In this document: positions 1-64,000 of the stretch, in pieces
How the letters are laid out: every line of letters starts with the position of its first letter
Numbering within the stretch: the stretch's first letter is position 1
Assembly: GCA_020631975.1 (NCBI GenBank)
Contig: JACKGO010000008.1
Coordinates: forward strand, 8,446-72,445
Direction: 5' to 3'
Source: Candidatus Nomurabacteria bacterium
GTDB lineage: Bacteria; Patescibacteriota; Saccharimonadia; Saccharimonadales; CAIOMD01
Length of the DNA: 64,000 nt
Position numbers and translations under genes: made by a program
The notes under the pieces: model-generated
Database searches by the model: none
What the model was told of the DNA's origin: nothing
Seen by the model: only the letters and a program-made list of their open reading frames with translations

Positions 1-29
1 ACGTGTCTTGCGCTACGCGAGTGGTCAAA

Positions 30-296
30 CTATTTTCGTAAGCCTAGTTTTTTAACTAATTTTAGATATGCATCAGGGTTAGTGTCAGCAAGGTATTTAA
101 GTAATCGTTTGCGCTTGCCAACCAATTGCAAGAGTCCGCGACGAGCCATATAATCGTGCTTATTGACCTTTAAGTGCTCCGTTATTTCGCTTATGCGAGC
201 TGTCATAATACTAACTTGCACCTCTGGTGAGCCTGTGTCAGTTTTGTTCTTCTGGTGCGCCTTAATAATATCGGTTTTCTTATCTGTAGCAATCAA
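30..296 (-). CDS. rpsO: 30S ribosomal protein S15
   Basis: 88-aa ORF with the full-length S15 pattern (GSPEVQVSIMTARISEITEHLKVNKHDYMARRGLLQLVGKRKRLLKYL). Confidence 0.95.
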   Translation of the reverse strand: MIATDKKTDIIKAHQKNKTDTGSPEVQVSIMTARISEITEHLKVNKHDYMARRGLLQLVGKRKRLLKYLADTNPDAYLKLVKKLGLRK

Positions 297-370
297 GTAG
301 TGTTCCTCTTTCGTCTAGATTAAATAGTTAGTATTGATGGCGTTAGTTGTATTCTAACAGATATACTATT

Positions 371-1081
371 TTATTTCAAGTCTATTTGTAGGTAGCTTTG
401 TATCGTTTCTGTATTCAATTCGCCTAAGGGTACCGCCTCTTCTAGCATGTAGGAACCAATTTTTGTTCGCCGTAAATCACTCATGTATGCACCGGTGCCT
501 AATTTGTTGCCAATATCTTCTACCAGACTGCGTATGTACGTACCACTACCAACATGTGTCGTAAAGGTGACGAACGGGTATGTATACGAATTAAGTTCAC
601 TACTATGCACCATAACTGGGCGTGGTTGCATCGTAAACTCTTTGCCTTGGCGTGCCAAATCGTATGCTCGGCGGCCATTCAGTTTTAAGGCACTAAACAC
701 TGGTGGAGTTTGCATCATACTACCAGTAAAAAACGTAATTACATCATGCACTTCTTGTTGTGTTGGCACATACGCGTTCCCTGCAGAAATCTCACCTTCT
801 TTATCGCCAGTAGATGAAGTTTGGCCAAGTTTCATTGTCACAAAATATGTTTTATCTTGTTTCATAAGCAGAGGCACTTTTTTAGTATATGAGCCCACTG
901 CAAGAATCAGTAATCCTGTCGCCGCTGGGTCTAGCGTACCAGTGTGACCTACCTTAATTTTTTTGATTCCTGTTTTAGCGCGTACAATACCGCGAACTTT
1001 CGCAACAACCCCAAAACTGGATATTCCTGCTGGCTTATCAATTAACAATAACCCTTCTATCATCTGTTTATTGTACCCCAA
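371..1081 (-). CDS. truB: tRNA pseudouridine(55) synthase TruB
   Basis: 236-aa ORF with the TruB catalytic motif HTGTLDPAATGLL. It sits in the classical truB-rpsO neighbourhood. Confidence 0.9.
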   Translation of the reverse strand: MGYNKQMIEGLLLIDKPAGISSFGVVAKVRGIVRAKTGIKKIKVGHTGTLDPAATGLLILAVGSYTKKVPLLMKQDKTYFVTMKLGQTSSTGDKEGEISAGNAYVPTQQEVHDVITFFTGSMMQTPPVFSALKLNGRRAYDLARQGKEFTMQPRPVMVHSSELNSYTYPFVTFTTHVGSGTYIRSLVEDIGNKLGTGAYMSDLRRTKIGSYMLEEAVPLGELNTETIQSYLQIDLK

Positions 1082-1111
1082 GTCTGCCGTGGGAGTATGT
1101 ACATTAAAATG

Positions 1112-3094
1112 TTAGCGTGGTTGTGGTGGTTCGTTGCTTGGTTCGTATACTTCAGCACCAGGTATTGGGAACTGTGGTGGCATTATGGGTGGTGGCACAC
1201 TTGGTGGTGGGTCTGTTGGCTCTTGCTCTGGAGCGGGCTGTGATTGCCCACCATCACTTGGCGGCACTTCTGAATCTAGCGGTACAAACTGAGCACCTAT
1301 GTTTTGTTGAGGTGGTTCATACTCAGAAGGGCCAGCTTGGCTTATAGCCTCCATAACAGCTTGGCGAGCGTCTTCTTCAGACGCACCAGCTACTTCATTT
1401 ACCTGGTTTTCAAAGTTTTCTACATTAGCTTCAATTTCTGATAACGTATTGTCTTGGCTTACATTTGGACCAAGTGGAATATTTGGCTTGGTACCAGTTT
1501 CGCCATCGTCGCTCAAGCGCGTGTCTTCTGTTGTAGGCACCTCGGTAGCTCTCGGTGATTCAGCATCGTGTTGAGTAGATAGTAGTGGCGAATCATCGTA
1601 GTTTTCTGCCACAGGACCTGCCTGTGGAATGCTCGCGAGCGGATCGTCTGCCATTTCTGCTGCATTTGTATCGTTGGTAGCGTTCAGTGGTTTATCAATG
1701 GTTGGTTTATCTTTTAAAAATTTTGAATATGAACCTTCTTTTGCGGGTTCTATACTTGGTAATTCTTCGTCTGTTTGCATAACAAATTCATCTTGCTGAT
1801 TCGCGTCCGTCGGGGCATTTTCTAAATAAGCAGCTTGTTGACCAGTTATTGGGGGGTAGTCTACTTGTTCTACGGGGCTAGGCAATGAAATTTCTGTATC
1901 GTCTGAAGTGTCTGTACTTGGCTGAATCTCTTGGCCCGGAATCGGTGGCTGACTATCTGTGGTTGTTTCTGGTGTTTGTGGTTCTACAGCATCGGTGTTT
2001 TCGGTGGTCGGAGCATCAGGAGAAAGTACTTCATCAACCGTAACACTATCTGGTGCGTCACTTTCTGGCAATGGTTCTATCCGTTTTTCGTGGGTGCTCG
2101 TAGCATGCTTGTTTTGTTGCACTTGTTCTACAACTTCACGCAATTGTTCTGCATTAGAAAATTCACCTTCATCATCTATGTGCACCCGATCATCCTCTAC
2201 TTCTTCTATTGGAACGGTAGGCTCTTCTTGCGTGGGCTCTTCATCATGGTGTAGTGTAATCACACCTTCTTCTTGCTGGGATTCATCGTCATCATCCGAA
2301 GGTTCCGTCAGCTGATCTTCTGGAACTTCTTCTGGCTCTTCTGGTTCTGGTGGAGTTAACTCAGCTGCAATAAGTTGCTGGTTAGCGCCCGCAGCCATTA
2401 ATTGGGCACTCATGGTCATTACTTTAGGTGTCGTTTTTTCATTTTTAAACCTATCTGTCATAGCAACGATACCTGTCAGAAACGCGGTGGCTATTTGATT
2501 GTCTATGGTTCCAGATTTTAGAGATTCACTAATACTCATTAACATTTCGCACAGACTACTCGCATTTGGGTCCTGCCAATTTATACTCCCGACATCGCTC
2601 GTTGCTTCGCCTGCCATGACACTTACAACGGTCGCATCATGTAGTATTCTGCCGTGCGCCATAATTGCTTGGTCTATGTGTTCCCTGTTGTCTACACCAA
2701 GTGCTAAAACGACGTCAACATTGAAATCACCTTGGCTAAAAATTAAATCTTCTTCTGTGAGTTTGGTTTTATATGGTGTGATGAATATTCGCACCACTTC
2801 ATCTTCTACTTTATATCGTAGTTTATCTGCCTTTGCTTTATCTAACGATACGATGAAATCACGCAATGAATCGGTTGTTTGCTCTATTGTGTCTTCTGGT
2901 CTAAGAAACTCTAATGTAGATGGTATTTCGCCACTAAATACTGCCGTGGCTCGTTTATCGAGTTTATTCAATAGTAACGTCAAGCCAATAGCAGCCGAAA
3001 GTTGGTCAATAGAAGGATCAGTACTTACCGTAATAAGTACATTTTGCGCTTCTTTTATACGTTCTACCGCTTGTGCTTTAGCGTTTTGGTCCAT
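1112..3094 (-). CDS. DHH/NrnA-like N-terminal domain protein with a long acidic, Pro-rich disordered tail
   Basis: 660-aa ORF. The first ~250 aa resemble the DHH phosphoesterase fold, but no D-H-H tripeptide is present in that domain. The remaining ~400 aa are E/D/P/T/Q-rich low complexity ending in PPSVPPPIMPPQFPIPG. Confidence 0.5.
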   Translation of the reverse strand: MDQNAKAQAVERIKEAQNVLITVSTDPSIDQLSAAIGLTLLLNKLDKRATAVFSGEIPSTLEFLRPEDTIEQTTDSLRDFIVSLDKAKADKLRYKVEDEVVRIFITPYKTKLTEEDLIFSQGDFNVDVVLALGVDNREHIDQAIMAHGRILHDATVVSVMAGEATSDVGSINWQDPNASSLCEMLMSISESLKSGTIDNQIATAFLTGIVAMTDRFKNEKTTPKVMTMSAQLMAAGANQQLIAAELTPPEPEEPEEVPEDQLTEPSDDDDESQQEEGVITLHHDEEPTQEEPTVPIEEVEDDRVHIDDEGEFSNAEQLREVVEQVQQNKHATSTHEKRIEPLPESDAPDSVTVDEVLSPDAPTTENTDAVEPQTPETTTDSQPPIPGQEIQPSTDTSDDTEISLPSPVEQVDYPPITGQQAAYLENAPTDANQQDEFVMQTDEELPSIEPAKEGSYSKFLKDKPTIDKPLNATNDTNAAEMADDPLASIPQAGPVAENYDDSPLLSTQHDAESPRATEVPTTEDTRLSDDGETGTKPNIPLGPNVSQDNTLSEIEANVENFENQVNEVAGASEEDARQAVMEAISQAGPSEYEPPQQNIGAQFVPLDSEVPPSDGGQSQPAPEQEPTDPPPSVPPPIMPPQFPIPGAEVYEPSNEPPQPR

Positions 3095-3241
3095 TGTTTT
3101 TGGTTTTTAATTAGAGTTTACAATGCCAGCGTATCACGCCGATTATGCTTATGCAAGCAAATTATTGCAAATTTACCAATTTTACAGTATACTTTGCTGT
3201 TGAAGTTTATAACGATAAAGCAATAGTAAAGAAGGAGCTTC

Positions 3242-3667
3242 ATGCCAATTATTAAATCCGCTAAAAAGCGCGTGCGCGTTAGCCAAAAAGCAACAGTACG
3301 AAATGCCAAAACAAGAAGAACAATGAGAGAAACCGTTAAGTCGTTTCATAAAGCAATTGCTGGTGGTAAGTCTAAAGAAATTACAGATGCCCACACACAA
3401 GCAGTTAGCGCTATAGATACTGCTGCAAAAAAGAATGTTATACACAAGAATAAAGCTGCCCGCAAAAAAAGCCAGCTCAGTGCTGCTGCTAAAAAAGCTG
3501 GGGTTAAGCCTGCTGCTGCTAAAAAGCCAGCCGCTAAAACCACTGTTGCCAAAAAACCAGCTAAAACTCCAGTAAAACCTGCTCGTAAAGCTGCTGCAAA
3601 AAAGCCAGCCGCTAAAAAACCGGCTGTTACAAAACCGAAAACATCCAAAAAAAACTCTTCTAAATAG
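3242..3667 (+). CDS. rpsT: 30S ribosomal protein S20 with a Lys/Ala/Pro-rich C-terminal extension
   Basis: The N-terminal ~86 aa match S20 (MPIIKSAKKRVRVSQKATVRNAKTRRTMRE...). The C-terminal ~55 aa are AKKPAAK-type repeats. Confidence 0.9.
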   Translation: MPIIKSAKKRVRVSQKATVRNAKTRRTMRETVKSFHKAIAGGKSKEITDAHTQAVSAIDTAAKKNVIHKNKAARKKSQLSAAAKKAGVKPAAAKKPAAKTTVAKKPAKTPVKPARKAAAKKPAAKKPAVTKPKTSKKNSSK

Positions 3668-3686
3668 TATTCTGTTGTATGCTTTT

Positions 3687-4640
3687 TTAGCTAACCGCTG
3701 ATTGCGTAGGATTAATAATAGACGCGAGTTCTATGAATAAAGCATGGATGGCAGAGTCTGCTTTAGCCTTGCCAGTCTTTATGGTTGTGTCTGTTGCAAT
3801 GACAGCGTCTAGTAGAGCTACCATTTGTTTCTTAGAAATTTTTTTAGCAATAGTCATGTTCTTCCTTATAACAAACGGGTTAAGTTTGGTTTTTTTGGCG
3901 ATATCATCTGCGGGCAGCTGACGTGATACAACAGTAATAGCTAAACTATGCAGCTGCCATATAATCATACCCAAAATGGCTTGCGGTTCCATGCCTTGAG
4001 CCCGCTGCTCATAATACATTCGTGATGCGCCACCAACATTCCCCTGCATAATAGCATCTAGCATCGCAAACACACTGCTACTTGGTGTAACGTGTGTCAT
4101 TTCTCGTATAAGATCGGTACTGATTGTAGTGTCTACTAAAATAAGCTTGACGAGCTCATTATGAATAAGCTGCTGGTTATGGCCGACTCTATCAAGCAGT
4201 AGCTGTGCATCTCGCGGGGCGATTGTACCGCCAAGCTTCGCAGCCTCTTGTACCACCCAGCCTTGTAATTGTGGTCCTTCTATAGATTCAAAATGTTTTA
4301 CTTCGTTTACCTGCTTCTTAAGTGTTTTCGCAAATACACTACGAGCATCTAAGTGTGATTCTATAAACAAAACATCAGTGGTATCGGCAATCCTGTTAAG
4401 TAGGGTTTCTATAGCGAGGGCGAGCTCCTTATTGCTACTTACGTATCGTAAAACCACTAAGCGCTTAGGCGATAAAAACGGCACGGTAGTAACAGCATCT
4501 ATAGCATCCGCGGGTTCTGCCATTTCTGTGTCTATAACATCTACCGCCATGTCGCCATTAACAGCAATAAAAGAACCGAGCAACGCCTTTACGGCTGCAT
4601 CTCTTTCTTGGGTGTTTTCTCCGTAATATAAATATGTCAT
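3687..4640 (-). CDS. holA: DNA polymerase III subunit delta
   Basis: 317-aa ORF. The N-terminus YLYYGENTQERDAAVKAL and the overall length fit the HolA family. The stop abuts the start of mutM. Confidence 0.65.
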   Translation of the reverse strand: MTYLYYGENTQERDAAVKALLGSFIAVNGDMAVDVIDTEMAEPADAIDAVTTVPFLSPKRLVVLRYVSSNKELALAIETLLNRIADTTDVLFIESHLDARSVFAKTLKKQVNEVKHFESIEGPQLQGWVVQEAAKLGGTIAPRDAQLLLDRVGHNQQLIHNELVKLILVDTTISTDLIREMTHVTPSSSVFAMLDAIMQGNVGGASRMYYEQRAQGMEPQAILGMIIWQLHSLAITVVSRQLPADDIAKKTKLNPFVIRKNMTIAKKISKKQMVALLDAVIATDTTIKTGKAKADSAIHALFIELASIINPTQSAVS

Positions 4641-4641
4641 G

Positions 4642-5523
4642 CTACGCTACTTTATACAGTTTTTGGCACTTTTTGCATATGTGCGTGCCCCTGCCTGCTA
4701 CTTTTATCTTTTCTATTATACTGCCACAACCGTTTGGGCAGATGTTTCCTTCTTGTCTAAATACTTTTGCAAAACTCATGTAACTACCCTTTTTGCCTTC
4801 TGCATTCACATAGTTTTTATCAGTTGATCCACCTTTATTAATACTTAGTTGCAAAACATGCACTACCGAATCGTGCAATAGATTGATACGCCGCTTAGGG
4901 ATTGCTCCGACGATGCTTTTTGGGTGAATACCAGCCATAAACAACGATTCATCGGCATAGATATTGCCAATGCCAGCTACGACAGTCTGGTCTAGAAGCG
5001 CTGCTTTGATGTTCGTGTTTTTACGGCGCAGTAATTGGTCCTGAAATACCTGCAGAGTAAAGCTAGGTTCTAGTGGTTCTGGGCCAACTTTTTTCATAAA
5101 ATCAATATTTGGTATTTCTAGCGTAGGGATAAGCCTCATCCAGCCAAATTTACGTTGATCGTTAAAAAATAGTTGGGAATTATCTGCAAAAGTTATGGTG
5201 ACTCGCGTAGATTTATCTGGTAAATCTCCTACTAAGCTATCATTCGGGTGACCTGCACCAAATGTTTGTTCACCGCGGTATACCAACTGCCCCGTCATTT
5301 TTAAATGAATAACTAAGCTATAGTCTGTGGATACATCTATCATGAGCACCTTGGCTCTGCGCCGGACGTTTTGAATGCGTGCGTTTAGTATAAAGGCCGC
5401 TGTTTGCTGCGGATCATTAGGAAAACTTTTTGGCCAATCGAACGAAACATTAACAATGGTTTTACCAATGATTAACTTTTTCAAACCTATTCTCACTGTT
5501 TCTACTTCTGGTAACTCTGGCAT
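4642..5523 (-). CDS. mutM: formamidopyrimidine-DNA glycosylase
   Basis: N-terminal MPELPEVETV catalytic motif, and a C-terminal zinc finger (CPNGCG...CKKCQ). Confidence 0.9.
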   Translation of the reverse strand: MPELPEVETVRIGLKKLIIGKTIVNVSFDWPKSFPNDPQQTAAFILNARIQNVRRRAKVLMIDVSTDYSLVIHLKMTGQLVYRGEQTFGAGHPNDSLVGDLPDKSTRVTITFADNSQLFFNDQRKFGWMRLIPTLEIPNIDFMKKVGPEPLEPSFTLQVFQDQLLRRKNTNIKAALLDQTVVAGIGNIYADESLFMAGIHPKSIVGAIPKRRINLLHDSVVHVLQLSINKGGSTDKNYVNAEGKKGSYMSFAKVFRQEGNICPNGCGSIIEKIKVAGRGTHICKKCQKLYKVA

Positions 5524-5609
5524 GCTTTTAGTCTACAGCAGACTACTGGCAGATTACAGCTTAAGAACTACTGTTTACGTACGTCTCGCAACTCGTTACT
5601 ATTAAGTAG

Positions 5610-5846
5610 ATGGACAGTATTAAAGATTTACTTGCTAAAAAAGACGTAGACGAACCAACAGAAGTAACTGCTCTAAAGCACTATTGCAAGCAGCAGTTTA
5701 ATTTCACTGCTAAGATTTCTCTTAGAAATGATATTTTATGGCTCAGTGTACCTAACGGCATACTAGCCACCGAACTACGTATGCGCCAAACAGATATCAT
5801 TACCCGTTGTGGTATTACCAAAAAATTTCGTATTAAAATTGGTTAG
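5610..5846 (+). CDS. small DUF721/DciA-like protein (tentative)
   Basis: 78-aa ORF. The pattern ILWLSVPNGILATELRMRQTDIITRCG resembles the DUF721 core. Assignment is by eye only. Confidence 0.35.
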   Translation: MDSIKDLLAKKDVDEPTEVTALKHYCKQQFNFTAKISLRNDILWLSVPNGILATELRMRQTDIITRCGITKKFRIKIG

Positions 5847-7000
5847 TCGTTACGTTTAAATAAATCTATCTCTACATCTGTCATACTCATGGTATCGGTA
5901 GGTCGTAAATGAGCTCGCATTGCAAGCGCATTTTTCATATTTACTTCTAACCTACCTGAGCGCCTATCATCAACATCCATAGCGATATTTCTCATAATTC
6001 TAGCCACAATATCAGCTTGGTGCAGGGTCATATTATGGCCCGCGCCAGGAATTATGACTGTCCCTGCAAAAGGTATAGGCTGTATATCTTGTGTAACAAT
6101 GTCTGTTGGGAACATTTTATCTTTTTCGCCCAATATCAAAGTTGTGGGTATGCCGTAGTCGGCCATAATATCCCATAATGATTTTTCTAAACGGCTCGTT
6201 GCCGCGTAGCCACCTTCGTAAATGGTAAGGGCTGGGTTTTCTGCTATAAAGAGTACCGTATTAACTGCCATTCGGGCGAGTTCACGTACGTTATGAAACA
6301 CCTCTGCTCTTTCGCCAACAACTGTGGCCGCAACTCGCGGAATTATCCCACCAACAGAATCGTTTATCATCACACCACCAGGACCTGCAAGCGAGAGCGA
6401 CTTAACGTGCTGTGGTGCTGCTTTTGTTGCCATCGTAACGTCAATTCCACCTAAGGAATGTCCAAGTAAATGCAAGTCAAAGTTTTCTTCACGCAGTCTA
6501 TCCGTTACTGCCAGTAAATTGTCGCGGCGAGATTTACCTGCAGACACAGCAGCACTAAACAGCGTTTTTCTATCATCTTCATCGGCAACTTGATCTGCGA
6601 GCATATCAATCAATACACCTTCGGCACGCTCTAGGTCTTTTTCTTCCCAAATGGCATTAGAAAGTTCTTGCCAGTTCGCCCGAAGATTGCGGCTAGCTAC
6701 AAGCAGTGACCATAAATCACGCAGGGCTCCACGGCGGGGATGATTAAAACATGCTGCATGTAAACCAACCCGGCCAATAGACCTGGCTTGTTTGTCTAAC
6801 CGGGTTTCGGTCCAGCCAGATTCGCACAAAACAAGCTCTCTTTCAAGCGGATTATTTGCAGGGGTTTCTGGGTGATACAAAAGAACCGAAATGTCTTGCT
6901 TGCGGAATGATGAGGTTTTTATGGTAATTTCTTCGTGGCGAATGGGGTATGAACTATGTGAGCTAGGTTGCTCCAGAAGCCACGGGTCTTCTCTGTTCAT
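5843..7000 (-). CDS. alpha/beta hydrolase
   Basis: 385-aa ORF with the nucleophile elbow GHSLGG, and a late GAGH motif compatible with the catalytic His. Confidence 0.65.
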   Translation of the reverse strand: MNREDPWLLEQPSSHSSYPIRHEEITIKTSSFRKQDISVLLYHPETPANNPLERELVLCESGWTETRLDKQARSIGRVGLHAACFNHPRRGALRDLWSLLVASRNLRANWQELSNAIWEEKDLERAEGVLIDMLADQVADEDDRKTLFSAAVSAGKSRRDNLLAVTDRLREENFDLHLLGHSLGGIDVTMATKAAPQHVKSLSLAGPGGVMINDSVGGIIPRVAATVVGERAEVFHNVRELARMAVNTVLFIAENPALTIYEGGYAATSRLEKSLWDIMADYGIPTTLILGEKDKMFPTDIVTQDIQPIPFAGTVIIPGAGHNMTLHQADIVARIMRNIAMDVDDRRSGRLEVNMKNALAMRAHLRPTDTMSMTDVEIDLFKRND

Positions 7001-7037
7001 AATTATCTAGTGGTATATTATACCATGTTTAGCAAAC

Positions 7038-7616
7038 TTATTGTATTAAATATATACGAAGAGTTTGTTTTAAATTGTCTAATGTTGTAAAACAAATAGC
7101 CTGCATACCAGCAGCGCGTGCACCTTCGCAATTAGATTCTGAATCGTCTATCATAATACATTCGCTGACATCTACGCCAAGCTTGTGCGCCATAAGCTCA
7201 AATATTGCCCGTTCTGGTTTGGCTAATTGTGCATCATAGCTGGTAACTACCTCGTCAAAATGATGAACAATTGGTTCAATAAATTTTGTATACGCGTCTT
7301 GCCCTACGTTACTAAGGAGCCCAACTTTATAATCTTTTTTTAATGATTCCACAAGAGCCAAAACAGCATAAGAATTACGAAATCTCTGTTCAGATGTGTA
7401 GTATTTTTTTATAAATTTTTCGTATGGCAACCCAATAATACGTGCGTACGTTTGCAAAAATTCTTGGTCACCGACAAAGCCGTTATCAAATGCTTTGTGT
7501 AAATCATGCAGTTGTGCGTTTTGCGCTTCTGTATATGTATAGTCTTCACCAACGAGCTGGTAGGTAGACTGCCCTACAACGCCAAAGAAATCAAAAATTA
7601 TTGCTCGGTATATCAT
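7038..7616 (-). CDS. HAD-superfamily hydrolase
   Basis: 192-aa ORF with motif I IIFDFFGVV near the N-terminus, motif II LLSN and motif IV IDDS. Confidence 0.65.
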   Translation of the reverse strand: MIYRAIIFDFFGVVGQSTYQLVGEDYTYTEAQNAQLHDLHKAFDNGFVGDQEFLQTYARIIGLPYEKFIKKYYTSEQRFRNSYAVLALVESLKKDYKVGLLSNVGQDAYTKFIEPIVHHFDEVVTSYDAQLAKPERAIFELMAHKLGVDVSECIMIDDSESNCEGARAAGMQAICFTTLDNLKQTLRIYLIQ

Positions 7617-7673
7617 TGCACTATTGTAGCACTACCCTGTGGCGTTACGTGCGCTGCATATAAGGCACAACAG

Positions 7674-8108
7674 CTACACACCTGTGCTGCCATAGCCCCC
7701 TTGGCCACGACCGGTAGTATCAAGATTATCTACAGTTTTCCAGTGTATACGTTCGGTTTGCGCCAGCACAATTTGGGCAATTCTATCACCATTTTTAATA
7801 GTAAACGAATCTTTAGAGTAATTAATCAGTATCACCCCTAGTTCACCACGGTAATCTGAATCAATTGTCCCTATACCATTTACGAGACCTATGCCATGCT
7901 TGGCAGCTAACCCGCTTCTGGCGCGCACCTGAATTTCGTACCCACGTGGAATTGCCATAGCAAAACCACACGGAATAGTAGCACGGTCTAAATGCCCCAA
8001 AACTACTGGCTCATCAATGGCTGCACACACATCCATACCTGCACTATCGTCTGTCTGGTATTGTGGTAAAACCGCATCTGCACGGAGCTTTTTGAATAAT
8101 ACGTTCAT
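7674..8108 (-). CDS. dut: dUTP diphosphatase
   Basis: 144-aa ORF with dUTPase motifs AGMDV, RSGLA, GTIDSDYRGE and GGYGSTG. Confidence 0.9.
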   Translation of the reverse strand: MNVLFKKLRADAVLPQYQTDDSAGMDVCAAIDEPVVLGHLDRATIPCGFAMAIPRGYEIQVRARSGLAAKHGIGLVNGIGTIDSDYRGELGVILINYSKDSFTIKNGDRIAQIVLAQTERIHWKTVDNLDTTGRGQGGYGSTGV

Positions 8109-8251
8109 CGGTTACTATTGTGCCACACTTGCGCGAAATTGTAATGCGCAATAAAGATAAATTAATTATTTTGTAAGCGTCATTTCATATATATTAATAA
8201 TACGCTTAGCGCAAATGAATGCTACAAACTACGCTATAAAATTAAACGATT

Positions 8252-8839
8252 TTAAAGGTTAATACCCTTGGTGAGCGTTGCGTAATCTGGAATTTGATTT
8301 TTAAACAGCGTCTTTACATTGCCAGCATTACCAGCAAAGGTACCTGCTCTTCTGTTACATGATGCGCTCCAGCTATTTAATACTGGGTCTGTAAGATCGT
8401 TGCCTGCAATATAGGAATAGCGAATACCCAAAGGACAATAGCTTGTACGATCTACGTTATCTGTATTATCTCTAGTGCTGAAGAATCCCACATTCTTTAG
8501 CGCACTGTAGTATGCATCATACGACGCTTGGTTGTTTATATAGCTCTCTGAACGCATTGGACCTACATTGTAGCCGTTATATATGTCTATTCGGCGACTT
8601 GTAGCATTTACTGTAATAACAATTGAATAATGCTGCTCTGGGCCGGTAATTTCACCATCTTGAACGTAGCGTACATTCTGCAGCTGTTCTTGCTGGGCAG
8701 TTGCTTCTGGTGTCGTTGGTTGGGCAGGTTCATTTGATGGCTTGCTTGGGCGGAAAAGCCAAATAATTAACCAAATAAACAAAAACAGCACCAACAGTAT
8801 GAGCACGATGCGGATAATTCTAATAACTCTTGGATCCAT
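8252..8839 (-). CDS. membrane-anchored hypothetical protein
   Basis: 195-aa ORF with an N-terminal TM helix (IVLILLVLFLFIWLIIWLF) followed by an extracytoplasmic domain. No family recognised. Confidence 0.5.
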   Translation of the reverse strand: MDPRVIRIIRIVLILLVLFLFIWLIIWLFRPSKPSNEPAQPTTPEATAQQEQLQNVRYVQDGEITGPEQHYSIVITVNATSRRIDIYNGYNVGPMRSESYINNQASYDAYYSALKNVGFFSTRDNTDNVDRTSYCPLGIRYSYIAGNDLTDPVLNSWSASCNRRAGTFAGNAGNVKTLFKNQIPDYATLTKGINL

Positions 8840-8900
8840 ATTTATATTATATAACTTTTATAAGTATATTTCAACTTCGGCGCGTGTTTTAACTCTTACG

Positions 8901-9452
8901 CTATTGATAGTTAGCATCGACTAGTTCAAAATTCCGCGTTACAACCGCACCAAGCACTGCGTACGTTGTGTCTGCTGTAACGCGTGACGACGCACTTTCT
9001 ACGACAGCTGCCGTGTTTGGCATGTCACGATAAAAAGCCTGCAGTTCTGATTGTAACGTATATACTAATGCTTCTGTGCTATCTGGGCTTTGTAAATGCT
9101 CCAGCATAACTGGGCTAATGTCTGTTGTAGGCTTCTGCACCAACGCAGCTATCGCCTCATACACAGCAGTACCTACACTCGCAGCCCATGCATGTTGCGA
9201 ATCATATAGTTGCTCTATAGTAATTTTTACGATTGGATGCCCTACTCTATACACAGCATTGACCGATTCGGCTGTTTCATGAAAAACGTTTAATACATGT
9301 GGATTGCTTAACATAACCTCGAGCATCTGAGCATTATCGTCTGATAAATCTTGCCGAGGAAAGTCCAACTGTGGCGTTATGCCACCAATAAATGTATTCA
9401 TGGCACTAGTGTACAACGTTGATACTATTGTGCAACCATAAGGGGTTATCAT
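8901..9452 (-). CDS. hypothetical protein
   Basis: 183-aa ORF filling the gap between neighbouring genes. No family recognised. Confidence 0.4.
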   Translation of the reverse strand: MITPYGCTIVSTLYTSAMNTFIGGITPQLDFPRQDLSDDNAQMLEVMLSNPHVLNVFHETAESVNAVYRVGHPIVKITIEQLYDSQHAWAASVGTAVYEAIAALVQKPTTDISPVMLEHLQSPDSTEALVYTLQSELQAFYRDMPNTAAVVESASSRVTADTTYAVLGAVVTRNFELVDANYQ

Positions 9453-9462
9453 CGTGCTATAG

Positions 9463-9840
9463 TTGATGTATATGACTTCGCAAAAACAACGTTGGCCAAA
9501 ATATATTTACCGTGTCGGCGAAGAACCAGACGCCCGCGTGTCACTGGCAAACGAGCGTACTGCACTAGCAGGGCTACGCACCGCATTGGCGCTGGTAGCA
9601 ACTGGCTTAGGAGCGGCCGCCTTAAAAAATAGTGTTTCTGTGCCGGTGGCTTTTAGTGTAGCGGCAATCATTTTATCTATTGGGGGTGCAGTATTGGCGA
9701 TTGTCTCTGTATTCAGATGGGCAAATGTAGAAATAGCCATACGAACAAAAACACCGCTACCGGCACCCAAAGGATTGTTTACCTTAGCAGTGGTTATTTT
9801 GATAGTTGGCATAATTAGTATTTTAGCGATAATAACATAG
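9463..9840 (+). CDS. DUF202 (YidH-like) membrane protein
   Basis: DUF202 signature NERTALAGLRTALA followed by TM helices. Confidence 0.6.
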   Translation: MMYMTSQKQRWPKYIYRVGEEPDARVSLANERTALAGLRTALALVATGLGAAALKNSVSVPVAFSVAAIILSIGGAVLAIVSVFRWANVEIAIRTKTPLPAPKGLFTLAVVILIVGIISILAIIT

Positions 9841-9846
9841 CGTTAT

Positions 9847-10137
9847 GTGGTATCTATGAAGAAAGAACCATCTAATGCTTCTGGTAGAACCCTTTTTGCA
9901 TGGCGACGCACAGCACTTGCGTTAGTAGCAATAGCGGCTCTTGCTATGAAACTTGCTGGCATTACCCAGCAACCTATTGGCATCATTACGGCAACAATAG
10001 CACTCTTTTCTGCACTTGTTGTTGCGCACCTAAGCTCACCCAAACAAACCCCTCTGCATAGTTCATATGCACGCTTATGGTTGAGCGCCACATCAGTAGT
10101 GCTCGTAGCAATCAGTGCTTTGGTTTGTTTTTGGTAA
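9847..10137 (+). CDS. DUF202 (YidH-like) membrane protein, second copy
   Basis: Signature RTLFAWRRTALAL plus TM helices. Tandem with the previous DUF202 gene. Confidence 0.55.
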   Translation: MVSMKKEPSNASGRTLFAWRRTALALVAIAALAMKLAGITQQPIGIITATIALFSALVVAHLSSPKQTPLHSSYARLWLSATSVVLVAISALVCFW

Positions 10138-10642
10138 AAGGCTTTTTGTGGCTGCGTAAGTACGTACTACACTTTTCTATTAATTTGTCTTCCCTTTTTG
10201 GATTGTGTGATAATTTTTCTAACGCGTCAGTCGTGTCACACCACTCTTTAAAATCATGTTCAGCATCCATTGGGTCCGCCTCCGAAACATACTCCGCAGC
10301 ATAATAATGAATGATTTTTTCATAATGATGCCCATCAAGATCGTACGATGCACACACGCCACCTAAATATGTCTTTAATGCTACCTTTACCCCCGCCTCT
10401 TCTGTTATCTCTCGCAAAGCACACGCTTCAATAGGCTCATCAATATGTAGCGTACCCTTAGGGAGATGATAGGTCACCTCTGCATTCGCAGAAGTTCTTC
10501 CTAATAACAAAAATTGCACACCAGTATTGATGCGTTTATACACAACACCACCGGCGCCAATACCATAGTTATTCCGTGCTGTATATTGTGTTGTGTGGCT
10601 AGAAAGATGTGTCATATATTCTGTATCTTTATTATAGTTCAC
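10112..10642 (-). CDS. NUDIX hydrolase
   Basis: Nudix box GTLHIDEPIEACALREITEEAGV. The start overlaps the polA stop by 11 nt. Confidence 0.8.
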   Translation of the reverse strand: MNYNKDTEYMTHLSSHTTQYTARNNYGIGAGGVVYKRINTGVQFLLLGRTSANAEVTYHLPKGTLHIDEPIEACALREITEEAGVKVALKTYLGGVCASYDLDGHHYEKIIHYYAAEYVSEADPMDAEHDFKEWCDTTDALEKLSHNPKREDKLIEKCSTYLRSHKKPFTKNKPKH

Positions 10643-13238
10643 CCCAGTGCTTACCGGTCTTAACGTCCACTTTCAGGTTGATACCAAGCTGAGGATGAAT
10701 TGTTTCCATTGTTGATTTCATAATGTCTGCAGCTATACCAATATCGTTATCAAGAACTTCTACTAAAATACTGTCATGTATTTGCAGAAGCTGTTTGGCG
10801 GTTTTAGGCAAAGCGTTTTCTAGTTTAATCATGGCGAGTTTCATAATATCTGCTTCTGTACCTTGAATTGGCATATTCACCGCTTGGCGCTCGGCGCTCA
10901 TCCGAACAATAAAGTTGCTCGATGTTACATCTGGTGTTGGCCGGCGGCGGCCAAACAACGTCTCTACATATCCGTCTTCTTTTGCCTTTTTCTTAAGGCT
11001 TTCAATATAGCTTACGAGTGGCTGCCGAGCAGCAAAATATTTATCTATAAAATCTTTGGCATCATTCATAGTCATGCCCGTTGCCACACTTAGTCCGTGT
11101 GGGCTCATACCGTACAAAACACCAAAGTTAATCGTTTTTGCATTACTCCGCATTTCTGCTGTTACATCATCTAATGCAACACCGTACACTTCTGCGGCAG
11201 TTCTGGTATGTATATCTGCACCGCTATTAAACGCTTCTATCATGTCTGTGTCGCCGGCTAAAACAGCAGCCAAACGGAGTTCAAACTGGCTGTAATCTGC
11301 ACTAATAAAACTATGCCCTTGTTTCGCTACAAAAGCATGACGAATTTTTTTACCTATTTCGCTCCGTACCGGAATATTTTGTAAATTAGGGTCAGAGCTC
11401 GAAAGCCTACCAGTTTGTGCAATCGTCAAATGAAACGTAGTATGGATACGACCATCATCTGCAACTTGTAGCGGTAATGTATCTACGTATGTACTCTTTA
11501 GCTTAGTGTATTCACGGTATTTGCTAATCACAGGCACTATAGGGTGGTAACCGACGAGCTTTGCCAGCTCACTTGCAGCTGTACTATAGCCAGTTTTGCC
11601 CTTTTTTATACCTTGCGCGGGTAAACCAAGTGTTTCAAATAGTACTTCTGCAAGCTGTTGCGGGCTACTAATATTAAACTCTTGACCGGCAAACCCATAT
11701 ATCGTCTGTTCTAGATCACTAATGATATCTTCAAACTCCCGCTGCATAACACGAAGGTATGGTATGTCTAGCTGAATCCCTTCGCATTCCATAGAAGCTA
11801 AAATTGGTATCATCGGCCATTCCATAGTTTGTACCACTCTATGCAGTGCGCCTATGCTACTAAGTTGTTCGTTTTGGCGCACCGTAAGTTCAAGTATTGC
11901 ACCAACAATATCAGCAGCATATACTCCTATATCTTCTGGTGGAATATCTTGCAAATTCGGTATATCTATACCAAGCTCCCGTTGTGATATCGCATGCAAA
12001 TCAAATGGCGATTGCAAAGAATTCAAAACAAATGCTGCCACTTTCACGTCGTGCTCTACGGACGTATGTACACCATTTTGAAGCAAATGACTTACCACAC
12101 GCTTGGTGTCGTAACCACTCACAACGCACCCCTCTAATTGTTTTTTTACTACTCCATTTAGTTGCTTGTGTGGTTCGTCTAGTATGGTAATGTGCGTGTC
12201 GTTAGCAATCACGAGTGCTTGGCAGTTGGTATTATGAATATCGGTGAAAAACCCTACAATACACAGTTGTTTTTGCCATACAAAGTCGGCGAGTTTCACG
12301 TATGGTAGGGCCCGAATTTCAAAGTTGGCATCTGCATTATCAGACACAACATCAGCGAGTTCTGGCATTTGGCGAATCAACGATCTAAATTCTAGCTTTT
12401 CTAGCACGCCTTTTAAGCGCGGGGCATCAAACTTGCTTACGTCTGTGGCATGCAAGTCTAACTCAATTGGTGCGTCGATATACAAGCGTGCAAGCTCTTT
12501 GCTCATGTATGCGCTGTCTTTGCCTGCCACAAGTTTATCGTGCACACTCCCGTTAATAAGATCGATATTTTCGTATACACCATCTAACGTTTCATATTTC
12601 TGGAGCAAACTCGTTGCCGTCTTTTCGCCCACGCCAGGAACGCCTGGAATATTATCAGAAGAGTCACCCTGTAGTGCTTTAAGGTCAAGGAACTGGCTTG
12701 TTTTGAGACCATATTTTGCCGTAAAGCTTTCTGGGTGAAATTCTTCTATGTTACTTAAGCCTTTTTTGAGTGCATATACTTTCACTAGCTCGTCAACACA
12801 CTGCAAGGCGTCTAGATCGCTCGTTACAAGTACCGTTTCTATACCCTGCGCAGTTGCTTTTTTTGCGAGCCCTGCCATTATATCGTCAGCTTCATAATCA
12901 TCTAGTTCATAAAGTGGCCAGCCAAGTGCTTCTAGTAGCTCATGTAGGATTGGTATTTGCACGTAAAAATCAGCTGGGGCCGGTTTACGCCCAGCTTTGT
13001 ACTTTGGATATATGTCTAATCTTTTGCGAATATTCGTTTTGGGTTTATCCCATGCAACAACCACATAATCGGGCTGTAAACGCTTCATAACTTCTAAACT
13101 TAGCGTCGCAAATCCAAAAACACCACCCGTTGGCACACCATCTTTTGTGCTCAAATTTGGCATGGCATAATAGCCTCTGTAAAAAACAGATTTACCATCA
13201 ATAATGACTAATCGTTTGCGGGGTTTGCCATCTGCCAT
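10632..13238 (-). CDS. polA: DNA polymerase I
   Basis: 868-aa ORF with a 5'-nuclease domain (GYYAMP, SSDNIPGVPGVGEKTA). Pol A motifs are DYSQFELRLAA, RSNAKTINFGVLYG and QIHDSILVE. Confidence 0.95.
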   Translation of the reverse strand: MADGKPRKRLVIIDGKSVFYRGYYAMPNLSTKDGVPTGGVFGFATLSLEVMKRLQPDYVVVAWDKPKTNIRKRLDIYPKYKAGRKPAPADFYVQIPILHELLEALGWPLYELDDYEADDIMAGLAKKATAQGIETVLVTSDLDALQCVDELVKVYALKKGLSNIEEFHPESFTAKYGLKTSQFLDLKALQGDSSDNIPGVPGVGEKTATSLLQKYETLDGVYENIDLINGSVHDKLVAGKDSAYMSKELARLYIDAPIELDLHATDVSKFDAPRLKGVLEKLEFRSLIRQMPELADVVSDNADANFEIRALPYVKLADFVWQKQLCIVGFFTDIHNTNCQALVIANDTHITILDEPHKQLNGVVKKQLEGCVVSGYDTKRVVSHLLQNGVHTSVEHDVKVAAFVLNSLQSPFDLHAISQRELGIDIPNLQDIPPEDIGVYAADIVGAILELTVRQNEQLSSIGALHRVVQTMEWPMIPILASMECEGIQLDIPYLRVMQREFEDIISDLEQTIYGFAGQEFNISSPQQLAEVLFETLGLPAQGIKKGKTGYSTAASELAKLVGYHPIVPVISKYREYTKLKSTYVDTLPLQVADDGRIHTTFHLTIAQTGRLSSSDPNLQNIPVRSEIGKKIRHAFVAKQGHSFISADYSQFELRLAAVLAGDTDMIEAFNSGADIHTRTAAEVYGVALDDVTAEMRSNAKTINFGVLYGMSPHGLSVATGMTMNDAKDFIDKYFAARQPLVSYIESLKKKAKEDGYVETLFGRRRPTPDVTSSNFIVRMSAERQAVNMPIQGTEADIMKLAMIKLENALPKTAKQLLQIHDSILVEVLDNDIGIAADIMKSTMETIHPQLGINLKVDVKTGKHWGEL

Positions 13239-13306
13239 AACACCTATCTTCCTTGGTATACCATAAAGTATACGCGCTCCGACAGATTATGAACAGCGGT
13301 CGTAAT

Positions 13307-14596
13307 CTATTGCGTAGCTTGGGTTGTGGCAAGTGTTTGGGCTTGGTTCGCTTGCGTTTGTTGGGCAGATTGTGGGGGTACTGCCGTAATTGCCTGTTGT
13401 CTTGGCACTAATGAAGGATCAATTTTTTGGTACTCTACCGGGTTAATCACAAGTGCAACGACTTGGGGTTGCTGGTTCATTAATGCACGATACACATTTG
13501 CAGCTACCTCATCTATATTTGCTACTATATACCCGCTTTTACCAGCCTGTACACTTTGTGTGCCATCTGCGTTGGTAACAATCTGCTCTGCTACGGGTTC
13601 TGTACTGTATTTTTTTGTAGCTTCAAATACATACTCGCGTACTTTTGTTTGTGAAAACTGTATCTGCACTTCATTGCTGCCGGGTATTTGCTTAATCTCG
13701 AGCCATGAAAGCTTTTGGTCATCGGTTGGCCGAATAACTGTATTGTATGCTTTTATACCAATGTTCGTAGCAATCAATTTACGGGCTGTGTCTATATCGT
13801 CTTGTAAATCTGCTTGGGTAATAGATGGCTTATCTGTCACTGCACTAAGACTCACCGTTGGGTCGTCTAGGGTTGGTAATTGTTTTTGTAATTGTTCTGT
13901 CACATATGCAGAGCTTGTTCTAAAACCAGTGGTTTCTGGAACTATCACCAAATCTTTTTTGGCCTTCACGATTTCTGCATTTTCAGCATCTGTCTGCATG
14001 TTTGCCACATGTAACCGCAAATAACCATCTACGTAGCGTTCGTTCACCTGCACCGGTACCGTCACAGTACGTTTTGTTAAGTAACTAAACGGGTTAAACC
14101 CTGTAATTGCATCTTCGCTTGCTTTTTGGGTATCAAACTGAGCCCCAAATTGTTTTACCGGTACGTCGCGTACTAGACCGCCTTCTGTTAGTGTTACACG
14201 GATCTCTTCTGCTCGTTTATCTAGAGCCGCTTTAATTTCTGGTTGCGTGAGCCCACCAATAGAAATATCACCAACGTAGGTATACGGCAATGCCTTGCCC
14301 GCGTAACGCTCATTCAACACATAGCCAATGACCCCAAGTAGTAACAATAGCAATAAAATACCAATACCAAAAAAAGCCACTCCTTTAAGAGCTCTTCTTT
14401 TTATCTGTGAGCGTTTATATGTTTTTGCTCCTACCTTAAAATCCGGGGCGCTCTTTGGCTGTACAGAGCCAAATGGCCGCGGGGGCGAAACCAGCGGCAT
14501 ATCAGCAACTACCGACGCATGGGTGTTTACAGCTGCGGGGGCTGCAAAATTGCGTTGGTATGCAGATAGCCGTGGACGTATGTGCGATTTGTCCAC
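13307..14596 (-). CDS. membrane-anchored protein with a YoaR/VanW-N-like putative peptidoglycan-binding segment
   Basis: 429-aa ORF with one TM helix (FFGIGILLLLLLLGVIGYVL). It is followed by GDISIGGLTQPEIKAALDKRAEEI, typical of PG_binding_4-like regions. The tail is Q/A/T-rich. Confidence 0.45.
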   Translation of the reverse strand: MDKSHIRPRLSAYQRNFAAPAAVNTHASVVADMPLVSPPRPFGSVQPKSAPDFKVGAKTYKRSQIKRRALKGVAFFGIGILLLLLLLGVIGYVLNERYAGKALPYTYVGDISIGGLTQPEIKAALDKRAEEIRVTLTEGGLVRDVPVKQFGAQFDTQKASEDAITGFNPFSYLTKRTVTVPVQVNERYVDGYLRLHVANMQTDAENAEIVKAKKDLVIVPETTGFRTSSAYVTEQLQKQLPTLDDPTVSLSAVTDKPSITQADLQDDIDTARKLIATNIGIKAYNTVIRPTDDQKLSWLEIKQIPGSNEVQIQFSQTKVREYVFEATKKYSTEPVAEQIVTNADGTQSVQAGKSGYIVANIDEVAANVYRALMNQQPQVVALVINPVEYQKIDPSLVPRQQAITAVPPQSAQQTQANQAQTLATTQATQ

Positions 14597-14704
14597 GAAT
14601 TACCTCTTTTTTTACATTTTGTCTTGGTGTTCTTTTGTGCGAGCGTTTTGTTTTTTACGCTATATACCCTTCTAGCATAACCATTATTTGCATTCACGTC
14701 AAAT

Positions 14705-14727
14705 AAAAAACGCCCCGTGTGAGACGC
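14705..14727 (-). terminator. Rho-independent terminator after the 296-aa ORF
   Basis: The minus strand reads CGUCUC-ACAC-GGGGCG (6 bp including G:U pairs) followed by UUUUUU. Confidence 0.5.
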
Positions 14728-14784
14728 TTTTTAATTGTGCATATATATTTTTCGTATATTCAACAGAATTTTCTGGTATGTATA

Positions 14785-15675
14785 CTACTGCGTTTGCCGT
14801 TTTAGCTCTTGCAAGTTACGGCCTATGATGCCAACTGCTGTTAAAGGATTTTGGGCTTCTGCAGGTGGCTCATCGTTTTCTGCAACCGGGAATGTATCGC
14901 TTACTACAAAAACCTTATTTTTATCTTCATCCATCGCTCTTCTTATCTGACCTGCATTTTGTATCCAATTACCTGCATTACAGGCAACAAGCACAGATTC
15001 TGCACCTTTTGTGATCTTTGCCACTTCGGCAGAAATTTCATTACCGCTGGTAGTCTCTGGAGTAGACAAATCCACTGTTACGTTTGTTGATGATTCTATC
15101 AAAGGCTTAATGACGCGCTCCATGTAGCTCGCTTCTGTGTCGCCTTCAAGAACATCGCTACCTTCAGCTGTGCGCATTTCACGCATTCCGGCAACTAGAT
15201 TAACTTCTAAAATCTCAGTACCATTTTGTAGTGTTTCTATAAGTACTTTTGCCCTACGCATCATCCAATTACGAACACCCCCAGTAATAACTGCGGTTTC
15301 AAATAAGTGAGGTACTAATCGGTCTGGATTTTCATAATTGCGAAAAGATGGTTCTAAAAGACCCGACTGTTTCACCCATTCAATCGCAAATCTTTTGCCA
15401 TCCACACCTGGTAGTATTTCTTCCATGGCAGGAATATTGTCTTGCAGTGTTTTTGCTGGACCTACAATCGAAATAAGCTCACCAAGCGATGCAACATCCC
15501 ATCCATTTTCGGGCTTTTCTACACCAAATACTTTAGCAAGCTCATCAACTATTGGACCATCGATACCTGCAATCTGCTCGATACGGTGTCTGTTAATATC
15601 AAATGAGTTAAATGGTATTAATTTAGTCGGATCTGTTTCGTGAAATGGTGCCTGCTCATGGTTATTTTGTGTCAT
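14785..15675 (-). CDS. hypothetical protein (296 aa; possible distant paralog of 17784..18674)
   Basis: SD AAGAAAGGAAT lies upstream and the gene has its own promoter-leader module at 15676..15763. It has the same length as 17784..18674 and shares a loose GGV...R / LVxGxR pattern with it. Confidence 0.55.
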   Translation of the reverse strand: MTQNNHEQAPFHETDPTKLIPFNSFDINRHRIEQIAGIDGPIVDELAKVFGVEKPENGWDVASLGELISIVGPAKTLQDNIPAMEEILPGVDGKRFAIEWVKQSGLLEPSFRNYENPDRLVPHLFETAVITGGVRNWMMRRAKVLIETLQNGTEILEVNLVAGMREMRTAEGSDVLEGDTEASYMERVIKPLIESSTNVTVDLSTPETTSGNEISAEVAKITKGAESVLVACNAGNWIQNAGQIRRAMDEDKNKVFVVSDTFPVAENDEPPAEAQNPLTAVGIIGRNLQELKRQTQ

Positions 15676-15740
15676 CGTTATATTCCTTTCTTAACTTATG
15701 ATTTAGTTTTTTATTTTGTTACAGTTAATTATTAATATAT

Positions 15741-15763
15741 CACACTTATGCTTATTTGTCAAT
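15741..15763 (-). promoter_or_regulatory. sigma-70-type promoter of 14785..15675
   Basis: Minus strand: TTGACA - 17 nt (AATAAGCATAAGTGTGA) - TATATT. It lies inside the 3' end of the upstream ORF and is followed by the AATTAAC...AAAAAAC leader seen at other orphan genes. Confidence 0.5.
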
Positions 15764-16450
15764 TTCATTGATTAATCCACTTGCGTAGTCAATTGCCCAC
15801 TGTGCAGCATCACGCACATTTGGGTCCTGCATATTATACCTATAGCCCCTAGGAACTCCATTGATACGGTGGGGTAATAGCCACGTACTGCTACCTTCTG
15901 GGTATACCATCAGTCTTTTAGGACTACTATACTTACCCAGCACAGCTACTATACCTAAACTTTTTAGCACAATATCACTATGCCCATGCCCTAGCTCGGG
16001 CATGCTCGACATCGTTTCTTGCATAGCTGTCATAATACTACCTCTTGCTAAGCGCCTGTGTTGCTCTACAACACTATTTCGTCGTGCGTACGTTAAGGCA
16101 CTGGCACCTTGCGTGGGGTCATCCGATGGTTCGTGCTCTTCTAGCGCAGACAAAAATGTAGATACTGCTGGGTCATTCTGATTATGTCTTAGCTCATCAT
16201 TTGTCATTAAAAAGAAAGATCTCGGCTGTATACGTAACCCATGGGTCAGCATCGCAAAATATTGATCATGAACTGTAACTTCATATGGTTCTATAGCTGT
16301 TTCTTGCACATAAGGCCTATCGGGGCTTACCCGCGTAGCAAGCTCATAGACAGCTTCGTATAGTTCGTTGCCAAGTCTATCTGAACCTATGCCAATATCG
16401 TGGCCATTAAATATGATCCCGTTAGGGTCTCTTTCTCTTCTTTTAGCCAT
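15752..16450 (-). CDS. hypothetical protein
   Basis: 232-aa ORF. Its start overlaps the stop of the 83-aa ORF by 8 nt, suggesting translational coupling. Confidence 0.5.
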   Translation of the reverse strand: MAKRRERDPNGIIFNGHDIGIGSDRLGNELYEAVYELATRVSPDRPYVQETAIEPYEVTVHDQYFAMLTHGLRIQPRSFFLMTNDELRHNQNDPAVSTFLSALEEHEPSDDPTQGASALTYARRNSVVEQHRRLARGSIMTAMQETMSSMPELGHGHSDIVLKSLGIVAVLGKYSSPKRLMVYPEGSSTWLLPHRINGVPRGYRYNMQDPNVRDAAQWAIDYASGLINEIDK

Positions 16451-16694
16451 CTATTCCACTTTCGTTTTCTGTAGCAATATTTCCGAGATCTTTAAGTACG
16501 GTCATGACGGTATATCTTTCAATATCGCCAGCACCTTCAAAAGGTGCGTCGTCTAAGCCTTCTTCCGCATTTAATTGTTGCGCTCGCGTGAGTGCGTCAT
16601 CCCTTGAACCATAAGTTTCAACTAAGCGTGTTTCGGGTACGCCAGAGTTTGTTAGTTCGTAGTAAACGCCAAATTGTTCGTTGCGTTTGTTCAT
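16443..16694 (-). CDS. small acidic hypothetical protein
   Basis: 83-aa ORF whose start lies 2 nt after the stop of the upstream 44-aa ORF. Confidence 0.45.
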   Translation of the reverse strand: MNKRNEQFGVYYELTNSGVPETRLVETYGSRDDALTRAQQLNAEEGLDDAPFEGAGDIERYTVMTVLKDLGNIATENESGIDG

Positions 16695-16696
16695 AA

Positions 16697-16831
16697 TTAT
16701 TCTCCTAATAATACTTTTAGTAATTCGTTTTCGGTTTTTAGGTTTTCATTTTCTACACGCAGGGCCTCTACTATTTCATAGAGTGTTTCACTACTGGTGA
16801 TTGCAGCGTCTGCAATTGTTGCGCCTTTCAT
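16697..16831 (-). CDS. 44-aa coiled-coil-like small protein (not in the ORF track)
   Basis: ATG at 16831 is preceded by AGGAG 7 nt upstream. Translation: MKGATIADAAITSSETLYEIVEALRVENENLKTENELLKVLLGE. It is the first cistron downstream of a consensus promoter. Confidence 0.4.
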   Translation of the reverse strand: MKGATIADAAITSSETLYEIVEALRVENENLKTENELLKVLLGE

Positions 16832-16874
16832 ACAAAAACTCCTTTATAAACCGATTAGTAATATAGTATTACGC

Positions 16875-16903
16875 ATTATATACAATTTTTGTACTTATGT
16901 CAA
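16875..16903 (-). promoter_or_regulatory. consensus sigma-70 promoter of the 44aa-83aa-232aa operon
   Basis: Minus strand: TTGACA - 17 nt - TATAAT, both hexamers perfect. Confidence 0.6.
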
Positions 16904-16920
16904 TAGTATTTTCACTATTG
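16901..16920. promoter_or_regulatory. inverted repeat CAATAGT-N6-ACTATTG between divergent promoters
   Basis: A perfect 7-bp-arm palindrome that overlaps the -35 of the minus-strand promoter. It is a candidate operator for the adjacent TrmB-like regulator. Confidence 0.35.
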
Positions 16921-16963
16921 TTTTAATTTATTTATCTGTTTTTTTATAATTGTGAATTATTAT

Positions 16964-16992
16964 TTCACATTTTAGGTTTTTTGTGCTATACT
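16964..16992 (+). promoter_or_regulatory. promoter of the TrmB-like regulator (leaderless configuration)
   Basis: TTCACA - 17 nt - TGcTATACT (extended -10). The ATG at 16999 starts 6 nt after the -10 hexamer. Confidence 0.5.
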
Positions 16993-16998
16993 ACTTGC

Positions 16999-17787
16999 AT
17001 GATAAATTTAAGCGCTGCAGGTCTTAACCCAACAGAGGCACACGTATACCAAGTATTGCTCTCTAAAAAAGAGTGGAAGCCAGCCGACCTTGCCAAAAAC
17101 GTCGGCGAATCACGCACAAATATGTACAAAATACTAGATAAATTAACAGCTCTAGAGCTAGCTATTAAGTTTGATAAAAGCAATAAAATCCATTACAGAG
17201 CCACCAACCCCACGCGCTTGGTACAGCTTGCGCAAGAACATCGCGCGCAGTTAGAGCAATCACAAAAAGAACTAGAAACCAGCACCCAATCACTACTTAA
17301 TGAGTTTATTAAAACGCACGAACAGCCCGGTGTACGTTTCTTTATGGGTAAAGATGATATAGAACGTGTTTACCAAGACCAAGTAAACGATCAAAAACCT
17401 ATCTATTTTATGCTTTCACCTAAAGCGATTGATTTTTATGGATATGCGCAGATGCATAAACTCCGTATGCTTGCGGTTAAAGCCAAAATACCTCGCTTTG
17501 CAATAACTCCAGAAAATACACGTGTGCCTAGTAATTATGAAGAAACAGATAAAGCATACTTATTAACTAGAACGTGGTTAGAAGCAAATGACTACACCGC
17601 TTCGTTTGAATGGGGGGTGTATGGGGATAAAGTCTACTTTGTTACATTTGGAGAAGACGCATTGGCAATGATAATAGAAAGTAAAGCTATGGCAGAAGGA
17701 TTTAAACAAATTTTTAGCATTATTGATTCTAGACAGCGCAGCAAACCAAGTTATGCACGCCTACCAAAAACCTATAAATATGCTTAA
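16999..17787 (+). CDS. TrmB-family-like HTH transcriptional regulator (paralog 1)
   Basis: The N-terminal winged-HTH pattern LNPTEAHVYQVLLSKKEWKPADLAKNVGESRTNMYKILDKLTALELAI matches the TrmB HTH family. The C-terminal YGDKVYFVTFGEDALAMIIES is shared with 34926..35714. The ATG at 16999 is preferred over the TTG at 16981 used in the ORF track. Confidence 0.6.
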   Translation: MINLSAAGLNPTEAHVYQVLLSKKEWKPADLAKNVGESRTNMYKILDKLTALELAIKFDKSNKIHYRATNPTRLVQLAQEHRAQLEQSQKELETSTQSLLNEFIKTHEQPGVRFFMGKDDIERVYQDQVNDQKPIYFMLSPKAIDFYGYAQMHKLRMLAVKAKIPRFAITPENTRVPSNYEETDKAYLLTRTWLEANDYTASFEWGVYGDKVYFVTFGEDALAMIIESKAMAEGFKQIFSIIDSRQRSKPSYARLPKTYKYA

Positions 17788-18674
17788 TTTAATTCTTGTA
17801 AAACGCTTTCACTAAATATAATTCGTCCTAATTCACCATAGGCACGCCTTACGAGCAAGTTGGGAGTAGCTGCAGGTCCACAGCTTTCTACATCAAATGA
17901 ACGACCGGAATGTCTTATTACAGATAGAACATCTTGTGTAGTCCTGTGTATATATGGATTACCTGATACAAATAACACTCTTGCGCCATCTTCTATATTA
18001 TCCTGCGTTAACCAATCTAGCGTTGTAGAAGCCGTCGTGTGTCTTGGTGCGCCTTGAGGGCGCGATACAGCATTAGCATTAATGACATTAAACACCTCTT
18101 TATCACTACGTAATACTCGTTTACTCACTAAATTGTGACTCTTTGGCAAGAGCCCGAGGCGCAAATGTACCTGAGAAAGTATTAAGTTGCCAAAATGCGC
18201 CACAGCCGCCTCTCGCAAGCTGTCTGACTCTGTAAGCATACTTTCACCGTTGCTTGTTTCGCCCTCTTGAATAGGTCTTGTGCCACCAAGCAGTACTATA
18301 CTTTGTTCACTAAATAGCTCAATCTTGTTAGACTCTATCTGCTCATACACAAATTTTAACCTATCTAGATTACTGGAATGCACACCACCTAGTACCAATA
18401 CTCGATCATATGTACCACCGGTTGGATATACGGCTTGCGTCATACCCATATTTTCAAATATATGCAAAGCTTGTATCTGGTCTTCTGCAGAAAGGTGTAA
18501 TAGTGTTTCAGGATGAAAATGATCACCACGTACGAGTGGCTGCGTTGCGGACACTAAATCATCACCTGGCTCAATTAGTATGCCGGCAATGTCCAGTAAA
18601 CGAGATATTTCTTCAGAGTACTGCTGAGTGAACGCTGAACTGTTTATATCGTGAGCTTCGGGGCTCGGTTTCAT
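17784..18674 (-). CDS. hypothetical protein (296 aa; loose DUF218/YdcF-like pattern)
   Basis: VLVLGGV...R, IVLLGGTRP and VLFVSGNPYIHRTTQDV are reminiscent of the DUF218 fold. The promoter places the ATG 6 nt after the -10 hexamer. Confidence 0.5.
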   Translation of the reverse strand: MKPSPEAHDINSSAFTQQYSEEISRLLDIAGILIEPGDDLVSATQPLVRGDHFHPETLLHLSAEDQIQALHIFENMGMTQAVYPTGGTYDRVLVLGGVHSSNLDRLKFVYEQIESNKIELFSEQSIVLLGGTRPIQEGETSNGESMLTESDSLREAAVAHFGNLILSQVHLRLGLLPKSHNLVSKRVLRSDKEVFNVINANAVSRPQGAPRHTTASTTLDWLTQDNIEDGARVLFVSGNPYIHRTTQDVLSVIRHSGRSFDVESCGPAATPNLLVRRAYGELGRIIFSESVLQELN

Positions 18675-18680
18675 ATATAA

Positions 18681-18709
18681 AATATAGCAGATTTTTGCTT
18701 TTTTGTCAA
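18681..18709 (-). promoter_or_regulatory. promoter of 17784..18674 (leaderless configuration)
   Basis: Minus strand: TTGACA - AAAAAGCAAAAATCTGC - TATATT - 6 nt - ATG. Confidence 0.55.
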
Positions 18710-18726
18710 TGTTTGGTCTTTTGTAG

Positions 18727-19410
18727 TTATTTGACTATTCTGGGCTGATCTACAAATGTGTAAACTAGCAAAAACAGATTAATAAAGGCAAAGTTAAACA
18801 AAAAATCTTCTATTGGTATATCGCCAATTTTAAAGCCAATAATAGCATCTGGGCCATAAGTAATAATAGGCAACATTGTAAGAAGTGAATTAAATACTAA
18901 AAAGAGCCCAAGGAGCACAACCTGAAACGTCCAAAATCGCCACGTATAGGCAATACGTGAAACCGCTGCCACTAAAACAGCAATAATAGCTGCAATTGCA
19001 ACCGAGCGTGTATAGCCATTACCCCAGTAATTCACCAGTAACCATACCGAATACCCTGCCGTGATACCAAAAGCCAATAGTGGAAAGAAGCCAGCCGTAG
19101 CGCGGTCGGTAACATATTTTTTGACCACTCCCCAAACATAAATCATCGCGAATGGCACAGTAATAAAGAATAAATATTCTTCTAGTGGTACACCAAACAG
19201 GTACGGCCCTGTAATGTAGGCCACGTTAAAGCCCCAGTGACCCGCTTGCGCTGCCCATATGTCCCACAGCATAAACGGTACGCTCACTAATAAAAATCCA
19301 GCTAACAAGCCACGTACGTGACGGTGTGGCTTTACATCTGTCGTAAAGCTCAGTACCAAAACTGGCAAAAAAACCAGTAGATTAAATAAGTAATATGTAA
19401 ATTCACGCAT
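18727..19410 (-). CDS. lycopene cyclase domain protein (fused CrtYc/Yd type)
   Basis: 227-aa polytopic membrane protein with two copies of the PxE(E/D) motif (VPLEEYLFF and IPIEDFLFN). It overlaps crtB by 8 nt. Confidence 0.75.
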   Translation of the reverse strand: MREFTYYLFNLLVFLPVLVLSFTTDVKPHRHVRGLLAGFLLVSVPFMLWDIWAAQAGHWGFNVAYITGPYLFGVPLEEYLFFITVPFAMIYVWGVVKKYVTDRATAGFFPLLAFGITAGYSVWLLVNYWGNGYTRSVAIAAIIAVLVAAVSRIAYTWRFWTFQVVLLGLFLVFNSLLTMLPIITYGPDAIIGFKIGDIPIEDFLFNFAFINLFLLVYTFVDQPRIVK

Positions 19411-20245
19411 GGATAGACCTCACTAACGCCCGTACCACCACACGGCTTTTACTTGGTTTTATCTTTTTATCAAACACTATAAAAGGATTTTTTGCAATAG
19501 CTACCGCTGTCCAGTTGTACATATCAACTGCTGTACGCAGTGCGATTCGCTGCGATCGCGGTATGTATTTCATGCCTTTATCTGCCTGTTTTTGCCATTT
19601 TGTATAGTACGCAAGTTGGGCTTCTATAAATTCACGAAACGCTGCTGGGTGCCGATACACATCTTCTTTAGAAACACTCGGAAGCCCGTATTTCTTGAGT
19701 TCGCTCGCTGGGAAATATGCCCTCCCCAGCTGATTATCCTCTGCGATATCGCGTATAAAATTGATATATTGCATAGCCCTGCCTTGCATACGAGCCGCTT
19801 CGTAGCCCCGCTCTGGTACACCGATTATTTTTGCCATCATGAGCCCAATAACTTCTGCAGAGCCGTACATGTAAGCAATGATGTCGTCTAATGTTTTGTA
19901 TCTTTTTTTTCCTAAATCTTGTTCCATGGCGTCTAAAAATGCACTCACCCACTCTTTAGAAAAATCATACTTTTTGTATACGTCATACATATTAGTTACA
20001 GCCAAGCGAATATCTGAATTCATTTTTTTAGACGGTTGCTTATTTATATTCACCAATGCGGTCCACGCTTTTTTTAATTGAATAAAAGATTTTTTATTCT
20101 GTGGCTTGGCATCTACAAAGTTATCGGCAATACGTACAAAACTATAAAGTTTAAATACGTCTTCTTTTGTCTGCTCTGGAAAGAATACGCTACTCCAGTA
20201 ATATGTTGTGCTACCTTGTTTAAATATCTCTTTTTCTCTTGTCAC
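19403..20245 (-). CDS. crtB: phytoene synthase
   Basis: 280-aa ORF with squalene/phytoene synthase Asp-rich motifs (RIADNFVD and IRDIAED). It overlaps crtI by 4 nt. Confidence 0.85.
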   Translation of the reverse strand: MTREKEIFKQGSTTYYWSSVFFPEQTKEDVFKLYSFVRIADNFVDAKPQNKKSFIQLKKAWTALVNINKQPSKKMNSDIRLAVTNMYDVYKKYDFSKEWVSAFLDAMEQDLGKKRYKTLDDIIAYMYGSAEVIGLMMAKIIGVPERGYEAARMQGRAMQYINFIRDIAEDNQLGRAYFPASELKKYGLPSVSKEDVYRHPAAFREFIEAQLAYYTKWQKQADKGMKYIPRSQRIALRTAVDMYNWTAVAIAKNPFIVFDKKIKPSKSRVVVRALVRSIHA

Positions 20246-21714
20246 TGGCGAACCCTTTCGCCCACCACTCTTGCAATAATTTTACCAGATAACACTACCA
20301 TTGGCACGCCCGTACCTGGGTTTGTGTATTGCCCTACATAATATAAATTCTTTAATTTTTTACTTTGCATACGGGGCCTAAACATCGCACTTTGGCCTAG
20401 TGTATGCGCTAAACCAAAGGCATTGCCCTTATACGCGTTAAATGTTTCTGCAAAAAAGTCCATCAGAACAACTTTTTTAACCACAATATGTTTGCTAATG
20501 TTTGTTTTTGTACGAGCTTCTAGGCGAGCGATTAAACTTTCTACTAGTTCATTTATTTGATCTTTTGTTGGGTGCAAGCCATTCGCAAGCGGTGCGAGCA
20601 TAATAATATTTTCTTTCCCTTTTGGTGCTACCGTAGGATCTGTCTTACTTGGGTTAGAAACATAAAAAAGCGGGCGGAGCGACCATTCTTTTTTTGAAAA
20701 TACTTGGTCAAAATGACCATGCCAGTCTGCATCAAAAAACATTGTATGATGCAACAAACCAGGCACTACTTTGTCTACCCCCAAGTACACCAACATAGCA
20801 GACGGTGATAGTGTTTTTTTGGCCCAGTACTTTTCTGGATACGATTGGTAGTTTCTTGGCACCAGCTTTGTTTCTACGTGATGATAATCGGCGTTCGCTA
20901 TAACAGCATCAAATTGGTGCTTAACACCAGCAACTTCAACATGCGATACGGAATGCTGTGTCGTATGAATTCTGGTAACTTCTGCGTTATACACAAATGT
21001 TGCGCCCTGTTGTTTAGCAATCGTCTCAAAACCTTTTACCACAGCCCCAAAACCACCCATTGGGTACCATATACCAAGGCTCAAATCGACGTGACTTAAT
21101 AAACTATAGACTCCCGGAATATTCTGTGGGCTGCCACCCATAAACACTGTCATGAATTCGAGAATTTTTTGAATATCTTGGTTGCGTGACGTTTTTTTAA
21201 TACGGCTATGGTACGAAAAAAACAATTCCGGATTCGCAAGCATAGACAGTGCTTTACTATCAATTGCGTCTATTGGTGAGATATAGTCTTTTTCTAGTAG
21301 GTGTTCACGAATGTGTCGGTATTCTTTGCCTGTTTTTTTAAGCAGTTGCTTTACTTGCTTGGCTGCACCTGGTTCAAGATCGTCAAATACCGCCAAGCCA
21401 CCTTCATCTACCGGACTAACATCGTGCGACGTTGTATTGTTATACACCCGATACGACGGAAGGAGTTTTTTTAGTTGGTAGTATTTTTCTGATGAAGTAT
21501 TAAAATCTGTAAAAAAATCTTCAAATACATCTGGCATCATGTACCAACTTGGCCCCATGTCAAACGTAAAGCCTTTGTGTTTATATACAATTGCCCGGCC
21601 ACCTGGCTGACTGTTTTTTTCGAACACTGTAACATCATAGCCATCGCGCGCTAAATATGCGGCAGCGCTTATGCCGCCAAAACCAGCACCAATTATTGCT
21701 ATTTTTTTCTTCAT
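20242..21714 (-). CDS. crtI: phytoene desaturase
   Basis: 490-aa ORF with the N-terminal FAD fold KKIAIIGAGFGGISAA and the C-terminal CrtI motif GQYTNPGTGVPMVVLSG. Confidence 0.85.
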   Translation of the reverse strand: MKKKIAIIGAGFGGISAAAYLARDGYDVTVFEKNSQPGGRAIVYKHKGFTFDMGPSWYMMPDVFEDFFTDFNTSSEKYYQLKKLLPSYRVYNNTTSHDVSPVDEGGLAVFDDLEPGAAKQVKQLLKKTGKEYRHIREHLLEKDYISPIDAIDSKALSMLANPELFFSYHSRIKKTSRNQDIQKILEFMTVFMGGSPQNIPGVYSLLSHVDLSLGIWYPMGGFGAVVKGFETIAKQQGATFVYNAEVTRIHTTQHSVSHVEVAGVKHQFDAVIANADYHHVETKLVPRNYQSYPEKYWAKKTLSPSAMLVYLGVDKVVPGLLHHTMFFDADWHGHFDQVFSKKEWSLRPLFYVSNPSKTDPTVAPKGKENIIMLAPLANGLHPTKDQINELVESLIARLEARTKTNISKHIVVKKVVLMDFFAETFNAYKGNAFGLAHTLGQSAMFRPRMQSKKLKNLYYVGQYTNPGTGVPMVVLSGKIIARVVGERVRQ

Positions 21715-21751
21715 ACTCTATTTAGTATACCTTTTAATGTCATCAATTGTG

Positions 21752-22864
21752 CTACGTGTTACGCACGAGAATGTATTGAGCAAGATCTATAAGAAATTGC
21801 TTTGCTTGTGGCACCCACGTTGTTTCGCTACTAATAGCGGCTATTGCTTTTTTGCTAGACTGTTCTGCTTGTTCTTTGGTGTAATCTAGCGCACCTGTTT
21901 TTGTAATAATGCTTTGGCATTTTTCAAAATCGTGCATGGTAAGTTGTTGGCTGCCAAGACATGCTTCTAGAAAATAACTGTCTGAAGCATTAGCTTTTTC
22001 TAGGGCTGCGAGTACCATTAATGTACGTTTACCTTCTTTTATGTCGTCTAGCGGACTTTTGCCTGTCATATCAGATGAGCCAAAAGTACCAATAATATCA
22101 TCAACAAGCTGAAACGCCCGCCCCGCATGCAAACCATAGTCTGCCAGCTTTGCCATGTCTGCTTTGCGAGCTCCGGCCAAAATACCCCCAAGCTGCAAAG
22201 GATTTATAAATGTATAGTACGCCGTTTTCCATTCTAAAATATGGTTTACTTCTTCTGAAGATGCAGCTCCATTAGACTCTACAAAAATGTCCATTGTTTG
22301 GCCATGAGCGGTAACAATAAAACATTTATTAACATTCTGTAGGGCCTTAATACGAATATCTGCTGAGGTTGGCAACGTAGCTATAAGGTTAGCAGCGTAA
22401 TGCTGAGCAATCAAAAAACTGTTTATAGCCATTGCTTCACCAAAGTGCAAAGAATCACCTTTTAAGTGCTTTTTAACATGAAAATCACGCATTTGAATAT
22501 GTGCTGTTTTGCCACCACGGCGAGATTCTGATCTATCCTGAATATCATCCGCGATTAAAATATAGGTGTTGAGCATTTCTAGAGCGCACGCTGCTTGGGT
22601 AATCATTGGTTGATTATCGCCTTCAAACAAAGCATATGCCGCCATTGCCAGTGAGCCACGAATACGCTTACCACCCTTCAGTAGTACAGCCGCGTACGCT
22701 GCGACCACTTCTTTTGGTACTTCACCAAACTGTTCGTTTGTATCTGCAAGCAGATGCTCACTTATGCGCTGCAGCTCTGTATCAATAGTATGTTTATGGG
22801 TGCTTAGTTGTTGCTTAAAAAGTGTAAAATCTGTGGTCTCAATTGTATCTGTTGGCTTTGGCAT
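21752..22864 (-). CDS. crtE: polyprenyl (geranylgeranyl) diphosphate synthase
   Basis: The first Asp-rich motif is LIADDIQDRSESRRG and the second is FQLVDDIIG. It is upstream of crtI-crtB-cyclase on the same strand. Confidence 0.8.
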   Translation of the reverse strand: MPKPTDTIETTDFTLFKQQLSTHKHTIDTELQRISEHLLADTNEQFGEVPKEVVAAYAAVLLKGGKRIRGSLAMAAYALFEGDNQPMITQAACALEMLNTYILIADDIQDRSESRRGGKTAHIQMRDFHVKKHLKGDSLHFGEAMAINSFLIAQHYAANLIATLPTSADIRIKALQNVNKCFIVTAHGQTMDIFVESNGAASSEEVNHILEWKTAYYTFINPLQLGGILAGARKADMAKLADYGLHAGRAFQLVDDIIGTFGSSDMTGKSPLDDIKEGKRTLMVLAALEKANASDSYFLEACLGSQQLTMHDFEKCQSIITKTGALDYTKEQAEQSSKKAIAAISSETTWVPQAKQFLIDLAQYILVRNT

Positions 22865-22885
22865 GATACTACCTGCTTGTCTTTC

Positions 22886-23446
22886 CTAGGCCAGCTGCAA
22901 CTCCCTTTCTGCAGCTGCAAAAAAGTCTTCTAATGACGCGTTGTTTTGTAAATGTATATCGGCTATCTGGCCAATTTGTGTAATATTAAAATCGGCATCA
23001 CTCAGGCCACTTGCAAGTTCTTTTTGTTCACGCTGCTTAAAAGCTTCTAACGTTATGCGCGCTTCGCCGTCACGATGGCGTGATTGCATACGGATAAAAC
23101 GCAATTCTAGAGGGGCATCTACAAATACTATCGTGCCCCCTTTTTCTTTTATGGCTTTGGCTTCAGCCAAACTGCGTATTCCAGTAATGACGGCACCTGC
23201 ATAGGTACGAATACTATTTTGGTACCTGTCTAGTGCCCTATCTACTAGCACTCCGCCACCGTAAGAGTGACGTAATTCGTTGCCTACATCATATAGCACG
23301 GGGCGTTCTACCGAACCGCGCTGTGACTGAGCGATTTCTCGCACAATATCACCCGTACTTATATGCATTAGACCAAATTTTTCTTGCAGGTGATCGGCAA
23401 GTGTGTCTTTACCACTAGACAGCGTTCCAGATAATCCTATAATCAT
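22886..23446 (-). CDS. P-loop nucleoside/nucleotide kinase family protein
   Basis: 186-aa ORF with the Walker A-like GLSGTLSSGKDT at the N-terminus. The size fits adenylate/dNMP/dephospho-CoA kinase-like folds. The subfamily is not resolvable by eye. Confidence 0.5.
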   Translation of the reverse strand: MIIGLSGTLSSGKDTLADHLQEKFGLMHISTGDIVREIAQSQRGSVERPVLYDVGNELRHSYGGGVLVDRALDRYQNSIRTYAGAVITGIRSLAEAKAIKEKGGTIVFVDAPLELRFIRMQSRHRDGEARITLEAFKQREQKELASGLSDADFNITQIGQIADIHLQNNASLEDFFAAAERELQLA

Positions 23447-23457
23447 ATGCTTTTATA

Positions 23458-24570
23458 TTACCGTATATAGTCGAGTAATCGCTTACTTTCTTTATGTTTA
23501 CGAAGTTTTGCCAACGCTTTGGCTTCTATTTGGCGAATACGTTCACGGGTAACACTAAATTCGTGACCTACTTCTTCTAGTGTATGGTTTTTGCCATCGT
23601 CAAGCCCAAATCGCATACGGATAATTTTTTGTTCACGCTCACTTAGGCCGCTTAGAAGTTCTTGCACGTGCTCTTTTAATAGCTGATTCGTAGCTGATTC
23701 TTCTGGCGTTACTGTGTCTTCGTCTTCTACGAAGTCACCAAGTACAGAATCTTCTTCATCATCACGTACCGATTGATCAAGTGAGTGAATATCTTGTTTA
23801 ATCTTCATGATATGCTCAACTTTTTCAACTTCCATTTCCATTTCTTTGGCAATTTCTTCGTTGGTTGGTTCGCGGTTAAGTTCTTGCGTCAAACGGCGCT
23901 GAGTACGAAGTAACTTATTAATCGTTTCTACCATGTGTACAGGAATACGAATCGTTCGTGCTTGGTCAGCAATCGCTCGGGTAATTGCTTGGCGAATCCA
24001 CCACGTTGCATACGTACTAAATTTAAAGCCTTTGTCTGGGTCAAACTTTTCTACCGCACGCAACAACCCCGTATTACCTTCTTGAATTAAGTCTAATAAA
24101 TCTAACCCACGGCCAACATATCGCTTGGCTATAGAAACAACAAGGCGCATATTGGCCTCTGCCATTTTGTCTTTAGCGCGTTTATCGCCCGCCACCACTT
24201 TATGGGCCAAAGCAAGCTCTTCTTCAGACGAAAGTAGCGGTATTTTACCTATTTCACGTAAATACAAGCGCACCGAATCATCAGAAACATCGTCAAGCAA
24301 CGCTGCTTGGGTAGTCATAATTTCTTCTTCGTCTTCTGCCTCCCACTCGTCTTCTACCTTGGCGATTACTTCTAGTGGTGGATCTTCATGCCCATTTACT
24401 TCAATACCAGCGTCTACCAATTCAGAGCTAATGGTGTCGTATAGCTCAATATTATCGGCTGCTTCTGGAATCATGGCCAATATTTCTTTATATTCTATTT
24501 TGCCGCTTATACGCGCTTTTTCTAATAATTTACTTTTTTTGTCAGTCAAATCTGCAGGTTTATCTACCAC
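23458..24570 (-). CDS. rpoD: RNA polymerase sigma factor RpoD
   Basis: Region 2 is [37 protein letters not shown]. Region 4 is [24 protein letters not shown]. Confidence 0.92.
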
Positions 24571-24571
24571 T

Positions 24572-26329
24572 CTATGATTGCCCTTTCTTTAATAGTTGAT
24601 TGAATTGTTCTAGCAATGTGTTTACTTTTTCTTCGTCGCCAGCCTCTTCTGCCTGCTTAATCTGCGCAGACAAAAGTTGTCTTTGGCTCACAAAATATTT
24701 TGATTTTAGTTTTTCAATTAAATCTTGCAGCTCTCGCAATCTTTCGTTGGCATCAAAGCCAACTGCGTAGAGTTCTTCTGCTTTCAGTAGTAGTATTTTG
24801 ACATAGTCTTCGACATCTTTCAAATCATCAGGTATAGAATCTGTAATTGTAACGTGAGGATTTTGGCTCACATACTCAAATACGCGTTGGCGCTCTGGGG
24901 TGCTAAACACAAAATAGGTAGTATCTGCCGTTTCTAAAAACCGCCGCGTTATTGGGAACATAACTAGTAGTGATAGCAGTTGATCTTGGTATGCTTCTTG
25001 GTCGTGGCCGAGCGTAGGCGCATCGTTTTTGCGCTTTTTTAGGCTGGCTTTTTCGCCAGATGCCATAACCGCTAACTTGGTTTTTATGGCAGATTCACTC
25101 ACACCTGCAATTTCTGCTAATACTTTAATGTAGTGATCTTTCTCTACAGAATCGTGCAAACTATTCACAATATGCGCCAAGGCATCACTAAACTTTCGTT
25201 TGCCACTAGCGCTGGTAATATCAAACTGCTCTTTGTACCTATCAATCAGCCAATCTACTGCGTAAACAGGCGAATGAATCGCTTCTTCCCATAGCGCAAC
25301 ATTTTTTTGAATGAGCTCGTCAGGATCTTTACCTTCTGGGAGCGAAACAATAGAAAGTTGTACACCTGCAGCCTGAGCAACATCTATGGCACGTTCGGCT
25401 GCAGCAACACCTGCTGCGTCTTGGTCAAAGCAAAGCCGAATATCCGTCGTCAACCGCTGTAAGGCTTTAATCTGAAAACCCGTCATTGCAGTACCGGCCG
25501 TCGCGACAACGTTTTTATAGCCTGCTTGGTGCGTGCTAATCACATCCATATTGCCTTCTACAATCACCACAAAACCACTCGTTCTGATAGCTTCTTTGGC
25601 TGCGTGTAAGCCAAAGACGTGGCGACTTTTGTCATATAAAATTGTCTGTGGAGTATTAATGTATTTAGGACCACTGTCTTCTTTATGTAAAATACGTGCT
25701 GTAAAACCAAGTGGGTTCCCTTGGGCATCATATAGCGGAATAACAATTCTACCCCGAAACATATCATTCACTTTGCCGTAGCGATCATTCGCAAGCCCAG
25801 CAAGTTTCATGTCATGAACAGACACACCTTTTTTGGTCAATGCATCCACAAGTGCTGTACCAGTGTTTGGTGCGTAGCCAATGCCAAAGTCGGCGATAGT
25901 TTGGCGGCGTAACGCCCGTGTGTCGGTTACGTAGGAGAGTGCCGATGGGCTATGCAAGAGCGATTGTTGGTAATACCGTACCGCCATAGTCAAAGCAGCT
26001 TGGGCAGCATCTTTTTTCTTACGCATACCACCACCATCGCCTTTATCGTACAAACTCAGGTCTACACCAGCGCGCCGAGCCAATATTTCTAGCGAACCCC
26101 TAAAGTCTACACCTTCCATTTCCATAATAAAGCTAAACATATCACCACCCCTGCCAGAGCTAAAATCATGCCAAATTTGTTTTTCTGGGCTAACGATAAA
26201 ACTGGGTGTACGCTCAGATGTAAACGGACTCAGACCTTTAAAATTGCGCCCAGAACGTTTTAGCTCAACATATTCAGCAACCACATCTTCTATACTTAAA
26301 CGTTGCTTAACCTCTTCTACAGCATCCAT
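24572..26329 (-). CDS. dnaG: DNA primase
   Basis: 585-aa ORF with a zinc-binding N-terminal region and a TOPRIM domain ([10 protein letters not shown] and CFDQDAAG). It forms the dnaG-rpoD pair. Confidence 0.9.
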
Positions 26330-26458
26330 GCTATAAGGGTATAGCGTTTATTGCCTAGCGTAAAGACCGTGTCGCGCCTTACTCGTAGCCCACTGTGCGC
26401 TATACTATTTATGCTTTTATTCCACATTACCAAAAGTTTCATCTATAATCATATAGTA

Positions 26459-27034
26459 ATGGACCAAAACAACTACGAATTTATCATGAACCAAACATCG
26501 CAAAAAAAACCATTGTTTGGTGGTAGTAAAAAACAACGCATCATTATTATTGTGGCCGGAGCAGCACTAGCGTTATTGCTTGGCATATTACTGGTCACGG
26601 TGATATCTGCCAGTAGTAAAAATACGCAAGAAGTACTAGCGCCGGTTGGTGGTGCCCAAGCTGATATTATCGCAATTACAGAAATAGGCGCCAAAGAGGC
26701 GCGAGACACAGCCACTATTAATAAAACTGCTTCTGTTAGCTTAACCGTATCATCACAAAATGCCGCTATCATGGGGCAACTCGGCAAAAATGCCAAAAAA
26801 ATAATCGCCCCATACCAAAATAGTGGCTATGAAGCAGTGCTAGATGATGCCAAAAATTCTGGTTCGTTTGACAAAACCTACCAAACCATTCTTACTGAAC
26901 GGCTAGATTTATACCGCCAAACCCTTGTAACTGCCTATAGTCAAACAAAATCTGCCAAGCTTAAAAAAGAGCTCGAATCGTACTATGCCCAAATTGGTGT
27001 TATCTTGGGCGAACCCACCACCCCAAAGCAGTAA
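26459..27034 (+). CDS. membrane-anchored hypothetical protein
   Basis: The internal ATG at 26459 (MDQNNYEF...) is preferred over the track start. One TM helix (IIIIVAGAALALLLGILLV). Confidence 0.5.
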   Translation: MDQNNYEFIMNQTSQKKPLFGGSKKQRIIIIVAGAALALLLGILLVTVISASSKNTQEVLAPVGGAQADIIAITEIGAKEARDTATINKTASVSLTVSSQNAAIMGQLGKNAKKIIAPYQNSGYEAVLDDAKNSGSFDKTYQTILTERLDLYRQTLVTAYSQTKSAKLKKELESYYAQIGVILGEPTTPKQ

Positions 27035-27067
27035 AGCAGTGAAAAGTATATAAGTTAGTAAGTGAGT

Positions 27068-27105
27068 AGAGTGCTGCTGTATCTTAATACTTAGCAGCTT
27101 ACTCT
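27068..27105. terminator. long hairpin between convergent genes
   Basis: AGAGUGCUGCU...AGCAGCUUACUCU, about 11 bp with one bulge. There is no clear U-tract, so terminator function is uncertain. Confidence 0.35.
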
Positions 27106-27114
27106 CTTCTATAC

Positions 27115-27453
27115 TTACCCACTTACTACTAAATTGTAGCTATGGCGAATAAGGTCTTGCACTTCTTCCCATGTAAGCTGACCAGTTAAAATAATCGTGT
27201 TCCAGTGCTTTTTGTTTAAGTGGTAGCCCGGCAATACCGTTTCATACTTTTCGCGGAGTACAACCGCAAGTTGTGGGTCGCATTTTAAGCTCAATCGTAA
27301 GGGTGTGGTGTCTTCTGCAATCAGCGCAAACATCTTTTGCCGCGCTGCTTCGTCGGCACCAACTTTATATACCGCTACACCTTTGCCAAATGGGTAATCG
27401 AGCACTGCACCAGGCATGCTCAAAATGTATTGTTCGACAGTTTTGTGTTCCAT
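27115..27453 (-). CDS. MmcQ/YjbR family protein
   Basis: 112-aa ORF with the YjbR pattern (YPFGKGVAVYKVG, LSLKCDP and PGYHLNKKHWNT). Confidence 0.7.
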   Translation of the reverse strand: MEHKTVEQYILSMPGAVLDYPFGKGVAVYKVGADEAARQKMFALIAEDTTPLRLSLKCDPQLAVVLREKYETVLPGYHLNKKHWNTIILTGQLTWEEVQDLIRHSYNLVVSG

Positions 27454-27540
27454 CTTTACACTAGTTTACCGCAAATATTCATCTGTTTACAGATACTTGT
27501 AAATAACCTCCTATATACTATTCAGTTTCACGTGTGATAC

Positions 27541-29061
27541 TTAATGACGTGTTCTTCTTGTGGTATAACGTGACCGTGGGAAGAAATTCCTTTGGCCTCT
27601 TGGGCCACTGTTGCCACCATTATTGGATTGGGCTGGTTGTTTACGCCTAAAACCTCGTCCGCCATGTTGAGTAGTTTCCTTACCTTTGCTTCGCTGTCTT
27701 TTAGGTATAATGCTAGCTGTTGGGTCTTTTGGTGGTAAGTTCGCATCTTCTAGCGGCCTATCTGTAACACCAGACTCTATATTTGTTGTTATGATTGGTG
27801 TGATTTTACCCCGATATTTTTGTACACCATATAGGCCAGTAGCAATACCGCTACGTGACACGCCTCTCTGTCGTCTTGTGCCCATGAATCTAGTAGTACC
27901 ACCCATGCGAATTCTGCCTGTTTTTGACGATTTGCCAGCCATTTGTGCCATAAGTTTAGTACTGCCAATGCCCGTCGCTGTAACATCTTCAAATGATTCT
28001 CCATTAGACACTTTTACTCCGTTTGTACCATGCTTTGGATTTGGGTATTGCGATGATTTCCTTCTTCTAAAAGGAATAATTATTGGTACTATCACAATTG
28101 AGCTAGGTTGGTCTTCTTCTTCATTTACGACACCCGTTTCTGGTTCACTCACTACATTATTCTTTGCTGTTATAATTGCCTTTACATATCTATCTCGCTT
28201 CAAGCCTGCCAGTGTTTCTCTTGCATCCTTGGGCAGCTCTTGTGGGTTTCTGTTATAAAGCGAGACTAAATCAACTGTACGTATACCCATCGTATCAGCA
28301 AGTTGTTCTATATCTTTGTTAAGCTGTTTATCTTGCGTTTCTATACCCTTGGGTTTTTGCATAACATCAATCACTTGTTCATATTCTTCAGCACTCAGTT
28401 GTTGCCTCAATAGAGCAGTGACAAGTTTTTCTACTGCTTTGGCACGAGTTAGGGCAAGTGCTTCGTTTTTAGCACTGTCTATTCCTAGACCGGGATTTTC
28501 ACCACCATACATATATGCATAGTCATCTTCGTCTGATGCGCTACCGATAAAACGAATGTCAGTTATTTCACTATCATTCTGTATAAGATCAGTTATTGTG
28601 TCTGCAATTTTTTGCACTTGTGCCATGGCTACTGGTTTTTCTGCCATTGCATCTTTGTCAAAAAGACGAGCCCACTCCATAAGCGCTACCCTTAGCTGTT
28701 CCTTGACTATTTCTTGGCTTGATTCTGGCGTACCTGACTTAGTGTCTTTAGCATCATCTGGTTGCTCTGCAATCTCTACACCGGGCAACCTCAGTGTCGC
28801 ATCTCCGGGTAAGATATCAGGCAAACCTATACCAATACTCGCTTCATGGCTTCTTGTTTGCATCGTTGCAACAGTAGTAAAACCAGTGTGTTCTGGTGCA
28901 CTATTGTTCTGTTGTGTAGCACCCATACTGGCAAGTACAGATAAAGCCACGGAGCCAAACCAGCGACCTATGCGCCATCGTCTTTGATTATTATCTTGTT
29001 CTGTAGTAGATACCTGTTCTATTGTGTGTGATAAGGGAGTTCCTTCTCCATATGTTGACAT
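27541..29061 (-). CDS. two-TM protein with an OmpA/MotB-like segment and an Arg/Gly-rich basic tail
   Basis: 506-aa ORF. TM1 is WFGSVALSVLASMGA. IRFIGSASDED...NEALALTRAKAVEKLV resembles the OmpA C-terminal-like peptidoglycan-binding motif. TM2 is SSIVIVPIIIPF. The last ~150 aa are R/G/K-rich. Confidence 0.5.
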   Translation of the reverse strand: MSTYGEGTPLSHTIEQVSTTEQDNNQRRWRIGRWFGSVALSVLASMGATQQNNSAPEHTGFTTVATMQTRSHEASIGIGLPDILPGDATLRLPGVEIAEQPDDAKDTKSGTPESSQEIVKEQLRVALMEWARLFDKDAMAEKPVAMAQVQKIADTITDLIQNDSEITDIRFIGSASDEDDYAYMYGGENPGLGIDSAKNEALALTRAKAVEKLVTALLRQQLSAEEYEQVIDVMQKPKGIETQDKQLNKDIEQLADTMGIRTVDLVSLYNRNPQELPKDARETLAGLKRDRYVKAIITAKNNVVSEPETGVVNEEEDQPSSIVIVPIIIPFRRRKSSQYPNPKHGTNGVKVSNGESFEDVTATGIGSTKLMAQMAGKSSKTGRIRMGGTTRFMGTRRQRGVSRSGIATGLYGVQKYRGKITPIITTNIESGVTDRPLEDANLPPKDPTASIIPKRQRSKGKETTQHGGRGFRRKQPAQSNNGGNSGPRGQRNFFPRSRYTTRRTRH

Positions 29062-29139
29062 TATTTTATTTCCTTTTTGATATGTTTTTGTTTGTAATTG
29101 TATGATTATACATTAGCACAGTTTTGCTTATTTGTCAAT
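29062..29139 (-). promoter_or_regulatory. promoter-leader module of 27541..29061
   Basis: Minus strand: TTGACA - AATAAGCAAAACTGTGC - TAATGT. This is followed by the leader ...CAATTACAAACAAAAACAT... and SD AAAGGAAA. Confidence 0.55.
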
Positions 29140-29179
29140 TATAAGTTTAAGGTTTTGGCTGACGCACGTTACAAATAAC

Positions 29180-29395
29180 GAGCGCCGTACCCAAAAACTT
29201 AAATGGCTTACTGCTTGAAAGGCCATCCACTATTCTTTGACATTAGTTGTCAATTGGAGCCGAATGAGAGGCTTACATCAAATGAGGGGTTCCTAGTAGA
29301 CAGCCTGTTATCAAGCAACCAAGCCAAGTTTTTAACGAGCTTACTCTATAAATAAGCCCTGCCGTGAGCCAAATAGTCTTTAGCTCACGTATAGG
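29180..29395. repeat. Repeat A, copy 1 (~215 bp)
   Basis: Near-identical to 32516..32719 apart from about 9 substitutions and a 13-14-nt indel. It contains the palindrome TTGACA-N5-TGTCAA at 29237..29253. Confidence 0.85.
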
Positions 29396-29488
29396 GGTCG
29401 TCTATTTATGTACTAATTTTTCTACAGCGCGACATACCATTAAACCTATTCTCATTATCAATAGTTTGATATATACATAGTCGCAAGT

Positions 29489-30364
29489 TTAGCGCTTTAC
29501 ATCATTAAGTATTAGCTCGCCCATACCAAAATCTAGCGTTGCGGAATGATGAGGAGTCGGCTCAGCCTCATTTGCATGAAAATGTGCGTAATGTTCTGAT
29601 ACGTATCGTCTTGTGCGGTCACCATTGGCAATCAATTGATATAGTCTGTCGCCTTCTGGCAAGCTGCGAACAAGCTCTTCTCCGTGTGAGTGTGTACGCA
29701 TTGCTTTATGAATAGCGCCTAGGCCTTCCATTGGGTCCGGTAAGCGTTCAGTGGTCCATAATAAATCTCCATAATATGGATCCTCCCAAGCCATCGCTAT
29801 GCCCCCTAGAGAAATATAAAGTTTATATTCATCAGATATTTGTGTTTCTTTCCAATCTTCAAACGCTCCAGGCTCAAGTAGGTCACCCCTTAAAGCCGAA
29901 CCGATGCCATTTACTTCTTGTTCAACAATAGTATGCCCAGGTGCTTGGTTTACAATATGGTAATTGTCACCTCGCCCAGCGGCACCCCAAGGTACAAGTA
30001 GCGTAGGTTGCGTACCGTGGTATTCGGAAATATCCATAGGCAGATCGCGTGTATGTGGGTAGCGGGATAGCCAATTGTGTAACAAAGCATCCAAGATAAA
30101 TGATTGATTAATTGCCACACTATATTCACGCGAGAAACTAATTCGCCTATGAAGAGGCAACAAGCTCTCTCCGGCGAGTAACACGTCTAAATCTCTAGGG
30201 GGCACACCATCTGCTTGGCGAACAGACGATCCATGAACTAATAATGTATAGTCTTCAAGATCCCGTTGTATTGATGCTTTTTCTGATGCAACACCATTAC
30301 CGCGCCCTTGTGTATGTATACTATTTTGTATTGATTCTAATGTACTATTTCTTAATATTTTCAT
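29489..30364 (-). CDS. Pol-beta-superfamily nucleotidyltransferase domain protein
   Basis: 291-aa ORF. HGSSVRQADGVPPRDLDVLL fits the G[SG]-x(9-13)-DhD NTase signature, and a further acidic strand LPMDISEY lies downstream. The C-terminal ~150 aa are unassigned. Confidence 0.55.
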   Translation of the reverse strand: MKILRNSTLESIQNSIHTQGRGNGVASEKASIQRDLEDYTLLVHGSSVRQADGVPPRDLDVLLAGESLLPLHRRISFSREYSVAINQSFILDALLHNWLSRYPHTRDLPMDISEYHGTQPTLLVPWGAAGRGDNYHIVNQAPGHTIVEQEVNGIGSALRGDLLEPGAFEDWKETQISDEYKLYISLGGIAMAWEDPYYGDLLWTTERLPDPMEGLGAIHKAMRTHSHGEELVRSLPEGDRLYQLIANGDRTRRYVSEHYAHFHANEAEPTPHHSATLDFGMGELILNDVKR

Positions 30365-30370
30365 TAAATT

Positions 30371-30418
30371 CCTTTCGCCGTTTTCGGCTCGTCAGTGCGG
30401 ATACACATCCGCAGAGGG
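30371..30418 (-). ncRNA. type III hammerhead ribozyme motif, copy 1 (HHR-1)
   Basis: Minus strand: CCCUC/UGCGGAU-GUGU-AUCCGCA-CUGACGA-GCCG-AAAA-CGGC-GAAA-GG. The core is complete (CUGANGA, GAA, A15.1:U16.1, C17). Stems I and II are closed and stem III is open. The predicted cut is between 30414 and 30413. Confidence 0.6.
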
Positions 30419-30505
30419 TTGGGGTGGGCGCTTACGAGGGCGCCACACCCCTTTGTGATTGCCCAAAGTGGGCTTTGATGCGCTTATCACAAAAGCGCTG
30501 GCGGT

Positions 30506-30883
30506 TTACCACTGATACGATCTGGGGTAAACTTTGCTTTCGGGTGCAGGGCACACCCACACATCGGATCGGTAGGGCTCCATGAGCACTACCGCTTGTC
30601 CGTTGGTGCACGACGCTCCGCCCTCTAGCACTGCCGGGGGCTGTTCGCCACTGTAGCAGTAGGACGGGCTACCTGGCACGGGCAGCCCTCCGGCACAACG
30701 TTCTCTGGCCTGCTCTTCGATGAGGGCCGAGTTCAGCGGGATAAAAATAGCCCCACTGATGATAGCTGTGATGGCTAGTACCGTCATAGCCACCTTATCC
30801 CTCGCTACTAACGCCATGATTGCCATGGCCAGCAGCACGGCGGTCAATGTAAGTACTGCATATGCAGCATCGTACAGGGACAT
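30506..30883 (-). CDS. small membrane protein with a Cys-rich C-terminal domain
   Basis: 125-aa ORF with a strong SD (GGGAGGAGGGGG) before the ATG. It has two predicted TM helices, then a domain with five Cys. It is visibly more G+C-rich than its neighbours. Confidence 0.55.
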   Translation of the reverse strand: MSLYDAAYAVLTLTAVLLAMAIMALVARDKVAMTVLAITAIISGAIFIPLNSALIEEQARERCAGGLPVPGSPSYCYSGEQPPAVLEGGASCTNGQAVVLMEPYRSDVWVCPAPESKVYPRSYQW

Positions 30884-31016
30884 TGTAGCCCCCTCCTCCC
30901 AAACAAATCTGTGCTCACATTTTGCAAGCAGGCTTCAGACTGGTTGGGTTGCCAACTGCTAAATTGTCTTAACAATCAACAATCCAACCAGTCTTTAAAA
31001 TAATTAATACTTGTTA

Positions 31017-31940
31017 TTAATGTTTCAGCCCACTATCAAATAATGCTGGTGTAGCTATAACTGATCTGTTATTATACAAATCCTCCAGATCAATTAAGTA
31101 GGTGTTGTCTTCAGGATGATTGACAGACCATAACATTCCTGCAACTTGTCCTGGTTCAGCTACAAATTTGATCATCATTTCACCATTGTTCAAAAAATAT
31201 AAAGTCTCTGTTACCTCTAGCCCATTAGTCCCAATGTATCTCGTAACATTGCGCCACTTTTCATGTGGTTCTTTTATAAACACTCCATAAGAAACTAGTG
31301 TAGACAGTAGCTCTTGAGTTTTTACCGGCTCGCCCGCCGCCCAACCAGGATATCCATTATTCCCAACCCATACAACTTCACCTTTTTCTGTTTTTTTACC
31401 CATTATGCCAATTTCAAAACCTTCATTAACCGCATTTTGCTTATCACCTACTCTTCGTTCATAGAGTTCCATGGTTTCTTCCATTGATACAATTGGTTCA
31501 ATGATTGGATATTCTTCTGTCTGGTAACGCTTTAAGCCTCGTTTAGTAAGCTCTTCATCGGGCAAATTATGCATAATAGCAACTTCTGAAATACCATGAT
31601 TTCGTTCATTGATTTTTTGCATTAAACTTGGTGTAACTTCATGCAATCCACCATCAATATCACGTATAATTCCATCGCATAAGATTGTTGCGAAACCACA
31701 TAAATTACAACCTCCAACATAAGGATCAAATGTTTTACTATAATCTACATGATCACCACCCAACTCAGTATGTGGTGGATCGAGTAGTAGTCTTACTGCA
31801 TATATACCCGGATGCGTCTTATACAAATCAGCAGGTAAATTATGATGCTGAAAATCGTCTGTTAAAATTCCCTCGCCTAAGATTGGTAAATCAGGAGAAC
31901 TGGAACGTATAGAATCTTCAATTGCTTCTTGTTTATTCAT
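31017..31940 (-). CDS. hypothetical protein
   Basis: 307-aa ORF directly downstream of HHR-2. No family recognised. Confidence 0.5.
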   Translation of the reverse strand: MNKQEAIEDSIRSSSPDLPILGEGILTDDFQHHNLPADLYKTHPGIYAVRLLLDPPHTELGGDHVDYSKTFDPYVGGCNLCGFATILCDGIIRDIDGGLHEVTPSLMQKINERNHGISEVAIMHNLPDEELTKRGLKRYQTEEYPIIEPIVSMEETMELYERRVGDKQNAVNEGFEIGIMGKKTEKGEVVWVGNNGYPGWAAGEPVKTQELLSTLVSYGVFIKEPHEKWRNVTRYIGTNGLEVTETLYFLNNGEMMIKFVAEPGQVAGMLWSVNHPEDNTYLIDLEDLYNNRSVIATPALFDSGLKH

Positions 31941-31980
31941 TACTTATGATATCCTTTCAGGCTACTAGCCTAATATATTT

Positions 31981-32028
31981 CCTTTCGCCGTTTTCGGCTC
32001 ATCAGTGCAGACACACATCTGCAGAGGG
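31981..32028 (-). ncRNA. type III hammerhead ribozyme motif, copy 2 (HHR-2)
   Basis: Minus strand: CCCUC/UGCAGAU-GUGU-GUCUGCA-CUGAUGA-GCCG-AAAA-CGGC-GAAA-GG. The architecture is the same as HHR-1, with a compensatory G:C to A:U change in stem I. The predicted cut is between 32024 and 32023. Confidence 0.6.
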
Positions 32029-32515
32029 TTGGGGTGGGCTTATTGAGTTACGTCCTACCCCGCTCTATGCCTGCCCATGAGTTGGGCTTGAACGCGCATG
32101 CATAGAAAGCGCGTTTACTATATGACCCTAAGCGAGGGGGTTCCGTTTTATTTACAAGGAAACGGTTTCCTGAACCTCGCCGTCCTAGCACGGCTTCGGT
32201 GTACTCGTTGAGTACACGATCTCCTGCCGCTTAAACGGCAGCGGCTTACGCACAACGTCAGTTGGCTTCGCCAATGGACTCACCTCCTTCCGAGGTGTTG
32301 TCCGAATAAGCGCCAACTCGCTTCTTCGGAAGTATTTTAGCCGCCAGTTGGGGCGGAAGCAGTTTTAGTAACCCAGTGATGCCCATACTGGGGATTCGTC
32401 TAGAGCAGGTGCTCTTCGACGATCCGGACAATCTCGTCGGTGTCGACCACTGACGAGATGCCTGCGGCGATCCGCCGATAGTGGGGCTGCCGCCCCACCC
32501 TGGATCAACCTCGCC
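32029..32515 (-). ncRNA. G+C-rich chain of short perfect hairpins (candidate structured RNA; strand uncertain)
   Basis: No convincing ORF. At least 12 local hairpins of 4-8 bp were read directly, for example GUGGGGC/GCCCCAC, AUCUCGUC/GACGAGAU, CCCAGU/ACUGGG, CUGCCG/CGGCAG and GUGUACU/AGUACAC. The 3' ~90 nt are homologous to the three-hairpin module upstream of HHR-1. Confidence 0.35.
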
Positions 32516-32719
32516 GAGCGCCGTACCCAAAAACTTAAATAACTTACTGCTTGAAAGGACATCCACTATTCTTTGACACAAGTTGTCAATTGGAGCCGAA
32601 TGAGAGGCTTGCATCTTAGTAGACAGCCTCTTATCAAGCAACCAAGCCAAGTTTTTAACAAGCTTACTCTATAAATAAGCCCTGCCGTGAGCCAAATAGT
32701 CTTTAGCTCACGTATAGGA
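32516..32719. repeat. Repeat A, copy 2 (~204 bp)
   Basis: See copy 1. The palindrome TTGACA-N5-TGTCAA is at 32573..32589. The copy starts 13 nt after the stop of 32732..33436. Confidence 0.85.
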
Positions 32720-32731
32720 ATTATCTATCTT

Positions 32732-33436
32732 TTAAACTGTTATATCTATAAGATTTTGTGCTTCTATTTTTTGTGCCAAACTCGTGTGTAAAGTTTCAAA
32801 ACCAGCATGTGCTTCTTGGGTATGCACTCGAAAATCGGACAGCTTAGGATCTGCATCATCTTGATATTCTAAGCAATTAGAGTATCCAGCCTCATTCCAA
32901 GTTACTAATTTTCCTATTACAGAAGGAACCCCTTGACTATCTGAAAATAAACCAAATGCATAGTTGTATGGTAAATAATCACCGGTACCAATTGGACGTA
33001 CATCGTTGCTACTGGTGACATGTCTACTATGCGACATTCTTAGCGTTGCTGCACGCGGATTATTATTCCATGTAGAGCCGGGTGTATTTAGGTAGGAATC
33101 GGTAATTAAATCGTAATCTCTATTGTAGAACCCACGACTACCATCACCCCACTGATCACCATATTCCGAACCAAAACTACTTAAAGTTGTCATTTCCCAA
33201 CTCATATCAACACTTACCGGCGTTCTAAATAGTAGTGCTGACAAGCCTGCCCGGACACGTCGGTGTAAGCCAGGTTCATCTGGGTTATCAATGGCGTTTA
33301 AGTCAACTACAGGCATACTGAACCTATCTTCTAGTGTACCCGTATCTGCACGAACTACCTTGTACAGTGCTGTATTGTCTGCGTCAATTAAAAATTCTTG
33401 TATCTCATTTTTCATTATATTACTCCTTATCGACAT
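32732..33436 (-). CDS. hypothetical protein
   Basis: 234-aa ORF lying 20 nt downstream of the preceding ORF. No family recognised. Confidence 0.5.
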   Translation of the reverse strand: MSIRSNIMKNEIQEFLIDADNTALYKVVRADTGTLEDRFSMPVVDLNAIDNPDEPGLHRRVRAGLSALLFRTPVSVDMSWEMTTLSSFGSEYGDQWGDGSRGFYNRDYDLITDSYLNTPGSTWNNNPRAATLRMSHSRHVTSSNDVRPIGTGDYLPYNYAFGLFSDSQGVPSVIGKLVTWNEAGYSNCLEYQDDADPKLSDFRVHTQEAHAGFETLHTSLAQKIEAQNLIDITV

Positions 33437-33456
33437 ATGTTGTCATAGCTTTATTG

Positions 33457-34317
33457 CTATGAATTGTCATTTGTTATACTGTTTAAAAAATCTCTTTCCC
33501 ATGCAGGTATGTCTTCGTCAGGAGAAGATTGTTGTTGTTCTTCTTCTGATATAGTTTGTAAATACTTACCATAGCGCTGCAGGTTGTCTGATTCTAAAAG
33601 CAATGCATCCCACGCCTCTTTAAGTGAAACACCATCTATACTCCTAATGACTTTAAGCTTAGAGCCATCTGGATTATTGTACATAGTTGCCCACTGCTGC
33701 GGTGTGCCTAGCAATAAGTCATTGGTATTAAAGCCATTATTAAGCGCATTCCAAATGCCTTTTGTAGCAACGTTTCCTATCCACTGTGCCGGTATTAGTT
33801 CTTTTGGTACACCAAAGGTTTCAACACCGTCAATATCAAATGATTCTGGTACAACTTTTACTCGGGCAGATTGACCAGCACCTAGCTGATATCTTGCTGT
33901 ATTGCCAGCGGCTTCTATGGCTGCTGTCCAAGCTGCTCCGTCTCCAGCGTACTTTCTACCCTTACCCAAGGTGCTAAAAATAGGTAATCTGAGTGTTGAT
34001 GTTGCAGATTTTTGACTTTCCCAGCCAGTCAGCTGTTTGCTACCTCCAATACCAATGCGATCGGTGAGTGTAGTAGCGACAACCATTGCGTTATTGCTAT
34101 CTTCTGCAGTAATATCACCAGAATACGCTGCAATAGCGCCCAAGACTTGTTCTGTACGCCATGCATGTCTTTCTCTTGATAAACCACCAGCTATTCTTTC
34201 GGCAGCATCCCCAACAATTTCTAAAGATGCTAGCTGTTCTAGTGTCTCTTTTCTTGTATATCCCCAAAAAGGTGATTTTGGGCATGCGTCTGGTAAAATG
34301 ATATCTTGTTCAATCAT
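33457..34317 (-). CDS. hypothetical protein
   Basis: 286-aa ORF with SD GCAGGAGAAG upstream of the ATG. It is the first cistron of the operon. Confidence 0.5.
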   Translation of the reverse strand: MIEQDIILPDACPKSPFWGYTRKETLEQLASLEIVGDAAERIAGGLSRERHAWRTEQVLGAIAAYSGDITAEDSNNAMVVATTLTDRIGIGGSKQLTGWESQKSATSTLRLPIFSTLGKGRKYAGDGAAWTAAIEAAGNTARYQLGAGQSARVKVVPESFDIDGVETFGVPKELIPAQWIGNVATKGIWNALNNGFNTNDLLLGTPQQWATMYNNPDGSKLKVIRSIDGVSLKEAWDALLLESDNLQRYGKYLQTISEEEQQQSSPDEDIPAWERDFLNSITNDNS

Positions 34318-34800
34318 TTACTTCTCCTGCATTTAATTATGATATGGGCATGTATTACCCGCTTGATGCCGCACTTAAGAATACCCTTTATATAATGATA
34401 GGGTTCTTATTGCCCACCCTGCTATTTGTATGACTTTAAAGGGGGTTGGGCGGCACCAGGCGGGCTCGTTGAACTGCGAGATAGGTGTAACCTACCATAT
34501 CAACGAGTACGCGCCAGAGGCACTTGAGCTATATGAGCACTCTTATATGAATAGATGGTAAAGCATATAGAATTAACAAGTATATTCGCGTACGTTTCTC
34601 GGGCGTACCACAGAACGGGCATGAGTTTCGCATCAAAAGCGAATCATTCCTACAGGACCATGTAAATACACATGTTAGCTCCACAACCGCGAGCATTTAA
34701 GCCGCGTACCCACATAATGCGGGAGGGCTCATTTGCCTTGGTAGCTTGCATCTAGTTTATAAGGTGCGATCGATGGATAAGCCTCTCATTCATTCGATCT
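34318..34800 (-). other. ~480-nt untranslated leader, partly G+C-rich (candidate cis-regulatory or structured RNA)
   Basis: Lies between the promoter at 34801..34836 and the ATG at 34317. It has no ORF and contains several local hairpins. Confidence 0.3.
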
Positions 34801-34836
34801 TGCATACAGTATGTCACGTTTTTGCTTTTTTGTCAA
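34801..34836 (-). promoter_or_regulatory. promoter of the 286aa...NTase operon
   Basis: Minus strand: TTGACA - AAAAAGCAAAAACGTGA - CATACT. It has the same -35 and spacer family as the other orphan-gene promoters. Confidence 0.45.
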
Positions 34837-34876
34837 TACTTAGCATGTTATTGATAATATTTACAGTGGTAGCATT

Positions 34877-34918
34877 TGTCATTTTTAAATTGACATTTAT
34901 AACTATATATGCTAGAAT
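34877..34918 (+). promoter_or_regulatory. promoter of TrmB-like paralog 2 with an overlapping inverted repeat
   Basis: TTGACA (34890-34895) - 17 nt - TGcTAGAAT, with the ATG 7 nt after the -10. The inverted repeat TGTCA-N9-TGACA (34877-34895) overlaps the -35. Confidence 0.5.
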
Positions 34919-34925
34919 CTAGGTT

Positions 34926-35714
34926 ATGGACATAGAAATAATAAAAAAAGCTGGGCTAACCGATAGCCAAGCTAAAGCCTATATAGCCCTCATAGAGCAC
35001 GCCGGTTTGTCTGCCGCAGAACTAGCCGAACATATCAACGAATCACGCACCAACACGTATGCAATTATAGATAAGCTTTTTAAGTATGGCCTAATTAGAA
35101 AAAAGGATGACGTTAAATACGGTGCAAAGTACACTGCTAACCACCCCGCAGCACTAGAAGAGCTGGCAGAACGTAGGCGCAAAGTATACGTGCAAAATGA
35201 AAAAATCATCGAAAATAACATGAACAATCTAATAGATTATTTCTATAAATTTTCTGAAGAACCCGGCGCCCGCATTTTACAAGGTATAGAAGGTATCAAA
35301 ACTATATACAACGATACCTTAAAAACCAAAGAGAATATATATCTTTTCCGCACAAGAGCCGATGTAAAAATATTAGGTGAAGATTATTATATTGAATACA
35401 GAAAAAAACGGGTTGATGCAGGTATAAAAACGTATTCTATAACACCGTTTAGCCCTGAAGGTAAAGCACATGTTAAAGAAGGTTTTGATACACAAAATCT
35501 ATACTATAGAACGTTCATACCTGATGATATATACACCGCACCAGTTGAGATAGACATATATGGTGATAAGGTGGCCTTTATTGCCTTTGGAGAAACTCAA
35601 ATGGCTACACTTATAGAAAGCCCCGCGATTGCTATGGCAATGAGGCATATACACGCAATCATAACTGAGTCATTTAGAGAAAAGTCAGAGGCCATGGTAT
35701 CTTCACTATCGTGA
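34926..35714 (+). CDS. TrmB-family-like HTH transcriptional regulator (paralog 2)
   Basis: The HTH is LTDSQAKAYIALIEHAGLSAAELAEHINESRTNTYAIIDKLFKYGLI. The C-terminal VEIDIYGDKVAFIAFGETQMATLIES is shared with paralog 1 and with the fragment at 40457..40618. Confidence 0.6.
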   Translation: MDIEIIKKAGLTDSQAKAYIALIEHAGLSAAELAEHINESRTNTYAIIDKLFKYGLIRKKDDVKYGAKYTANHPAALEELAERRRKVYVQNEKIIENNMNNLIDYFYKFSEEPGARILQGIEGIKTIYNDTLKTKENIYLFRTRADVKILGEDYYIEYRKKRVDAGIKTYSITPFSPEGKAHVKEGFDTQNLYYRTFIPDDIYTAPVEIDIYGDKVAFIAFGETQMATLIESPAIAMAMRHIHAIITESFREKSEAMVSSLS

Positions 35715-35769
35715 TTATAGTACTCCATTACCTTGACGTTCGTTAATAATCATAACTATAATACGCAGT

Positions 35770-36246
35770 ATGACAATTATTCCAGAAGCGTCAAAACCTA
35801 ACGTAGAACTACCTGAAACCCAACGATCTGAAATTTTATATACAGCTATGTTCTTAACTGCCGAGGCTCAGCAAGAGCTACTCGCTAAGTACCCACCAAA
35901 GTATGATACAGTCCATGCAACGCATTCTACCAATGCTTTCAGGGATGCAATACCCCACGGCCCAATTATTGCTGGCATTGAATATACGTTAAAAGTTATT
36001 GGGGTTGTAGACAATGGCCAAGTTCAGGTTGTACTTGTAGAAAATCCTTTCTCACAAAAAGCTGCTCCACATATAACGATATCTTGTGCAATAGATCCTG
36101 ACACGAATAAGCCATATCCACCAAGTATTGCCAATACGGTAATCGAACAAGCAATAGAAGATGGTAGTGTAATCCCAATTACCGGTGTAGAGCTTAATAG
36201 CGTTTCTGGCTACTTTACTAAGTCACATACAGTGGTCACGCATTAG
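35770..36246 (+). CDS. stand-alone 2H (HxT/HxT) phosphoesterase-like protein
   Basis: 158-aa ORF with two H-x-T motifs (VHATHST and PHITISC) at the spacing expected for the 2H fold. It aligns along its length with the C-terminal domain of the 832-aa protein. Confidence 0.55.
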   Translation: MTIIPEASKPNVELPETQRSEILYTAMFLTAEAQQELLAKYPPKYDTVHATHSTNAFRDAIPHGPIIAGIEYTLKVIGVVDNGQVQVVLVENPFSQKAAPHITISCAIDPDTNKPYPPSIANTVIEQAIEDGSVIPITGVELNSVSGYFTKSHTVVTH

Positions 36247-36272
36247 ATTTAAGCTACTTGTATTAAAATAGG

Positions 36273-38603
36273 CTATGTATTTATAACCTTTAGGGATGTT
36301 TTGCCGACACGTTTGTTCCTCAAAATAGTTAAGTGGTGCGCAGCCATTTCTATAAATTCTCCAAATAAATGCGGGTCACTGCATATCGGAGAAAACGTCT
36401 CACGCACATGGTAATCTTTATGCATAATACCTTCGCCATGCCTTTGGCGACTATGCTGCACGCCAACAGTAATCAATGCGGCCAAAAGGGTATTGGGGTC
36501 GTTTTCTGGGTTTGTAGCATCTTCACTAAATGTACCGAGATCTAATGCTACATGCCCAGATATCTTTTCTAGATCTAATCTCATAGATACTTTTACATTG
36601 CGGGGCTTGCCAGCTTTCGTTACACTAAGGTGTTTACCAAATATTGCCTGCTGGTCAGCTGGCGTTAAAGCCAAACTCCACCGTAATCGCGCCTCTGCTT
36701 CGTCTGTTTCGTGTGGGCGTAAAGTCATACCTACCGAATCATTTATTCTAGAAAATGATCTTAAGCCACTATCTCTATCAGATACTGGTAAGTGATCATC
36801 TACTAGTGCTGACTCTGCCATCGCATAATTACGAGTCTGATGCTCGATGAGCTTAAGACCCTGGATTACTTGTTCAATTGAATTAATTGTTAGCCTAGCA
36901 GATTCAGTGCCATCACGATGATAAAATACTGCATCTTGAGATTTACCAGCTAGGATATCTGCGGCAGGGCTTAATATTTGCGAAACTCTCATTTCTATAC
37001 CACGCTTAATACCAATAAAATATTCTTTATACACACAGTCATCTTGTGCAAACCATGCTCTTTTTTCCCAATTTAACATATTAGCACGTATGTCATTAAT
37101 GAGGCTGAATATCTCTTGTGAGGCTTCCCCTTTTCTATCTACTTCCGCTAAATCAATTATTGCCTCACCAAGATGATCACCATATTCTAACGCTAAAAAA
37201 GCCTCAAGTACTTTAATTCTTTCGTTTTCATTAGTTTTGTTTAAAGCCTTGCTTAGACGTGCAAAATTACCCAGACTTGTCTGTTCCGAAAAATATTGTG
37301 CAAAAATTAGTTGCGACCTCATCGATAATTTGTTTAATTTTATGCCAATTCTAGATTCTAGGGCTATTCGCACTTGTGGTAAGAAGTACACTTCGCAAAA
37401 TCGTTTAAATTCATCTTCGTTATGTAAGTTTGGGACAAACATATCTTCGCCGAACTCTCCCAGTGCAATAAAAGGCGACGTAATTCCTTGGTATTGAAAT
37501 GCATATACTCTGCCCCCTGGACCAATAATTGCGCTAATGCCGTCGCTAGACACAGGTATAATGTCAACAATGTCACGCTTGCTTTCATCGTCAACATTAT
37601 CCTGGTCTCTGAAGCTACCATTCGCACTGGCAGAATAATAGTTATACCTAGTGTCGCCATGTTGAATTTTGCCTAACATCTCGCGACTAGAAGACATAGC
37701 TTCGTCTGTAACTATATCAACTAGGGGATTACCTGTACGTTCAGCACTGCCTTTGGTGTGGCTATATATTCTTTCCCATATAGCGTCGCAGGTGCCGCCA
37801 TATCCCCAATGCGGAGCACCCTCAATAAATAGAGCAACTTCTTTTAGGGTTACTATATTTCCAACGAGACTAACGATGTCTGTATCGCTTAGTAATTCGT
37901 CCAACAAACTACTATTTAATCGAGATGCTAACGCATATATCATACCTTGGAGTGTAGTTCTATCACCTAATTTCAAAGCAACCGGAGAGCTTAATATAAA
38001 ATTTAAATTACTCCATTGTTCGCGCCCTGAATCATTTGAGGCTTGGAATATCAGACCTTCGAGTACACTACCATATATTGAACTAAGCGCTTCGTCTGCG
38101 CTTTTAATTGAATCAATATTGCGTAAAAATTGGCCATTATTTTTATCAAAGTATAGATTATTTAGTGCTTCAATATAGTCTCTCAGCAGTACGCTAGAAG
38201 TTTCAGGATCTCTATATTGCTGAAAGTTGGGATTATTCTTAATTGAGTATTCGAGGCTTTGATTTAGTTGTCCTTTAGGTAAACTATTTATGTGTACTAA
38301 AATATCATTAGTTTCATGTGAATTTAACGATTTAACTCGCCGCATCATCCACGAACGAGACCCCTTTTCTCCGTCAATGTTTTGACCATATTGATTTTGC
38401 CAATAGTCAAGAAATGTATCATTTTCTTCTTTGTTTACTAAACAATCAAATAGGTCGTTGAGTTCAATTTGTCTCTCTAGTAAATCCTGTATTGACGTAG
38501 CAAGAGGGTCATTTAATCCCTCAAGATAACTATGTACTTCTTGCGTAAAACGACTATGCTTGAAGTCACTTTTAGATTCAGGGTTTATTACTGTTGTCGG
38601 CAT
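36273..38603 (-). CDS. large orphan protein A (776 aa)
   Basis: Its C-terminal third is clearly homologous to the central part of 40602..43100. Examples: AFLALEYGDHLGEAI vs AFLATEYGESLGDSI; RPHETDEAEARLRW vs RPTETPQAEARIRW; LLAALITVGVQH vs LLAALITAGVQH; DYHVRETF vs DYHVRDTF. Confidence 0.6.
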   Translation of the reverse strand: MPTTVINPESKSDFKHSRFTQEVHSYLEGLNDPLATSIQDLLERQIELNDLFDCLVNKEENDTFLDYWQNQYGQNIDGEKGSRSWMMRRVKSLNSHETNDILVHINSLPKGQLNQSLEYSIKNNPNFQQYRDPETSSVLLRDYIEALNNLYFDKNNGQFLRNIDSIKSADEALSSIYGSVLEGLIFQASNDSGREQWSNLNFILSSPVALKLGDRTTLQGMIYALASRLNSSLLDELLSDTDIVSLVGNIVTLKEVALFIEGAPHWGYGGTCDAIWERIYSHTKGSAERTGNPLVDIVTDEAMSSSREMLGKIQHGDTRYNYYSASANGSFRDQDNVDDESKRDIVDIIPVSSDGISAIIGPGGRVYAFQYQGITSPFIALGEFGEDMFVPNLHNEDEFKRFCEVYFLPQVRIALESRIGIKLNKLSMRSQLIFAQYFSEQTSLGNFARLSKALNKTNENERIKVLEAFLALEYGDHLGEAIIDLAEVDRKGEASQEIFSLINDIRANMLNWEKRAWFAQDDCVYKEYFIGIKRGIEMRVSQILSPAADILAGKSQDAVFYHRDGTESARLTINSIEQVIQGLKLIEHQTRNYAMAESALVDDHLPVSDRDSGLRSFSRINDSVGMTLRPHETDEAEARLRWSLALTPADQQAIFGKHLSVTKAGKPRNVKVSMRLDLEKISGHVALDLGTFSEDATNPENDPNTLLAALITVGVQHSRQRHGEGIMHKDYHVRETFSPICSDPHLFGEFIEMAAHHLTILRNKRVGKTSLKVINT

Positions 38604-38668
38604 TGTATATGTTTTTGTTTTAGTTAATTACATATATATTATTAGCACAGTTTTGCTTTTTTGTCAAT
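38604..38668 (-). promoter_or_regulatory. promoter-leader module of large protein A
   Basis: Minus strand: TTGACA - AAAAAGCAAAACTGTGC - TAATAA, then the leader GTAATTAACTAAAACAAAAACATATACA before the ATG. No SD is visible. Confidence 0.55.
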
Positions 38669-38748
38669 GTAGTTGTTTGTTTTTTTATGGTAAAAGCTAA
38701 CAGGGTTTGATCTGTTGAGTGATGAATTAGGCTTAGGTTACTAAGCAA

Positions 38749-39279
38749 TTACAGGCTCAAGTAATATTGGAGTTCGGCGATGGATTCTTTGATGTCATCT
38801 AGTGCGCGGTGGGTTTCTTTTTTATTGAACACTTTGCCATATTTGCCTTGAATAACAATTTTAAAGCTACTTACATCTAGCATACGGTAGTGCAAACGCG
38901 CTTCTATATCTGGCCACCATTGGCGGATAAAGCGCCTGTCTTGATGAATGCTATTGCCTGCCAGCACTACTGGTTCATTGCCAAAATTGCGGAGCACAAA
39001 CTCTAGAAAATCTGCTACAACGCGCTGTTCGTTTGGGGCGACGTTTACCCTGTCTAGCAAGCCACTAGCGGTGTGTGTGCTGCGTGACCATTCGTTCATG
39101 CGTGCTAAGACTTCTGGTGGTTGATACACCACTGATTCGTACCTATCTAGTTCTGTAAAATTAAAATCTGTTACTATGGCAGCAATTTCTAGAATACGGT
39201 CTGTTGCGGGTATTAGACCTGTCATTTCAAGATCTAACCAAAGTAGTTTTTGTGGTATGTCGTTTTTTGTAGCGTTCAC
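38749..39279 (-). CDS. orn: oligoribonuclease
   Basis: 176-aa DEDDh exonuclease with motifs LLWLDLEMTGL, GNSIHQDRRF and HRALDDIKESI. GTG start. Confidence 0.85.
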   Translation of the reverse strand: MNATKNDIPQKLLWLDLEMTGLIPATDRILEIAAIVTDFNFTELDRYESVVYQPPEVLARMNEWSRSTHTASGLLDRVNVAPNEQRVVADFLEFVLRNFGNEPVVLAGNSIHQDRRFIRQWWPDIEARLHYRMLDVSSFKIVIQGKYGKVFNKKETHRALDDIKESIAELQYYLSL

Positions 39280-39302
39280 TGCTATCTATTATTGCACATA
39301 TA

Positions 39303-39374
39303 GGAAAATCCCGCGGGGCTTGTGGCCACACGCGGGACGATTTAGGTGGTTTGAATCGGCCCACCTAGAAAGCC
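39303..39374 (-). terminator. Repeat C copy 1: double-hairpin 3' module and terminator of the small-membrane-protein cassette
   Basis: The minus strand has UAGGUGG...CCACCUA, then UCCCGCG...CGCGGGA followed by UUUUCC. It is about 90% identical to 46236..46308. Confidence 0.6.
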
Positions 39375-39500
39375 GTTTGTGCGGTCTCGCCCGTGCCTTC
39401 TGGTTATGCCGTCTTTCCTGACAGCAGCTCCTTCTCGGTTGTGCCTTTTATTGACGGGCACACCTATGCTTACGGATCCCCGCTCTAGAGGTTTTTAAAC

Positions 39501-39764
39501 CTAACCCCTTTGCTGGCATTTTTTGGTACTGTGCCAATTTTCCAGCATCGCCATTGCAGCCAGAACCGCGCCTGTAAACAGGCTAACAGCCCACGCTGTT
39601 GGGTATGCTTCGTACCCCAACAGGCTGCCCAGCAGCGCCATCCCACCGAGCGTGGTGAGCATGCCGCCGACGATGGTTTCACCTTCTATGATGATGAAAC
39701 CGATCGCCATGGCGCAGAGCGCCATTAGAGGCCCCGCTGCTGCCAAAAGCAACGTTTCGTTCAT
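39501..39764 (-). CDS. small polytopic membrane protein (cassette 1)
   Basis: The ATG at 39764 lies 5 nt after AGGAGG. The 87-aa product has about three TM helices and the gene is G+C-rich. Confidence 0.5.
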   Translation of the reverse strand: MNETLLLAAAGPLMALCAMAIGFIIIEGETIVGGMLTTLGGMALLGSLLGYEAYPTAWAVSLFTGAVLAAMAMLENWHSTKKCQQRG

Positions 39765-39834
39765 TTTCACCTCCTTTACAAGGCTCGTGGACGGTATTCT
39801 GCACCATGCAGCATCCAGGAAATGAACGTATTAT

Positions 39835-39863
39835 ATTATAGCACTTTAATAGGTTTTTGTAAA
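39835..39863 (-). promoter_or_regulatory. promoter of cassette 1
   Basis: Minus strand: TTTACA - 17 nt - (TGc)TATAAT. The AAAGTGCTATAATATA block is shared with the cassette 2 promoter. Confidence 0.55.
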
Positions 39864-39890
39864 GGGTTTTCCCTGTATGCTTTTATATCT

Positions 39891-40271
39891 CTAGGTAGAA
39901 ATGTCTTTTTCGTTAAAATGTAGTACGCACGAATTAATACAAAAACGTATATTGGTGGGCGTTTGTGGAGCATCGTTAAATACATGGCCTAAATGGCCAC
40001 CGCAATTGGCACATTCTACCGCTACACGATGCATACCGTTTGAAGTATCTTCTACTAAACGCACAGCTTTTTTATTGGCGACATCATAAAAACTTGGCCA
40101 ACCACTGCCAGAATCAAATTTATGTTCACTTGCAAATAGTACCGAGCCACAGCCTGCGCATACGTATTCGCCATACTCTTCGTTATATTAGTAATCACCG
40201 CTAAATGGCGGTTCTGTGCCCTTGTCTATCAGCACGTCTCTTTGCAGTTTTGTAAGTTTTGTAGGCTTCAT
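39891..40271 (-). pseudogene. msrB: methionine-R-sulfoxide reductase MsrB interrupted by an in-frame TAA
   Basis: The translation is MKPTKLTKLQRDVLIDKGTEPPFSGDY*YNEEYGEYVCAGCGSVLFASEHKFDSGSGWPSFYD...CANCGGHLGHVFNDAP...RFCINS. This is a typical full-length MsrB except for the stop at codon 28 (40188-40190). Confidence 0.7.
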
Positions 40272-40294
40272 GCCCTTTTAGTATACGGCGCGGG

Positions 40295-40468
40295 CTACAA
40301 ACTGTTCAAGAAATCTTGGGCGCGGTACGAAATAATACGTTTGCGGTCTTCGTTTAGACGTTTGTAGGTTTTTACCGTTGAGGCAGTACGAGAGTTTTGG
40401 CTCAGTACATCTTGATTATTTGCAACAAAACGCCACAAAAGGCCATCCCACGTATCGCACCAGTCGAA
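40295..40468 (-). pseudogene. 3' fragment of a second cryptochrome/photolyase-related gene
   Basis: DWCDTWDGLLWRFVANNQDVLSQNSRTASTVKTYKRLNEDRKRIISYRAQDFLNSL aligns with the last ~57 aa of 43182..44684. Everything upstream is missing. Confidence 0.6.
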
Positions 40469-40618
40469 ATCGATGTTTATGGGAACCGCGTAGCTTTCAT
40501 CGCTTTCGGTGAAACCCAAATGGCTACTATAATTGATAGCACGCCAATTGCCGAAGCAGTGAGACAAATACTCACTGTTCTTCGTGATCATTACAAGCCA
40601 ACTATTTCGGCTGGGTAA
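40457..40618 (+). pseudogene. 3' fragment of a third TrmB-like regulator
   Basis: APVEIDVYGNRVAFIAFGETQMATIIDSTPIAEAVRQIL aligns with the C-terminus of 34926..35714. The HTH and start are missing. Confidence 0.6.
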
Positions 40619-43100
40619 TTACCTTACCAGCTTTCGCATCGAAATATCCAATTGTGCCCACCAGCTCTATGGGCTTATCAAACCAAACTATTGAACCATT
40701 TATTTCAGCCTGTTTGATTGCATATTTGCTGTACATGGGAGGAATTTTTTTGCCATTCGCATCGTTTCCTGTAGCTATGGTAATATGTGGTTGCGTTACA
40801 TCTGAGCCAAAACCTGCTTGGTCAATAATGAGCACTTGAGCTTTACCGTCGTTTATATAGCCCACTACTCTTACCTTTTGCTGTTTTCCAATATCTAGAC
40901 CTTTTAGCCCCCCATCTTTTGGTCTGAACTTTAAGGTAATGTGGGGATTGTCGGGAATATGTTCATACGGTTCACTAAAAATTACTCCAGCTACAGACCT
41001 AAGTACTGCATCATCGAAAAAGACTCCAGTATACACAACGTTAGGCAATGATTCTTTGGTAGTTTCTGCCGTTAAGCCAGTTGCTTCTACAGACATACGT
41101 CCAAGTTCTATTTTAGCTTTGTCAACATAACGTTCTTGCATAGCTCTGACAAAGCCTGCAAATGTATCTGGATTGCTTAAAGATAAATCAAATGTGTCCC
41201 TAACGTGATAGTCTAAATGGGCAATATCTTTGCCCTGCCGCAGGGCATCATGCTGCACACCAGCAGTAATAAGTGCTGCAAGTAATACATCGGGATATTC
41301 CCTTGAGCCACTGCCGTACTGCATGCTAGACCCGAGATCAAGGGATAACCTACCCGAAATTTTTTCAAAATCTAGTCGTAAAGAAGCCTTGGCGTTTCTG
41401 GGTTGACCGTTCGAATTAACATCTAAATACCTCCCAAATATTTCCATCTGCTCTTGTGGCGTGATATTAACAGCCCAACGTATCCGCGCTTCGGCTTGCG
41501 GAGTTTCAGTTGGTCGCATCATTATGCGTGCAGTAGAACCATCAGAACTTGCACTAGACGACATGTAATCTTCTTCGACAAATGACTTGCGATCAGAAAT
41601 AGGTTCTGCTTCAGCGGCAGATAATTTTTGTATCAGCAAGTTCAATATCTTTAGCCCTTGCACCACTTGCTCTACCGAATCGATGTCAAAACGTTCAGCC
41701 GGAGTGTCATCACGGTGAAAATATTGCGCCAGTTGCGTTATACCGTCCATCAGATCCGGAGTAGGGCTCAATATCTGTGATATACGTGACTCTATAGCTT
41801 GCTTGATACCTGCAAAATATTCATTATACTCACAATCTGGCTGGGCAAACCAAGCATTCGATTCCCATACTCGCGCGTTTTCTCTAATCGACGATATTAG
41901 ACGAAAAATCTCATTACCACGCTCTGAACTCTCACTCCTCTCGGCTATCTGCAGGATTGAATCACCAAGACTCTCGCCGTACTCAGTAGCCAAAAATGCT
42001 TCTGCAAAGATCAGACGATCTTCACTGGATAATGTCTGCAAGACAGTCTCGACCCGCTTGAATCTTTGATTGTCCGACTCTATCATAAAGTCAAATAATC
42101 GCTGTTGCGTCGTAAGAGTAATTCGCAGCACATCAAGCCCAAGCCTATCACCAATCGCACCTAATGTATATCGATCATACAGTAATGGGTATTCGGTTTC
42201 GTCGTAAGCGCTAACCTCTTCTAATATTTCCTCTTCATGAATCTCGCTCTGATCTGTGGGCAATCCTGGCTTTATGCGCACAAACCTTTCGACATTGCCA
42301 CCCGCAGAGTAAGCAGCAATCGCATCCGGGGCGATTCGAACATACTGTTTGTACGAATCAAAGCCGTCAGGTAGTAAGACGTCACAGAAACGATCCTCGT
42401 AGCCAGATTGCCGTTTTAATAAATCAGCGCTTTTTTGGGTAAGATCACTATGACCCGTATCGTTACTTCGCATCTCAAATTCAAGTTCACAATTATCGGA
42501 TTCGATTTGTGCTGTCATTGCAAGTAAAGGAATATCAATTCGCTGGTACCTCTCTAATATCTGCTTCATTTGGGGCCAGAATTCTTGCTGATAAACCCCG
42601 ATCACCCCTACCGAACGGATTCGCAACAAATGTACGCCTAACGGCGCATCGGCGGACAACTCAGGGACAACTCGCTTGCCAGCCAAGATTGGCAATAAGA
42701 CATCGTTTGCTACATCGGATGTACGCATAGCTGCATGACCCATTAAATCTATCAGCTCCCATGGTGCGTATGGTGGTAGCGGTAGTAGACAAGCCTGCAA
42801 AAGAGCGTCTGCGTTTAGTCGTGTTGCAGCTCTTCTGTCAGAATCTTTTTCAACATCGCCCAATGCATCAATCTGATCATGCATCAGACGGAAAGCAGAT
42901 TGCACACGTCTATCTTGTGGTAAACTGTTGAGATATTCCGATACATGAGCGCACACGGTATAAAAATAATCATCTATTAGTCGCTGATCCCCTGCGTAAA
43001 ATGCCTGTTTCAATACCTCAATTGAATCATCAGTAACGCAAACAAGTTCTTTCGCGATTTCATTAGCCTTTTTCCTTGGAGATTCAACTATGTCAGTCAT
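40602..43100 (-). CDS. large orphan protein B (832 aa) with a C-terminal 2H phosphoesterase domain
   Basis: The central region is homologous to protein A. The last ~150 aa carry PHITLKF and PHITIATG and align with the stand-alone 35770..36246 protein. Confidence 0.6.
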   Translation of the reverse strand: MTDIVESPRKKANEIAKELVCVTDDSIEVLKQAFYAGDQRLIDDYFYTVCAHVSEYLNSLPQDRRVQSAFRLMHDQIDALGDVEKDSDRRAATRLNADALLQACLLPLPPYAPWELIDLMGHAAMRTSDVANDVLLPILAGKRVVPELSADAPLGVHLLRIRSVGVIGVYQQEFWPQMKQILERYQRIDIPLLAMTAQIESDNCELEFEMRSNDTGHSDLTQKSADLLKRQSGYEDRFCDVLLPDGFDSYKQYVRIAPDAIAAYSAGGNVERFVRIKPGLPTDQSEIHEEEILEEVSAYDETEYPLLYDRYTLGAIGDRLGLDVLRITLTTQQRLFDFMIESDNQRFKRVETVLQTLSSEDRLIFAEAFLATEYGESLGDSILQIAERSESSERGNEIFRLISSIRENARVWESNAWFAQPDCEYNEYFAGIKQAIESRISQILSPTPDLMDGITQLAQYFHRDDTPAERFDIDSVEQVVQGLKILNLLIQKLSAAEAEPISDRKSFVEEDYMSSSASSDGSTARIMMRPTETPQAEARIRWAVNITPQEQMEIFGRYLDVNSNGQPRNAKASLRLDFEKISGRLSLDLGSSMQYGSGSREYPDVLLAALITAGVQHDALRQGKDIAHLDYHVRDTFDLSLSNPDTFAGFVRAMQERYVDKAKIELGRMSVEATGLTAETTKESLPNVVYTGVFFDDAVLRSVAGVIFSEPYEHIPDNPHITLKFRPKDGGLKGLDIGKQQKVRVVGYINDGKAQVLIIDQAGFGSDVTQPHITIATGNDANGKKIPPMYSKYAIKQAEINGSIVWFDKPIELVGTIGYFDAKAGKVITQPK

Positions 43101-43159
43101 ATTTTTGTTTTTAGTTAATTACATACATATTATTAGCACAGTTTTGTGCTTTTGTCAAT
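43101..43159 (-). promoter_or_regulatory. promoter-leader module of large protein B
   Basis: Minus strand: TTGACA - AAAGCACAAAACTGTGC - TAATAA, then the leader GTAATTAACTAAAAACAAAAAT before the ATG. Confidence 0.55.
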
Positions 43160-43181
43160 GTACTTGTGCTATATATCTAGG

Positions 43182-44684
43182 TTATATACTGTTTAAGAAA
43201 TCTTGAGCGCGATAGTGAATTATACGGCGGCGATCTTCGTTTAAGCGGTGCAAATTTTTAACCATCATGCTGGTGCGCGGGTTCTTAGCTAACATATCTT
43301 GATGCCTTTCTACAAAACCCCAAAACAAGCCGTCCCAAACATCACACCAATCTTCTTTAGGGTAGTGGCTCATACTTAAAATATAATTGCTACCAGATAT
43401 ATAAGGTTTAGTAACCATGCTACCAAGATCACTAAATTGACTCATACCGTACACGTTAGGTACCATGACCCAGTCGTAGGCATCTATAAACAGGCTAAAA
43501 AACCACTTGTACACTTCATCTGGGTGAATTTCGCAAAGCAACATAATATTACCCATTACCATTAGGCGTTCAATATGGTGCCCATAGGCGTGGTTTTGTA
43601 CCTTGGTTATAACATCGTCTACCGGTGGTAAACCCGTGGTACCATCCCACCACTGCGTGCTTAGCTGTCGGTTTTGCCCCAGGCCGTTAGTTTTACGCAT
43701 TTTGCTACCTTGCACAGCATATATACCGCGAATATATTCACGCCAACCTATAATTTGCCGTATAAATCCTTCTAGACTGGGTAGATCAACCGGAGATTTT
43801 TCATGTTGCGCCAGCACGGCATCAACAACTTCCCCAGGGGTCAGTAAGCCGCAGTTAAGTGGCGCCGAAATCCCACTGTGATAGAGCAACATTGCTTGGC
43901 CATCAATTGCGTCTTCGTACGGACCAAATAATTCTAGGCGGTGCTGCAGAAAATCATCAAGCCACTGCTCTGCTTCTGCATGACTAGTTGGCCATATAAA
44001 GTTTGTAACGTCACCTGGGTTATCTGGAAATCGTTTTTCTACCCACAAAGCCGCTTCTTTTACGTATTCGTTATCGCCAAAGCTGACAAAGCCCGGCACT
44101 TGGATATCTTGGGGCAATTTTTTACGGTTATCGGTATCATAACTCCACTTTCCCCCTACCGGCTTGTATTTTTTATCTATCAGGATGTTAAAACGTTCGC
44201 GTTGCCACTGATAAAATGGGGCAAAAGAATGATTTGACTTATTAGTAAAGAAATCTTCTACTTCGCCCCTTCTGAGCATGAACATTGGCGTAGGCAAAAC
44301 CCGCAGTTCAAACGGTGACACTATGTTTGTAGATAGCGCATCTTGGAGACGCTTTTCTAAGCGGCTATCGCTAGGGTCAAACATATAGACAAGGCTAGCC
44401 CCAGCTTTTTGGGCGTGTGAAAGTACTTCGCCTGAACTTACGACATCGGCAAGTTCTATGTATTCTACGTCTATTTCGTGTGCCCACAATTGCTCTTCTG
44501 TGTACCTGCGCATGCTTGCACGGTGCAATACTAACTTTTGCTTATGAAACGCCACAGGGTATTCTTGGTCTGTACCAAAAAACAGTGGATCTTCTATAAC
44601 ATATATGATATCTACTTTTGGTAAATGCTCAGTGGCAAATAGTTGATGTGGATACAATAACAAAGCTGATTCTATTTTTTTCAT
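43182..44684 (-). CDS. cryptochrome/photolyase-family protein (photolyase-related, COG3046-like)
   Basis: 500-aa ORF whose N-terminal LLYPHQLF...YVIEDPLFF and C-terminal GWREYIRG, HIERLMVMGN and ISGSNYI patterns are typical of the family. Confidence 0.7.
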   Translation of the reverse strand: MKKIESALLLYPHQLFATEHLPKVDIIYVIEDPLFFGTDQEYPVAFHKQKLVLHRASMRRYTEEQLWAHEIDVEYIELADVVSSGEVLSHAQKAGASLVYMFDPSDSRLEKRLQDALSTNIVSPFELRVLPTPMFMLRRGEVEDFFTNKSNHSFAPFYQWQRERFNILIDKKYKPVGGKWSYDTDNRKKLPQDIQVPGFVSFGDNEYVKEAALWVEKRFPDNPGDVTNFIWPTSHAEAEQWLDDFLQHRLELFGPYEDAIDGQAMLLYHSGISAPLNCGLLTPGEVVDAVLAQHEKSPVDLPSLEGFIRQIIGWREYIRGIYAVQGSKMRKTNGLGQNRQLSTQWWDGTTGLPPVDDVITKVQNHAYGHHIERLMVMGNIMLLCEIHPDEVYKWFFSLFIDAYDWVMVPNVYGMSQFSDLGSMVTKPYISGSNYILSMSHYPKEDWCDVWDGLFWGFVERHQDMLAKNPRTSMMVKNLHRLNEDRRRIIHYRAQDFLNSI

Positions 44685-44756
44685 ACGCTCATTCTTTTTA
44701 TGCTTTTATATACACAGTATAGTAGTTTTGCCGCTACTAACAAATTAAATCACTGT

Positions 44757-46094
44757 TTATGTAGCCTTAGATATTGCTAGCTCGGCCAACTGAAGCTGCC
44801 AATTAATTTCGGGGGGAACGTGATCACTCTCTTTAAGGTAGTCTGCATACCGGCGAATAGCCGCCACGCGCTCTTGATTGATATCATATTGTAGCTTTGC
44901 TTCATGAACATTGACGTCCATTATTTCAGACATCAATGCACCACGAACGTACATACCATTTTCTACTTGTTCTAGGTACACCGCTCTTGGATCGGCATCT
45001 ACTTCGTCTTCAATTTCACCTGCAATTGGCATAGGGTGTAAGACTTTTGCTTCATCTTTCATAGTAGCCATAAGTTCAGGCGTTAGCACATATATATTGT
45101 CATTAAACCCATTGCCATTCTTTAGTACTTTTACTTCTGGCAATGTGCCATTTATTGCATACAGCAAAAACCGTGCCATGTCTCGCTCTGATTCACTAGA
45201 TGAATGCTTGATAGTTCCAAATAACCGCTCCAGTGCAGCATCAAAATCTGTACCCAATGCTTCTTTCTGCAGCGCACTACCATGATTGATGATTTTATTA
45301 ACTTTTTTTACTACTTGTTTTTCTACCGGCAAATGAGTGTCACTTTCTAGCCGCTCACGCTGCAAACGCACCATATACAAAGCATCTGTTTCTGGTAAAA
45401 CCGCTTCTAGGCCAACGTGAAGCACAACTTCTATACCCTTGGAAGTTACTAAATCAATGTACTGTTGGGGCATTTGATATTCTGGAGGCGCAACTAAATT
45501 AACCCGGCGTGGCTTATACAGGGCCAAGAGCTGCATGAGTGAATGCGTGGTACGGCCATGTAATAAGTCACCTGCAATTGTAATTACCTTGTCATCTATG
45601 CCACCAAGTTCGCGTTCTAAAGTATAGCCATCAAGCAGGGCTTGTGTAGGATGCTCACCAACGCCATCGCCTGCGTTCATGACAGGCTTGTCTAGCGCCA
45701 GTGCCGCCAATGCGGCTGCGCCAACTTGACCATGACGCAGCACCACCATTTCTGAAAAAGCCTCTAGGGTTTGAACAGTGTGTTTTAATGATTCTCCTTT
45801 AACGACAGAAGAAAAACTTACATTATTTATAGTGTCTACGCCACCACCCAACCTACGCCATGCAGCGGCATGTGATGATGATGTCCTAGTTGAAGGCTCG
45901 TAATACACGTTAGCAAGTTGGTATTGATTGTTAAGTAATGAGATAGGCAATTTTTCTTCACGTATTACGCGCAACACATCAGCTGCAGAATATACTATTT
46001 CTAGGTCGCTTCTGCTAACTTGTTGAATAGATATAAAATCTTTACCAGCAAAATCTCCGTTAATTGGTTCGCCTTTATACATTGTTTCTGCCAC
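44757..46094 (-). CDS. pyrB: aspartate carbamoyltransferase-like protein with an internal insertion and a C-terminal extension
   Basis: Motifs EPSTRTS, HPTQALLD, LHGRTTHS and LHPMP are present. At 445 aa it is much longer than a canonical catalytic chain. GTG start 7 nt after AAAGGA. Confidence 0.65.
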   Translation of the reverse strand: MAETMYKGEPINGDFAGKDFISIQQVSRSDLEIVYSAADVLRVIREEKLPISLLNNQYQLANVYYEPSTRTSSSHAAAWRRLGGGVDTINNVSFSSVVKGESLKHTVQTLEAFSEMVVLRHGQVGAAALAALALDKPVMNAGDGVGEHPTQALLDGYTLERELGGIDDKVITIAGDLLHGRTTHSLMQLLALYKPRRVNLVAPPEYQMPQQYIDLVTSKGIEVVLHVGLEAVLPETDALYMVRLQRERLESDTHLPVEKQVVKKVNKIINHGSALQKEALGTDFDAALERLFGTIKHSSSESERDMARFLLYAINGTLPEVKVLKNGNGFNDNIYVLTPELMATMKDEAKVLHPMPIAGEIEDEVDADPRAVYLEQVENGMYVRGALMSEIMDVNVHEAKLQYDINQERVAAIRRYADYLKESDHVPPEINWQLQLAELAISKAT

Positions 46095-46121
46095 TACTTA
46101 ATCCTTTCTTGTTATACATAT

Positions 46122-46144
46122 AAAAAAAAGCCGCCATTGGCGAC
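46122..46144 (-). terminator. Rho-independent terminator or attenuator in the pyrB-like leader
   Basis: Minus strand: GUCGCC-AAU-GGCGGC followed by U8. It lies about 30 nt upstream of the GTG start. Confidence 0.55.
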
Positions 46145-46235
46145 TCTATATTTGCGTAAATTTAGTTTTGCAAAACATTTTCATACTACACTATAGGTAA
46201 TCATATAGTTTAGGTACGTGTCAATTCAGAGCCAA

Positions 46236-46308
46236 GAGAAAGTCCCGCGGGGTTTGTAGCCACACGCGGGACGATTTAGGTGGTTTGAATCGGCCCACCT
46301 AGAAAGCC
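46236..46308 (-). terminator. Repeat C copy 2: 3' module and terminator of cassette 2
   Basis: The same double hairpin as 39303..39374. It begins about 10 nt after the stop of 46320..46583. Confidence 0.6.
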
Positions 46309-46319
46309 TTTTTGCAACG

Positions 46320-46583
46320 CTACTCACGCCACGCATCGAAAATGGTGCTCACCCAGAACAATATGCCCGGGATCAAGGCAAGAGCAAGGCTCCCACTCAC
46401 CAACAGGGGGTACGTTCCTGCTGTCGCAAGAACGGACACCACACACGTTGTCATGCCCAAACAGAACATGACTAGGCTCACCAGCAGCGGGAACTTGTCG
46501 TCCCCCATGCTGTAGATACCAAGATAGCACGAAGTCAGCCCCAAGATAGGACCAACTATTGCTACGATTGCTGCATAGTCCAT
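46320..46583 (-). CDS. small polytopic membrane protein (cassette 2)
   Basis: The ATG at 46583 lies 5 nt after GAGAGGUGG. The 87-aa product has about three TM helices. Confidence 0.5.
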   Translation of the reverse strand: MDYAAIVAIVGPILGLTSCYLGIYSMGDDKFPLLVSLVMFCLGMTTCVVSVLATAGTYPLLVSGSLALALIPGILFWVSTIFDAWRE

Positions 46584-46651
46584 TTTTACCACCTCTCGTC
46601 GTGGTAGTAGTGGTTGTTCCGGACTATCCGGCCACTATAATAGACATATAT

Positions 46652-46680
46652 ATTATAGCACTTTATTATTGTTTTGTAAA
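46652..46680 (-). promoter_or_regulatory. promoter of cassette 2
   Basis: Minus strand: TTTACA - 17 nt - (TGc)TATAAT, immediately after the argS stop. Confidence 0.55.
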
Positions 46681-46682
46681 TA

Positions 46683-48362
46683 CTACATTTTATTGGGGGC
46701 GGTTATGCCTAGGATTTCAAGGCCAGTTTTTAGCGTGTTGGCATATTGCTGAACTAATGTTCGCCTAATTGCTTGGCGCGGATCGCCAACCACTTTGCTG
46801 TTTTCGTAAAAACGGTTAAACACTTGGGCAAGTTCGTATAAATAGCTACATATATGGTGCGGCATGAGATCGTTGGCTGCTTTGTTGATAGTCTCTGCGT
46901 AATCTGATAGTTTAACCGCTAGGGCACGCTCATGAGTGTCTAAAGTGTCAACGACTACTTTTGAATCGCTGCTGGTTGGTATTTTGGCCAATATACTCCG
47001 CGCTCTTGCATGAGCGTATTGCAAATACGGCCCACTGTTGCCATTAAGACTAATAGACTCTTCTGGATCGTAGGATATATCACCGCCTATTCGCTGTTTT
47101 AAAAATGCATATTTAATTGCGCCAATTGCTACAGCTTCGTCATCTTTGCCAGAACTTTCTTTATTTGCTTGCGTGGCAGAATTTATAATATCTGCGGCCA
47201 TAAGCACATTACCCGTGCGACTACTCATTTTACGCCCGCCACTGAGTTTTATCATGCCATGCGTAAGGTGCGTTGTACGTTGTTCTACTTCTGGGTAAAA
47301 GTGCGCGATAGCGCTAAACAACACTTTCATATATTCTGTAATGTCGTTGGCTGTAATGACAAGGCTTTTATCAAACTGATATTTTTGCCACTTATAGACT
47401 GCTAAACCTAGCTCTTTTGCTTCGTACGTTGGCAGGCCTTTAGAGGTAATAAATACCCGTGTATGAAGGCCAGATTTTTTTTCGCTGTAAATAATTGCAC
47501 CATCTGATGTTTCGAACACATTTTTTGCAAGGCCTTCTTCTACAATTTGTTTACCAAGTGGTGTCACGGTACTTTCTGGTATAAATTCATCAAACGCATG
47601 AACCTGCAATTCTTTGTACATTTTCTTAAAGCCATCATAGCTCCAATTTCTGGTTATCCAGTATATTTGTGCAAAATCAGATTCATGATCGTTTTGTTCG
47701 TGGATTGCATACACTTTTTGGTTGATTTCAGCAATTGCTTGCTTGTGTTGTTCGCTCGATTCATATGCCGTATTACCAGCAACGTAACATTGGCTTACCC
47801 ACGAAGGGCGATCGGATTCTGGAATATCTTGTAGCTTATTGGGGAACTCACCACCAAGCGTATCAATAATACCCCACATTGCCTTGGCAGCATGCAACCC
47901 CACGTCACCACCATAATTAAGCCGATACACGCGCCCACCTACGGCTTCTAGTATGTTAGCTACCGCGTTACCCACGAGCGTAGTATACAAGTGCCCAGCA
48001 TGAAGTGCCTTAAAAGCGTTTGGGTCTGAATATTCGGCTATAACTACCTTATCTGCCAGTACCTTGTCTGGTACTGGATTAATATTTTTAAATATAAAGT
48101 CGTCACTTAAAAAAGCATTAATAAAACCAGGCCCTGCCACAGACAAACTCGTCAGCCACGGATAGTTTTTAGAAGTAATATCAGCAACCAGCGCATCGGC
48201 TATGTGCCTTGGTGGCTGTTTAAGTTGTTTGGCAAGTTGCATCGCTGTATTGGTTGCGTAATCGCCAAATTGGGTATCAGGTCTCGTAAGATCTACGTTT
48301 GTAATATCTATACCATATAAATGTTTAACACTAGTTTGGATGGCTTGTGTAAGCTGCTTCAT
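46683..48362 (-). CDS. argS: arginine--tRNA ligase
   Basis: 559-aa ORF with the HIGH-type motif HAGHLYTT, the class I fold, the C-terminal anticodon-binding DALR region and the typical terminal Met. Confidence 0.93.
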   Translation of the reverse strand: MKQLTQAIQTSVKHLYGIDITNVDLTRPDTQFGDYATNTAMQLAKQLKQPPRHIADALVADITSKNYPWLTSLSVAGPGFINAFLSDDFIFKNINPVPDKVLADKVVIAEYSDPNAFKALHAGHLYTTLVGNAVANILEAVGGRVYRLNYGGDVGLHAAKAMWGIIDTLGGEFPNKLQDIPESDRPSWVSQCYVAGNTAYESSEQHKQAIAEINQKVYAIHEQNDHESDFAQIYWITRNWSYDGFKKMYKELQVHAFDEFIPESTVTPLGKQIVEEGLAKNVFETSDGAIIYSEKKSGLHTRVFITSKGLPTYEAKELGLAVYKWQKYQFDKSLVITANDITEYMKVLFSAIAHFYPEVEQRTTHLTHGMIKLSGGRKMSSRTGNVLMAADIINSATQANKESSGKDDEAVAIGAIKYAFLKQRIGGDISYDPEESISLNGNSGPYLQYAHARARSILAKIPTSSDSKVVVDTLDTHERALAVKLSDYAETINKAANDLMPHHICSYLYELAQVFNRFYENSKVVGDPRQAIRRTLVQQYANTLKTGLEILGITAPNKM

Positions 48363-48383
48363 AACGATTGGTATTGTAACAGA

Positions 48384-49079
48384 TTACTTACTTTCTTGCT
48401 GAAGGGTGCTTGCCAGCTGGTAGAAGCGCCACACTATTAAATACAAAAATCCATAAAAGCTAAAAAATAGTAACGTTGTGCTAAAAGTAAGCAAATGATC
48501 ACTGGGGTTAACAATCCTGTCTGAAACATCAAATAGCAGACCAAACGGGTTAATAAACACGTCCCAGCTGTTCCATCGTAAATAACGACCTAAATATATT
48601 GCAAATCCACTCATTAGCAGCACGGCTACCGGAAGCCAATGCCCGTTGTTTTTAAATCTTTTTACAGCACTAACATGCACCAGTAACAGCGCAACCATCC
48701 CTAAAATTATCCCATTTATGGCGTAGCTAATAAGCAACACGATATCAAAAATACGCTGCGGGTCATCAAAATAGCCTTTTAAGTGTACGAAATCAGTGGT
48801 CAAGTAAAATGCGTTTGGTAAAAATAGTAACCAAAAAATAAAGTAAATAATATTTCTTTTTGACCACGTAAGACCACTTTGTAAAGTCTTACGGTATAGC
48901 AGCCACGCAAAGATTAAAGGTACCCATGCAAGAAGTAGGTTCCACAGTAAAAACAATAAACTTGTAGAGTGGGTAATACTAACCCGTATAAAACTTAAAT
49001 TCGCACAAAATAAGCTAAAGAGCACTAAAGCCATAAAGACACCACCATACGTGCTACGAAATATATGTGGTTGCTTCAT
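48384..49079 (-). CDS. polytopic membrane protein (DUF1361-like)
   Basis: 231-aa ORF with 5-6 TM helices. The WNLLLAWVPLIFAW pattern resembles DUF1361. Confidence 0.45.
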   Translation of the reverse strand: MKQPHIFRSTYGGVFMALVLFSLFCANLSFIRVSITHSTSLLFLLWNLLLAWVPLIFAWLLYRKTLQSGLTWSKRNIIYFIFWLLFLPNAFYLTTDFVHLKGYFDDPQRIFDIVLLISYAINGIILGMVALLLVHVSAVKRFKNNGHWLPVAVLLMSGFAIYLGRYLRWNSWDVFINPFGLLFDVSDRIVNPSDHLLTFSTTLLFFSFYGFLYLIVWRFYQLASTLQQESK

Positions 49080-49107
49080 TACAGTAATTATAAAATATTT
49101 ATAAATA

Positions 49108-49779
49108 TTAGTCGAACTTATGGAAGTATGTTGGACTATCTACTAAATGTTCGATCTTAAACTGATACTCCGTTAATACACTTTGAAGTTGCTGGTGATT
49201 TTTACCAAGTGCATTCAGTACGATGTACGGTTCTAGCACGTCAAACCCGCAAAACGCCAATGTACCATGCTGGATAGGATGGAGAATCTGCGGTATGGTC
49301 GCCTTGTGTTTACCGTCTATACGATAATAATCGTTTGGTCCGCCTGCGGTCACGCATAGCATTGCACGTTTACCCCTTAGAAGCCCGTTTTCGTAAATTT
49401 TACCACCGTCCCACGCAACACCCATAGCCAGCACACGGTCAAACCAGCCTTTTAATACTGCCGGTACACTAAACCACCACAAAGGAGTGTGAAAAATAAC
49501 TAAATCTGCTTGAGCAAGCTTTTCTATTTCTGCCACGATGTCTGGCGCAAACGACATACCTTCTAGCTGGGCATGTTTTTGTTCCAGCATATAGTTAAAG
49601 TGTTGGCCACTGGTTGTTGTGAAATCATATTTTTCTGCTTTGGCTGCAAAGCCGCTGCCATATAAATCAGATTCCAGAACTGTGTGTCCTTGGTGCGACA
49701 GCACGCTAATAGTAACGTTTTTAAGCGCAGACGTAAGTGACGTAGCCTCGTGGTGCGCATAGACAGATAATATGGTCAT
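49108..49779 (-). CDS. NAD(P)H dehydrogenase (quinone), flavodoxin-like fold
   Basis: 223-aa ORF. The patterns FHTPLWWFSVPAVLKGWFDRVL and WDGGKIYENGLLRGK are typical of the NQO/MdaB-like Flavodoxin_2 family. Confidence 0.75.
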   Translation of the reverse strand: MTILSVYAHHEATSLTSALKNVTISVLSHQGHTVLESDLYGSGFAAKAEKYDFTTTSGQHFNYMLEQKHAQLEGMSFAPDIVAEIEKLAQADLVIFHTPLWWFSVPAVLKGWFDRVLAMGVAWDGGKIYENGLLRGKRAMLCVTAGGPNDYYRIDGKHKATIPQILHPIQHGTLAFCGFDVLEPYIVLNALGKNHQQLQSVLTEYQFKIEHLVDSPTYFHKFD

Positions 49780-49831
49780 GCTTTTATGATAGCACCTTCA
49801 AACAAACTGATTAATGAATAGCTTCTGTACA

Positions 49832-49919
49832 TGGCGGAGGGAGAGGGATTCGAACCCTCGAGGGCTTGCGCCCAACACGCTTTCCAAGCGTGCGCCATAG
49901 GCCACTAGGCGACCCCTCC
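49832..49919 (-). tRNA. tRNA-Ser (anticodon GGA)
   Basis: Minus strand: GGAGGGG-UC-GCC...GGC-G-CACGC-UUGGAAA-GCGUG-long variable arm-GAGGG-UUCGAAU-CCCUC-UCCCUCC-G-CCA. It forms a full cloverleaf with an encoded CCA. Confidence 0.85.
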
Positions 49920-50047
49920 ATGATTGTTAAGTGTACTGGGTTTGAATCCCTGGGATTTCGACCCACCTTCGGCGGGCCCGCAATTTCACTATTGAAAACA
50001 AGTTTTCATCGGAAAATTGCCTTGCAAAATGCCACTGGCATTTCTCA

Positions 50048-50112
50048 CCTCGAGGGCTTGCGCTGTAGCACGCTTTCCAAGCGTGCGCCATAGGCCACTA
50101 GGCGACCCCTCC
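50048..50112 (-). pseudogene. truncated second copy of tRNA-Ser(GGA), 5' two-thirds only
   Basis: Identical acceptor 5' strand, D arm and anticodon arm, with a variant variable arm. Similarity ends at GAGG. There is no T arm or 3' acceptor strand. Confidence 0.6.
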
Positions 50113-50201
50113 GAGCGCTAAAAAACGTACTATAGTAAATTATACTCTATTCTTCTCTTGAATAAAGTTGTTTTATAGAGGTAAAATGAGCAGTACGGTT
50201 T

Positions 50202-50960
50202 ATGGCAATTATTGATTTAAAACAAGTAAGCAAAGTGTACGGGTTTGGCGACGCCACAACCATTGCTGTTGATGCCACCGATTTAAAGATAGAAAAAGGT
50301 GATTTCGTAGCCATTATGGGGCCAAGTGGCTCTGGCAAAAGTAGCCTCCTGCACATTATTGGGCTACTAGACCGGCCATCTACAGGGCAATACAAGCTCG
50401 ATAACCGTAATGTTTCGCGCTTTAGAAGTGGCAAGCGCGCCAAAACCCGGCGCGATAAAATTGGGTTTGTGTTCCAAAATTTTAACCTATTATCTAACAT
50501 GACAGCCCTAGAAAACGTTTCACTCCCCCTTGCCTACAAAGGCAAAAGTACCCTACGAAGACTAAACCAGTCTTCTGTCATGCTTGCCAAAGTAGGTTTA
50601 CAATCTAGAGAGTATTATTACCCACATCAATTAAGCGGTGGGCAAGTTCAACGTGTTGCTATTGCGCGTGCTCTCATAAATAACCCTGCCATCATCATAG
50701 CCGATGAACCAACAGGTAATCTTGATAGTGCAAGCAGTAAAGTCATTATGGAACTGCTAAAAGACATTCATAAAGGCGGTAATACCATATTAATGGTGAC
50801 CCATAACCCAGAAATAACGGTGTACGCCAACCGTGTGTTATACATGCTAGACGGTAAAATAGTGATTGATCAGCCGCTTAAAAAGGGCGAAAAAGCCAAC
50901 CTAGAAAACTTACAAAAAGTTCAACAAAAAGAAGATAATCACAAAAAGAAGGGTGCGTAA
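50202..50960 (+). CDS. ABC transporter ATP-binding protein (MacB/LolD type)
   Basis: Walker A GPSGSGKSS, signature LSGGQVQRVAIARAL and Walker B IIIADEPTGNLD. Confidence 0.9.
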   Translation: MAIIDLKQVSKVYGFGDATTIAVDATDLKIEKGDFVAIMGPSGSGKSSLLHIIGLLDRPSTGQYKLDNRNVSRFRSGKRAKTRRDKIGFVFQNFNLLSNMTALENVSLPLAYKGKSTLRRLNQSSVMLAKVGLQSREYYYPHQLSGGQVQRVAIARALINNPAIIIADEPTGNLDSASSKVIMELLKDIHKGGNTILMVTHNPEITVYANRVLYMLDGKIVIDQPLKKGEKANLENLQKVQQKEDNHKKKGA

Positions 50961-50962
50961 CA

Positions 50963-52198
50963 ATGTTTAACGCCCATCTTAAAATGGCCTTCGCTAGCCT
51001 ACGCTCAGCCAAAATTCGCAGCTTTTTAACGATGTTTGGAGTAGTAATAGGTGTGAGTAGCGTGTTAATTGCTGTGAGTGTTGGGCAAGGCGTTAAACAA
51101 CAGGTACTCAGCCAAATTACACAACTTGGTAACGACGTTGTGACGGTAATACCAGGAAAATCGTTTTCTACAGATAGCAAAGGCAATATTACTGGGTTTA
51201 ATGCATCGGCTATTCAAGGGGTGAGCACTTTACGAAACGAAGATATAGAAGCGATTAAAAAAATAGATGGCATAACATCGGTAAGTCCTGGAGTGTATAT
51301 TTCTGGAGTAGCAACCACACCAGAACGGGCTGACTACTCTGGTGCAACAATTATCGCTACCACACCAGATATAAAAGATGTGCTTGCAAGTAAACTAGAG
51401 TACGGTGAATTCTTTACAGAAAACGATGCCCAAAAAAAAGTTGTGGTGCTTGGCAGCAATGTCGCCAATGACATTTTTAACCAACGTGACCCAATAGGAA
51501 GATTAGTAACCATACGTGGTGAAGATTTTGTAGTACGTGGTGTCCTAGCACTTGCGCCAGAAAGCCCAATAAATGTAGGGTTTAATTTTAATGACACCAT
51601 TTACATGCCTATGAAAACAGGCGAAAAGTTGGTTGGCGCATCAGGCACTCCACAAATTAACCAAATTACAATTAAGCTAGCAAACGAAAAAAATGCCACA
51701 GAAATTAGCAATGCTATTAAAGAAACATTGCTTAAACAGCATAAAGGTCAGGAAGATTTTACCGTAATACAGCAAGAAGACTTTTTGCAAGCGACGGGCC
51801 AAGTATTTGGTCTGTTGACTGCGTTTGTTGCTGCCGTAGCTGGTATATCTTTGTTTGTGGGTGGTGTTGGTATTATGAACATTATGCTAGTTAGTGTAAG
51901 TGAAAGAACCCGCGAAATAGGCATCAGAAAAGCTGTTGGCGCTACCAACAGACAGGTCGTTGGACAGTTCTTGGTAGAAGCAGTTGTGTTGTCTGTTATT
52001 GGAGGTATTATTGGAATTGCTGCTTCGTTTGTTGCAGCGTATTTTATACGATTATACACCCCTATAGAACCGGCTATATCACTGCCTATTATCGCCCTCG
52101 CATTTGGGGTTTCTGTGATGGTTGGTGTGGTGTTTGGTATTGCCCCAGCCATTAAAGCTGCCACAAAAGACCCAATCCAAGCCCTCCGCCAGCTATAA
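50963..52198 (+). CDS. ABC transporter permease (MacB/FtsX family)
   Basis: 411-aa ORF with an N-terminal TM helix, a periplasmic MacB_PCD-like domain and a C-terminal FtsX module (SVSERTREIGIRKAVGAT). Confidence 0.85.
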   Translation: MFNAHLKMAFASLRSAKIRSFLTMFGVVIGVSSVLIAVSVGQGVKQQVLSQITQLGNDVVTVIPGKSFSTDSKGNITGFNASAIQGVSTLRNEDIEAIKKIDGITSVSPGVYISGVATTPERADYSGATIIATTPDIKDVLASKLEYGEFFTENDAQKKVVVLGSNVANDIFNQRDPIGRLVTIRGEDFVVRGVLALAPESPINVGFNFNDTIYMPMKTGEKLVGASGTPQINQITIKLANEKNATEISNAIKETLLKQHKGQEDFTVIQQEDFLQATGQVFGLLTAFVAAVAGISLFVGGVGIMNIMLVSVSERTREIGIRKAVGATNRQVVGQFLVEAVVLSVIGGIIGIAASFVAAYFIRLYTPIEPAISLPIIALAFGVSVMVGVVFGIAPAIKAATKDPIQALRQL

Positions 52199-52265
52199 TT
52201 ACAAGTTCTGCACTTAAAATAAGCCGTGTAATAACAATGATACTTGATGGATCAACACTGATGCC

Positions 52266-53297
52266 TTAGGCGAGTTCTTTTTTGAACTTTTCTATAAGAT
52301 CTACAGGTGTAGGGTTTAAGCCATTTAGCAAGCCAGTATACAGTGATACAAAATCGCCAAGCGCTACCGCCCATAATAGCTGCTGCAGATGTGTTTCGCC
52401 TACTACATCGATGACAATGGGCGCTGGGCGTTTACCGCTTATGAGTTTCGCAGACAATGCAAACCGCTTTTGCACCCTTGGGTGATCTAGGTTGCTCCGT
52501 AAATCTATAACGGTATATGGTTTGTCTATCGGATGGCTGCTCCAGCCTAAAAATTCGTTATGATTAAATTCTGGATAGGCGTTGCACCATGCTACATTTT
52601 TGGCGTTTTCGTTAAAGCTAATTTTCCATTTGTACGCAGCCGGAAACAATTCTGTGCTGCTGTATATTACGGGCGATGTTCCAATGGCATCTAAAGCTAT
52701 TTGTTTAGCATAGTTGTCCTGTGTTGGTACGTCTGGTCTCCACGACAAGACATGTTGTTTAAGCCACTCGGCGTTGCCTTGCAGTTCCTGTACTGCCGTA
52801 TGTGGCACGATGCCACCGCTTGCCAAAAGGGTAACGAGTGCGTTTAAACCATACAACGCTGCAAACCTGGGCTGACTTACTTGCGGAAGTTGCAAAAAAA
52901 GATAGTTTTTTTCTTGGGCAATATGCGCTAATGTACCACCACTTGCTATAACAGCTATCTTAGCTCCTTTTTCTTCGGCTTGGGCGAGTGCAGACAGGGT
53001 TTCTTCTGTGTTGCCAGAATAGCTAGAGGCCACGACAAGCGTGTTTGCACCTACGTATGCTGGCAGCGTGTAATTACGGCATATTTCAAACGGAATAGGA
53101 TACCCCGGCCACGTAGAACTTAAAAATGCACCAAGGGCCGACCCGCCCATACCAGCAAATACAATATTTGTTACTGCCGAATAATCTACCGGTTGCGATA
53201 CTTCAAAAGTATGAGCTATCTGCTGCCATTGTTTTTCTGCAATACCAAGAGCGTCTTGTGCATCCCTTTGGTGAATCATCTTTAAATCGTCTAACAT
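52266..53297 (-). CDS. bifunctional phosphoglucose/phosphomannose isomerase (SIS family)
   Basis: 343-aa ORF with SIS motifs (FAGMGGSALG and SSYSGNTEET). The length and C-terminal pattern fit the PGI/PMI family. Confidence 0.75.
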   Translation of the reverse strand: MLDDLKMIHQRDAQDALGIAEKQWQQIAHTFEVSQPVDYSAVTNIVFAGMGGSALGAFLSSTWPGYPIPFEICRNYTLPAYVGANTLVVASSYSGNTEETLSALAQAEEKGAKIAVIASGGTLAHIAQEKNYLFLQLPQVSQPRFAALYGLNALVTLLASGGIVPHTAVQELQGNAEWLKQHVLSWRPDVPTQDNYAKQIALDAIGTSPVIYSSTELFPAAYKWKISFNENAKNVAWCNAYPEFNHNEFLGWSSHPIDKPYTVIDLRSNLDHPRVQKRFALSAKLISGKRPAPIVIDVVGETHLQQLLWAVALGDFVSLYTGLLNGLNPTPVDLIEKFKKELA

Positions 53298-53483
53298 ATA
53301 TTTACCCTCTTTCTTGTTAGTAATTATACCCTATAACAGCAGCCCCACCAGCTTACGCATGCACCATGTTTAACTGTTTCGGCCCACAAAGTAACAGGCT
53401 GTTTATGCAAATTTATTTACACGTATGCTCTTAATTAGCTATACTGTTATGTAAGCATAACGACAATAAATAAGGGGGTGGTA

Positions 53484-53984
53484 ATGTTTGGGAGCGATAA
53501 TAACCAACAACAGGGTGTGCCAACAGGGGCGCCAATAACAAACGACGATATTATGAAAAACGGCAGCCTAGAACAGCCAGATACGGTTGCGGGCGCCAAC
53601 AATGCTAGTGACAGTGCCGTGCCATCTACGGCTGCGAGTATTTTTCCACCGCAAGTGAGTGCAGACCCATTTGGCACTGCACAGCCAGCGGCTGCATCAG
53701 ATGATGTTGCAAGCGCGTCTACGACTCAGCCAACAGAACCTGGCGATAGTAAACTACTAGACATTAAACAACAAGCGCTTCACCATCTTTCACCACTCGT
53801 AGAACACCTAGACCAGTCTGCCGAAGAAAAGTTTAAGACTACGATGATGATGATACAGGCAGCCGATGATAAATCACTAGTTCCCGCCGCCTTCGAGGCA
53901 GCAAAAGCCATAGAAGATGACAAAGCACGTGCTCAAGCCTTGCTAGATATCATCAATGAAATTAACTACTTTACCCAACAGTAA
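53484..53984 (+). CDS. hypothetical acidic protein
   Basis: The ATG at 53484 lies 5 nt after AAGGGGG. No family recognised. Confidence 0.45.
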   Translation: MFGSDNNQQQGVPTGAPITNDDIMKNGSLEQPDTVAGANNASDSAVPSTAASIFPPQVSADPFGTAQPAAASDDVASASTTQPTEPGDSKLLDIKQQALHHLSPLVEHLDQSAEEKFKTTMMMIQAADDKSLVPAAFEAAKAIEDDKARAQALLDIINEINYFTQQ

Positions 53985-54057
53985 AGTACTAAACGCCCCC
54001 AACCAAAATACTCCCTACATTGTAGGTAGTATTTTTATAGCCCCGCGCGATACTTGT

Positions 54058-54444
54058 TTATGAAAACATCTGGCTTAACATTGTGTGCTTTACTGGCTCT
54101 GTTCGGTGCGCAACTGCTTCTGTATCGGTGCGCACGTTTTGGATCTGCCCATGCATAGTGCCCATTCGCGCTTCTAAGCCACTTAACCGACGGTTAATTT
54201 GGTCAAGCTGGTTCATTATTTGTTGCATACTTGCTTGCTGCTGCCGAAACGGCTGGCCGAGCTTATCCATAAACCGATCGCGCGATGCGTCTAACGCGCG
54301 ATGCATGTCAGCTTGGCAAAACATCTTCTGAGACATCGCTCCAACCGCGTTATTGATATCGTTTTTTGTTGCTACTTGCCCCAAAATGCTGTCGCGCAGC
54401 TGCTGAATGGCATGCTGTAGCTCTTGTTTACTTAGTGGTTGCAT
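54058..54444 (-). CDS. hypothetical Q-rich coiled-coil protein
   Basis: The ATG at 54444 lies 5 nt after AAGGGGG and is preferred over the track start at 54462. Confidence 0.45.
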   Translation of the reverse strand: MQPLSKQELQHAIQQLRDSILGQVATKNDINNAVGAMSQKMFCQADMHRALDASRDRFMDKLGQPFRQQQASMQQIMNQLDQINRRLSGLEARMGTMHGQIQNVRTDTEAVAHRTEPVKHTMLSQMFS

Positions 54445-54719
54445 ATCTACCCCCTTATACACGTTAGTACCATTTGGTTTTACGCGTTTGTTTGGATATT
54501 TGGCAACGTACCAAAAAGCTAATAGATACTTATTATTAAGCTACCTCCATACTGTTAGCTTTATGTTCCCAATGTTTGTATCGTTATCCGTTAACCAGGC
54601 TGGCGATTACGGTATTATCGACTGCTATTTATTGTGAGCTTACTGCCACACGTATAAAACAGCTTTCTTACCTACATTATACCACGCAGTAGCAAATGGT
54701 ACGACGCTAATTAGCAGCT

Positions 54720-55289
54720 TTATCGCTTACGCGTAACTAAATACCTATGGTGGGCAAAACCGGCCAATACAACACTAACGGTAAAAATACCAACCAGTGA
54801 TGCTGGCCCAGTGTTGGGTACGGCTTCTGGTGTAGCTGGCCCTGTGTTAGCCAACGCTGAAGAGCTTGCATCGTTCGTTGTTTGGTTGTTCGTAGCGCCA
54901 CTACTTCCTGCACCCGTGGTAGTTCCATTAGCTTGTTCAGGTGATTCGGTATTCGTCGTATCTGTTGTCGTAGTGTCCTGTGAAGTACCATCAGTCTGGG
55001 TGGTATCGGTTGTTGTGCCACTACTTGTGTCTTGGGTAGCTGCATCGTCTTTTGGTGGTTGTTCTTGAGCTTGGTCTGATTGTTGAGTCGTGGTTACGCT
55101 AGTTTCTTGTTGAGTAAATCTACTATACGCCCAACGGCCGGCGCCGAACAGCAATAACGCTATCGCCGCTATGAAAAGTAGCGTAAAGAGTACTGACGCC
55201 AACGCCATAGGTCGCCGTGCGGTATCTGGTGCATTTAAATAATCTCGTTGTTGCCCACCGCTATTGTCTTGACGATTCATCCAGGCCAT
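54720..55289 (-). CDS. Thr-rich surface protein with a sortase-type sorting signal
   Basis: An N-terminal TM/signal anchor, a T/Q/D-rich spacer, and a C-terminal VPNTG followed by the hydrophobic stretch PASLVGIFTVSVVLAGFA and the basic tail HHRYLVTRKR. Confidence 0.55.
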   Translation of the reverse strand: MAWMNRQDNSGGQQRDYLNAPDTARRPMALASVLFTLLFIAAIALLLFGAGRWAYSRFTQQETSVTTTQQSDQAQEQPPKDDAATQDTSSGTTTDTTQTDGTSQDTTTTDTTNTESPEQANGTTTGAGSSGATNNQTTNDASSSALANTGPATPEAVPNTGPASLVGIFTVSVVLAGFAHHRYLVTRKR

Positions 55290-55372
55290 AGCTTCTCCTT
55301 ATTCTTGTAAGGTATTGTACACTAGTTATAGTTGCAATTTCAAATAATTGTTGCATAACTAAATGCTTATGT

Positions 55373-55401
55373 AAAAGACCCCTTGTGATGTACGAGGGGT
55401 C
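55373..55401 (-). terminator. Rho-independent terminator after groEL
   Basis: GACCCCU...AGGGGUC hairpin flanked by an A-run on one side and a U-run on the other, so it could act bidirectionally. Confidence 0.6.
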
Positions 55402-55434
55402 TTTCTTGTGTAGCAACTCTTAGCCGAGCAAGTG

Positions 55435-57075
55435 CTACATCATACCACCCATGGCTCCCATATCTGGAGCAGCAGGTGCGGCTTTTTCTGGTATTTCTAC
55501 TACAAGTGCGCCCATTGTCATGGTGGTACCAGCTATAGATACCGCATTCTGGACTGCTTCTTTAGTAACGCGTGCTGGGTCAATAATACCAGCAGCTTTT
55601 AGATCAACAAGTTTATTTGGTTTGTTGACATCAATGCCCTGCCCAGCCTTGGCTAAGCGTACTTGTGGTAACCACTCATCGGCGTTTAAGCCAGAGTTCG
55701 TAAGTAAAATACGGAATGGTTGTTCAAGCGCGTTCTTTAGTAGCTGCTTGCCAGCAGATTCAGCATCGGTACCAGTAACCTTAACAACAGCTGCAGCATT
55801 TACTAATGTAACGCCTCCACCAGATACAATACCTTCATCTAGCGCTGCTTTAACGGCAGCAACGGCGTCATCTACGCGGTATTTCTTTTCTTCAATCTCG
55901 GTTTCTGTGGCACCACCAACTTTAATAACAGCTACTTTTCCTTTAAGGGCAGCACGGCGCTTATCGAGGTTTTCTTTTTCGTATTCACTAGTAGCAGCGT
56001 CTGCTTGAGCACCAATTTGCTTAATACGGGCATCAACCTCTACTGGGTTACCAGAACCTTCTATGATTGTTGTGTCGTCTTTGGTAACAATGATTTTACG
56101 AGCACTACCAACAAAACTTAGGTCTGCGTTTTCAAAGGTGTGACCTTGTTCTTCTGTAATAACCGTTGCACCAGTAAGAATAGCAATATCTTGTAATATA
56201 TCTTTACGGCGGTCACCAAAAGCTGGCGCCTTAACTGCAACAGTGTTAAATACACCTTTTAGTTTATTCAGTACCAATGTTGCCAACGCTTCTGCTTCTA
56301 CATCCTCTGCAACAAGCACTAAATCTTTTTTACCTGCTTGGGCAAGCTTTTCTAGCATGGGGAGAAATTCTTGTACGCTAGTGATCTTTTTATCAGTTAC
56401 AACAATAGCTGGTTTTTCGTATACAGCTTCCATGCGGTTTGGGTCAGTCACAAAATACGGGCTCACAAAACCACGGTCTATGGTAAAGCCTTCTACAACT
56501 TCACTCTCAAGGCCAAGCCCCTGCCCTTGTTCTACAGTTACGACACCGTCTTTACCAACCTTGGCAATCACGTCTGCAATAAGCGCGCCAATTTCACTAT
56601 CGCCCGCGCTAATGGTAGCTACTTCTGCAACACGTTTTTTATCGTCTTTAATGTCTTCTGCTACGCCAGAAAGTTCTTTAATAACTTCGTGAGCAGCCGA
56701 TTCTAAACCTTTACGTAGTTGCATTGGGTTATGGCCAGCAGCAATGAGCTTGTTGGCTTCGCTTAAGATGTGGTAGGTAAGAACGGTTACAGTAGTGGTA
56801 CCATCACCTGCCATGTCATTCATTTTGTTCGCAGCTTGTTTAATAAGTTCTGCACCAACCTTGTAGCCTAATGTCTCGTCGTCTTCTTCTGGCAAGTCTA
56901 CACCTTTGGCAACAGTAACACCGTCGTGCGTGACACTGGGAGCGCCATAGCTCTTGCTAATAACCACATTCCGGCCTTTAGGGCCCATGGTGGTCTTTAC
57001 TGCGTTATATAATACTTCTGCACCAGCCAGCACTCTGCGGCGAGCATCTTCATCATAAAAAACTCTTTTTGCCAT
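55435..57075 (-). CDS. groL: chaperonin GroEL
   Basis: 546-aa ORF with the full-length Cpn60 pattern and the C-terminal GGM repeat tail (MGAMGGMM). Confidence 0.97.
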   Translation of the reverse strand: MAKRVFYDEDARRRVLAGAEVLYNAVKTTMGPKGRNVVISKSYGAPSVTHDGVTVAKGVDLPEEDDETLGYKVGAELIKQAANKMNDMAGDGTTTVTVLTYHILSEANKLIAAGHNPMQLRKGLESAAHEVIKELSGVAEDIKDDKKRVAEVATISAGDSEIGALIADVIAKVGKDGVVTVEQGQGLGLESEVVEGFTIDRGFVSPYFVTDPNRMEAVYEKPAIVVTDKKITSVQEFLPMLEKLAQAGKKDLVLVAEDVEAEALATLVLNKLKGVFNTVAVKAPAFGDRRKDILQDIAILTGATVITEEQGHTFENADLSFVGSARKIIVTKDDTTIIEGSGNPVEVDARIKQIGAQADAATSEYEKENLDKRRAALKGKVAVIKVGGATETEIEEKKYRVDDAVAAVKAALDEGIVSGGGVTLVNAAAVVKVTGTDAESAGKQLLKNALEQPFRILLTNSGLNADEWLPQVRLAKAGQGIDVNKPNKLVDLKAAGIIDPARVTKEAVQNAVSIAGTTMTMGALVVEIPEKAAPAAPDMGAMGGMM

Positions 57076-57155
57076 TTATAATCTCCTTGGTTTATTTACT
57101 ATTGAATCGTCAGTAAATGAGTTTACGTAAACTACTCACTACCTTTTTATCTTGC

Positions 57156-57422
57156 TTACTTAACGGTGGCTAAAATGTCTTCTTCGTCAATAATTAAATA
57201 CTCAACGCCGTCTACTTTTACATCTGTAGAACTGTAACTTTTGTATATAATACGGTCGCCAGCTTTTATGCCATCTACTTTTTTACCAACAGCAAGTACT
57301 TTTGCAGTTTTAGGCTTTTCTGCTGCTTTTTCTGGCAGGTACAAACCGCTGGCGGTCTTACTTTCTGCTTCTTCTTGCTGAGCAACGACATAGTCAGCAA
57401 GTGGGTGTATTGGTACGCTCAT
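57156..57422 (-). CDS. groS: co-chaperonin GroES
   Basis: The ATG at 57422 lies 6 nt after GGAGG and gives MSVPIHPLADYVVAQQEE..., matching the Cpn10 family. Confidence 0.9.
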   Translation of the reverse strand: MSVPIHPLADYVVAQQEEAESKTASGLYLPEKAAEKPKTAKVLAVGKKVDGIKAGDRIIYKSYSSTDVKVDGVEYLIIDEEDILATVK

Positions 57423-57456
57423 TGTTTCCTCCATAATTATCAGTTATACATATATA

Positions 57457-57483
57457 TTAGCACTCTAATGTCCTAAGTGCTAA
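57457..57483. promoter_or_regulatory. CIRCE operator (HrcA binding site) upstream of groES
   Basis: TTAGCACTC-N9-AAGTGCTAA. There is one mismatch to the consensus TTAGCACTC-N9-GAGTGCTAA. Confidence 0.8.
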
Positions 57484-57522
57484 TATATCGTACCTCAGTT
57501 TGTTTTTAAGCGTCAAGACTTT

Positions 57523-58206
57523 TTAAGTTTGGCGACTAATCTCTGAGCCAGACGCATCTACAGTAACGCGAAAGTGCGGTACAAGATCTAGGTTGCGCAA
57601 GTCTTGCCTTAAACGCGCTACGAGCGCTGCAGCGGTGTCTAGTGGGGCAAAATGTGGAGCATAAATAAAGTCAAACGTTGTTTCTGGAGTATGTGCGTTA
57701 TTGATATCGAGCTGGGCCTTGCGTACACCTTCTGCTGATATTTCATGACAACTTTCTGAATCATCGCCTACATTCCAATACACATAAATTGACTTGTCGG
57801 AAAGGTCAATATCACTAATATCTGTGGTGCGGTCTACGGTAAATTCATCTTGTGTTGGAATGGCAATAATTATTTCTGTTGTACTATTCACCTGGTGACT
57901 CGGCGCTGTATTATGTACGTTTTTAAACCGTAGTAATATGGTTGGGCGGTAATCTTCACCCCGTTGTGCTAAATGTTCGTCTTGATCTGACGTTACTACG
58001 TAGTGGTCAAACGTATAGGTAGCTTTACCGCGCGCGAAAGCAGCTTGCATGTTGGTGTACTGATCTTGATTTTCTTGCAAGGCAATATCTAGGAAAGTAT
58101 AGACAGTTTCAATCAGGCGATTCCGTGCCTCAAACGCTTCGGCAGAGAGTTGTCTTTCTTGTTCGCTATTAAACTGAGTTATCGCTTCATTTGCTCCACT
58201 AGTCAT
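57523..58206 (-). CDS. hypothetical protein
   Basis: 227-aa product if started at the ATG at 58206, which lies 7 nt after the -10 TCTAAT. The track start at 58212 abuts the -10 hexamer. Confidence 0.5.
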   Translation of the reverse strand: MTSGANEAITQFNSEQERQLSAEAFEARNRLIETVYTFLDIALQENQDQYTNMQAAFARGKATYTFDHYVVTSDQDEHLAQRGEDYRPTILLRFKNVHNTAPSHQVNSTTEIIIAIPTQDEFTVDRTTDISDIDLSDKSIYVYWNVGDDSESCHEISAEGVRKAQLDINNAHTPETTFDFIYAPHFAPLDTAAALVARLRQDLRNLDLVPHFRVTVDASGSEISRQT

Positions 58207-58212
58207 AAACAT

Positions 58213-58241
58213 ATTAGAACAAAATATATTTTATTTGTCAA
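58213..58241 (-). promoter_or_regulatory. promoter of 57523..58206 (leaderless configuration)
   Basis: Minus strand: TTGACA - 17 nt - TCTAAT. Confidence 0.5.
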
Positions 58242-58329
58242 TTTATTTAAAATAGTGTATAACAGTACACAGCTTGTGAGCAATCCCGCTCGCAAGTGTA
58301 CCTACAATGATACAAGGAGGTAGATACCT

Positions 58330-58860
58330 TTGAAGGTACTACCAGAAGTCAACGTCCAGCAGGGAGAGTTGTCGTTCAACGTTAGTGAGCTACAACTCAC
58401 CAGCGAAGAGCTCACGAGGCTGCTCAGTCGATTGCAAAAAATTGGTGGGTGGCGTGGCAACCCTACTCTGAAGAATGGAGTGATCCGAGTACAGCCGGCA
58501 AGCACGGTGATCGGACAAGTCGATCGGCTCCGGGAGAAGGTGGAGCGCGTCATCGCTCGATGCTCGCGTGAAGCAGAGCTGTACAAGCTTGACCCACGTA
58601 CGTACATCACGTGGGTCAAGGGCAACCGCTACACTGTTCGGTTGCTGACGGCGTTTGGTCTTGGCGAGGAAGACGTCCGTGAGCTAGCCGCAACGTTGCG
58701 CTCGAACCGCAAGGTGATGGACGTGAAGGTAGTGGACGCGAGGGTGGGACGCGATGGCGAGCTGACCATCACCACTCACGGGCACCAACGTGACGAGAAG
58801 CTGATGAGTGACCTGCAAGGGACAATCATCACTGTGGCTGCGTGCAGGCACGCAGTCTAG
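58330..58860 (+). CDS. hypothetical protein in a G+C-rich islet
   Basis: 176-aa ORF with a TTG start 9 nt after AAGGAGG. Its own promoter is TTGTGA-N19-TACAAT. Long hairpins follow the stop. Confidence 0.5.
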   Translation: MKVLPEVNVQQGELSFNVSELQLTSEELTRLLSRLQKIGGWRGNPTLKNGVIRVQPASTVIGQVDRLREKVERVIARCSREAELYKLDPRTYITWVKGNRYTVRLLTAFGLGEEDVRELAATLRSNRKVMDVKVVDARVGRDGELTITTHGHQRDEKLMSDLQGTIITVAACRHAV

Positions 58861-59077
58861 GGGCAAGGTTTGTGGCAAGAGGGCTGCGAGATGCAATACA
58901 CTCGTGGCCCTCTTGGCCACCCTCTGTAGTATCATATAAGCCCGATAGCAACTGTTAGCCCGCGCATATTAACACGCAGGTGCAAAAACAGAGCCTATCG
59001 GGCTTTTCGCATCTGTAATAAATTGACTTTATTTTAGTAATGTGCTATATTAATACTACTTAATAACAATATTAAAA

Positions 59078-59980
59078 ATGACACAAATACGTACACCAGA
59101 ACTAGTAAATACAAAAGCTGAAACACTCTTTAGACAACAAGTGAGGGGTGGTATACAGGTTGCGAATCAAGCGCACCCGTACTTAGCTACAAGGGGATTT
59201 TATGGTTCTATAGACACTATTACGCAGATGAATATTCCTGACTTAGCGAAAGCTACTGCCGCTCTATTACTAGCAATTCCTAATTTGGCACGTATGGTTG
59301 CGAGTAACGGTGGTGATGTGTCTATTTGCTCAACAATGCACACAGCCATGGGCACGTTAATGGATAGCTCATACCAAACAAGTATCACAAAAAATAATGT
59401 ACTTAGTATGTGTATGGACTTTAATAAACAACAGAATATCTGTACTGGAGAGGCAATCAAAAATCTAGAAGAGCAACTACTAGCAGATCTTGCGGGTGTC
59501 TGGCATGAGCATTCATGGGAGAATTTACTCATAGCTGCCGACATCAATGTAGAACGAGCAAACAGAGGTGAGGATTTGGCTGGTACAGACTTATGGTTAC
59601 AGCTACTTGATGCACAAAAGTGGGTGTCTGTAGATATTAAGGCTCGGCCAGAAACAATATTGCGGCATGCTCATAAAAAAGGCTACGAAATAACTGACGA
59701 TTATACCTTCGATGCGCATGGAGTTACAGCTCAAGATTTTGAACTTTATATTGCTGCCTCAACCGAACATCGCACAGCCTACCTGTCATTCAATAACCCA
59801 CCCGGTAGTGACGGTTTAGCGCCCATTGACTTTAGGGGGAACCACAATGCCATCGTCGCCAGTAGAGACATATTTGCAACCTTGCAATATTACGAAGATA
59901 GCGGCTTAATAAAGCCATATCGACAATTAGAAACAACAGACGGCACACATTACGTACCCTTTGATAGGAGAATAAACTAA
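59078..59980 (+). CDS. hypothetical protein with a possible PD-(D/E)xK nuclease-like motif
   Basis: 300-aa ORF. The arrangement EHSWE...GTDLWLQLLDAQKWVSVDIKAR fits E...D...(D/E)xK spacing. The promoter upstream is TTGACT-17-TGcTATATT. Confidence 0.45.
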   Translation: MTQIRTPELVNTKAETLFRQQVRGGIQVANQAHPYLATRGFYGSIDTITQMNIPDLAKATAALLLAIPNLARMVASNGGDVSICSTMHTAMGTLMDSSYQTSITKNNVLSMCMDFNKQQNICTGEAIKNLEEQLLADLAGVWHEHSWENLLIAADINVERANRGEDLAGTDLWLQLLDAQKWVSVDIKARPETILRHAHKKGYEITDDYTFDAHGVTAQDFELYIAASTEHRTAYLSFNNPPGSDGLAPIDFRGNHNAIVASRDIFATLQYYEDSGLIKPYRQLETTDGTHYVPFDRRIN

Positions 59981-60336
59981 TGCCAGAAGTGTATATTGTT
60001 ACCAAAATAGGAAATGGAAACACTAACTTATTTAAGAGTATACTAGAGAAAATAGGTCAAAATGAAGCTGTACCACTTCTCGTGCGTACCCTTGGAGAGA
60101 CGGGCCTCAAAAACGCGGATTTATTTGTTAATAATATTTTTATAACGCAAGAAAATGACCCGTTTACTGTACCTGACGAACACCCTGGACCGATGCCTAT
60201 AATCTATATAGCCACAGGTGTAGCGGCACTACAAGGCGAAGATCTAAGATCTGCTAGCTTAACTATTCATGGGCAACCATCAGACACTACACCCCAATGC
60301 GAGCTAGAGCTTGCCGATAAAAACAGTTTAAGTTAA
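59980..60336 (+). CDS. hypothetical protein, translationally coupled to the 300-aa ORF
   Basis: The TAATG overlap shares 1 nt between the stop and the start. 118-aa ORF with no family recognised. Confidence 0.45.
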   Translation: MPEVYIVTKIGNGNTNLFKSILEKIGQNEAVPLLVRTLGETGLKNADLFVNNIFITQENDPFTVPDEHPGPMPIIYIATGVAALQGEDLRSASLTIHGQPSDTTPQCELELADKNSLS

Positions 60337-60337
60337 A

Positions 60338-61651
60338 TTACCCTAATAATTCTGTAAGGAGTTCTTTGGCGACGACGCGTTCATCCCACGGTTGTTTTTT
60401 GCCACCCATATTGCGGTAATCTTGGTGCCCTATACCCGCAAGCACCACAGCATCGCCTGCTTTGGCGTCTTTAAGAGCTTGCAAAATAGCAGCTTTACGG
60501 TCTGCAATTTCAAAATACACTGCATCTGACGCTGCGGCTTCTATACCCTGCTTTACGGCACTACGTATAGCGTCTCCATCTTCTGTATATGTTTCATCAT
60601 CAGTTAAATACACAATATCAGCATTTTGCATCGCTACCTTGCCCATATCTGGGCGTTTTGTGGGGTCTCTATCGCCCGTCGCTCCAAATACAACGCGAAG
60701 TTTACCACGCGTAATACCCCGCACTGCTTGAAGCACGTTCTTTAATGCATCAGGCGTATGGGCGTAATCTACCAACACTGCAAAATCTTGGCCAGCGACT
60801 ACAGGTTCTAGGCGACCTGCCACAACCGCTAAATTACCAATACCGGTGGCAATGGCTTTTTTATCTAATCCAATAATTACCCCTACGGTTACAGCCATGG
60901 CAGCATTGTAGACATTGAATTCCCCTACCATTGGCATAGACACATCAGTGCGACCGAGCTTGCTCACAACTGAAAATGAGGTTCCTTCTGGAGTAAGTTG
61001 CATCTCTTTAATTTGGTCTGTGGCATTATGCAGGCCAACACTATGCAAATGTTTTTTGACTTTCCTACCAAAGTATTCAAACCACTCATCGTCGGCATTA
61101 AGCACAACGTCTTTTGGCTGAAATTCGGTAATTAAACGTGCCTTTGCCGCTGCGTAGTTATCCATAGTTTTATGGTAATCGAGATGATCTTGGCTAAGGT
61201 TTGTAACGACTGCTATGTCTACATTTACTCCATAAATTCTATGTTGATCAAGCGCATGACTAGTGACTTCTAACACAACCCAGTCTACCTTGGCATTTTT
61301 AGCCTTTTTGAAAAACTTTTGTACGCTCCATGGGCTGGCAACAGTCATGTGTGTTGTATTATCTTGGTAGTTACCTGCCACCTCTGTAAAAGCCGTAGTG
61401 TAAACCGCTGTTTTTAAGCCACTTTGCTTTAACATGGCGTTTATAAATGCACAGGTTGTTGTTTTGCCATTTGTACCAGTAACGGCGATGACCTTAGCTG
61501 CTTTGGGTGCCTTACCATATAGCGCATATGCTGTTTTTGCCTTGCCGAGCCGATACGTTTCTTCGGCACGAGAAAGCCGTTGTTTTGGTATAATTTTTCT
61601 TGCTAATTTTTTTACACTACTCATATACAACATATAATACCGTAAATACAC
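60338..61651 (-). CDS. murE: Mur ligase family protein (MurE-like)
   Basis: The ATP-binding motif VIAVTGTNGKTTT and the central and C-terminal Mur ligase domains are present. The usual DNPR specificity motif is replaced by DDETYTED. The true start may be an internal Met. Confidence 0.75.
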   Translation of the reverse strand: MYLRYYMLYMSSVKKLARKIIPKQRLSRAEETYRLGKAKTAYALYGKAPKAAKVIAVTGTNGKTTTCAFINAMLKQSGLKTAVYTTAFTEVAGNYQDNTTHMTVASPWSVQKFFKKAKNAKVDWVVLEVTSHALDQHRIYGVNVDIAVVTNLSQDHLDYHKTMDNYAAAKARLITEFQPKDVVLNADDEWFEYFGRKVKKHLHSVGLHNATDQIKEMQLTPEGTSFSVVSKLGRTDVSMPMVGEFNVYNAAMAVTVGVIIGLDKKAIATGIGNLAVVAGRLEPVVAGQDFAVLVDYAHTPDALKNVLQAVRGITRGKLRVVFGATGDRDPTKRPDMGKVAMQNADIVYLTDDETYTEDGDAIRSAVKQGIEAAASDAVYFEIADRKAAILQALKDAKAGDAVVLAGIGHQDYRNMGGKKQPWDERVVAKELLTELLG

Positions 61652-61764
61652 AGTGGATGTTAGGGTTCACATAAAGATTCTAGGTATAAAGATGTCGGGC
61701 TTCTTGCCCTAAAGACCAAGCTAACGCTTTTAGCACACAACCGTTCGCTGTATACTAATAGCCG

Positions 61765-62823
61765 ATGATAATTCTTGGTATAGAAAGTAGCTGTGATGAA
61801 ACTGGTGTTGCTATTGTTCGCGATGGCACCGAACTGCTTGCGCAAAGTTTGGCGAGTTCGGTAGATATTCATGCCAAGTATGGCGGAGTTATTCCTGAAA
61901 TTGCTGCTCGTAGCCACATAGAAGCTATTTTGCCTACTATAGATAATGCCATAGAGCAATTTTCACGTGAAAATAACCTATCCAGTCCCGCAAAGGCTTG
62001 GCAAGCAATAGATGGTATTGCGGTTACCTATGGCGCAGGCCTCTCTGGTAGCTTACTCATTGGTGTTTTAACTGCCCGTACACTTGCCATAACAAAAAAC
62101 AAACCGTTATATGCGATTAATCATGTTGAAGGCCATGTATATGCAAACTTTTTAGTAACACCACAGCCACAGTTCCCTGTGTTGTCTTTAATAGTAAGTG
62201 GTGGGCATAGCCAACTCGTATTATTTAACGATCATTTTACTTACACCCTGCTTGGGCAAACGCAAGACGATGCTATTGGTGAAGCATTTGATAAGGTTGC
62301 TAAAATACTTGGGCTTCCCTACCCTGGTGGGCCAAATATTGCACAATATGCAAAAGATGGTGACCCATTTGCTTATGCCCTACCCAAGGCTAAGATACGG
62401 GGTGCCTACAACTTTAGCTTCTCTGGGCTTAAGACAGCCGTTCTAAGGGCATCACAGGCTGCTGCAGGTGGAGATTACCGCACTCCATCCGTAGAGCTGC
62501 CAGAGCGGCTCTCTGAAGCTCAAAAACATAATATGGCAGCAAGTTTTCAAAGGGTAGCCATAGAAACAGTGGTCGATAAGACGCTTGCTGCGTATACAGA
62601 GTACGCCCCCAAAACAGTCGTTATTGCTGGGGGCGTCGCTGCGAATCAAGAACTACGCACACAGCTACAAAGTCGATTACCAATAGATATTACGTATGCG
62701 CCCCCTGCCCTTTGTACCGATAATGGCGCAATGATTGCCGCGCTTGGCTGCTATAAAGCAATGCTAGGGCAAACACCAGCCGACCCATATAGCCTTGCCA
62801 TAGAACCAAATTTATCTATGTAA
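61765..62823 (+). CDS. tsaD: tRNA N6-adenosine threonylcarbamoyltransferase
   Basis: ILGIESSCDETGVAIV, the metal site HVEGH (NHVEGHVYA) and GGVAANQELR match the Kae1/TsaD family. Confidence 0.9.
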   Translation: MIILGIESSCDETGVAIVRDGTELLAQSLASSVDIHAKYGGVIPEIAARSHIEAILPTIDNAIEQFSRENNLSSPAKAWQAIDGIAVTYGAGLSGSLLIGVLTARTLAITKNKPLYAINHVEGHVYANFLVTPQPQFPVLSLIVSGGHSQLVLFNDHFTYTLLGQTQDDAIGEAFDKVAKILGLPYPGGPNIAQYAKDGDPFAYALPKAKIRGAYNFSFSGLKTAVLRASQAAAGGDYRTPSVELPERLSEAQKHNMAASFQRVAIETVVDKTLAAYTEYAPKTVVIAGGVAANQELRTQLQSRLPIDITYAPPALCTDNGAMIAALGCYKAMLGQTPADPYSLAIEPNLSM

Positions 62824-62953
62824 TGTTAGTACGAATATACGTCTTGCTTGCCCGTGTTCTTTGATTTACCCCTATTATTAAGCTACAATACTAGTTGATT
62901 ATTTCTGTTAATTACATAGGTCATTTCACGTGAAAACCTTAAAAAGGAGCTAG

Positions 62954-64000
62954 ATGAACTTGTCTAAAGCATACGAACCAAGCCAGTATGAATCTACCAT
63001 ATACGAATTATGGGAATCGAGTGGTGCCTTTAAGCCAGAAGGCAAGGGGAAACCATATTCTATTGTGCTGCCCCCACCTAACGCCAATGCTGGCTTGCAT
63101 GTAGGCCACACCTTAATGTTTGCTATTCAAGATACCCTTATAAGGTATCACCGCATGAAAGGGGATCGCGTACTATGGGCACCAGGTGCTGACCACGCTG
63201 GTTTTGAAACTCAAGTGGTGTATGAAAAGCATTTAGCGAAAGAGGGTAAAAGCCGTTTTGACTTTACGCGCGATGAACTATTTAACCAAATATATGATTT
63301 TGTTGGGCAAAACAAAGATGTTTTTGAAACGATATTTCGTACACTCGGGGCGAGCGTAGATTGGAGCCGTTACACCTTTACACTAGATGACAGCGTCGTC
63401 AAAACTGTGTATGCCACGTTTAAAAAAATGTGGGATGATGGGCTAATTTACAGGGGTGAACGTTTAGTAAATTACTGCACACACCACCGTACTGGCTTTG
63501 CTGATATAGAAGTTGAATATCAAGAAAAAGAAAGCCCACTATATTACCTTAAATATGGGCCATTTGAACTCGCTACAACTCGCCCAGAAACAAAGTTTGG
63601 CGATACTGCTGTAGCTGTACATCCAGAAGACGAACGGTATAAAGACCTTGTTGGCAAAGTAATATCTGTAGAAGGCGTGAATGGACCATTTGAAATACGC
63701 GTGGTTGCAGATGCAATGGTGGATCGTACTTTTGGTACTGGGGTCGTTAAGATTACACCAGCACACGACTTTAACGACTGGGAAGTTGCCCAGCGACATA
63801 ACCTAGAAGCGATACGCGTAATTAACCATGATGGCACCATGAACCACCGAGCTGGCAGATTTGAAGGCTTAACCGTCGCCGAAGCTCGCAAAGCGGTCGT
63901 TGATGCACTCAAAGAAAAAGACTTGCTTGTAAAGGTAGATACGCACTATAAAAACCGAGTTGGTACCTGTTACAAGTGTGGCAGTGTTATAGAACCAATG
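62954..64000 (+). CDS. valS: valine--tRNA ligase (5' part; runs off the window)
   Basis: The ATG is preceded by AAGGAG. PPPNANAGLHVGH (HIGH region), TTRPETKFGDTAVAVHPED and GTGVVKITPAHDFND are ValRS hallmarks. The frame is open to the end of the window. Confidence 0.9.
   Translation, partial: MNLSKAYEPSQYESTIYELWESSGAFKPEGKGKPYSIVLPPPNANAGLHVGHTLMFAIQDTLIRYHRMKGDRVLWAPGADHAGFETQVVYEKHLAKEGKSRFDFTRDELFNQIYDFVGQNKDVFETIFRTLGASVDWSRYTFTLDDSVVKTVYATFKKMWDDGLIYRGERLVNYCTHHRTGFADIEVEYQEKESPLYYLKYGPFELATTRPETKFGDTAVAVHPEDERYKDLVGKVISVEGVNGPFEIRVVADAMVDRTFGTGVVKITPAHDFNDWEVAQRHNLEAIRVINHDGTMNHRAGRFEGLTVAEARKAVVDALKEKDLLVKVDTHYKNRVGTCYKCGSVIEPM

Follow-up and report, generated by a model that had tools for sequence, protein, structure and literature searches.

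Why would an operon of orphan genes carry two self-cleaving ribozymes on its own strand, each of them between two cistrons? The question is raised by a stretch of 64,000 nucleotides from a Candidatus Nomurabacteria contig (the window), for which an earlier note had described an operon in which two same-strand hammerheads would cut out a defined 1.6-kb internal RNA. The answer we favour, with a confidence that is real but well short of certainty, is that the elements are genuine hammerheads carried in a portable spacer module of ~140 nt, which separates or insulates the cistrons of an orphan operon that exchanges its genes as cassettes. The features on which the argument is built are the following.

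36273-38603 (-): p776, a large protein, partner of the TrmB-like gene by synteny in L013, L033 and L045 (L numbers denote related loci)
35770-36246 (+): p158, putative 2H phosphoesterase-like protein with two conserved H-x-T-x motifs
34926-35714 (+): TrmB-like winged-helix regulator (Pfam TrmB, E = 1.3e-10), divergent from the operon
34808-34836 (-): promoter-like site P1, TTGACA-17-CATACT, with a TG extension before the -10
34318-34805 (-): structured leader of ~490 nt (fold z = -4.3)
33457-34317 (-): p286, orphan ORF without family match
32732-33436 (-): p234, with a homolog in L045
32515-32728 (-): Repeat A copy 1, structured, ~215 nt, 94% identical to copy 2
32462-32518 (-): probable remnant of a gene 3' end (LGEVDPGWGGSPTIGGSPQ; tblastn E = 0.002, moderate support)
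32028-32514 (-): GC-rich structured block upstream of HHR-2 (fold z = -6.3)
31981-32027 (-): HHR-2, type III hammerhead, predicted cut C32024/U32023
31017-31940 (-): p307, orphan ORF, start 41 nt after HHR-2, with its own Shine-Dalgarno sequence (SD; AAAGGAU)
30937-30994 (-): conserved hairpin directly after the p307 stop codon (inverted repeat I2)
30506-30883 (-): p125, with hydrophobic N-terminal segments and a Cys-rich tail, set in a GC-rich, strongly structured block (z = -6.1)
30421-30498 (-): three hairpins at the 3' end of the predicted middle piece (-39.5 kcal/mol, z = -4.4)
30371-30417 (-): HHR-1, type III hammerhead, predicted cut C30414/U30413
29489-30364 (-): p291, with an hGS-x11-DxD motif
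29179-29405 (-): Repeat A copy 2 (fold z = -6.2)
29110-29138 (-): promoter-like site P2, TTGACA-17-TAATGT, ahead of p506 (repeat D6)

The layout described earlier was found in full, every feature at its place: on the minus strand the order is P1, leader, p286, p234, Repeat A, GC-rich block, HHR-2, p307, p125, HHR-1, p291. The two hammerheads do lie between same-strand ORFs, their positions and predicted cut sites are exact, and the middle piece read from these cut sites (32023-30414) is 1,610 nt long and does end in three stable hairpins.

By their sequence, HHR-1 and HHR-2 are genuine type III hammerheads and members of a covarying family. Both cores are canonical (CUGANGA, GAAA, an A15.1-U16.1 pair, H17 = C) in type III topology; exactly two copies of a 25-nt core pattern are present in the window (0.00 expected), and a generic type III descriptor gives 31 matches in the window and related loci together and 0 in reversed controls. 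The Rfam model Hammerhead_3 scores HHR-1 at 32.1 bits and HHR-2 at 31.2 bits, both below the gathering score of 48.5 (E = 6e-4 and 1e-3 on the 6.5-kb region), and our family model R1 scores them at 69.1 and 73.6 bits, respectively. The lineage to which they belong has at least 31 copies, mostly in Patescibacteria/Saccharibacteria MAGs, and is rare in viral contigs (2 matches). Standard pairs fill 90.6% of the family's pair cells, against 33-44% after sliding the 3' partners, and 9 of the 10 pairs of stems I and III show double-sided changes. Stem II is nearly invariant (GCCG-AAAA-CGGC) and is compensated in L045 (GUCG/CGAC).

Each ribozyme forms the 3' part of a conserved module of ~140 nt, consisting of three hairpins and the hammerhead, which is conserved in five copies and lies between the stop codon of one gene and the start codon of the next. 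The hairpins of HHR-1 (30421-30498) are kept in L037/L038 and L045; those of HHR-2, the last ~90 nt of the GC-rich block (32031-32115), are homologous to L045 positions 1774-1635 at 75% identity and present in the consensus structure. Around the 31 family sites the usual distance to the end of a same-strand ORF upstream is at most 150 nt, and that to the start of an SD-bearing ORF downstream at most 130 nt. HHR-1 ends 7 nt before the start of p291, and the 3' strand of its stem III (GG) lies within the p291 SD (AAAGGA), a layout that is repeated in L037.

A transcript long enough to contain both modules could start at P1, which has a counterpart at the same position and spacing in L045 (TTGACA-17-CATAAT) and a near-duplicate in P2 (20/23 nt). 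It is possible to suppose instead that each cassette is transcribed separately and that the ribozyme merely trims the downstream 5' UTR, in the manner of the hammerhead of haloviruses HF1/HF2 that precedes a start codon by 13 nt, so that neither an operon-length RNA nor a 1.6-kb piece is ever made. In L019, L021 and L025 a divergent promoter region is indeed followed directly by a hammerhead in the 5' UTR of the first gene (CYTH); transcripts from P1 may end at Repeat A, and p307 and p125 are separated by a weak terminator-like hairpin. Read-through is in fact less certain than the earlier note assumed, because Repeat A, a strongly structured element, closes the operon in relatives but intervenes between P1 and HHR-2 in the window. 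The absence of an obvious intervening promoter was nevertheless confirmed: on the minus strand from 34808 to 29489 no promoter-like site better than 9/12 was found and the number of such sites shows no excess (12 vs 14.9 expected), and the module itself takes up the short stretch from one stop codon to the next start codon. Separate transcription of the cassettes is accordingly unlikely.

A second alternative holds that the hammerheads are inactive or nearly inactive relics which hitch-hike with the spacers and have no role in operon expression. Stem III is only 3 bp in both copies, the minimum in the family, which leaves cleavage activity plausible but not assured. Nearest-neighbour energies give the full hammerhead fold ~5% of the ensemble for HHR-1, whose minimum free energy fold in context is the hammerhead, and ~0.1% for HHR-2, where the stem III strand can pair instead with an upstream AGGGU. 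The Rfam scores lie below threshold, as given above, and the surrounding orphan ORFs evolve almost neutrally: within the species p286 has 7 non-synonymous and 3 synonymous variants, and p125 differs from its counterpart in L037, an intact ORF with a strong SD and 77% amino acid identity, by 13 synonymous and 29 non-synonymous codon changes (22/14/22 by codon position), which points to weak constraint at the protein level. Elements of this family can decay, since one hammerhead of L045 has a mutated core (CCGAUGA); the viral contig L043 also contains a degenerate copy. Against this, no core position is altered in either copy or in L037, L038 and L039, the stem I difference between HHR-1 and HHR-2 is compensatory (G-C to A-U), and the two ribozymes show zero variants across 10 conspecific contigs in which the flanking ORFs vary. 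L028 and L030 likewise have a stem III of 3 bp and keep perfect cores; judging from ribozyme kinetics, a short stem III would give fast product release and thereby favour irreversible cleavage. Taken together this makes it quite unlikely that the copies are relics.

Comparison with related genomes indicates that the ribozyme spacers mark the joints of gene swapping. These genomes share a TrmB-like regulator, a protein of the 776-aa family and a divergent operon with 1-3 same-strand hammerheads; L037/38, L045 and L013 have the same architecture with different genes. In L013 three ribozymes separate four successive genes, and the homologous operon of L045 has two. TrmB-like homologs adjoin hammerhead operons in L013, L019, L021, L033, L034 and L045. 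A counter-example is L040, where a p291 homolog and a TrmB-like gene are present but no hammerhead was detected. The earlier note had made its case depend on conserved co-occurrence of the genes in other genomes, and co-occurrence was found: a hammerhead followed by a p291-family gene is conserved in L037/38 and L039, and the trio of TrmB-like, 2H-like and 776-aa-family genes recurs with the hammerhead operon in L045. The p125-HHR-p291 block is 87-92% identical to its L037 counterpart (window 30998-30352 vs L037 750-1400: 87% DNA identity), whereas the flanking YjbR and DnaG are only 68-70% identical to those of the L037 species. Since the block is far more identical than these housekeeping genes and the neighbouring genes in L037 are different ones, we infer cassette exchange between genomes. 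The breakpoints relative to L037 lie immediately behind the stop codon on the upstream side and, on the downstream side, ~13 nt inside the ORF; the hairpin at 30937-30994, ~96% identical to L037, is the 5' edge of the shared block. The p234 homolog of L045 (216 aa, 30% identity, E = 2e-23) sits at a different position, as the last gene, after the decayed hammerhead and before Repeat A.

The most likely role of the modules is thus cistron separation or insulation, which could work as follows. A polymerase starting from the promoter at 34836, or entering from upstream, would transcribe several cistrons, and each hammerhead would cut itself after C17, at 32024/32023 and 30414/30413. The upstream mRNA would end in a 2',3'-cyclic phosphate that closely follows three stable hairpins, and the downstream mRNA would carry a 5'-OH and open with the compact body of the ribozyme, its start codon following 7-41 nt later. 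At HHR-1 the 3-bp stem III includes the SD bases of p291, whose ribosome-binding site would therefore also become accessible on cleavage and strand release. The polycistronic RNA would in this way be converted into units with defined ends, and the stability and translation of each unit would become independent of its neighbours, as with an insulator. Such insulation fits a locus that exchanges genes as cassettes with breakpoints at the edges of the ribozyme modules. It resembles in function, we infer, the RiboJ-type insulators, which were reportedly built from the ribozyme of a plant satellite RNA (Lou et al. 2012, Nat Biotechnol): a self-cleaving hammerhead and a hairpin next to it lie between the upstream sequence and the ribosome-binding site and make downstream expression independent of upstream context. 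In contrast to RiboJ, the present module carries three hairpins 5' of the cut, and these would shield the upstream product. Downstream, cleavage could destabilise the mRNA instead of protecting it, given that in B. subtilis RNase J1 degrades the RNA which glmS ribozyme cleavage leaves with a 5'-OH. The 1.6-kb internal RNA loses its status as a special product, being the automatic outcome of two cistron-separating ribozymes; the three ribozymes of L013 would give two such pieces.

The proteins of the operon say little about function. As the earlier note had it, the five proteins other than p291 are orphans, with no match in Pfam, PHROGs, NCBIfam or PADLOC, and among 5.8 billion proteins p307 and p286 have no homolog (p286 matches only itself). 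The enzymatic names given to p291 and p158 were not borne out. For p291, whose very small family comprises three distant relatives, the hGS-x11-DxD motif is compatible with a Pol-beta-type nucleotidyltransferase; it has no PDB or Pfam match and its AlphaFold model has a pLDDT of 49. For p158, whose designation as a 2H phosphoesterase was read from short motifs, profile and fold searches gave no 2H confirmation. A scheme in which RNA-end processing is co-encoded, the 2H-like p158 or the 2H-like domain of p832 opening the cyclic phosphates and p291 extending or modifying the ends, could draw on the fact that p158, homologous to the C-terminal domain of p832, adjoins the 776-aa family here and in L045 and is fused to it in the paralog p832. 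The order of hammerhead and p291-family gene recurs in three independent loci, and near hammerheads of the lineage there are PolyA_pol-type transferases (L013, L016, L021) and CYTH enzymes (L019, L021, L025). The chance of this scheme is nevertheless slim: the profile and structure tests supported neither enzyme assignment, homologs of p158 occur in 0/26 of the loci that were retrieved by the ribozyme alone, the family has on the whole a mixed set of flanking genes, and p291 is little constrained (11 non-synonymous and 5 synonymous variants within the species).

A 5'-OH and a 2',3'-cyclic phosphate are the ends that RtcB-type or ribozyme ligation requires. That the 32023-30414 RNA is circularised by a ligase or by the reverse hammerhead reaction, to a circular p307/p125 mRNA, is most improbable: although the excised ends could rebuild a complete hammerhead because stem III is identical (CC/GG) and stem I nearly so, a search of the locus gave no ligase gene, the ends would be poorly held by a 3-bp stem III, the interior is ordinary coding sequence whose content varies between relatives, and Perreault et al. 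sought circular or spliced RNAs from clustered bacterial hammerheads without finding any (PMC3088659). Retrozymes and viroid-like circular RNAs (PMC7229834) also have same-polarity direct-repeat hammerheads flanking an interior that would be released with these ends; unlike them, the present locus has 1.6 kb of protein-coding sequence as interior, short repeats (61 nt at 93% identity, plus diverged hairpins) and no sign of retrotransposition or RNA replication.

Closer to cistron separation are the clustered hammerheads that flank genes in Agrobacterium tumefaciens, Azorhizobium caulinodans and Clostridium scindens (Perreault et al. 2011, PMC3088659). Clustered bacterial hammerheads cut polycistronic RNAs of ~2 kb in vitro, and processing to gene-length mRNAs has been proposed (PMC3088659; PMC6765202). 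There as here several hammerheads on one strand enclose single genes or short gene blocks whose identity is unknown or varies, a long transcript is proposed to be processed to gene-length mRNAs, and circular products have been raised as a possibility. Those clusters belong to prophage- or integrase-associated regions and include ribozymes of types I and II, whereas the present locus is chromosomal in a Patescibacteria-like MAG, with no phage signature found, and has a conserved three-hairpin module at gene-exchange breakpoints. The hammerhead-between-genes layout is thus already known in bacteria, and the swap joints at ribozyme spacers are the added feature. In HHphage of haloviruses HF1/HF2 the hammerhead lies 13 nt upstream of a start codon (PMC3088659); there, as at HHR-1, the ribozyme is immediately upstream of a coding region and its cut would define the mRNA 5' end. 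HHphage is a structural variant at a transcript head in an archaeal virus, and HHR-1 differs in having a canonical core between two cistrons and a stem III that overlaps SD bases.

The block upstream of HHR-2 (about 32024-32520; 53-59% GC, vs ~42% for the window) had been taken as a hairpin chain. It is indeed GC-rich and structured, but it begins with what is probably the short leftover of the 3' end of a protein-coding gene (32518-32462): LGEVDPGWGGSPTIGGSPQ starts exactly at the end of Repeat A and matches the C-terminus of a 298-aa ORF ahead of a hammerhead in L013. The two copies of Repeat A bracket a block of 3.3 kb; invariant blocks of the repeat also occur in L037/L038, with the long helix kept in L038. 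A 14-mer at the 5' end of the leader (34791-34778, GAAUGAGAGGCUUA) is kept in L045, has 3 sites in the window vs 0.02 expected, and is complementary to the invariant block of Repeat A.

The best-supported reading of the locus is that HHR-2 (31981-32027, minus strand) and HHR-1 (30371-30417, minus strand) are cistron-separating hammerheads carried in a portable spacer module. The DNA around them is a segment of a bacterial chromosome with 42.5% GC which encodes PolA, DnaG, ArgRS and GroEL; RpoD was assigned from its counterpart in the conspecific contig L001, for which a precomputed Pfam annotation exists. The window is 99.9% identical to contig JAGQMV010000013.1 (MAG GCA_020428475.1). The contigs L001-L010 and L042 come from the same organism (99.5-100% identity), and their comparative use was limited to variant counts. 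The minus-strand layout described in the earlier note was borne out, and the promoter-like site, the leader, the ORFs, Repeat A and the hammerheads could all be located (proteins are named by their length in amino acids):

34836-34808, minus strand: promoter-like site P1, TTGACA-17-CATACT with a TG extension
following P1, minus strand: leader of ~490 nt, preceding the p286 ORF
following the leader, minus strand, in this order: p286, p234, Repeat A, a GC-rich stretch to ~32030, HHR-2, p307, p125, HHR-1, p291
29110-29138, minus strand: promoter-like site P2, directly after Repeat A copy 2 and 5' of p506, 20/23 match to P1
49835-49919, minus strand: tRNA-Ser with GGA anticodon and long variable arm, the sole above-threshold Rfam match in the window

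Read from the sequence, the predicted cuts fall between 32024 and 32023 and between 30414 and 30413, and the intervening piece is 1,610 nt, exactly as had been stated before. The p307 ORF has its own SD and is positioned 41 nt after HHR-2. The end of HHR-1 lies 7 nt from the start codon of p291, and the only SD-like sequence of p291 (AAAGGA) includes the 3' strand (GG) of HHR-1 stem III; this layout, with the stem III strand within the SD, is repeated in L037, a contig from another species.

HHR-1 and HHR-2 are genuine hammerheads. Their core reads CUGA(U/C)GA ... GAAA with U16.1 and C17 (32025/32024 in HHR-2, 30415/30414 in HHR-1) and agrees with the conserved type III catalytic core, that is C3 U4 G5 A6 N7 G8 A9, G12 A13 A14, an A15.1-U16.1 pair and an H17 which is not G. 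The core is surrounded by three helices, of which stems I and II are capped and stem III is open. Both copies pass a type III descriptor built on the criteria of Perreault et al. In a permissive search with Rfam Hammerhead_3 (RF00008) they score 32.1 bits (30367-30421) and 31.2 bits (31983-32025). Neither reaches the gathering threshold of 48.5 bits because stem III has 3 bp and the stem II loop is short, and standard annotation therefore misses both; the whole-window Rfam search at gathering thresholds gave nothing but one tRNA. The lineage-specific model R1 scores HHR-2 at 73.6 and HHR-1 at 69.1 bits. Ribozymes of other classes were not detected by permissive Rfam searches of the window, L037, L039-L041 and L045.

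The two copies share a 61-nt repeat with 93% identity, within which stem I carries a compensatory change (GCGGA/UCCGC vs GCAGA/UCUGC). When a single genome of each species was scanned for the core pattern CTGANGAGCCGAAAACGGCGAAA, this gave 26 loci, all of which fit a type III hammerhead; about half are named Saccharibacteria or other Patescibacteria and many of the remaining ones are unclassified. In an unbiased MAFFT alignment (29 copies), standard pairing is seen in 90.6% of the cells of the canonical fold versus 33-44% with slid 3' partners, and stems I and III show double-sided changes in 9 of 10 pairs. Stem II is fixed by the search pattern, yet it is compensated (GUCG/CGAC) in a copy from L045, a third relative, which was found independently of the pattern. 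A generic type III descriptor gave 31 matches as compared to 0 in reversed sequences. A metagenome scan with a lineage-specific pattern returned the same strain only. Among viral contigs the lineage pattern matched only 2. Both ribozymes are free of variants in the ten conspecific contigs compared, while the flanking ORFs do vary. Non-synonymous variants predominate within the species in p291 (non-synonymous:synonymous 11:5), p286 (7:3) and p125 (3:0), but not in the TrmB-like gene (1:3) or p506 (1:4).

Stem III of both window copies consists of 3 bp (A-U, G-C, G-C), which is the family minimum and is also found in the hammerheads of L028 and L030. A short stem III favours product release. The complete fold makes up ~5% of the ensemble for HHR-1 and ~0.1% for HHR-2 when nearest-neighbour energies are used alone, that is without tertiary terms. 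In HHR-2, AGGGU at 32125-32129 (minus strand) is able to form a helix with ACCCU (32024-32028), one strand of stem III, enclosing the three hairpins which lie between them; this helix competes with the active fold and could serve as an on/off switch. An unlikely rival explanation is that the hammerheads are inactive relics; the low ensemble shares and the existence of a decayed copy in L045 can be cited for this rival, the invariance within the species and the compensatory change in stem I against it. Self-cleavage by HHR-1 and HHR-2 is plausible.

The three hairpins lie 5' of each hammerhead, at 30421-30498 (z = -4.4) and at 32031-32115, and L037/L038 as well as one of the L045 hammerheads have them too. 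RNAalifold recovered the hairpins jointly with the hammerhead. Since the hairpins and the ribozyme are conserved together, the conserved unit is a module of ~140 nt. Both ribozymes are also preceded by ~490 nt of 53-62% GC with fold z = -6.3 and -6.1 versus shuffles, and one of these blocks contains the p125 ORF. In a repeat search the two blocks had nothing in common except the 61-nt repeat and the module hairpins, and an origin of both from a single large structured RNA was therefore rejected. Such a block is not a general lineage trait either, being present 5' of the ribozyme at some loci only. A 130-aa ORF in the GC-rich block was rejected as a gene; its N-terminal part comes from Repeat A and the frame is closed in the second copy. 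The first 19 codons of the block 5' of HHR-2, LGEVDPGWGGSPTIGGSPQ (32462-32518, minus strand), start right where Repeat A stops. For their motif GWGGSPTIGGSPQ there is a match in L013, a distant MAG, at the C-terminal end of a 298-aa ORF which lies 5' of a hammerhead (E = 0.002). By this match the stretch is probably a gene remnant. An ORF at 58330-58860 (plus strand) has a weaker match to the same region of the L013 protein (E = 0.075).

The earlier note had called for a survey of gene neighbourhoods, and this revealed the same architecture with different genes in L037/L038, L045 and L013. L037/L038 represent another species (YjbR and DnaG have 68-70% DNA identity, DnaG 57% protein identity) and contain a p291 ortholog, a p125 ortholog, a hammerhead, a p291 paralog (30% identity) and a Repeat A-like element followed by YjbR and DnaG; p506 is missing at the corresponding place. 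Identity to L037 amounts to 87% over the block 30998-30352 and to 88-92% in the p291 gene, and the neighbours differ. The breakpoints of the L037 block lie just 3' of the upstream stop codon and ~13 nt inside the downstream ORF. L045 (aa identity of TrmB 76%, p158 59%, p776 62%) shares the TrmB/p158/p776 trio, the promoter and the leader start with the window, and its divergent operon encodes proteins of 186, 112, 207 and 216 aa. An intact hammerhead is found 14 nt 5' of the third of these genes. A decayed one at 825-885 (minus strand), with a CCGAUGA core and an altered stem II, retains stem I and the upstream sequence of the window copies and lies 29 nt before the fourth gene, a p234 homolog (E = 2e-23), after which the invariant Repeat A block is reached at the contig end. 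L013 encodes a 912-aa p776 relative and a divergent TrmB-like gene; downstream of these, at 1-3900 (minus strand), three same-strand hammerheads separate four genes, each hammerhead has a hairpin on its 5' side, two of the three have long stem II inserts, and the fourth gene codes for a PolyA_pol/CCA-type nucleotidyltransferase (E = 5.9e-32). In L039 a hammerhead lies ~400 nt 5' of another p291 relative. L040 carries a TrmB-like gene and a p291 relative, but a hammerhead was not detected there in a permissive Rfam search. Three related genomes form a comparative series in which the ribozyme spacers are kept while the surrounding genes are replaced. The ribozymes are thereby linked with the way variable genes are arranged in modules, and with no particular protein.

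The genes flanking the lineage hammerheads are heterogeneous overall. All-against-all clustering of the ORFs at hammerhead loci gave the TrmB-like family as the most recurrent partner, present at 5 of the 26 ribozyme-selected loci and also in the window and in L040; L045, fetched later and outside the clustering, is the eighth TrmB-like locus. It is followed by p291 (4 loci), p776 (3), PolyA_pol (3) and CYTH (3). The TrmB family is, however, abundant in this genome. A third paralog is encoded at 16981-17787 (plus strand; 38% identity to the TrmB of L040, E = 1e-51), adjoined by minus-strand ORFs at 14785-16450, and there is no hammerhead near it. The raw count is only suggestive because of this ribozyme-less paralog, and our reading of 5/26 as a strong enrichment was withdrawn. 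Stronger evidence comes from the specific synteny.

Repeat A, for which no Rfam family match was found, is ~215 nt long and its two copies (32515-32728 and 29179-29405, 94% identity) bracket a 3.3-kb block consisting of the gene remnant, HHR-2, p307, p125, HHR-1 and p291. It is strongly structured (z = -6.2), with a long helix and invariant blocks common to L038, and in L037/L038 and L045 it is situated at the distal operon end. Most simply, a p234-family gene and then Repeat A would have formed the end of the ancestral operon, and the cassette array would have been added later by recombination at Repeat A, duplicating it. The near-identity of P2 and P1 suggests co-regulation of p506. An invariant block of Repeat A, UAAGCCUCUCAUUC, and the conserved leader 5' end, GAAUGAGAGGCUUA, are perfectly complementary: the leader at 34791-34778 (minus strand) is complementary to 32611-32598 and 29275-29262, the 14-mer has 3 sites in the window versus 0.02 expected by chance, and L045 also has both complementary partners. 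This may be a long-range pairing between the 5' and 3' parts of the RNA, or inverted repeats in the DNA.

The earlier note recognised no family among the operon proteins other than the nucleotidyltransferase. In Pfam, PHROGs, NCBIfam and PADLOC, p286, p234, p307, p125, p291 and p506 likewise remained unrecognised, and nothing usable was obtained for p776 either; homology searches with p307 and p286 returned self-matches only. The p125 ORF has a strong SD and is intact in L037 (77% aa identity). The substitutions between the two are distributed 22/14/22 over the codon positions, 13 synonymous to 29 non-synonymous codons, with no concentration in the third position. A stretch of ~130 nt in the 3' half (30550-30680, minus strand) is near-invariant, synonymous sites included, and outside it the ORF is ~15-20% different, which speaks for a nucleotide-level constraint or for a patch of recent recombination.

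For p291 only three distant relatives, all unannotated, were found among 1.84 billion representatives. The family has the motifs hGS-x11-DxD, PWG and NGxxSALRG..PGAF..W, and in the signature HGSSVRQADGVPPRDLDV the residues G45, S46, D58 and D60 are invariant in 5/5 members and fit hG[GS]-x9-13-D-x-[DE]. The hGS-x11-DxD motif is compatible with a Pol-beta-type nucleotidyltransferase, and nothing further was found in favour of this label from the earlier note: no Pfam or PDB profile match backs it, the predicted structure is too weak (pLDDT 49), and p291 has no similarity to the PolyA_pol-type protein of L013.

The proposal that 2H phosphoesterases are encoded nearby fared in a similar way. p158 shares two H-x-T-x motifs, THST and HITI, with P0007 and P0008, and p832 (40602-43100, minus strand) has a C-terminal domain homologous to p158 with the motifs PHITL and PHITIA; the H-x-T/S-x pair in p158 and p832 speaks for the label, and Pfam, NCBIfam and PDB sequences give no match. 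The model of p158 is too weak (pLDDT 54.5) and a single Foldseek run gave noise only. The remainder of p832 is a p776 paralog (41% over 358 aa); therefore the neighbouring genes p776 and p158 are fused in the paralog. A truncated TrmB pseudogene at 40397-40618 (plus strand; 56% over 52 aa) adjoins p832, and the two make up a second, decayed copy of the p776/2H-like/TrmB module. The fusion bears on the improbable rival explanation that the ribozymes are coupled to an RNA-end-processing system: it connects the 2H-like domain with the 776-aa family but is no proof of an action of this domain on ribozyme-made ends.

That hammerheads separate cistrons in bacteria with no function assigned, as the earlier note said, agrees with the literature. 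Multiple hammerheads were found to flank single genes or short gene blocks, ~2-kb polycistronic RNAs were cleaved in vitro, processing into gene-length mRNAs was proposed, and heterogeneous flanking genes were noted in other bacteria (Perreault et al., 2011; PMC3088659). A 2019 review still lists the function of bacterial hammerheads as unresolved (PMC6765202), and it is on this open question that the present locus and its relatives bear. The window arrangement is a further example of the phenomenon described in 2011: HHR-2 and HHR-1 bracket p307 and p125 on the same strand, just as L013 has three clustered copies and L045 two. Unlike those clusters, which have prophage or integrase neighbourhoods, the locus has no phage context; no annotated phage function was found in a PHROGs scan of the locus proteins, all operon proteins included, the sole match being p158 to a family of unknown function (E = 0.0015), and no integrase or other phage family was matched in Pfam among the locus proteins scanned. 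Retrozymes and viroid-like elements, in which long terminal repeats carry the ribozymes, differ as well, since the window repeat is only 61 nt (93%) and the interior holds two ORFs instead of being short and non-coding. The likeness to integrons is limited to the cassette-like gene turnover; a recombinase domain was found in none of the neighbouring proteins, and at the junctions there are ribozyme modules and Repeat A in place of attC sites. The particulars to be noted are the Patescibacteria host, the lack of phage context, the composite three-hairpin module and the coincidence with cassette breakpoints. In the open-access literature searched, hammerheads are never mentioned together with Patescibacteria or Saccharibacteria, and 'hammerhead' and 'candidate phyla radiation' are paired in one work (preprint and journal version) on RNA polymerase domains. 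The present analysis thus adds a well-defined hammerhead lineage in Patescibacteria.

What the sequence comparisons show is the identity of the ribozymes, the conservation of the module, its placement and the exchange of cassettes. We infer that the operon is transcribed by read-through, that the ribozymes cleave in vivo and that this affects expression. After cleavage the upstream RNA would terminate in the three hairpins with a cyclic phosphate, the downstream RNA would start with the ribozyme body just 5' of the RBS, and each cassette would gain defined RNA ends independent of its neighbours. Such ends would make sense because the gene content of the operon turns over between genomes at exactly the module joints. 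A less likely rival explanation holds that the genes are on separate transcripts and that the ribozymes only trim the 5' UTR. According to another, improbable rival the 1.6-kb piece is circularised, for which two same-strand hammerheads would provide the ends; circular products from clustered hammerheads were sought by Perreault et al. (2011; PMC3088659) without success. Cistron separation makes checkable predictions, namely the exact RNA ends, an RBS freed by cleavage and a helix that competes at HHR-2. Should the insulator reading hold, the module would be a natural counterpart of the ribozyme insulators of synthetic biology.

A more far-reaching reading, which we regard as improbable, is that the three-hairpin and hammerhead module and Repeat A are junction elements of an undescribed Patescibacteria gene-cassette system with RNA-level insulation and dedicated partner proteins. 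Orphan genes may be swapped between genomes at module/Repeat A junctions, the 3.3-kb block bracketed by Repeat A may have entered as a circular cassette array by Campbell-type insertion, and the ribozymes may insulate each incoming cassette at the RNA level. The TrmB-like, 776-aa family, 2H-like and p291-family proteins may be one functional unit regulating and processing the resulting RNAs, and the pairing between leader and Repeat A may join both ends of the array transcript.

Some minor observations should be mentioned. In L019 (3406-3982), L021 (3150-3739) and L025 (2325-3513) a lineage hammerhead lies directly 5' of a related gene; the proteins form one cluster, at least one of them matches Pfam CYTH and the L025 member has about twice the length. 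In L022 a related protein is encoded 5' of the ribozyme. The 58-kb viral contig L043 has one intact and one degenerate hammerhead of the lineage (7695-7755 and 8167-8219) 470 nt apart, each just 5' of an RBS and start codon, with a small repeat-rich ORF between them. TGTCA/TGACA-type palindromes are found at 34850-34880, in the intergenic region of the TrmB operon, and in Repeat A at 32560-32580 and 29225-29245 (TTGACA-N5-TGTCAA). They are candidate operators for the TrmB-like protein; at the equivalent intergenic place L045 has a palindrome with 14-nt arms.

Follow-up and report, generated by a model that had tools for sequence, protein, structure and literature searches.

Results

Genes and structured elements of the locus

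The locus lies on the chromosome of a Candidatus Saccharibacteria MAG, within the 64,000-nt stretch of DNA analysed here (the window). An array of minus-strand ORFs harbours two hammerhead motifs, HH-1 and HH-2, and the gene for a TrmB-family regulator is divergent from this array. The features are as follows (basis in parentheses):

29489..30364, minus strand: orphan ORF of 291 aa, just downstream of HH-1 (family, structure and strain comparisons)
30371..30418, minus strand: HH-1, type III hammerhead (sequence reading, RF00008, clade model R1, MFE fold)
30421..30451, minus strand: P4, GC-rich hairpin of 11 bp, 3 nt upstream of the 5' strand of HH-1 stem III (MFE fold)
30453..30498, minus strand: candidate H-type pseudoknot formed by S1, S2 and P3 (MFE fold for S1 and P3, helix comparison for S2)
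30506..30883, minus strand: GC-rich ORF of 125 aa with two hydrophobic segments and a Cys-rich tail (ORF list)
31017..31940, minus strand: orphan ORF of 307 aa, leading the two-gene block between HH-2 and HH-1, named 'hypothetical protein' (ORF list)
31981..32028, minus strand: HH-2, paralogous type III hammerhead (RF00008, 31.2 bits; model R1, 65.4 bits; alignment with HH-1)
32031..32114, minus strand: upstream domain of the HH-2 unit (alignment of the two units, fold, helix table)
34926..35714, plus strand: gene for a TrmB-family HTH regulator (Pfam PF01978, 1.3e-10)

HH-1 sits in a 141-nt spacer that separates two co-directional ORFs, and it contains every invariant position of the hammerhead core. 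C3-A9 reads CUGACGA (30395-30389, with C at N7), G10.1:C11.1 is the closing pair of stem II (GCCG/CGGC, 30388-30385 with 30380-30377, loop AAAA), G12, A13 and A14 correspond to 30376-30374, and A15.1 (30373) pairs with U16.1 (30415). The residue at position 17, where any nucleotide but G is allowed, is a C (30414), and the predicted cut lies between 30414 and 30413. Stem I (7 bp, 30413-30407 with 30402-30396, loop GUGU) and stem II are both closed by loops, whereas stem III (3 bp, A:U, G:C and G:C, 30417-30415 with 30373-30371) is open, i.e. the three-helix architecture is that of type III. The initial annotation had described a complete type III hammerhead with this cut and these stem lengths; the minus-strand letters from 30418 to 30371 are exactly those it gave, and our reading leads to the same structure. 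In addition, the HH-1 58-mer adopts the hammerhead structure as its MFE fold (-16.1 kcal/mol), and the 23-nt pattern of core and stem II occurs twice in the window as compared to 0.00 expected occurrences (100 shuffles).

A Shine-Dalgarno-like AAAGGA (30375-30370, minus strand) is separated by a 5-nt spacer from the ATG (30364-30362) of the 291-aa ORF, as had been recognized before. G30372 and G30371 are part of this motif and at the same time constitute positions 15.2 and 15.3 of stem III. AAAGGA also precedes the ORFs of 307 and 506 aa. Neither a promoter-like nor a terminator-like site was found between the 125-aa and the 291-aa ORF.

HH-2 is located 1610 nt upstream of HH-1 on the same strand, with C17 at 32024, UGCAGAU/GUCUGCA as stem I and U at N7. 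Core, stem II and stem III are identical in the two copies, which differ in stem I by a compensatory double change (G:C to A:U) and a U:A to U:G change, and also at the free position N7. The two ribozymes flank the 307-aa and 125-aa ORFs, i.e. they are clustered on one strand within a few kb, and HH-2 lies 40 nt ahead of the ATG of its gene. Both lie within direct repeats of ~130 nt.

A structured domain upstream of each hammerhead

Three hairpins had been noted upstream of HH-1 (30480-30498, 30461-30473 and 30421-30451), and all of them are present in the MFE fold of 30365-30510 (z = -4.1). What had been overlooked is that they belong to a conserved unit of ~130 nt that includes a candidate pseudoknot and is also found before HH-2. 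In the HH-1 unit, S1 is formed by 30498-30494 and 30484-30480, and its loop (30492-30486) would pair with 30459-30453 as S2, leaving hairpin P3 (30473-30461) within loop 3 of the candidate pseudoknot. The HH-2 unit has the corresponding elements S1 (32114-32109 with 32097-32092), S2 (32106-32100 with 32070-32064), P3 (32087-32073) and P4 (32061-32031). S2 is UUGUGAU/AUCACAA in the HH-1 unit and UCUAUGC/GCAUAGA in the HH-2 unit, i.e. both sides are changed in 6 of 7 pairs; complements of this length arose by chance in 79 and 126 of 20,000 shuffles. The hairpin equivalent to P4 covaries in the strain variant L003 (GGCGC/GCGCC versus GGCUUUU/AAAAGCC). S1 starts 7 nt after the stop codon of the 125-aa ORF, and a role of the pseudoknot as stimulator of stop-codon readthrough or frameshifting was considered as well, but was rejected because no ORF ends before the HH-2 or L003 units.

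When upstream domain, repeat R and GC-rich leader were compared by BLAST with all fetched loci, the ribozyme body alone was matched, and further variants of the pseudoknot domain were found neither in 90 genome loci nor in 48 viral loci nor in JGI metagenomes. A metagenome scan with the locus-type hammerhead yielded the same sequence and one unrelated GC-rich organism only, and the pseudoknot domain is thus represented by three sequences. An exact search of 185,579 species genomes for the composite unit (CCCCAACCCTC...CTGANGAG...CGAAAGG) gave 0 matches; therefore, either the species representative does not carry the unit or the species is absent from this set. A simple hairpin abutting stem III is much more widespread, being present in 85% of the viral and 66% of the genome members of the hammerhead clade described below versus 30% of control regions.

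The hammerheads belong to a covarying clade

The initial annotation had proposed a search with the Rfam hammerhead models, and here the locus falls short, as RF00008 gives HH-1 32.1 bits (E 4.7e-5 in 501 nt) and HH-2 31.2 bits, compared to a gathering score of 48.5. At gathering score, Rfam finds only a tRNA in the window, and the hammerhead surfaces at E-value thresholds alone (Hammerhead_3, E = 0.006 for the whole window, both strands and all 4227 families). RF00008 is nevertheless the only meaningful Rfam match at HH-1, and no other family reaches E <= 1 in the window or in L003. HH-1 stays below the gathering score because outer stem III pairs are mismatched and loop II is short in the RF00008 alignment; HH-2 of L003, which has a 5-bp stem III, reaches 36.2 bits, and relatives from two other loci exceed the threshold (L112 with 51.6 bits, L154 with 52.9 and 49.3 bits).

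These relatives are part of a clade for which 121 distinct sequences were collected from genomes and phage contigs with a pattern that was derived from HH-1 and fixed loops and core only; the window itself was left out. In their alignment 93% of the cells are paired, as compared to 66% in shuffles and at most 47% with the partners slid, and there are 579 double-sided changes versus 167 in shuffles. Both-sided changes occur in 11 of 17 pairs, and all three stems covary strongly. Model R1, built from this clade without the window, assigns 67.0 bits to HH-1 (E 2.4e-21) and 65.4 bits to HH-2, the next match in the window having 14 bits; since the retrieval pattern came from HH-1, its high score is partly by construction. 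Taken together, complete core, compensatory change in the paralogue, a covarying clade with members above gathering score and the MFE fold strongly support HH-1 as a complete type III hammerhead.

Since the retrieval pattern prescribed GUGU and AAAA, loops were compared in 37 relatives found by the model only. Loop I is GUGU, GCGU, GAGU or GUAA and loop II AAAA, GAAA or a long insert, with no evident rule for loop I-loop II pairing.

The clade is large and common in ultra-small (CPR) bacteria and phages: 74% of the listed genome loci carry a Patescibacteria label, and 48 IMG/VR viral contigs contain members. Of the phage members, 45 have an ORF upstream, and in 41 of these the ribozyme follows a stop codon at a distance of 24-71 nt; of the 43 with an ORF downstream, 34 have the next start ~17-36 nt beyond the ribozyme, and the start codon is always at least 15 nt away. 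Among the genome-derived members, a start codon lies within 14 nt of GAAA in 11 of 96. In other CPR loci, hammerheads on one strand form arrays of 3-7 and occupy consecutive intergenic regions between small orphan ORFs, and some members precede housekeeping-type genes (purA-like, Nudix, GT2). Rfam gave no match in 20 loci at a GTTCTTT motif found downstream throughout the clade, and the idea that this motif marks a non-coding RNA is thus unsupported.

With regard to stem III, HH-1 is at the short end of the clade, the number of pairs having its mode at 5 and being 3 or less in 13 of 121 members; the 3 pairs of HH-1 are contiguous. When the 58-mer is folded by itself, these pairs are predicted with a probability of 0.23-0.29, and with 181 nt of context the value is about 0.02. 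Cleavage by HH-1 may therefore be slow or partial; a caveat about the 3 bp of this stem had been raised before.

Neighbouring genes and strain variation

The 291-aa ORF had been labelled a nucleotidyltransferase, a designation we cannot uphold as there is no Pfam, PHROG, PADLOC or convincing PDB match and only a short GS...DxD-like string. Among 5.8 billion sequences its sole relative is a 97%-identical variant, an AF2 prediction without alignment has a pLDDT of 31, and strains differ at 22 sites (16 non-synonymous, 6 synonymous). The 125-aa ORF, earlier described as a membrane-protein gene, does contain two hydrophobic segments. However, its coding status is uncertain, since it is GC-rich, is called in ENA and Logan records but absent from the NCBI annotation of the contig, and shows 0 synonymous versus 4 non-synonymous strain differences. 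It has no family match, and PHROGs has no match for any of six neighbouring proteins. As the flanking ORFs show little sign of purifying selection, to speak of 'processing an operon' may overstate what is expressed.

The 141-nt spacer with HH-1 is invariant in every strain contig. The neighbourhood is variable among strains, with IS insertions and deletions, and the array cassettes have a GC content sharply unlike that of the genome. In L003, the region from 34306 (first start codon of the array) to 32047 (middle of the HH-2 unit) is swapped for another set of cassettes including a GC-rich STIV_B116/DUF1874 gene, directly upstream of the HH-2 unit. In another contig, L013, the 291-aa ORF is joined to the leader via an R1-type repeat. 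The 3.3-kb R1-R2 unit may thus exist as a DNA circle or in tandem, but an assembly chimera is an equally good explanation because repeats R1 and R2 have their first ~57 nt in common.

Discussion

Based on sequence, fold, covariation within the clade and the paralogue, HH-1 is probably a functional cis-acting type III hammerhead that, together with HH-2, splits one transcript into separate mRNAs; the self-cleavage, co-transcription and effects on stability and translation that this scheme involves are predictions. In this scheme, stems I and II, which are very stable hairpins, would fold during transcription, and the short stem III would then close the three-way junction. According to hammerhead chemistry, the 2'-OH of C17 (30414) would attack its 3' phosphate, generating an upstream RNA that ends with ...CCCUC and a 2',3'-cyclic phosphate and a downstream RNA that starts with 5'-OH-UGCGGAU. 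As HH-2 would be cut in the same way 1610 nt further upstream, a single transcription unit would be split into three RNAs, i.e. a structured leader of ~700 nt, an mRNA for the 307-aa and 125-aa ORFs, and an mRNA for the 291-aa ORF. The sole indication that the array may be co-transcribed is the absence of consensus promoters and terminators.

Each upstream product would end 7 nt past an 11-bp GC-rich hairpin with the candidate pseudoknot in front of it. P4 would thus form the 3'-terminal structure of the RNA released by HH-1, and an exonuclease-resistant 3' end may be created without transcription termination. Each downstream product would start with a 5'-OH and the compact ribozyme body, which in the HH-1 product would be followed by the ribosome-binding site. 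Since a 3-bp stem III cannot hold the products together, AAAGGA would become single-stranded beside the ATG, and cleavage by HH-1 may plausibly free the Shine-Dalgarno sequence, although a 3-bp stem is a trivial barrier for a ribosome. Such an effect would not be general, as HH-2 is 40 nt and all phage members are at least 15 nt away from a start, nor would it be unique, given the 11 of 96 genome-derived members with a nearby start codon. The net effect would be that neighbouring cistrons are uncoupled in stability and translation.

The HH-1 locus is an unexceptional case of an arrangement that is already known, as hammerheads flanking small orphan genes of bacteria and prophages were described in 2011. 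Multiple hammerheads flank genes in prophages, and ~2-kb polycistronic RNAs containing them are cut in vitro; a set from A. tumefaciens is cut in E. coli, too (Perreault et al. 2011, PMC3088659). A review gives the same account of prokaryotic hammerheads that flank small non-conserved ORFs, and still calls the role of the bacterial ones an open question (PMC6155905). Like these clusters, our locus lies in a variable region and has two ribozymes on one strand that enclose a pair of small non-conserved ORFs, and the proposed role, conversion of a polycistronic RNA into gene-length pieces, is likewise the same. It differs in that the host is a Saccharibacteria (CPR) chromosome, in the pseudoknot and hairpin domain before each ribozyme and in the overlap of HH-1 with a ribosome-binding site. 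As to a prophage location, there is no PHROGs match in the six neighbours, the region is strain-variable with IS elements, and the clade occurs in the 48 viral contigs. Our literature search yielded no paper linking hammerheads with Patescibacteria or Saccharibacteria.

At the level of the motif, HH-1 has in common with RF00008 type III the full core, three helices, an open stem III and a cut after C17, and RF00008 is its best Rfam match, but stem III has only 3 bp and loop II only the 4 nt AAAA, whereas viroid and satellite seeds have longer loops. The placement of the ribozyme ahead of a ribosome-binding site resembles RiboJ-type insulators, although here the arrangement is natural and its effect on expression a prediction. 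In those engineered devices an sTRSV-derived hammerhead just upstream of the ribosome-binding site provides a defined 5'-OH and a structured leader regardless of the upstream transcript. A very short stem III is also a feature of hammerhead variants from Penelope-like elements, which are minimal motifs without helix III (PMC6155905) and are reported to cleave in dimeric form (Lunse et al. 2016, cited in PMC5737381). In HH-1, by contrast, stem III is open with both strands in one transcript, and there is no sign of dimers.

The domain consisting of pseudoknot, P3 and P4 might bind a ligand or protein and control stem III, rendering cleavage conditional, but we regard such an allosteric ribozyme as improbable. 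A structured domain of ~85 nt does precede both copies and is also kept in a strain variant, and its helices S1, S2 and P4 show compensatory changes. Only 3 nt separate the 3' strand of P4 from the marginal stem III, whose formation could thus be decided by minor changes. However, none of the riboswitch families in Rfam gives a match up to E <= 10, and the domain is known in three variants only, with none in the genome, viral or metagenome collections. Moreover, a plain hairpin in this position is the rule across the wider clade, indicating a generic structural or 3'-end role.

A decaying relic of a phage or mobile element, with stem III eroded to 3 bp and cleavage inefficient, would fit the thermodynamically marginal stem III, the apparently poor constraint on the flanking ORFs and the IS insertions and deletions in the neighbourhood. 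We nevertheless consider it very improbable: both paralogues retain the full core, perfect stems I and II and a compensatory change despite ~20% divergence of the unit, the spacer is invariant across strains, and the same 3-bp stem III (ACCUH...GAAAGGAA) recurs in two unrelated CPR genomes, L132 and L148.

We also see only a very slim chance that the 1610-nt segment from 32023 to 30414 is excised with 5'-OH and 2',3'-cyclic-phosphate ends and joined, by RtcB or the reverse reaction of the ribozyme itself, into a circular mRNA for the 307-aa and 125-aa ORFs, similar to a retrozyme or viroid-like RNA. The geometry is certainly suggestive. As the stem III strands of the two same-strand type III ribozymes are identical, joining the 5' product end of HH-1 to the 3' product start of HH-2 would rebuild a complete hammerhead, and plant retrozymes, in which two type III hammerheads in direct repeats excise a circular RNA, have exactly this geometry (PMC4918200); in our locus, too, the two ribozymes point the same way, agree in their stem III strands and lie in direct repeats, here of ~130 nt. 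Our locus, in contrast, has neither PBS/PPT nor a target-site duplication, and its segment is coding and 1.6 kb long, so that this is a resemblance only. For the clustered prophage hammerheads the possibility was raised by Perreault et al., who sought spliced or circular products and found none (PMC3088659). In addition, a 3-bp stem III is unfavourable for holding the ends during ligation, and the arrays of 3-7 hammerheads in other CPR loci suit serial processing better than a single circle.

Finally, it is exceedingly unlikely that the ~130-nt units act primarily at the DNA level as cassette boundaries or recombination substrates with RNA cleavage being secondary, as suggested for the 'DUF1874 motif', for which an attC-like role near DUF1874 genes in consecutive intergenic regions was discussed (Weinberg et al. 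2017, PMC5737381), since the cassette swap in L003, the deviating GC content and the hammerheads in consecutive intergenic regions among orphan ORFs of other CPR loci are opposed by the lack of an integrase adjoining the array, by an invariant catalytic core and covarying stems, which follow RNA rules and are needless for a DNA site, by the single breakpoint in repeated sequence, which is expected from ordinary homologous recombination, and by the clade members in front of housekeeping-type genes. The likeness to this motif, a structured element in successive intergenic regions among small ORFs, with the STIV_B116-like DUF1874 gene of L003 directly upstream of the HH-2 unit, is one of arrangement.

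As a clean natural case, the locus offers a paralogue pair with a compensatory change, a conserved 3'-end structure before each copy and one copy that abuts a ribosome-binding site. With these features, one reporter assay could tell apart influences on translation and on the stability of the upstream and of the downstream RNA.

The clade-wide observation may outweigh the HH-1 locus in importance. The concentration of the clade in Patescibacteria and the copies at the starts of conserved metabolic genes could indicate that self-cleaving RNA is routinely used in mRNA maturation. One might go further and speculate that the clade serves CPR/Patescibacteria as a general device of gene expression and is not just carried along by phages, because there are arrays of 3-7 copies among orphan genes, often downstream of a TrmB-family regulator, and single copies at the starts of purA-like, Nudix and GT2 genes in several CPR lineages; for the time being we hold this to be unlikely. 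The Saccharibacteria locus, whose units of pseudoknot, hairpin and hammerhead are found at cassette boundaries, would then be one instance of a lineage-wide system that builds independent mRNAs, and possibly exchangeable cassettes, via RNA self-cleavage. TrmB-like genes are found in 20 of 90 loci and the window itself has 2 in 64 kb, i.e. their rate of presence may be near background. Only their consistent position is worth attention: of the 20 clade loci with such a gene, 19 have it upstream of the hammerhead(s).

Identification of the hammerhead and its second copy

The minus strand at 30418-30371, the hammerhead HH-1, reads CCCUC UGCGGAU GUGU AUCCGCA CUGACGA GCCG AAAA CGGC GAAA GG, letter for letter as in the initial annotation, and every invariant position listed there is found in the right order, with C17 at 30414 and the cut predicted, as before, at 30414/30413. 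Similarly, the three hairpins noted upstream (30480-30498, 30461-30473 and 30421-30451) all recur in the minimum free energy (MFE) fold of 30365-30510, which is more stable than all 200 shuffles (z = -4.1), and the ATG at 30364 with AAAGGA 5 nt ahead is as claimed. At gathering thresholds Rfam reports tRNA alone, and no hammerhead, in the whole window. At E-value thresholds Hammerhead_3 (RF00008) is the sole meaningful match within 30200-30700 (32.1 bits, E = 4.7e-5; E = 0.006 in a whole-window search), i.e. HH-1 falls short of the match above gathering score (48.5 bits) that the initial annotation had proposed as a check; in the alignment, mismatches affect the outer pairs of stem III, and loop II falls 4 positions short of the consensus.

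A second copy, HH-2, lies in the same co-directional minus-strand array, which comprises in order:

286-aa ORF (-)
234-aa ORF (-)
about 750 nt devoid of convincing ORFs, holding HH-2
32028-31981 (-), HH-2, C17 at 32024
307-aa ORF (-)
125-aa ORF (-)
30418-30371 (-), HH-1, within the HH-1 unit
29489-30364 (-), 291-aa ORF
506-aa ORF (-)

HH-2 matches Hammerhead_3 at 31983-32025 on the same strand as HH-1 (31.2 bits, Rfam at E-value thresholds) and has the core, stem II and stem III strands in common with it. Its stem I is UGCAGAU/GUCUGCA as compared to UGCGGAU/AUCCGCA in HH-1, i.e. there is one compensatory double change (G:C to A:U) and one change from U:A to U:G, and at the free position N7 HH-2 has U where HH-1 has C. 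As the similarity continues for ~85 nt upstream (alignment A1 of the two units), the repeated unit comprises ~130 nt. The window has two occurrences of the 23-nt pattern of core and stem II, with 0.00 expected.

A hammerhead clade in Patescibacteria and phages

A pattern with the two loops and the core fixed and every stem position free matched 48 viral contigs in IMG/VR and 90 stretches in 185,579 species genomes. Among the matches listed, 59 of 80 genome stretches are Patescibacteria/CPR by label (Saccharibacteria, Paceibacterota, Microgenomates and others), 14 carry labels of uncultured Gammaproteobacteria, Pseudomonadales or archaeon MAGs, and the other 7 lack a classification. In the clade alignment A3 (121 distinct 58-nt sequences, window and strain relatives left out) 93% of the cells are in standard pairs, compared to 66% in shuffles and no more than 47% once partners are slid; 579 changes are double-sided (167 in shuffles), and each of stems I, II and III covaries. 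A covariance model from A3 scores HH-1 with 67.0 bits (E 2.4e-21) and HH-2 with 65.4 bits, and as the next match in the window reaches only 14 bits, the window holds exactly two copies. The score arises partly by construction since the retrieval pattern was derived from the HH-1 sequence; the pairing at the free stem positions is independent evidence. Two clade members (L112 and L154) lie above the Rfam gathering score. We conclude that HH-1 genuinely belongs to the type III hammerhead family, and the complete type III hammerhead of the initial annotation is, short of an activity assay, strongly supported by the intact core, the second copy and the covarying clade.

HH-1 adds to an already known kind of element. 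What goes beyond the ordinary is the concentration of the clade in Patescibacteria, of which we found no published mention, a conserved pseudoknot and hairpin domain, the former a candidate, and the recurrent placement at start sites.

Several features of the clade may be mentioned separately. In 19 of the 121 members U:U replaces G:C at 10.1:11.1, the closing pair of stem II (A3 columns 35 and 46; e.g. CUGAUGA-UUCG-AAAA-CGAU-GAAA), a recurrent deviation from the canonical hammerhead. Many genome-derived members carry a conserved GTTCTTT or GATCTTT 4-8 nt 3' of stem III (e.g. L076:2543-2560, L083, L112, L122, L150, L154); the motif is absent after HH-1 and HH-2, and in 20 loci Rfam gave no family downstream. 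Patescibacteria also contain arrays of 4-6 same-strand hammerheads at 300-1300 nt spacing with small ORFs in between (L071:3337-6414, L129:5050-7497, L127:4564-7575, L077:60-2422, L076:1535-3638). Pfam gave no match for 22 of 23 tested array ORFs, the remaining one being a PemK/MazF toxin.

Stem III and the upstream domain

HH-1 stem III has 3 contiguous pairs, a length found in 7 of 121 clade members (4 bp, 24; 5 bp, 44; 6 bp, 25). Its ACCUH...GAAAGGAA design recurs in two unrelated Patescibacteria genomes (L132, L148), and in the strain variant L003 stem III of HH-2 reaches 5 bp (36.2 bits, RF00008). On its own, the 58-mer has the hammerhead fold as its MFE structure, but with stem III pair probabilities of just 0.23-0.29 (clade median, 0.61); these fall to ~0.02 when it is folded within 181 nt of sequence. 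Thus, HH-1 is likely to be active, and because of the short, low-probability stem III cleavage is predicted to be possibly slow or partial.

Immediately upstream of HH-1, 3 nt from stem III, lies P4, an 11-bp GC-rich hairpin, the structure of which is kept in L003 with other sequence (GGCGC/GCGCC vs GGCUUUU/AAAAGCC). A stable hairpin ending at most 4 nt from stem III is found in 85% of the viral and 66% of the genome clade members, compared to 30% for controls placed 300 nt upstream. On the 5' side of P4 there is a hairpin, S1, whose loop complements a segment located 3' of hairpin P3. This pairing, S2, is UUGUGAU/AUCACAA in HH-1 and L003 and UCUAUGC/GCAUAGA in HH-2, i.e. 6 of 7 pairs differ on both sides, and a complement of this length occurs in 0.4% (HH-1) and 0.6% (HH-2) of shuffles. 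The geometry (S1 5-6 bp, loop 1 1-2 nt, S2 7 bp, P3 inside loop 3) fits a candidate H-type pseudoknot; equally, S1 and S2 may be alternative structures. The domain has no relatives outside the host species in the fetched clade loci and metagenomes and matches no Rfam family.

Placement at start codons

In HH-1, stem III positions 15.2 and 15.3 are the two G of the ribosome-binding site AAAGGA, and 8 nt lie between GAAA and the ATG; HH-2 lacks this tight coupling, its ATG being 40 nt off. Tight coupling recurs in 11 of 96 genome-derived clade members, including orthologous purA-like genes (L095, L110, L121), GT2 genes and Nudix genes, and in none of 31 phage members; in the purA-like homologues of L107 and L132 the ATG lies farther downstream. 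This recurrence makes some tie between hammerhead folding and translation initiation plausible. The more specific proposal that cleavage frees the Shine-Dalgarno sequence is plausible only; release from a helix of just 3 bp would in itself probably have no large effect.

In five Patescibacteria lineages the clade hammerhead directly precedes adenylosuccinate-synthetase-like homologues:

L095:6973-7030, hammerhead before purA-like gene
L110:1288-1345 (-), hammerhead before purA-like gene
L121:3817-3874, hammerhead before purA-like gene
L132:2861-2918, hammerhead before purA-like gene
L107:256-313 (-), hammerhead before purA-like gene

It likewise precedes GT2 genes (L073, L111) and Nudix genes (L075, L114, L120), and in several cases (e.g. 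L111, L121, L073) the start codon is within or right behind the 3' strand of stem III.

Genes around the hammerheads and a possible role

The window matches contig JAGQMV010000013 of GCA_020428475.1, on which DnaG is named Candidatus Saccharibacteria bacterium. Searches of Pfam, PHROG and PADLOC gave no match for any array protein. For the 291-aa protein, 5.8 billion sequences contain a single relative, a 97%-identical variant, and the PDB gives no convincing match (best E 0.03). As informative homologues and domains are thus lacking, the label 'nucleotidyltransferase' is unsupported. No consensus promoter or terminator was found between the 125-aa and 291-aa ORFs.

In prophages, multiple hammerheads flank genes or short gene blocks, and ~2-kb polycistronic RNAs are cleaved in vitro (Perreault et al. 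2011, PMC3088659); prokaryotic hammerheads are often located beside small non-conserved ORFs, their role being still open (PMC6155905). By analogy to these clustered prophage hammerheads, the best-supported reading of HH-1 and HH-2 is that co-transcriptional self-cleavage would cut a shared transcript into individual RNAs. On the upstream side of each cut, the RNA would finish with P4 and then AACCCUC bearing a cyclic phosphate, and would thereby gain a protected 3' end while transcription is not terminated; on the downstream side, it would begin with a 5'-OH and a compact ribozyme body.

A TrmB-family regulator gene lies upstream of the array in divergent orientation. Such HTH genes are present within 20 of 90 clade genome loci (including L071, L076, L089, L099, L116, L127, L129, L154 and L157), in 19 of these 20 upstream of the hammerheads, divergent or co-directional, as in the window, and in none of 47 viral loci. 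As the window alone holds two TrmB-like genes in 64 kb (34926-35714 (+) and 16981-17784 (+)), their presence is unremarkable; their position looks non-random.

Strain variation and repeats

The 141-nt HH-1 spacer is invariant among all recovered strain contigs, whereas the neighbouring 291-aa ORF varies at 22 sites (16 non-synonymous, 6 synonymous). These are evenly distributed across codon positions, a pattern pointing to purifying selection that is weak or absent, or else to diversifying selection. In L003 the region 34306-32047, which begins at the array's first start codon and reaches halfway into the HH-2 unit, is swapped for a different gene set carrying a GC-rich STIV_B116/DUF1874 gene; a hammerhead unit thus falls at one recombination breakpoint. 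Several strains (L016, L018, L019, L020, L172) have an IS element (rve-family transposase) at ~29139-29144, just past repeat R2. One of these strains (L019) lacks 29144-38668; its sequence beyond the IS corresponds to 38668-39374, which implies that ~9.5 kb, with all of the hammerhead array, were lost or rearranged. Gene replacement, IS insertions and deletion together indicate that the hammerhead region is a variable island.

Between repeat R1 and the HH-2 unit lies a 418-nt GC-rich stretch (32113-32530 (-); 52-59% GC vs 42% for the genome), which folds into about a dozen near-perfect hairpins (MFE -179 kcal/mol, z = -6.9) and contains no convincing ORF and no Rfam match; at its position L003 has another GC-rich segment, with the DUF1874 gene. 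R1 and R2 (32513-32718 and 29177-29395 (-)) are 217-nt direct repeats, 90% identical with a 13-nt indel, each with a terminator-like hairpin at its start and a TTGACA palindrome within. They bracket a 3.3-kb unit of leader, HH-2, 307-aa ORF, 125-aa ORF, HH-1 and 291-aa ORF. In contig L013 the 291-aa ORF is followed by an R1-type copy and then the leader, a junction that could reflect tandem copies or a circle, or else a chimera assembled via the identical first ~57 nt.

Follow-up and report, generated by a model that had tools for sequence, protein, structure and literature searches.

Two very probable type III hammerhead ribozymes between orphan genes of a Candidatus Nomurabacteria bacterium and their possible role at gene borders

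The two hammerhead motifs of the stretch of DNA analysed here (64,000 nucleotides in full, below referred to as the window) are very probably real type III self-cleaving ribozymes. Both of them, HHR-2 and its sister copy HHR-1, which is located 1610 nt downstream, lie between co-directional orphan genes on the minus strand and share the orientation of these genes. We consider it probable that they serve as protein-independent processing and insulating sites between the genes of an operon; all steps beyond the hammerhead identity we infer from sequence and comparison. Re-read from the minus strand, positions 32028 to 31981 have the sequence that an earlier note on this DNA had given for HHR-2 (CCCUC UGCAGAU GUGU GUCUGCA CUGAUGA GCCG AAAA CGGC GAAA GG), and the 41 nt between the last G of the ribozyme and the ATG of the 307-aa ORF at 31940 were likewise confirmed. 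The parts of the ribozymes and their immediate surroundings are located as follows.

31981..32027, minus strand: HHR-2, very probable type III hammerhead (sequence, RF00008 match, family model R1, fold)
32027-32025, minus strand: HHR-2 stem III, 5' strand, CCU
32024, minus strand: HHR-2 C17
32023..32024, minus strand: predicted self-cleavage site of HHR-2, between C17 (32024) and U1.1 (32023), from hammerhead numbering applied to the sequence
32023-32006, minus strand: HHR-2 stem I hairpin
32005-31999, minus strand: HHR-2 core, CUGAUGA
31998-31987, minus strand: HHR-2 stem II hairpin
31986-31983, minus strand: HHR-2 GAAA
31982-31981, minus strand: HHR-2 stem III, 3' strand, GG
31959..31971, minus strand: small hairpin AGGCUAGUAGCCU, after HHR-2 and before the ribosome-binding site of the 307-aa ORF (sequence, inverted repeat)
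31958-31952, minus strand: ribosome-binding site GAAAGGA of the 307-aa ORF
31017..31940, minus strand: 307-aa orphan ORF, immediately downstream of HHR-2
30371..30417, minus strand: HHR-1, sister copy (sequence, RF00008 at 32.1 bits, family model at 67.0 bits)
between 30414 and 30413, minus strand: predicted cleavage site of HHR-1

HHR-2 displays the type III topology: stem I (7 bp, GUGU loop) and stem II (4 bp, AAAA loop) are closed by loops, and stem III, in which CCU (32027-32025) pairs with AGG (31983-31981), is open to the flanking RNA. All invariant positions of the core are present (C3 U4 G5 A6 N7 G8 A9, G12 A13 A14, the A15.1:U16.1 pair and a C as H17), and the core was aligned to that of the Rfam model RF00008 (Hammerhead_3, clan CL00010) with high posterior probability. 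In a 4-kb scan, this model matched HHR-1 with 32.1 bits (E = 3.8e-4) and HHR-2 with 31.2 bits (E = 6.8e-4). A scan at the Rfam gathering threshold of 48.5 bits reported neither hammerhead and found a tRNA alone; both copies remain below this threshold because their stem III comprises 3 bp, as compared to the 7 bp of the model. It should be noted that the gathering threshold is a cut-off for annotation and not a biochemical criterion, and that annotation at this threshold misses both copies and probably many of their relatives. The family model R1, the training set of which consists of 88 sequences and includes both window copies, assigned 67.0 bits to HHR-1, 66.3 bits to HHR-2 and 14.7 bits to the next best site in 64 kb, and relatives outside the training set scored between 52 and 75 bits. 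Minimum-free-energy folding in a context of 144-147 nt resulted in the formation of stems I and II but not of stem III, and the efficiency of cleavage by the monomer is therefore uncertain, given that stem III has only 3 bp.

As the earlier note had pointed out, N7 is the sole core difference between the two copies (C in HHR-1, U in HHR-2), and this position is indeed free in the family (U in 74, C in 8, A in 5 and G in 1 of 88 sequences). Similarly, the exchange at the fourth pair of stem I, from G:C in HHR-1 to A:U in HHR-2, proved to be a true compensatory double change. The pair closing the loop is U:A in HHR-1 and U:G in HHR-2, and the stem III strands (CCCUC / GAAAGG) are identical. It had further been argued that two independent copies speak against a chance match. 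A chance match is indeed unlikely, as a 27-nt pattern of core and stem II occurs twice in the 64-kb window and in none of 100 shuffles; the copies are, however, not independent but recent duplicates, with 93% identity over a block of 61 nt.

Stronger evidence comes from a subfamily with at least 130 distinct members on viral, metagenomic and genome contigs (111 viral contigs, 36 metagenome contigs and 2 genomes as sources), which has the spacing and loop 1 (GAUGUGURUC) of the window copies. The subfamily is abundant in IMG/VR viral contigs, and relatives are also present in Candidatus Moraniibacteriota and other metagenome bins; a viral scan with the stem III pattern specific to the window yielded 0 matches. 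Scoring the covariation in collected relatives, as the earlier note had suggested, showed 93.2% of cells to be paired across 88 distinct relatives, compared to 68.5% in shuffles and 30-47% in slid controls, with a covariation score of 0.666 versus 0.179 in shuffles and double changes in 12 of 17 pairs; all three helices contribute. The core columns are invariant across these 88 sequences. Thus, the full core, the type III topology and the covariation bear out the assignment as hammerheads. Although the positions of stems I and II had been left free in the search pattern, stem I has its full 7 bp in 89 and stem II its 4 bp in 90 of 93 distinct sites, and the 3-bp stem III of the window copies belongs to the shortest class (9/93). 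The loops are likewise conserved, loop 1 being GUGU in 52 and GAGU in 25 of 88 sequences and loop 2 being AAAA in 58 and GAAA in 11 of 93, which would be compatible with a tertiary contact between the two loops allowing fast cleavage at physiological Mg2+.

Upstream of each ribozyme a run of three hairpins is predicted, which we refer to as the prefix of unit 2 (HHR-2) and unit 1 (HHR-1).

32031..32061, minus strand: hp1 of unit 2 (GGGGUAGG...CCCACCCC), 2 nt upstream of stem III (fold)
32073..32087, minus strand: hp2 of unit 2 (GCCCA ACUCA UGGGC) (fold)
32091..32115, minus strand: hp3 of unit 2 (AACGCGC...GCGCGUU) (fold)
30421..30498, minus strand: prefix of unit 1, hp3-hp2-hp1 (fold)
30498-30480, minus strand: hp3 of unit 1 (fold)
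30473-30461, minus strand: hp2 of unit 1 (fold)
30451-30421, minus strand: hp1 of unit 1 (fold)

The three-hairpin prefix that had been described for both copies was recovered by folding, which predicts all three hairpins. The additional claim that it is conserved as structure rather than as sequence was borne out in part: the outer stem of hp1 and the stem of hp2 have the same sequence in both units, their loops differ, and hp3 has a GCGC/GCGC core common to both units, from which the helix extends in a differing register. As MAFFT mis-registers hp1 of unit 2, the comparison of the hairpins across 4 prefix sequences was made by eye. Among the copies compared, no double compensatory changes were found in hp2 and hp3, and both are absent from most relatives. 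Hence the prefix is not one conserved module, hp2 and hp3 having been found only in this lineage, while hp1 is the counterpart of a subfamily-wide hairpin, which about three quarters of the members carry directly next to stem III. A hairpin within 2 nt of stem III is present in 91 of 127 members, compared to 147 of 635 random positions (23%), and in 77 of the 127 members the gap is 0 nt. Most of the subfamily has no such gap, but in this lineage 2 nt (AA) lie between hp1 and stem III, which makes stacking of the two less certain here. Across the subfamily, the 50 nt upstream of the ribozyme fold at -14.9 versus -7.0 kcal/mol, and the upstream 110 nt contain 1.7 hairpins as opposed to 1.0-1.1 in control sequence. 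A tRNA-like nature of the flanking hairpin was also considered and rejected in general; real tRNAs are located just upstream only in a single relative (L155).

The genes and putative signals around the two ribozymes are the following.

34810..34837, minus strand: P2, promoter-like motif (TTGACA...), nearest upstream copy
32515..32728, minus strand: repA, one copy of a 215-nt direct repeat, after a 234-aa ORF
32126..32514, minus strand: GC-rich (57%) non-coding stretch upstream of the unit 2 prefix (composition, stops)
30506..30883, minus strand: ORF125, 125 codons, 57% GC, preceded by GGAGG (fold z -5.1)
29489..30364, minus strand: 291-aa ORF downstream of HHR-1
29179..29405, minus strand: repB, second copy of the 215-nt repeat, after the 291-aa ORF and before the next promoter
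29112..29139, minus strand: P3, promoter-like motif, next copy downstream, at the start of the unit of a 506-aa ORF

HHR-2 and HHR-1 thus bracket the 307-aa ORF and ORF125 on one strand. The 28-nt promoter-like motif occurs in six copies on the minus strand, which around the pair are found only at 34837 and 29139. P2 is the likely start of the transcript carrying both hammerheads, and the transcription unit probably extends from the motif at 34837 to near the 215-nt repeat at 29405-29179. The two copies of this repeat, repA and repB (29179-29405), are about 90-94% identical, and repA contains a weak terminator-like hairpin, so that the HHR-2 transcript might instead begin at an unrecognised start. 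Searches of the neighbouring ORFs against Pfam, PHROG and PADLOC gave nothing useful and no match at all for the 307-aa ORF, for which its own cluster was the only match among 5.8 billion proteins. The 291-aa ORF has very few relatives, and the GS...DxD motif that is invariant in this small family hints at a nucleotidyltransferase; an AlphaFold model of this protein from a 4-sequence alignment reached a pLDDT of 34 and gave no usable structure. The ribozymes belong to an island of the chromosome close to dnaG and rpoD. No recognisable phage-type genes were found among the ORFs tested in the 64-kb window, and blastn of positions 29000-34500 against 50,697 phage records returned no match. The island of orphan neighbours might possibly be a degraded mobile island.

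The earlier note had named the loss of core nucleotides from homologous loci with retained flanks as an outcome that would speak against hammerheads. The reverse was observed in the sole diverged ortholog obtained, that of the HHR-1 module (L156 and L157, 87% identity over the module), which keeps every core base. The changes affect N7, one compensatory pair of stem I, wobble-compatible positions of hp1 and hp3, and loops, and all of the approximately 11 substitutions in prefix and ribozyme are located in loops or at N7 or preserve pairing. While the block of spacer, ORF125, prefix and ribozyme is conserved, the downstream gene differs, and homology stops 3 nt past stem III. In L156 a single hammerhead copy is visible, beside different neighbours. 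The ribozyme module has therefore been retained while adjoining genes were shuffled. An orthologous HHR-2 locus was sought by way of the 307-aa ORF and was not found, as the homologs of this ORF are confined to its own cluster.

Throughout the subfamily, the sites tend to lie between genes: on the same strand, a stop codon precedes the cut by a median of 46 nt and a start codon follows it at a median distance of 93 nt, with many values of 60-75 nt for the start, and 107 of 128 sites are free of a covering long ORF. For the function considered probable above, we propose that each ribozyme would fold during transcription and cut after C17 (32024 in HHR-2, 30414 in HHR-1), with stacking on hp1 possibly aiding the folding and the 3-bp stem III allowing the products to part at once. 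Cleavage of HHR-2 is predicted to give an upstream product ending in ...CCCUC with a 2',3'-cyclic phosphate and a downstream product starting with 5'-OH-UGCAGAU.... The stable run of hairpins together with the cyclic phosphate would slow 3' exonucleases on the upstream RNA. The downstream RNA would carry a 5'-OH, followed by the tight hairpins of stems I and II and, shortly after, the ribosome-binding site; such a structured end should be a poor substrate for RNases depending on a 5'-monophosphate, and the downstream gene would thereby obtain a fixed 5' leader regardless of the upstream sequence. At HHR-2 the ribosome-binding site is separate from the ribozyme and lies 23 nt further on, past the small hairpin. 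In HHR-1, GAAAGGA is also the ribosome-binding site of the 291-aa ORF, the AUG of which follows 6 nt past stem III; here, the GGA of this site coincides with the 3' strand of stem III, and cleavage might also free it. The net effect would be that the stability and translation of adjacent orphan-gene cassettes are uncoupled.

It is unlikely, in our estimation, that the ribozyme mainly serves the RNA upstream of it, trimming and releasing a GC-rich and hairpin-rich RNA of approximately 480 nt with an exact, hairpin-protected 3' end. The product would then be 32514-32025 in unit 2 and ORF125 plus prefix in unit 1, with an incidental role for the downstream orphan gene. Both stretches, at 57% GC in a genome with about 40% GC, have a much more stable predicted fold than shuffled sequences, with z-scores of -6.1 for 32520-32030 and -5.1 for ORF125, and the stretch of unit 2 (32126..32514) contains stop codons in each of the three frames along with a predicted chain of local hairpins. 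This stretch has, however, no Rfam match at E <= 10, and the two GC-rich stretches share neither sequence similarity nor a match to an Rfam family; a derivation of the unit 2 stretch from ORF125 by decay was rejected, as there is no protein or DNA similarity. Compared to its homolog at 77% identity, ORF125 shows no excess of substitutions at third codon positions (22/14/22), with a dN/dS of 0.56. On the other hand, its frame has remained intact over 58 substitutions with no indels, is preceded by GGAGG and reads like a two-helix membrane protein. ORF125 may thus encode a small membrane protein or else represent a structured RNA. That spacer, ORF125, prefix and ribozyme are kept as a block next to differing downstream genes would also agree with a role for the upstream RNA. 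Likewise, in the largest cluster of phage contigs the conserved neighbour is located upstream in 22 and downstream in 2 cases, so that the main beneficiary may be the upstream RNA and not the downstream mRNA. Against this, the upstream partner across the subfamily is usually an ordinary protein gene ending 30-60 nt before the cut. Major capsid genes had been suspected upstream of the phage copies and were rejected, since the PHROG matches were to an anti-restriction protein, an ATPase and a gamma-glutamyl cyclotransferase, or there were none.

Highly improbable is a scenario in which the 1610-nt RNA between the cuts (32023-30414) is excised and circularised, by reversal of the ribozyme reaction or by an RtcB-type ligase, in the manner of a retrozyme or viroid-like RNA; such a circle would carry the 307-aa ORF and ORF125. 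The identical stem III strands would allow the 3' end made by HHR-1 to re-pair with the catalytic domain of HHR-2 at the 5' end, and circular or spliced products of clustered hammerheads have been proposed earlier (PMC3088659). When that study searched bacterial clusters for them, none was detected. In addition, a 3-bp stem III favours release over ligation, recent duplication is a simple explanation for the shared identity, and the single copy with different neighbours in L156, along with the mostly single or irregularly spaced members of the subfamily, likewise speaks against it.

We also see very little probability for conditional cleavage, in which the prefix or the GC-rich leader would sense a ligand, a protein, temperature or translation of ORF125 and decide on the formation of stem III, rendering the ribozyme a regulated switch and not a constitutive cutter. 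The very short stem III would make the active fold marginal, the upstream 110 nt of the subfamily are rich in hairpins, ORF125 ends 7 nt before hp3, where ribosomes could remodel the prefix, and regulated cleavage has been suggested for phage hammerheads (PMC3088659). Yet a conserved alternative pairing in competition with the core is seen neither between the copies nor in L156, hp2 and hp3 are missing from most relatives, and no riboswitch-like family was matched. Finally, the sub-threshold Rfam score, the 3-bp stem III and the recent, mutually non-independent duplication might point to inactive relics or chance look-alikes spread by local duplication, but with every invariant core base intact in both copies as well as in L156 and L157, the substitutions in prefix and ribozyme confined to loops, N7 or changes that preserve pairing, and the same strongly covarying architecture in the subfamily, we regard this as extremely improbable.

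Returning to the ribozymes as processing and insulating sites, it might be speculated, with considerable reservation, that hairpin(s), a hammerhead with short stem III and a ribosome-binding site together form a portable, protein-independent gene-cassette junction in uncultured bacteria and their phages. If so, the upstream RNA would be capped by a hairpin and the downstream gene equipped with a fixed, protected 5' leader. As such a junction would insulate both sides, its edges would tolerate the exchange of orphan genes, as is seen between the window and L156. A bolder variant would have the 1.6-kb RNA between the copies circularised. In the GAAAGG subfamily, a start codon follows within 12 nt of CGAAA in 11 of 32 members, compared to 2 of 88 others, and a ribosome-binding site is thus built into stem III in about one third of this group. 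Here, stem III might hide the ribosome-binding site against an anti-Shine-Dalgarno-like CCUC, a mimic of 16S rRNA, and translation would begin only after self-cleavage. Three regularities may help to explain the purpose of these ribozymes: the abutting hairpin (~72%), an association that is closer with the upstream than with the downstream gene, and the ribosome-binding site in stem III. The locus overturns nothing; it provides a clean and testable example of two intact ribozymes in one orphan-gene operon.

Clustered hammerheads around single prophage genes were described by Perreault et al. 2011 (PMC3088659), who found all ribozymes of three tandem sets to cleave in vitro and one set, that of A. 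tumefaciens, to cleave in E. coli as well. The present locus adds to this arrangement, known since 2011, with a few modest new details. In both cases, a single gene or a short run of genes is enclosed by two hammerheads of the same strand, the ORFs between them lack conservation and a known function (orphans in the window), and the proposed role is the cutting of a polycistronic RNA into gene-length pieces. In contrast to the prophage clusters, no recognisable phage genes are present in the window, and while the published clusters include type II and mixed types, those described here are of type III, have a stem III of unusual shortness and are flanked by a hairpin. Clusters of 2-5 copies on the same strand also occur on other bacterial contigs within our subfamily. 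More generally, prokaryotic hammerheads flank small non-conserved ORFs, and the role of the thousands of bacterial and phage hammerheads is an open question (de la Pena et al. 2017, PMC6155905). A very short helix III by itself makes the monomer marginally stable (PMC6155905), and in this the window copies (3 bp) resemble the hammerheads of avocado sunblotch viroid, newt satellite and Penelope-like elements, which act as dimers. However, in dimer hammerheads a small loop closes helix III, and the double hammerhead arises by pairing of tandem copies at a distance of a few hundred nt, whereas here helix III is open, the copies are 1.6 kb apart, and the flanking hairpin is the likely stabiliser.

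Another close likeness is that to the type III hammerheads of plant virus satellite RNAs and viroids (RF00008), which have the same topology and core, a 7-bp stem I ending in GAU-GUGU-AUC, and a 4-bp stem II with an A-rich tetraloop. The plant ribozymes have a longer stem III and process multimeric intermediates of circular-RNA replication; the window copies are encoded in DNA between genes, have a 3-bp stem III and score below the Rfam threshold. The same stem I loop is carried by two IMG/VR contigs of 366 and 377 nt (L041 and L051), which presumably resemble sobemovirus satellite RNAs. In the early mRNA of phage T7, RNase III sites are located between genes, leaving an upstream mRNA that ends in a stable hairpin and a downstream mRNA with a defined 5' end, and the hairpin and cut site found in ~72% of the subfamily correspond to this layout. 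Unlike in T7, the RNA would cut itself instead of being cut by a host enzyme, and the ends would be a 2',3'-cyclic phosphate and a 5'-OH. The synthetic insulators of the RiboJ type consist of a satellite-RNA hammerhead and a hairpin before the ribosome-binding site, and at HHR-2 the ribozyme, the small hairpin (31971-31959), the ribosome-binding site and the AUG follow in the same order. HHR-2 differs in being a natural element with an inferred insulating effect; by analogy, it would standardise the 5' leader of the gene behind it, which fits the shuffling of cassettes seen in L156.

On the minus strand, 32028-31981 reads, as the earlier note had stated, CCCUC UGCAGAU GUGU GUCUGCA CUGAUGA GCCG AAAA CGGC GAAA GG, and the parts of the putative type III hammerhead HHR-2 can be assigned within it:

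32027-32025, minus strand: 5' strand of stem III, CCU (hammerhead numbering)
32024, minus strand: C at position 17 (hammerhead numbering), the predicted cleavage-site base
32023-32006, minus strand: stem I hairpin, 7 bp with a GUGU loop
minus strand: conserved core strand CUGAUGA, and stem II formed by GCCG-AAAA-CGGC
minus strand, directly 3' of GAAA: GG, which closes stem III

The sister copy HHR-1 (30417-30371) lies on the same strand, exactly 1610 nt downstream. As had been claimed, N7 is C in HHR-1 and U in HHR-2, and it is the sole core position that differs between the two; across the 88-member family described below it is U in 74, C in 8, A in 5 and G in 1. The double change in stem I is likewise present, the fourth pair being G:C in HHR-1 and A:U in HHR-2, while the loop-closing pair is U:A in the former and U:G in the latter.

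A scan of the whole window against Rfam at gathering threshold reported only a tRNA. An E-value scan of 29500-33500 returned exactly two matches, both to Hammerhead_3 (RF00008), namely HHR-1 (32.1 bits, E = 3.8e-4) and HHR-2 (31.2 bits, E = 6.8e-4), which remain below the family cut-off of 48.5 bits because, of the 7-bp stem III in the model, the copies have only 3 bp. A 27-nt pattern of core and stem II matched twice in the window, compared to no match in 100 shuffles. The decisive evidence, however, is provided by relatives. In species-representative genomes, an exact-pattern scan detected the same ribozyme, with its stem I differing, in two uncultured bins, one of which is a Candidatus Moraniibacteriota MAG. 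A looser pattern, in which loop 1, core and CGAAA were fixed and the outer four stem I pairs, stem II and stem III were left free, recovered 111 IMG/VR viral contigs, almost all with the 37-nt spacing of the window copies, and 36 further contigs came from metagenomes scanned for the stem III variant CCUC/GAAAGG. Among 93 distinct sites, the full seven-pair stem I occurs in 89 and a 4-bp stem II in 90, and stem III measures 3 bp in 9, 4 bp in 20, 5 bp in 36 and 6 bp in 21.

When 88 distinct members were aligned (A2), 93.2% of the cells of the hammerhead structure were paired, compared to 68.5% after shuffling and 30-47% when the partners were slid by 1-3 columns; the corresponding covariation scores are 0.666, 0.179 and 0.04-0.11, and 12 of the 17 pairs show two-sided changes. 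A covariance model built from A2 (R1) and run on the whole window with filters off assigned 67.0 bits to HHR-1 and 66.3 bits to HHR-2, scores which are not fully independent since the two copies are 2 of the 88 training sequences; relatives outside the training set scored 52-75 bits. Based on the covariation in A2, the R1 scores and the free N7 position, we regard the identification of both copies as hammerheads as secure at the level of sequence. The next best site in the window (60582-60618, minus strand, 14.7 bits, E ~0.05) has CUGAUGA and GAAACA strands with stems I and II essentially absent, and was dismissed as a chance match.

Several relatives are of separate interest. Same-strand copies of this hammerhead subfamily are found on other bacterial metagenome contigs, namely one of 206 kb (L133 at 5337, 6288 and 8771, and L134 at 895 and 1263), L135 (3036, 3858 and 4884) and L140 (3451, 6117 and 7061); with 3-5 copies spaced by 0.4-2.7 kb, these clusters are denser than that in the window. 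Two short IMG/VR entries, L041 (366 nt) and L051 (377 nt), carry hammerheads that share the stem I loop (GAUGUGUAUC) as well as stem II; judging from their length and sequence, we take them to resemble plant sobemovirus satellite (virusoid) RNAs rather than phage fragments. On L155 (861-1086) the hammerhead is located ~20 nt 3' of two adjacent same-strand tRNAs (tRNA-Arg and tRNA-Ala) and could trim the tRNA 3' trailer; a tRNA adjoined the hammerhead at none of 32 other loci scanned, indicating that this arrangement is not general.

Unconstrained folding recovered all three hairpins (hp3-hp2-hp1) that had been listed 5' of each hammerhead in both copies. Throughout the family, the 50 nt 5' of stem III fold at a mean of -14.9 kcal/mol, compared to -7.0 in control windows, and 110 nt of upstream sequence contain 1.7 hairpins versus 1.0-1.1 in controls. 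A hairpin with a helix of at least 4 bp ends within 2 nt of stem III in 91 of 127 members, as opposed to 147 of 635 random positions, and in 77 of the 127 its 3' end contacts stem III without a gap. As the hairpin sequences are many and unrelated, this is a structural regularity, to which hp1 corresponds with a gap of 2 nt in the window lineage. Conversely, hp2 and hp3 were found nowhere but in the window and the related contigs L156 and L157: the two copies of hp2 have identical stems and differ in the loop alone, and those of hp3 share GCGC/GCGC, with the helix extended inward in one and outward in the other. The prefix as such is real; it does not constitute a single conserved module, with hp1 being family-wide and hp2 and hp3 lineage-specific. 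The hammerhead reading of the earlier note is confirmed as an observation and supported as an interpretation, with the reservations that stem III is short and that the prefix qualifies only in part as a conserved module. Other tandem copies, such as those on L140, have a two-hairpin prefix of their own in common. Many unrelated viral contigs, including L012, L015, L019, L020, L026, L061, L067, L077 and L082 (IMG/VR), carry a near-identical flanking hairpin GUGUCUUCAAAGACAC with variable pairs added, and (G/C)UUCAAA-type loops occur in the flanking hairpin of many metagenome copies. Such sequence conservation suggests a specific partner, be it a protein or a tertiary contact, beyond a mere stabilising stem.

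L156 and L157, two ENA contigs, encode a homolog (77% identity) of ORF125, the 125-codon ORF upstream of HHR-1, and the block of 115-nt spacer, ORF125, hp3-hp2-hp1 and hammerhead is 87% identical between the window and these contigs. Their ribozymes score 72.1 and 69.7 bits. Loss of the core within preserved flanks was looked for in both, and all core bases are retained; none of the changes in prefix and ribozyme disrupts pairing. Relative to HHR-1, N7 is changed from C to U and stem I carries a compensatory G:C to A:U change, as in HHR-2, and the base of stem I is changed from U:A to U:G in L157. In the prefix, U:A is replaced by U:G in hp1 and G:C by G:U in hp3, accompanied by loop changes in hp1 and hp2 and by linker changes, one of which extends stem III to 4 bp. 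On L156, an ortholog of the 291-aa gene of the window (81-90% identity) is located upstream of the module, and a 262-aa paralog of its product (30% identity) follows the hammerhead at 1388-2176; homology to the window stops 3 nt past stem III, with a new start codon at most 6 nt further on. The ribozyme module has therefore been retained as a block while neighbouring genes changed. Neither the protein route nor the metagenome scan revealed an ortholog of HHR-2, since the downstream gene is an orphan and the scan returned a single short contig of the species (L143).

The window represents bacterial chromosome (polA, dnaG, rpoD, argS and groEL are present) and is identical to a contig of MAG GCA_020428475.1. 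A promoter-like 28-nt motif, ATTGACAAAAAAGCAAAACTGTGCTAAT (TTGACA, spacer, TGnTAAT), occurs in six copies:

43159-43132, minus strand: promoter-like motif
38668-38641, minus strand: promoter-like motif
34837-34810, minus strand: promoter-like motif
29139-29112, minus strand: promoter-like motif
18710-18683, minus strand: promoter-like motif
15763-15736, minus strand: promoter-like motif

A minus-strand ORF lies downstream of each of the four copies examined (38668, 34837, 29139 and 18710), and the motif is probably the organism's strong promoter consensus. Those at 34837 and 29139 are nearest to the ribozymes. The order from 34837 is a ~490-nt leader, a 286-aa ORF, a 234-aa ORF, repA, a 389-nt GC-rich non-coding stretch, hp3-hp1, HHR-2, a 307-aa ORF, a spacer, ORF125, hp3-hp1, HHR-1, the 291-aa ORF and repB; proteins between the two motifs gave no notable Pfam, PHROG or PADLOC match. 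The ~490 nt without an ORF (34320-34810, minus strand), which reach from the motif to the ATG of the 286-aa ORF at 34317 and match no Rfam family at gathering threshold, may be a long structured leader. The stretches preceding both prefixes have 57% GC in surroundings of ~40%, and fold with z-scores against shuffles of -6.1 (before the HHR-2 prefix, with stops in all frames) and -5.1 (ORF125). ORF125 (30506-30883, minus strand) has a GGAGG site and a sequence resembling a small two-helix membrane protein; compared to its 77%-identity homolog, dN/dS is 0.56, with no third-position bias and substitutions spread evenly over codon positions. It could be such a protein, a structured RNA, or both. 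One 60-nt block is free of any change between the two.

The 3.3-kb segment containing both hammerheads is flanked by a 215-nt direct repeat on the minus strand, ~90-94% identical between repA (32515-32728, after the 234-aa ORF) and repB (29179-29405, after the 291-aa ORF), for which Rfam gave no match. The repeat contains a hairpin (GAGCUAAAGACUAUUUGGCUC), a weak terminator-like stem and the inverted repeat TTGACAACTxxTGTCAA, and L156 and L157 have a diverged copy (~70%). The 291-aa protein (29489-30364, minus strand; related sequences P0005-P0007) belongs to a very small family, with 4 cluster representatives among 1.8 billion, and its AlphaFold model is unusable (pLDDT 34). Of the invariant motifs GS...DxD, PWG and N..SA.RG..PG.F..W, the first suggests a Pol-beta-type nucleotidyltransferase.

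Across the family, the ribozyme is positioned between co-directional genes, 107 of 128 sites being outside any long ORF, with a median of 46 nt from the upstream stop codon to the predicted cut and of 93 nt from there to the downstream start (many values 60-75 nt). On phage contigs, it is the upstream gene that is conserved next to the ribozyme (largest protein cluster 22 upstream versus 2 downstream); the upstream genes that can be named belong to anti-restriction, ATPase and gamma-glutamyl cyclotransferase families. A start codon within 12 nt past CGAAA is found in 11 of 32 GAAAGG subfamily members versus 2 of 88 in the remaining family, and in those 11 the 3' strand of stem III would double as ribosome-binding site, masked by CCUC until cleavage. 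HHR-1 and the L156 copy show this arrangement. HHR-2 differs in that its AUG follows 42 nt after CGAAA and the downstream gene has its own GAAAGGA site, 3' of a small hairpin.

Beyond the placement of a hammerhead between genes, we infer that the nascent polycistronic RNA would most likely be cut by the hammerhead and that the short stem III would allow the products to separate, leaving the upstream RNA with a hairpin-capped 3' end and a cyclic phosphate and the downstream mRNA with a 5'-OH and two tight hairpins before the ribosome-binding site. That the elements form a portable junction for gene cassettes, with translation dependent on cleavage, or give rise to a circularised RNA between HHR-2 and HHR-1, appears rather unlikely to us.

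The proposed cut would correspond to those made by RNase III between the genes of phage T7, with the RNA itself doing the cutting, in an arrangement akin to the engineered RiboJ insulator. The literature searched contained no paper connecting hammerheads with Patescibacteria. According to the sections of Perreault et al. 2011 drawn on here (PMC3088659), prophage hammerheads often occur in multiples around a single gene or a short block of genes, and processing of long transcripts by clustered hammerheads is proposed; three tandem sets cleaved in vitro, one of which, that of A. tumefaciens, also did so in E. coli, and circular or spliced products were sought and none found. Clustered, gene-flanking hammerheads have been known since 2011, and the arrangement of HHR-1 and HHR-2 is therefore of an already known type. 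The review by de la Pena et al. 2017, in its corresponding sections (PMC6155905), describes small non-conserved ORFs flanked by prokaryotic hammerheads and regards the role of the latter as open, with a persistent phage link. Compared to these sections of PMC3088659 and PMC6155905, which do not mention them, four features are apparently new: a hairpin directly next to stem III, a ribosome-binding site that forms part of stem III, the conservation of the module amid gene shuffling, and the chromosomal, non-prophage setting.
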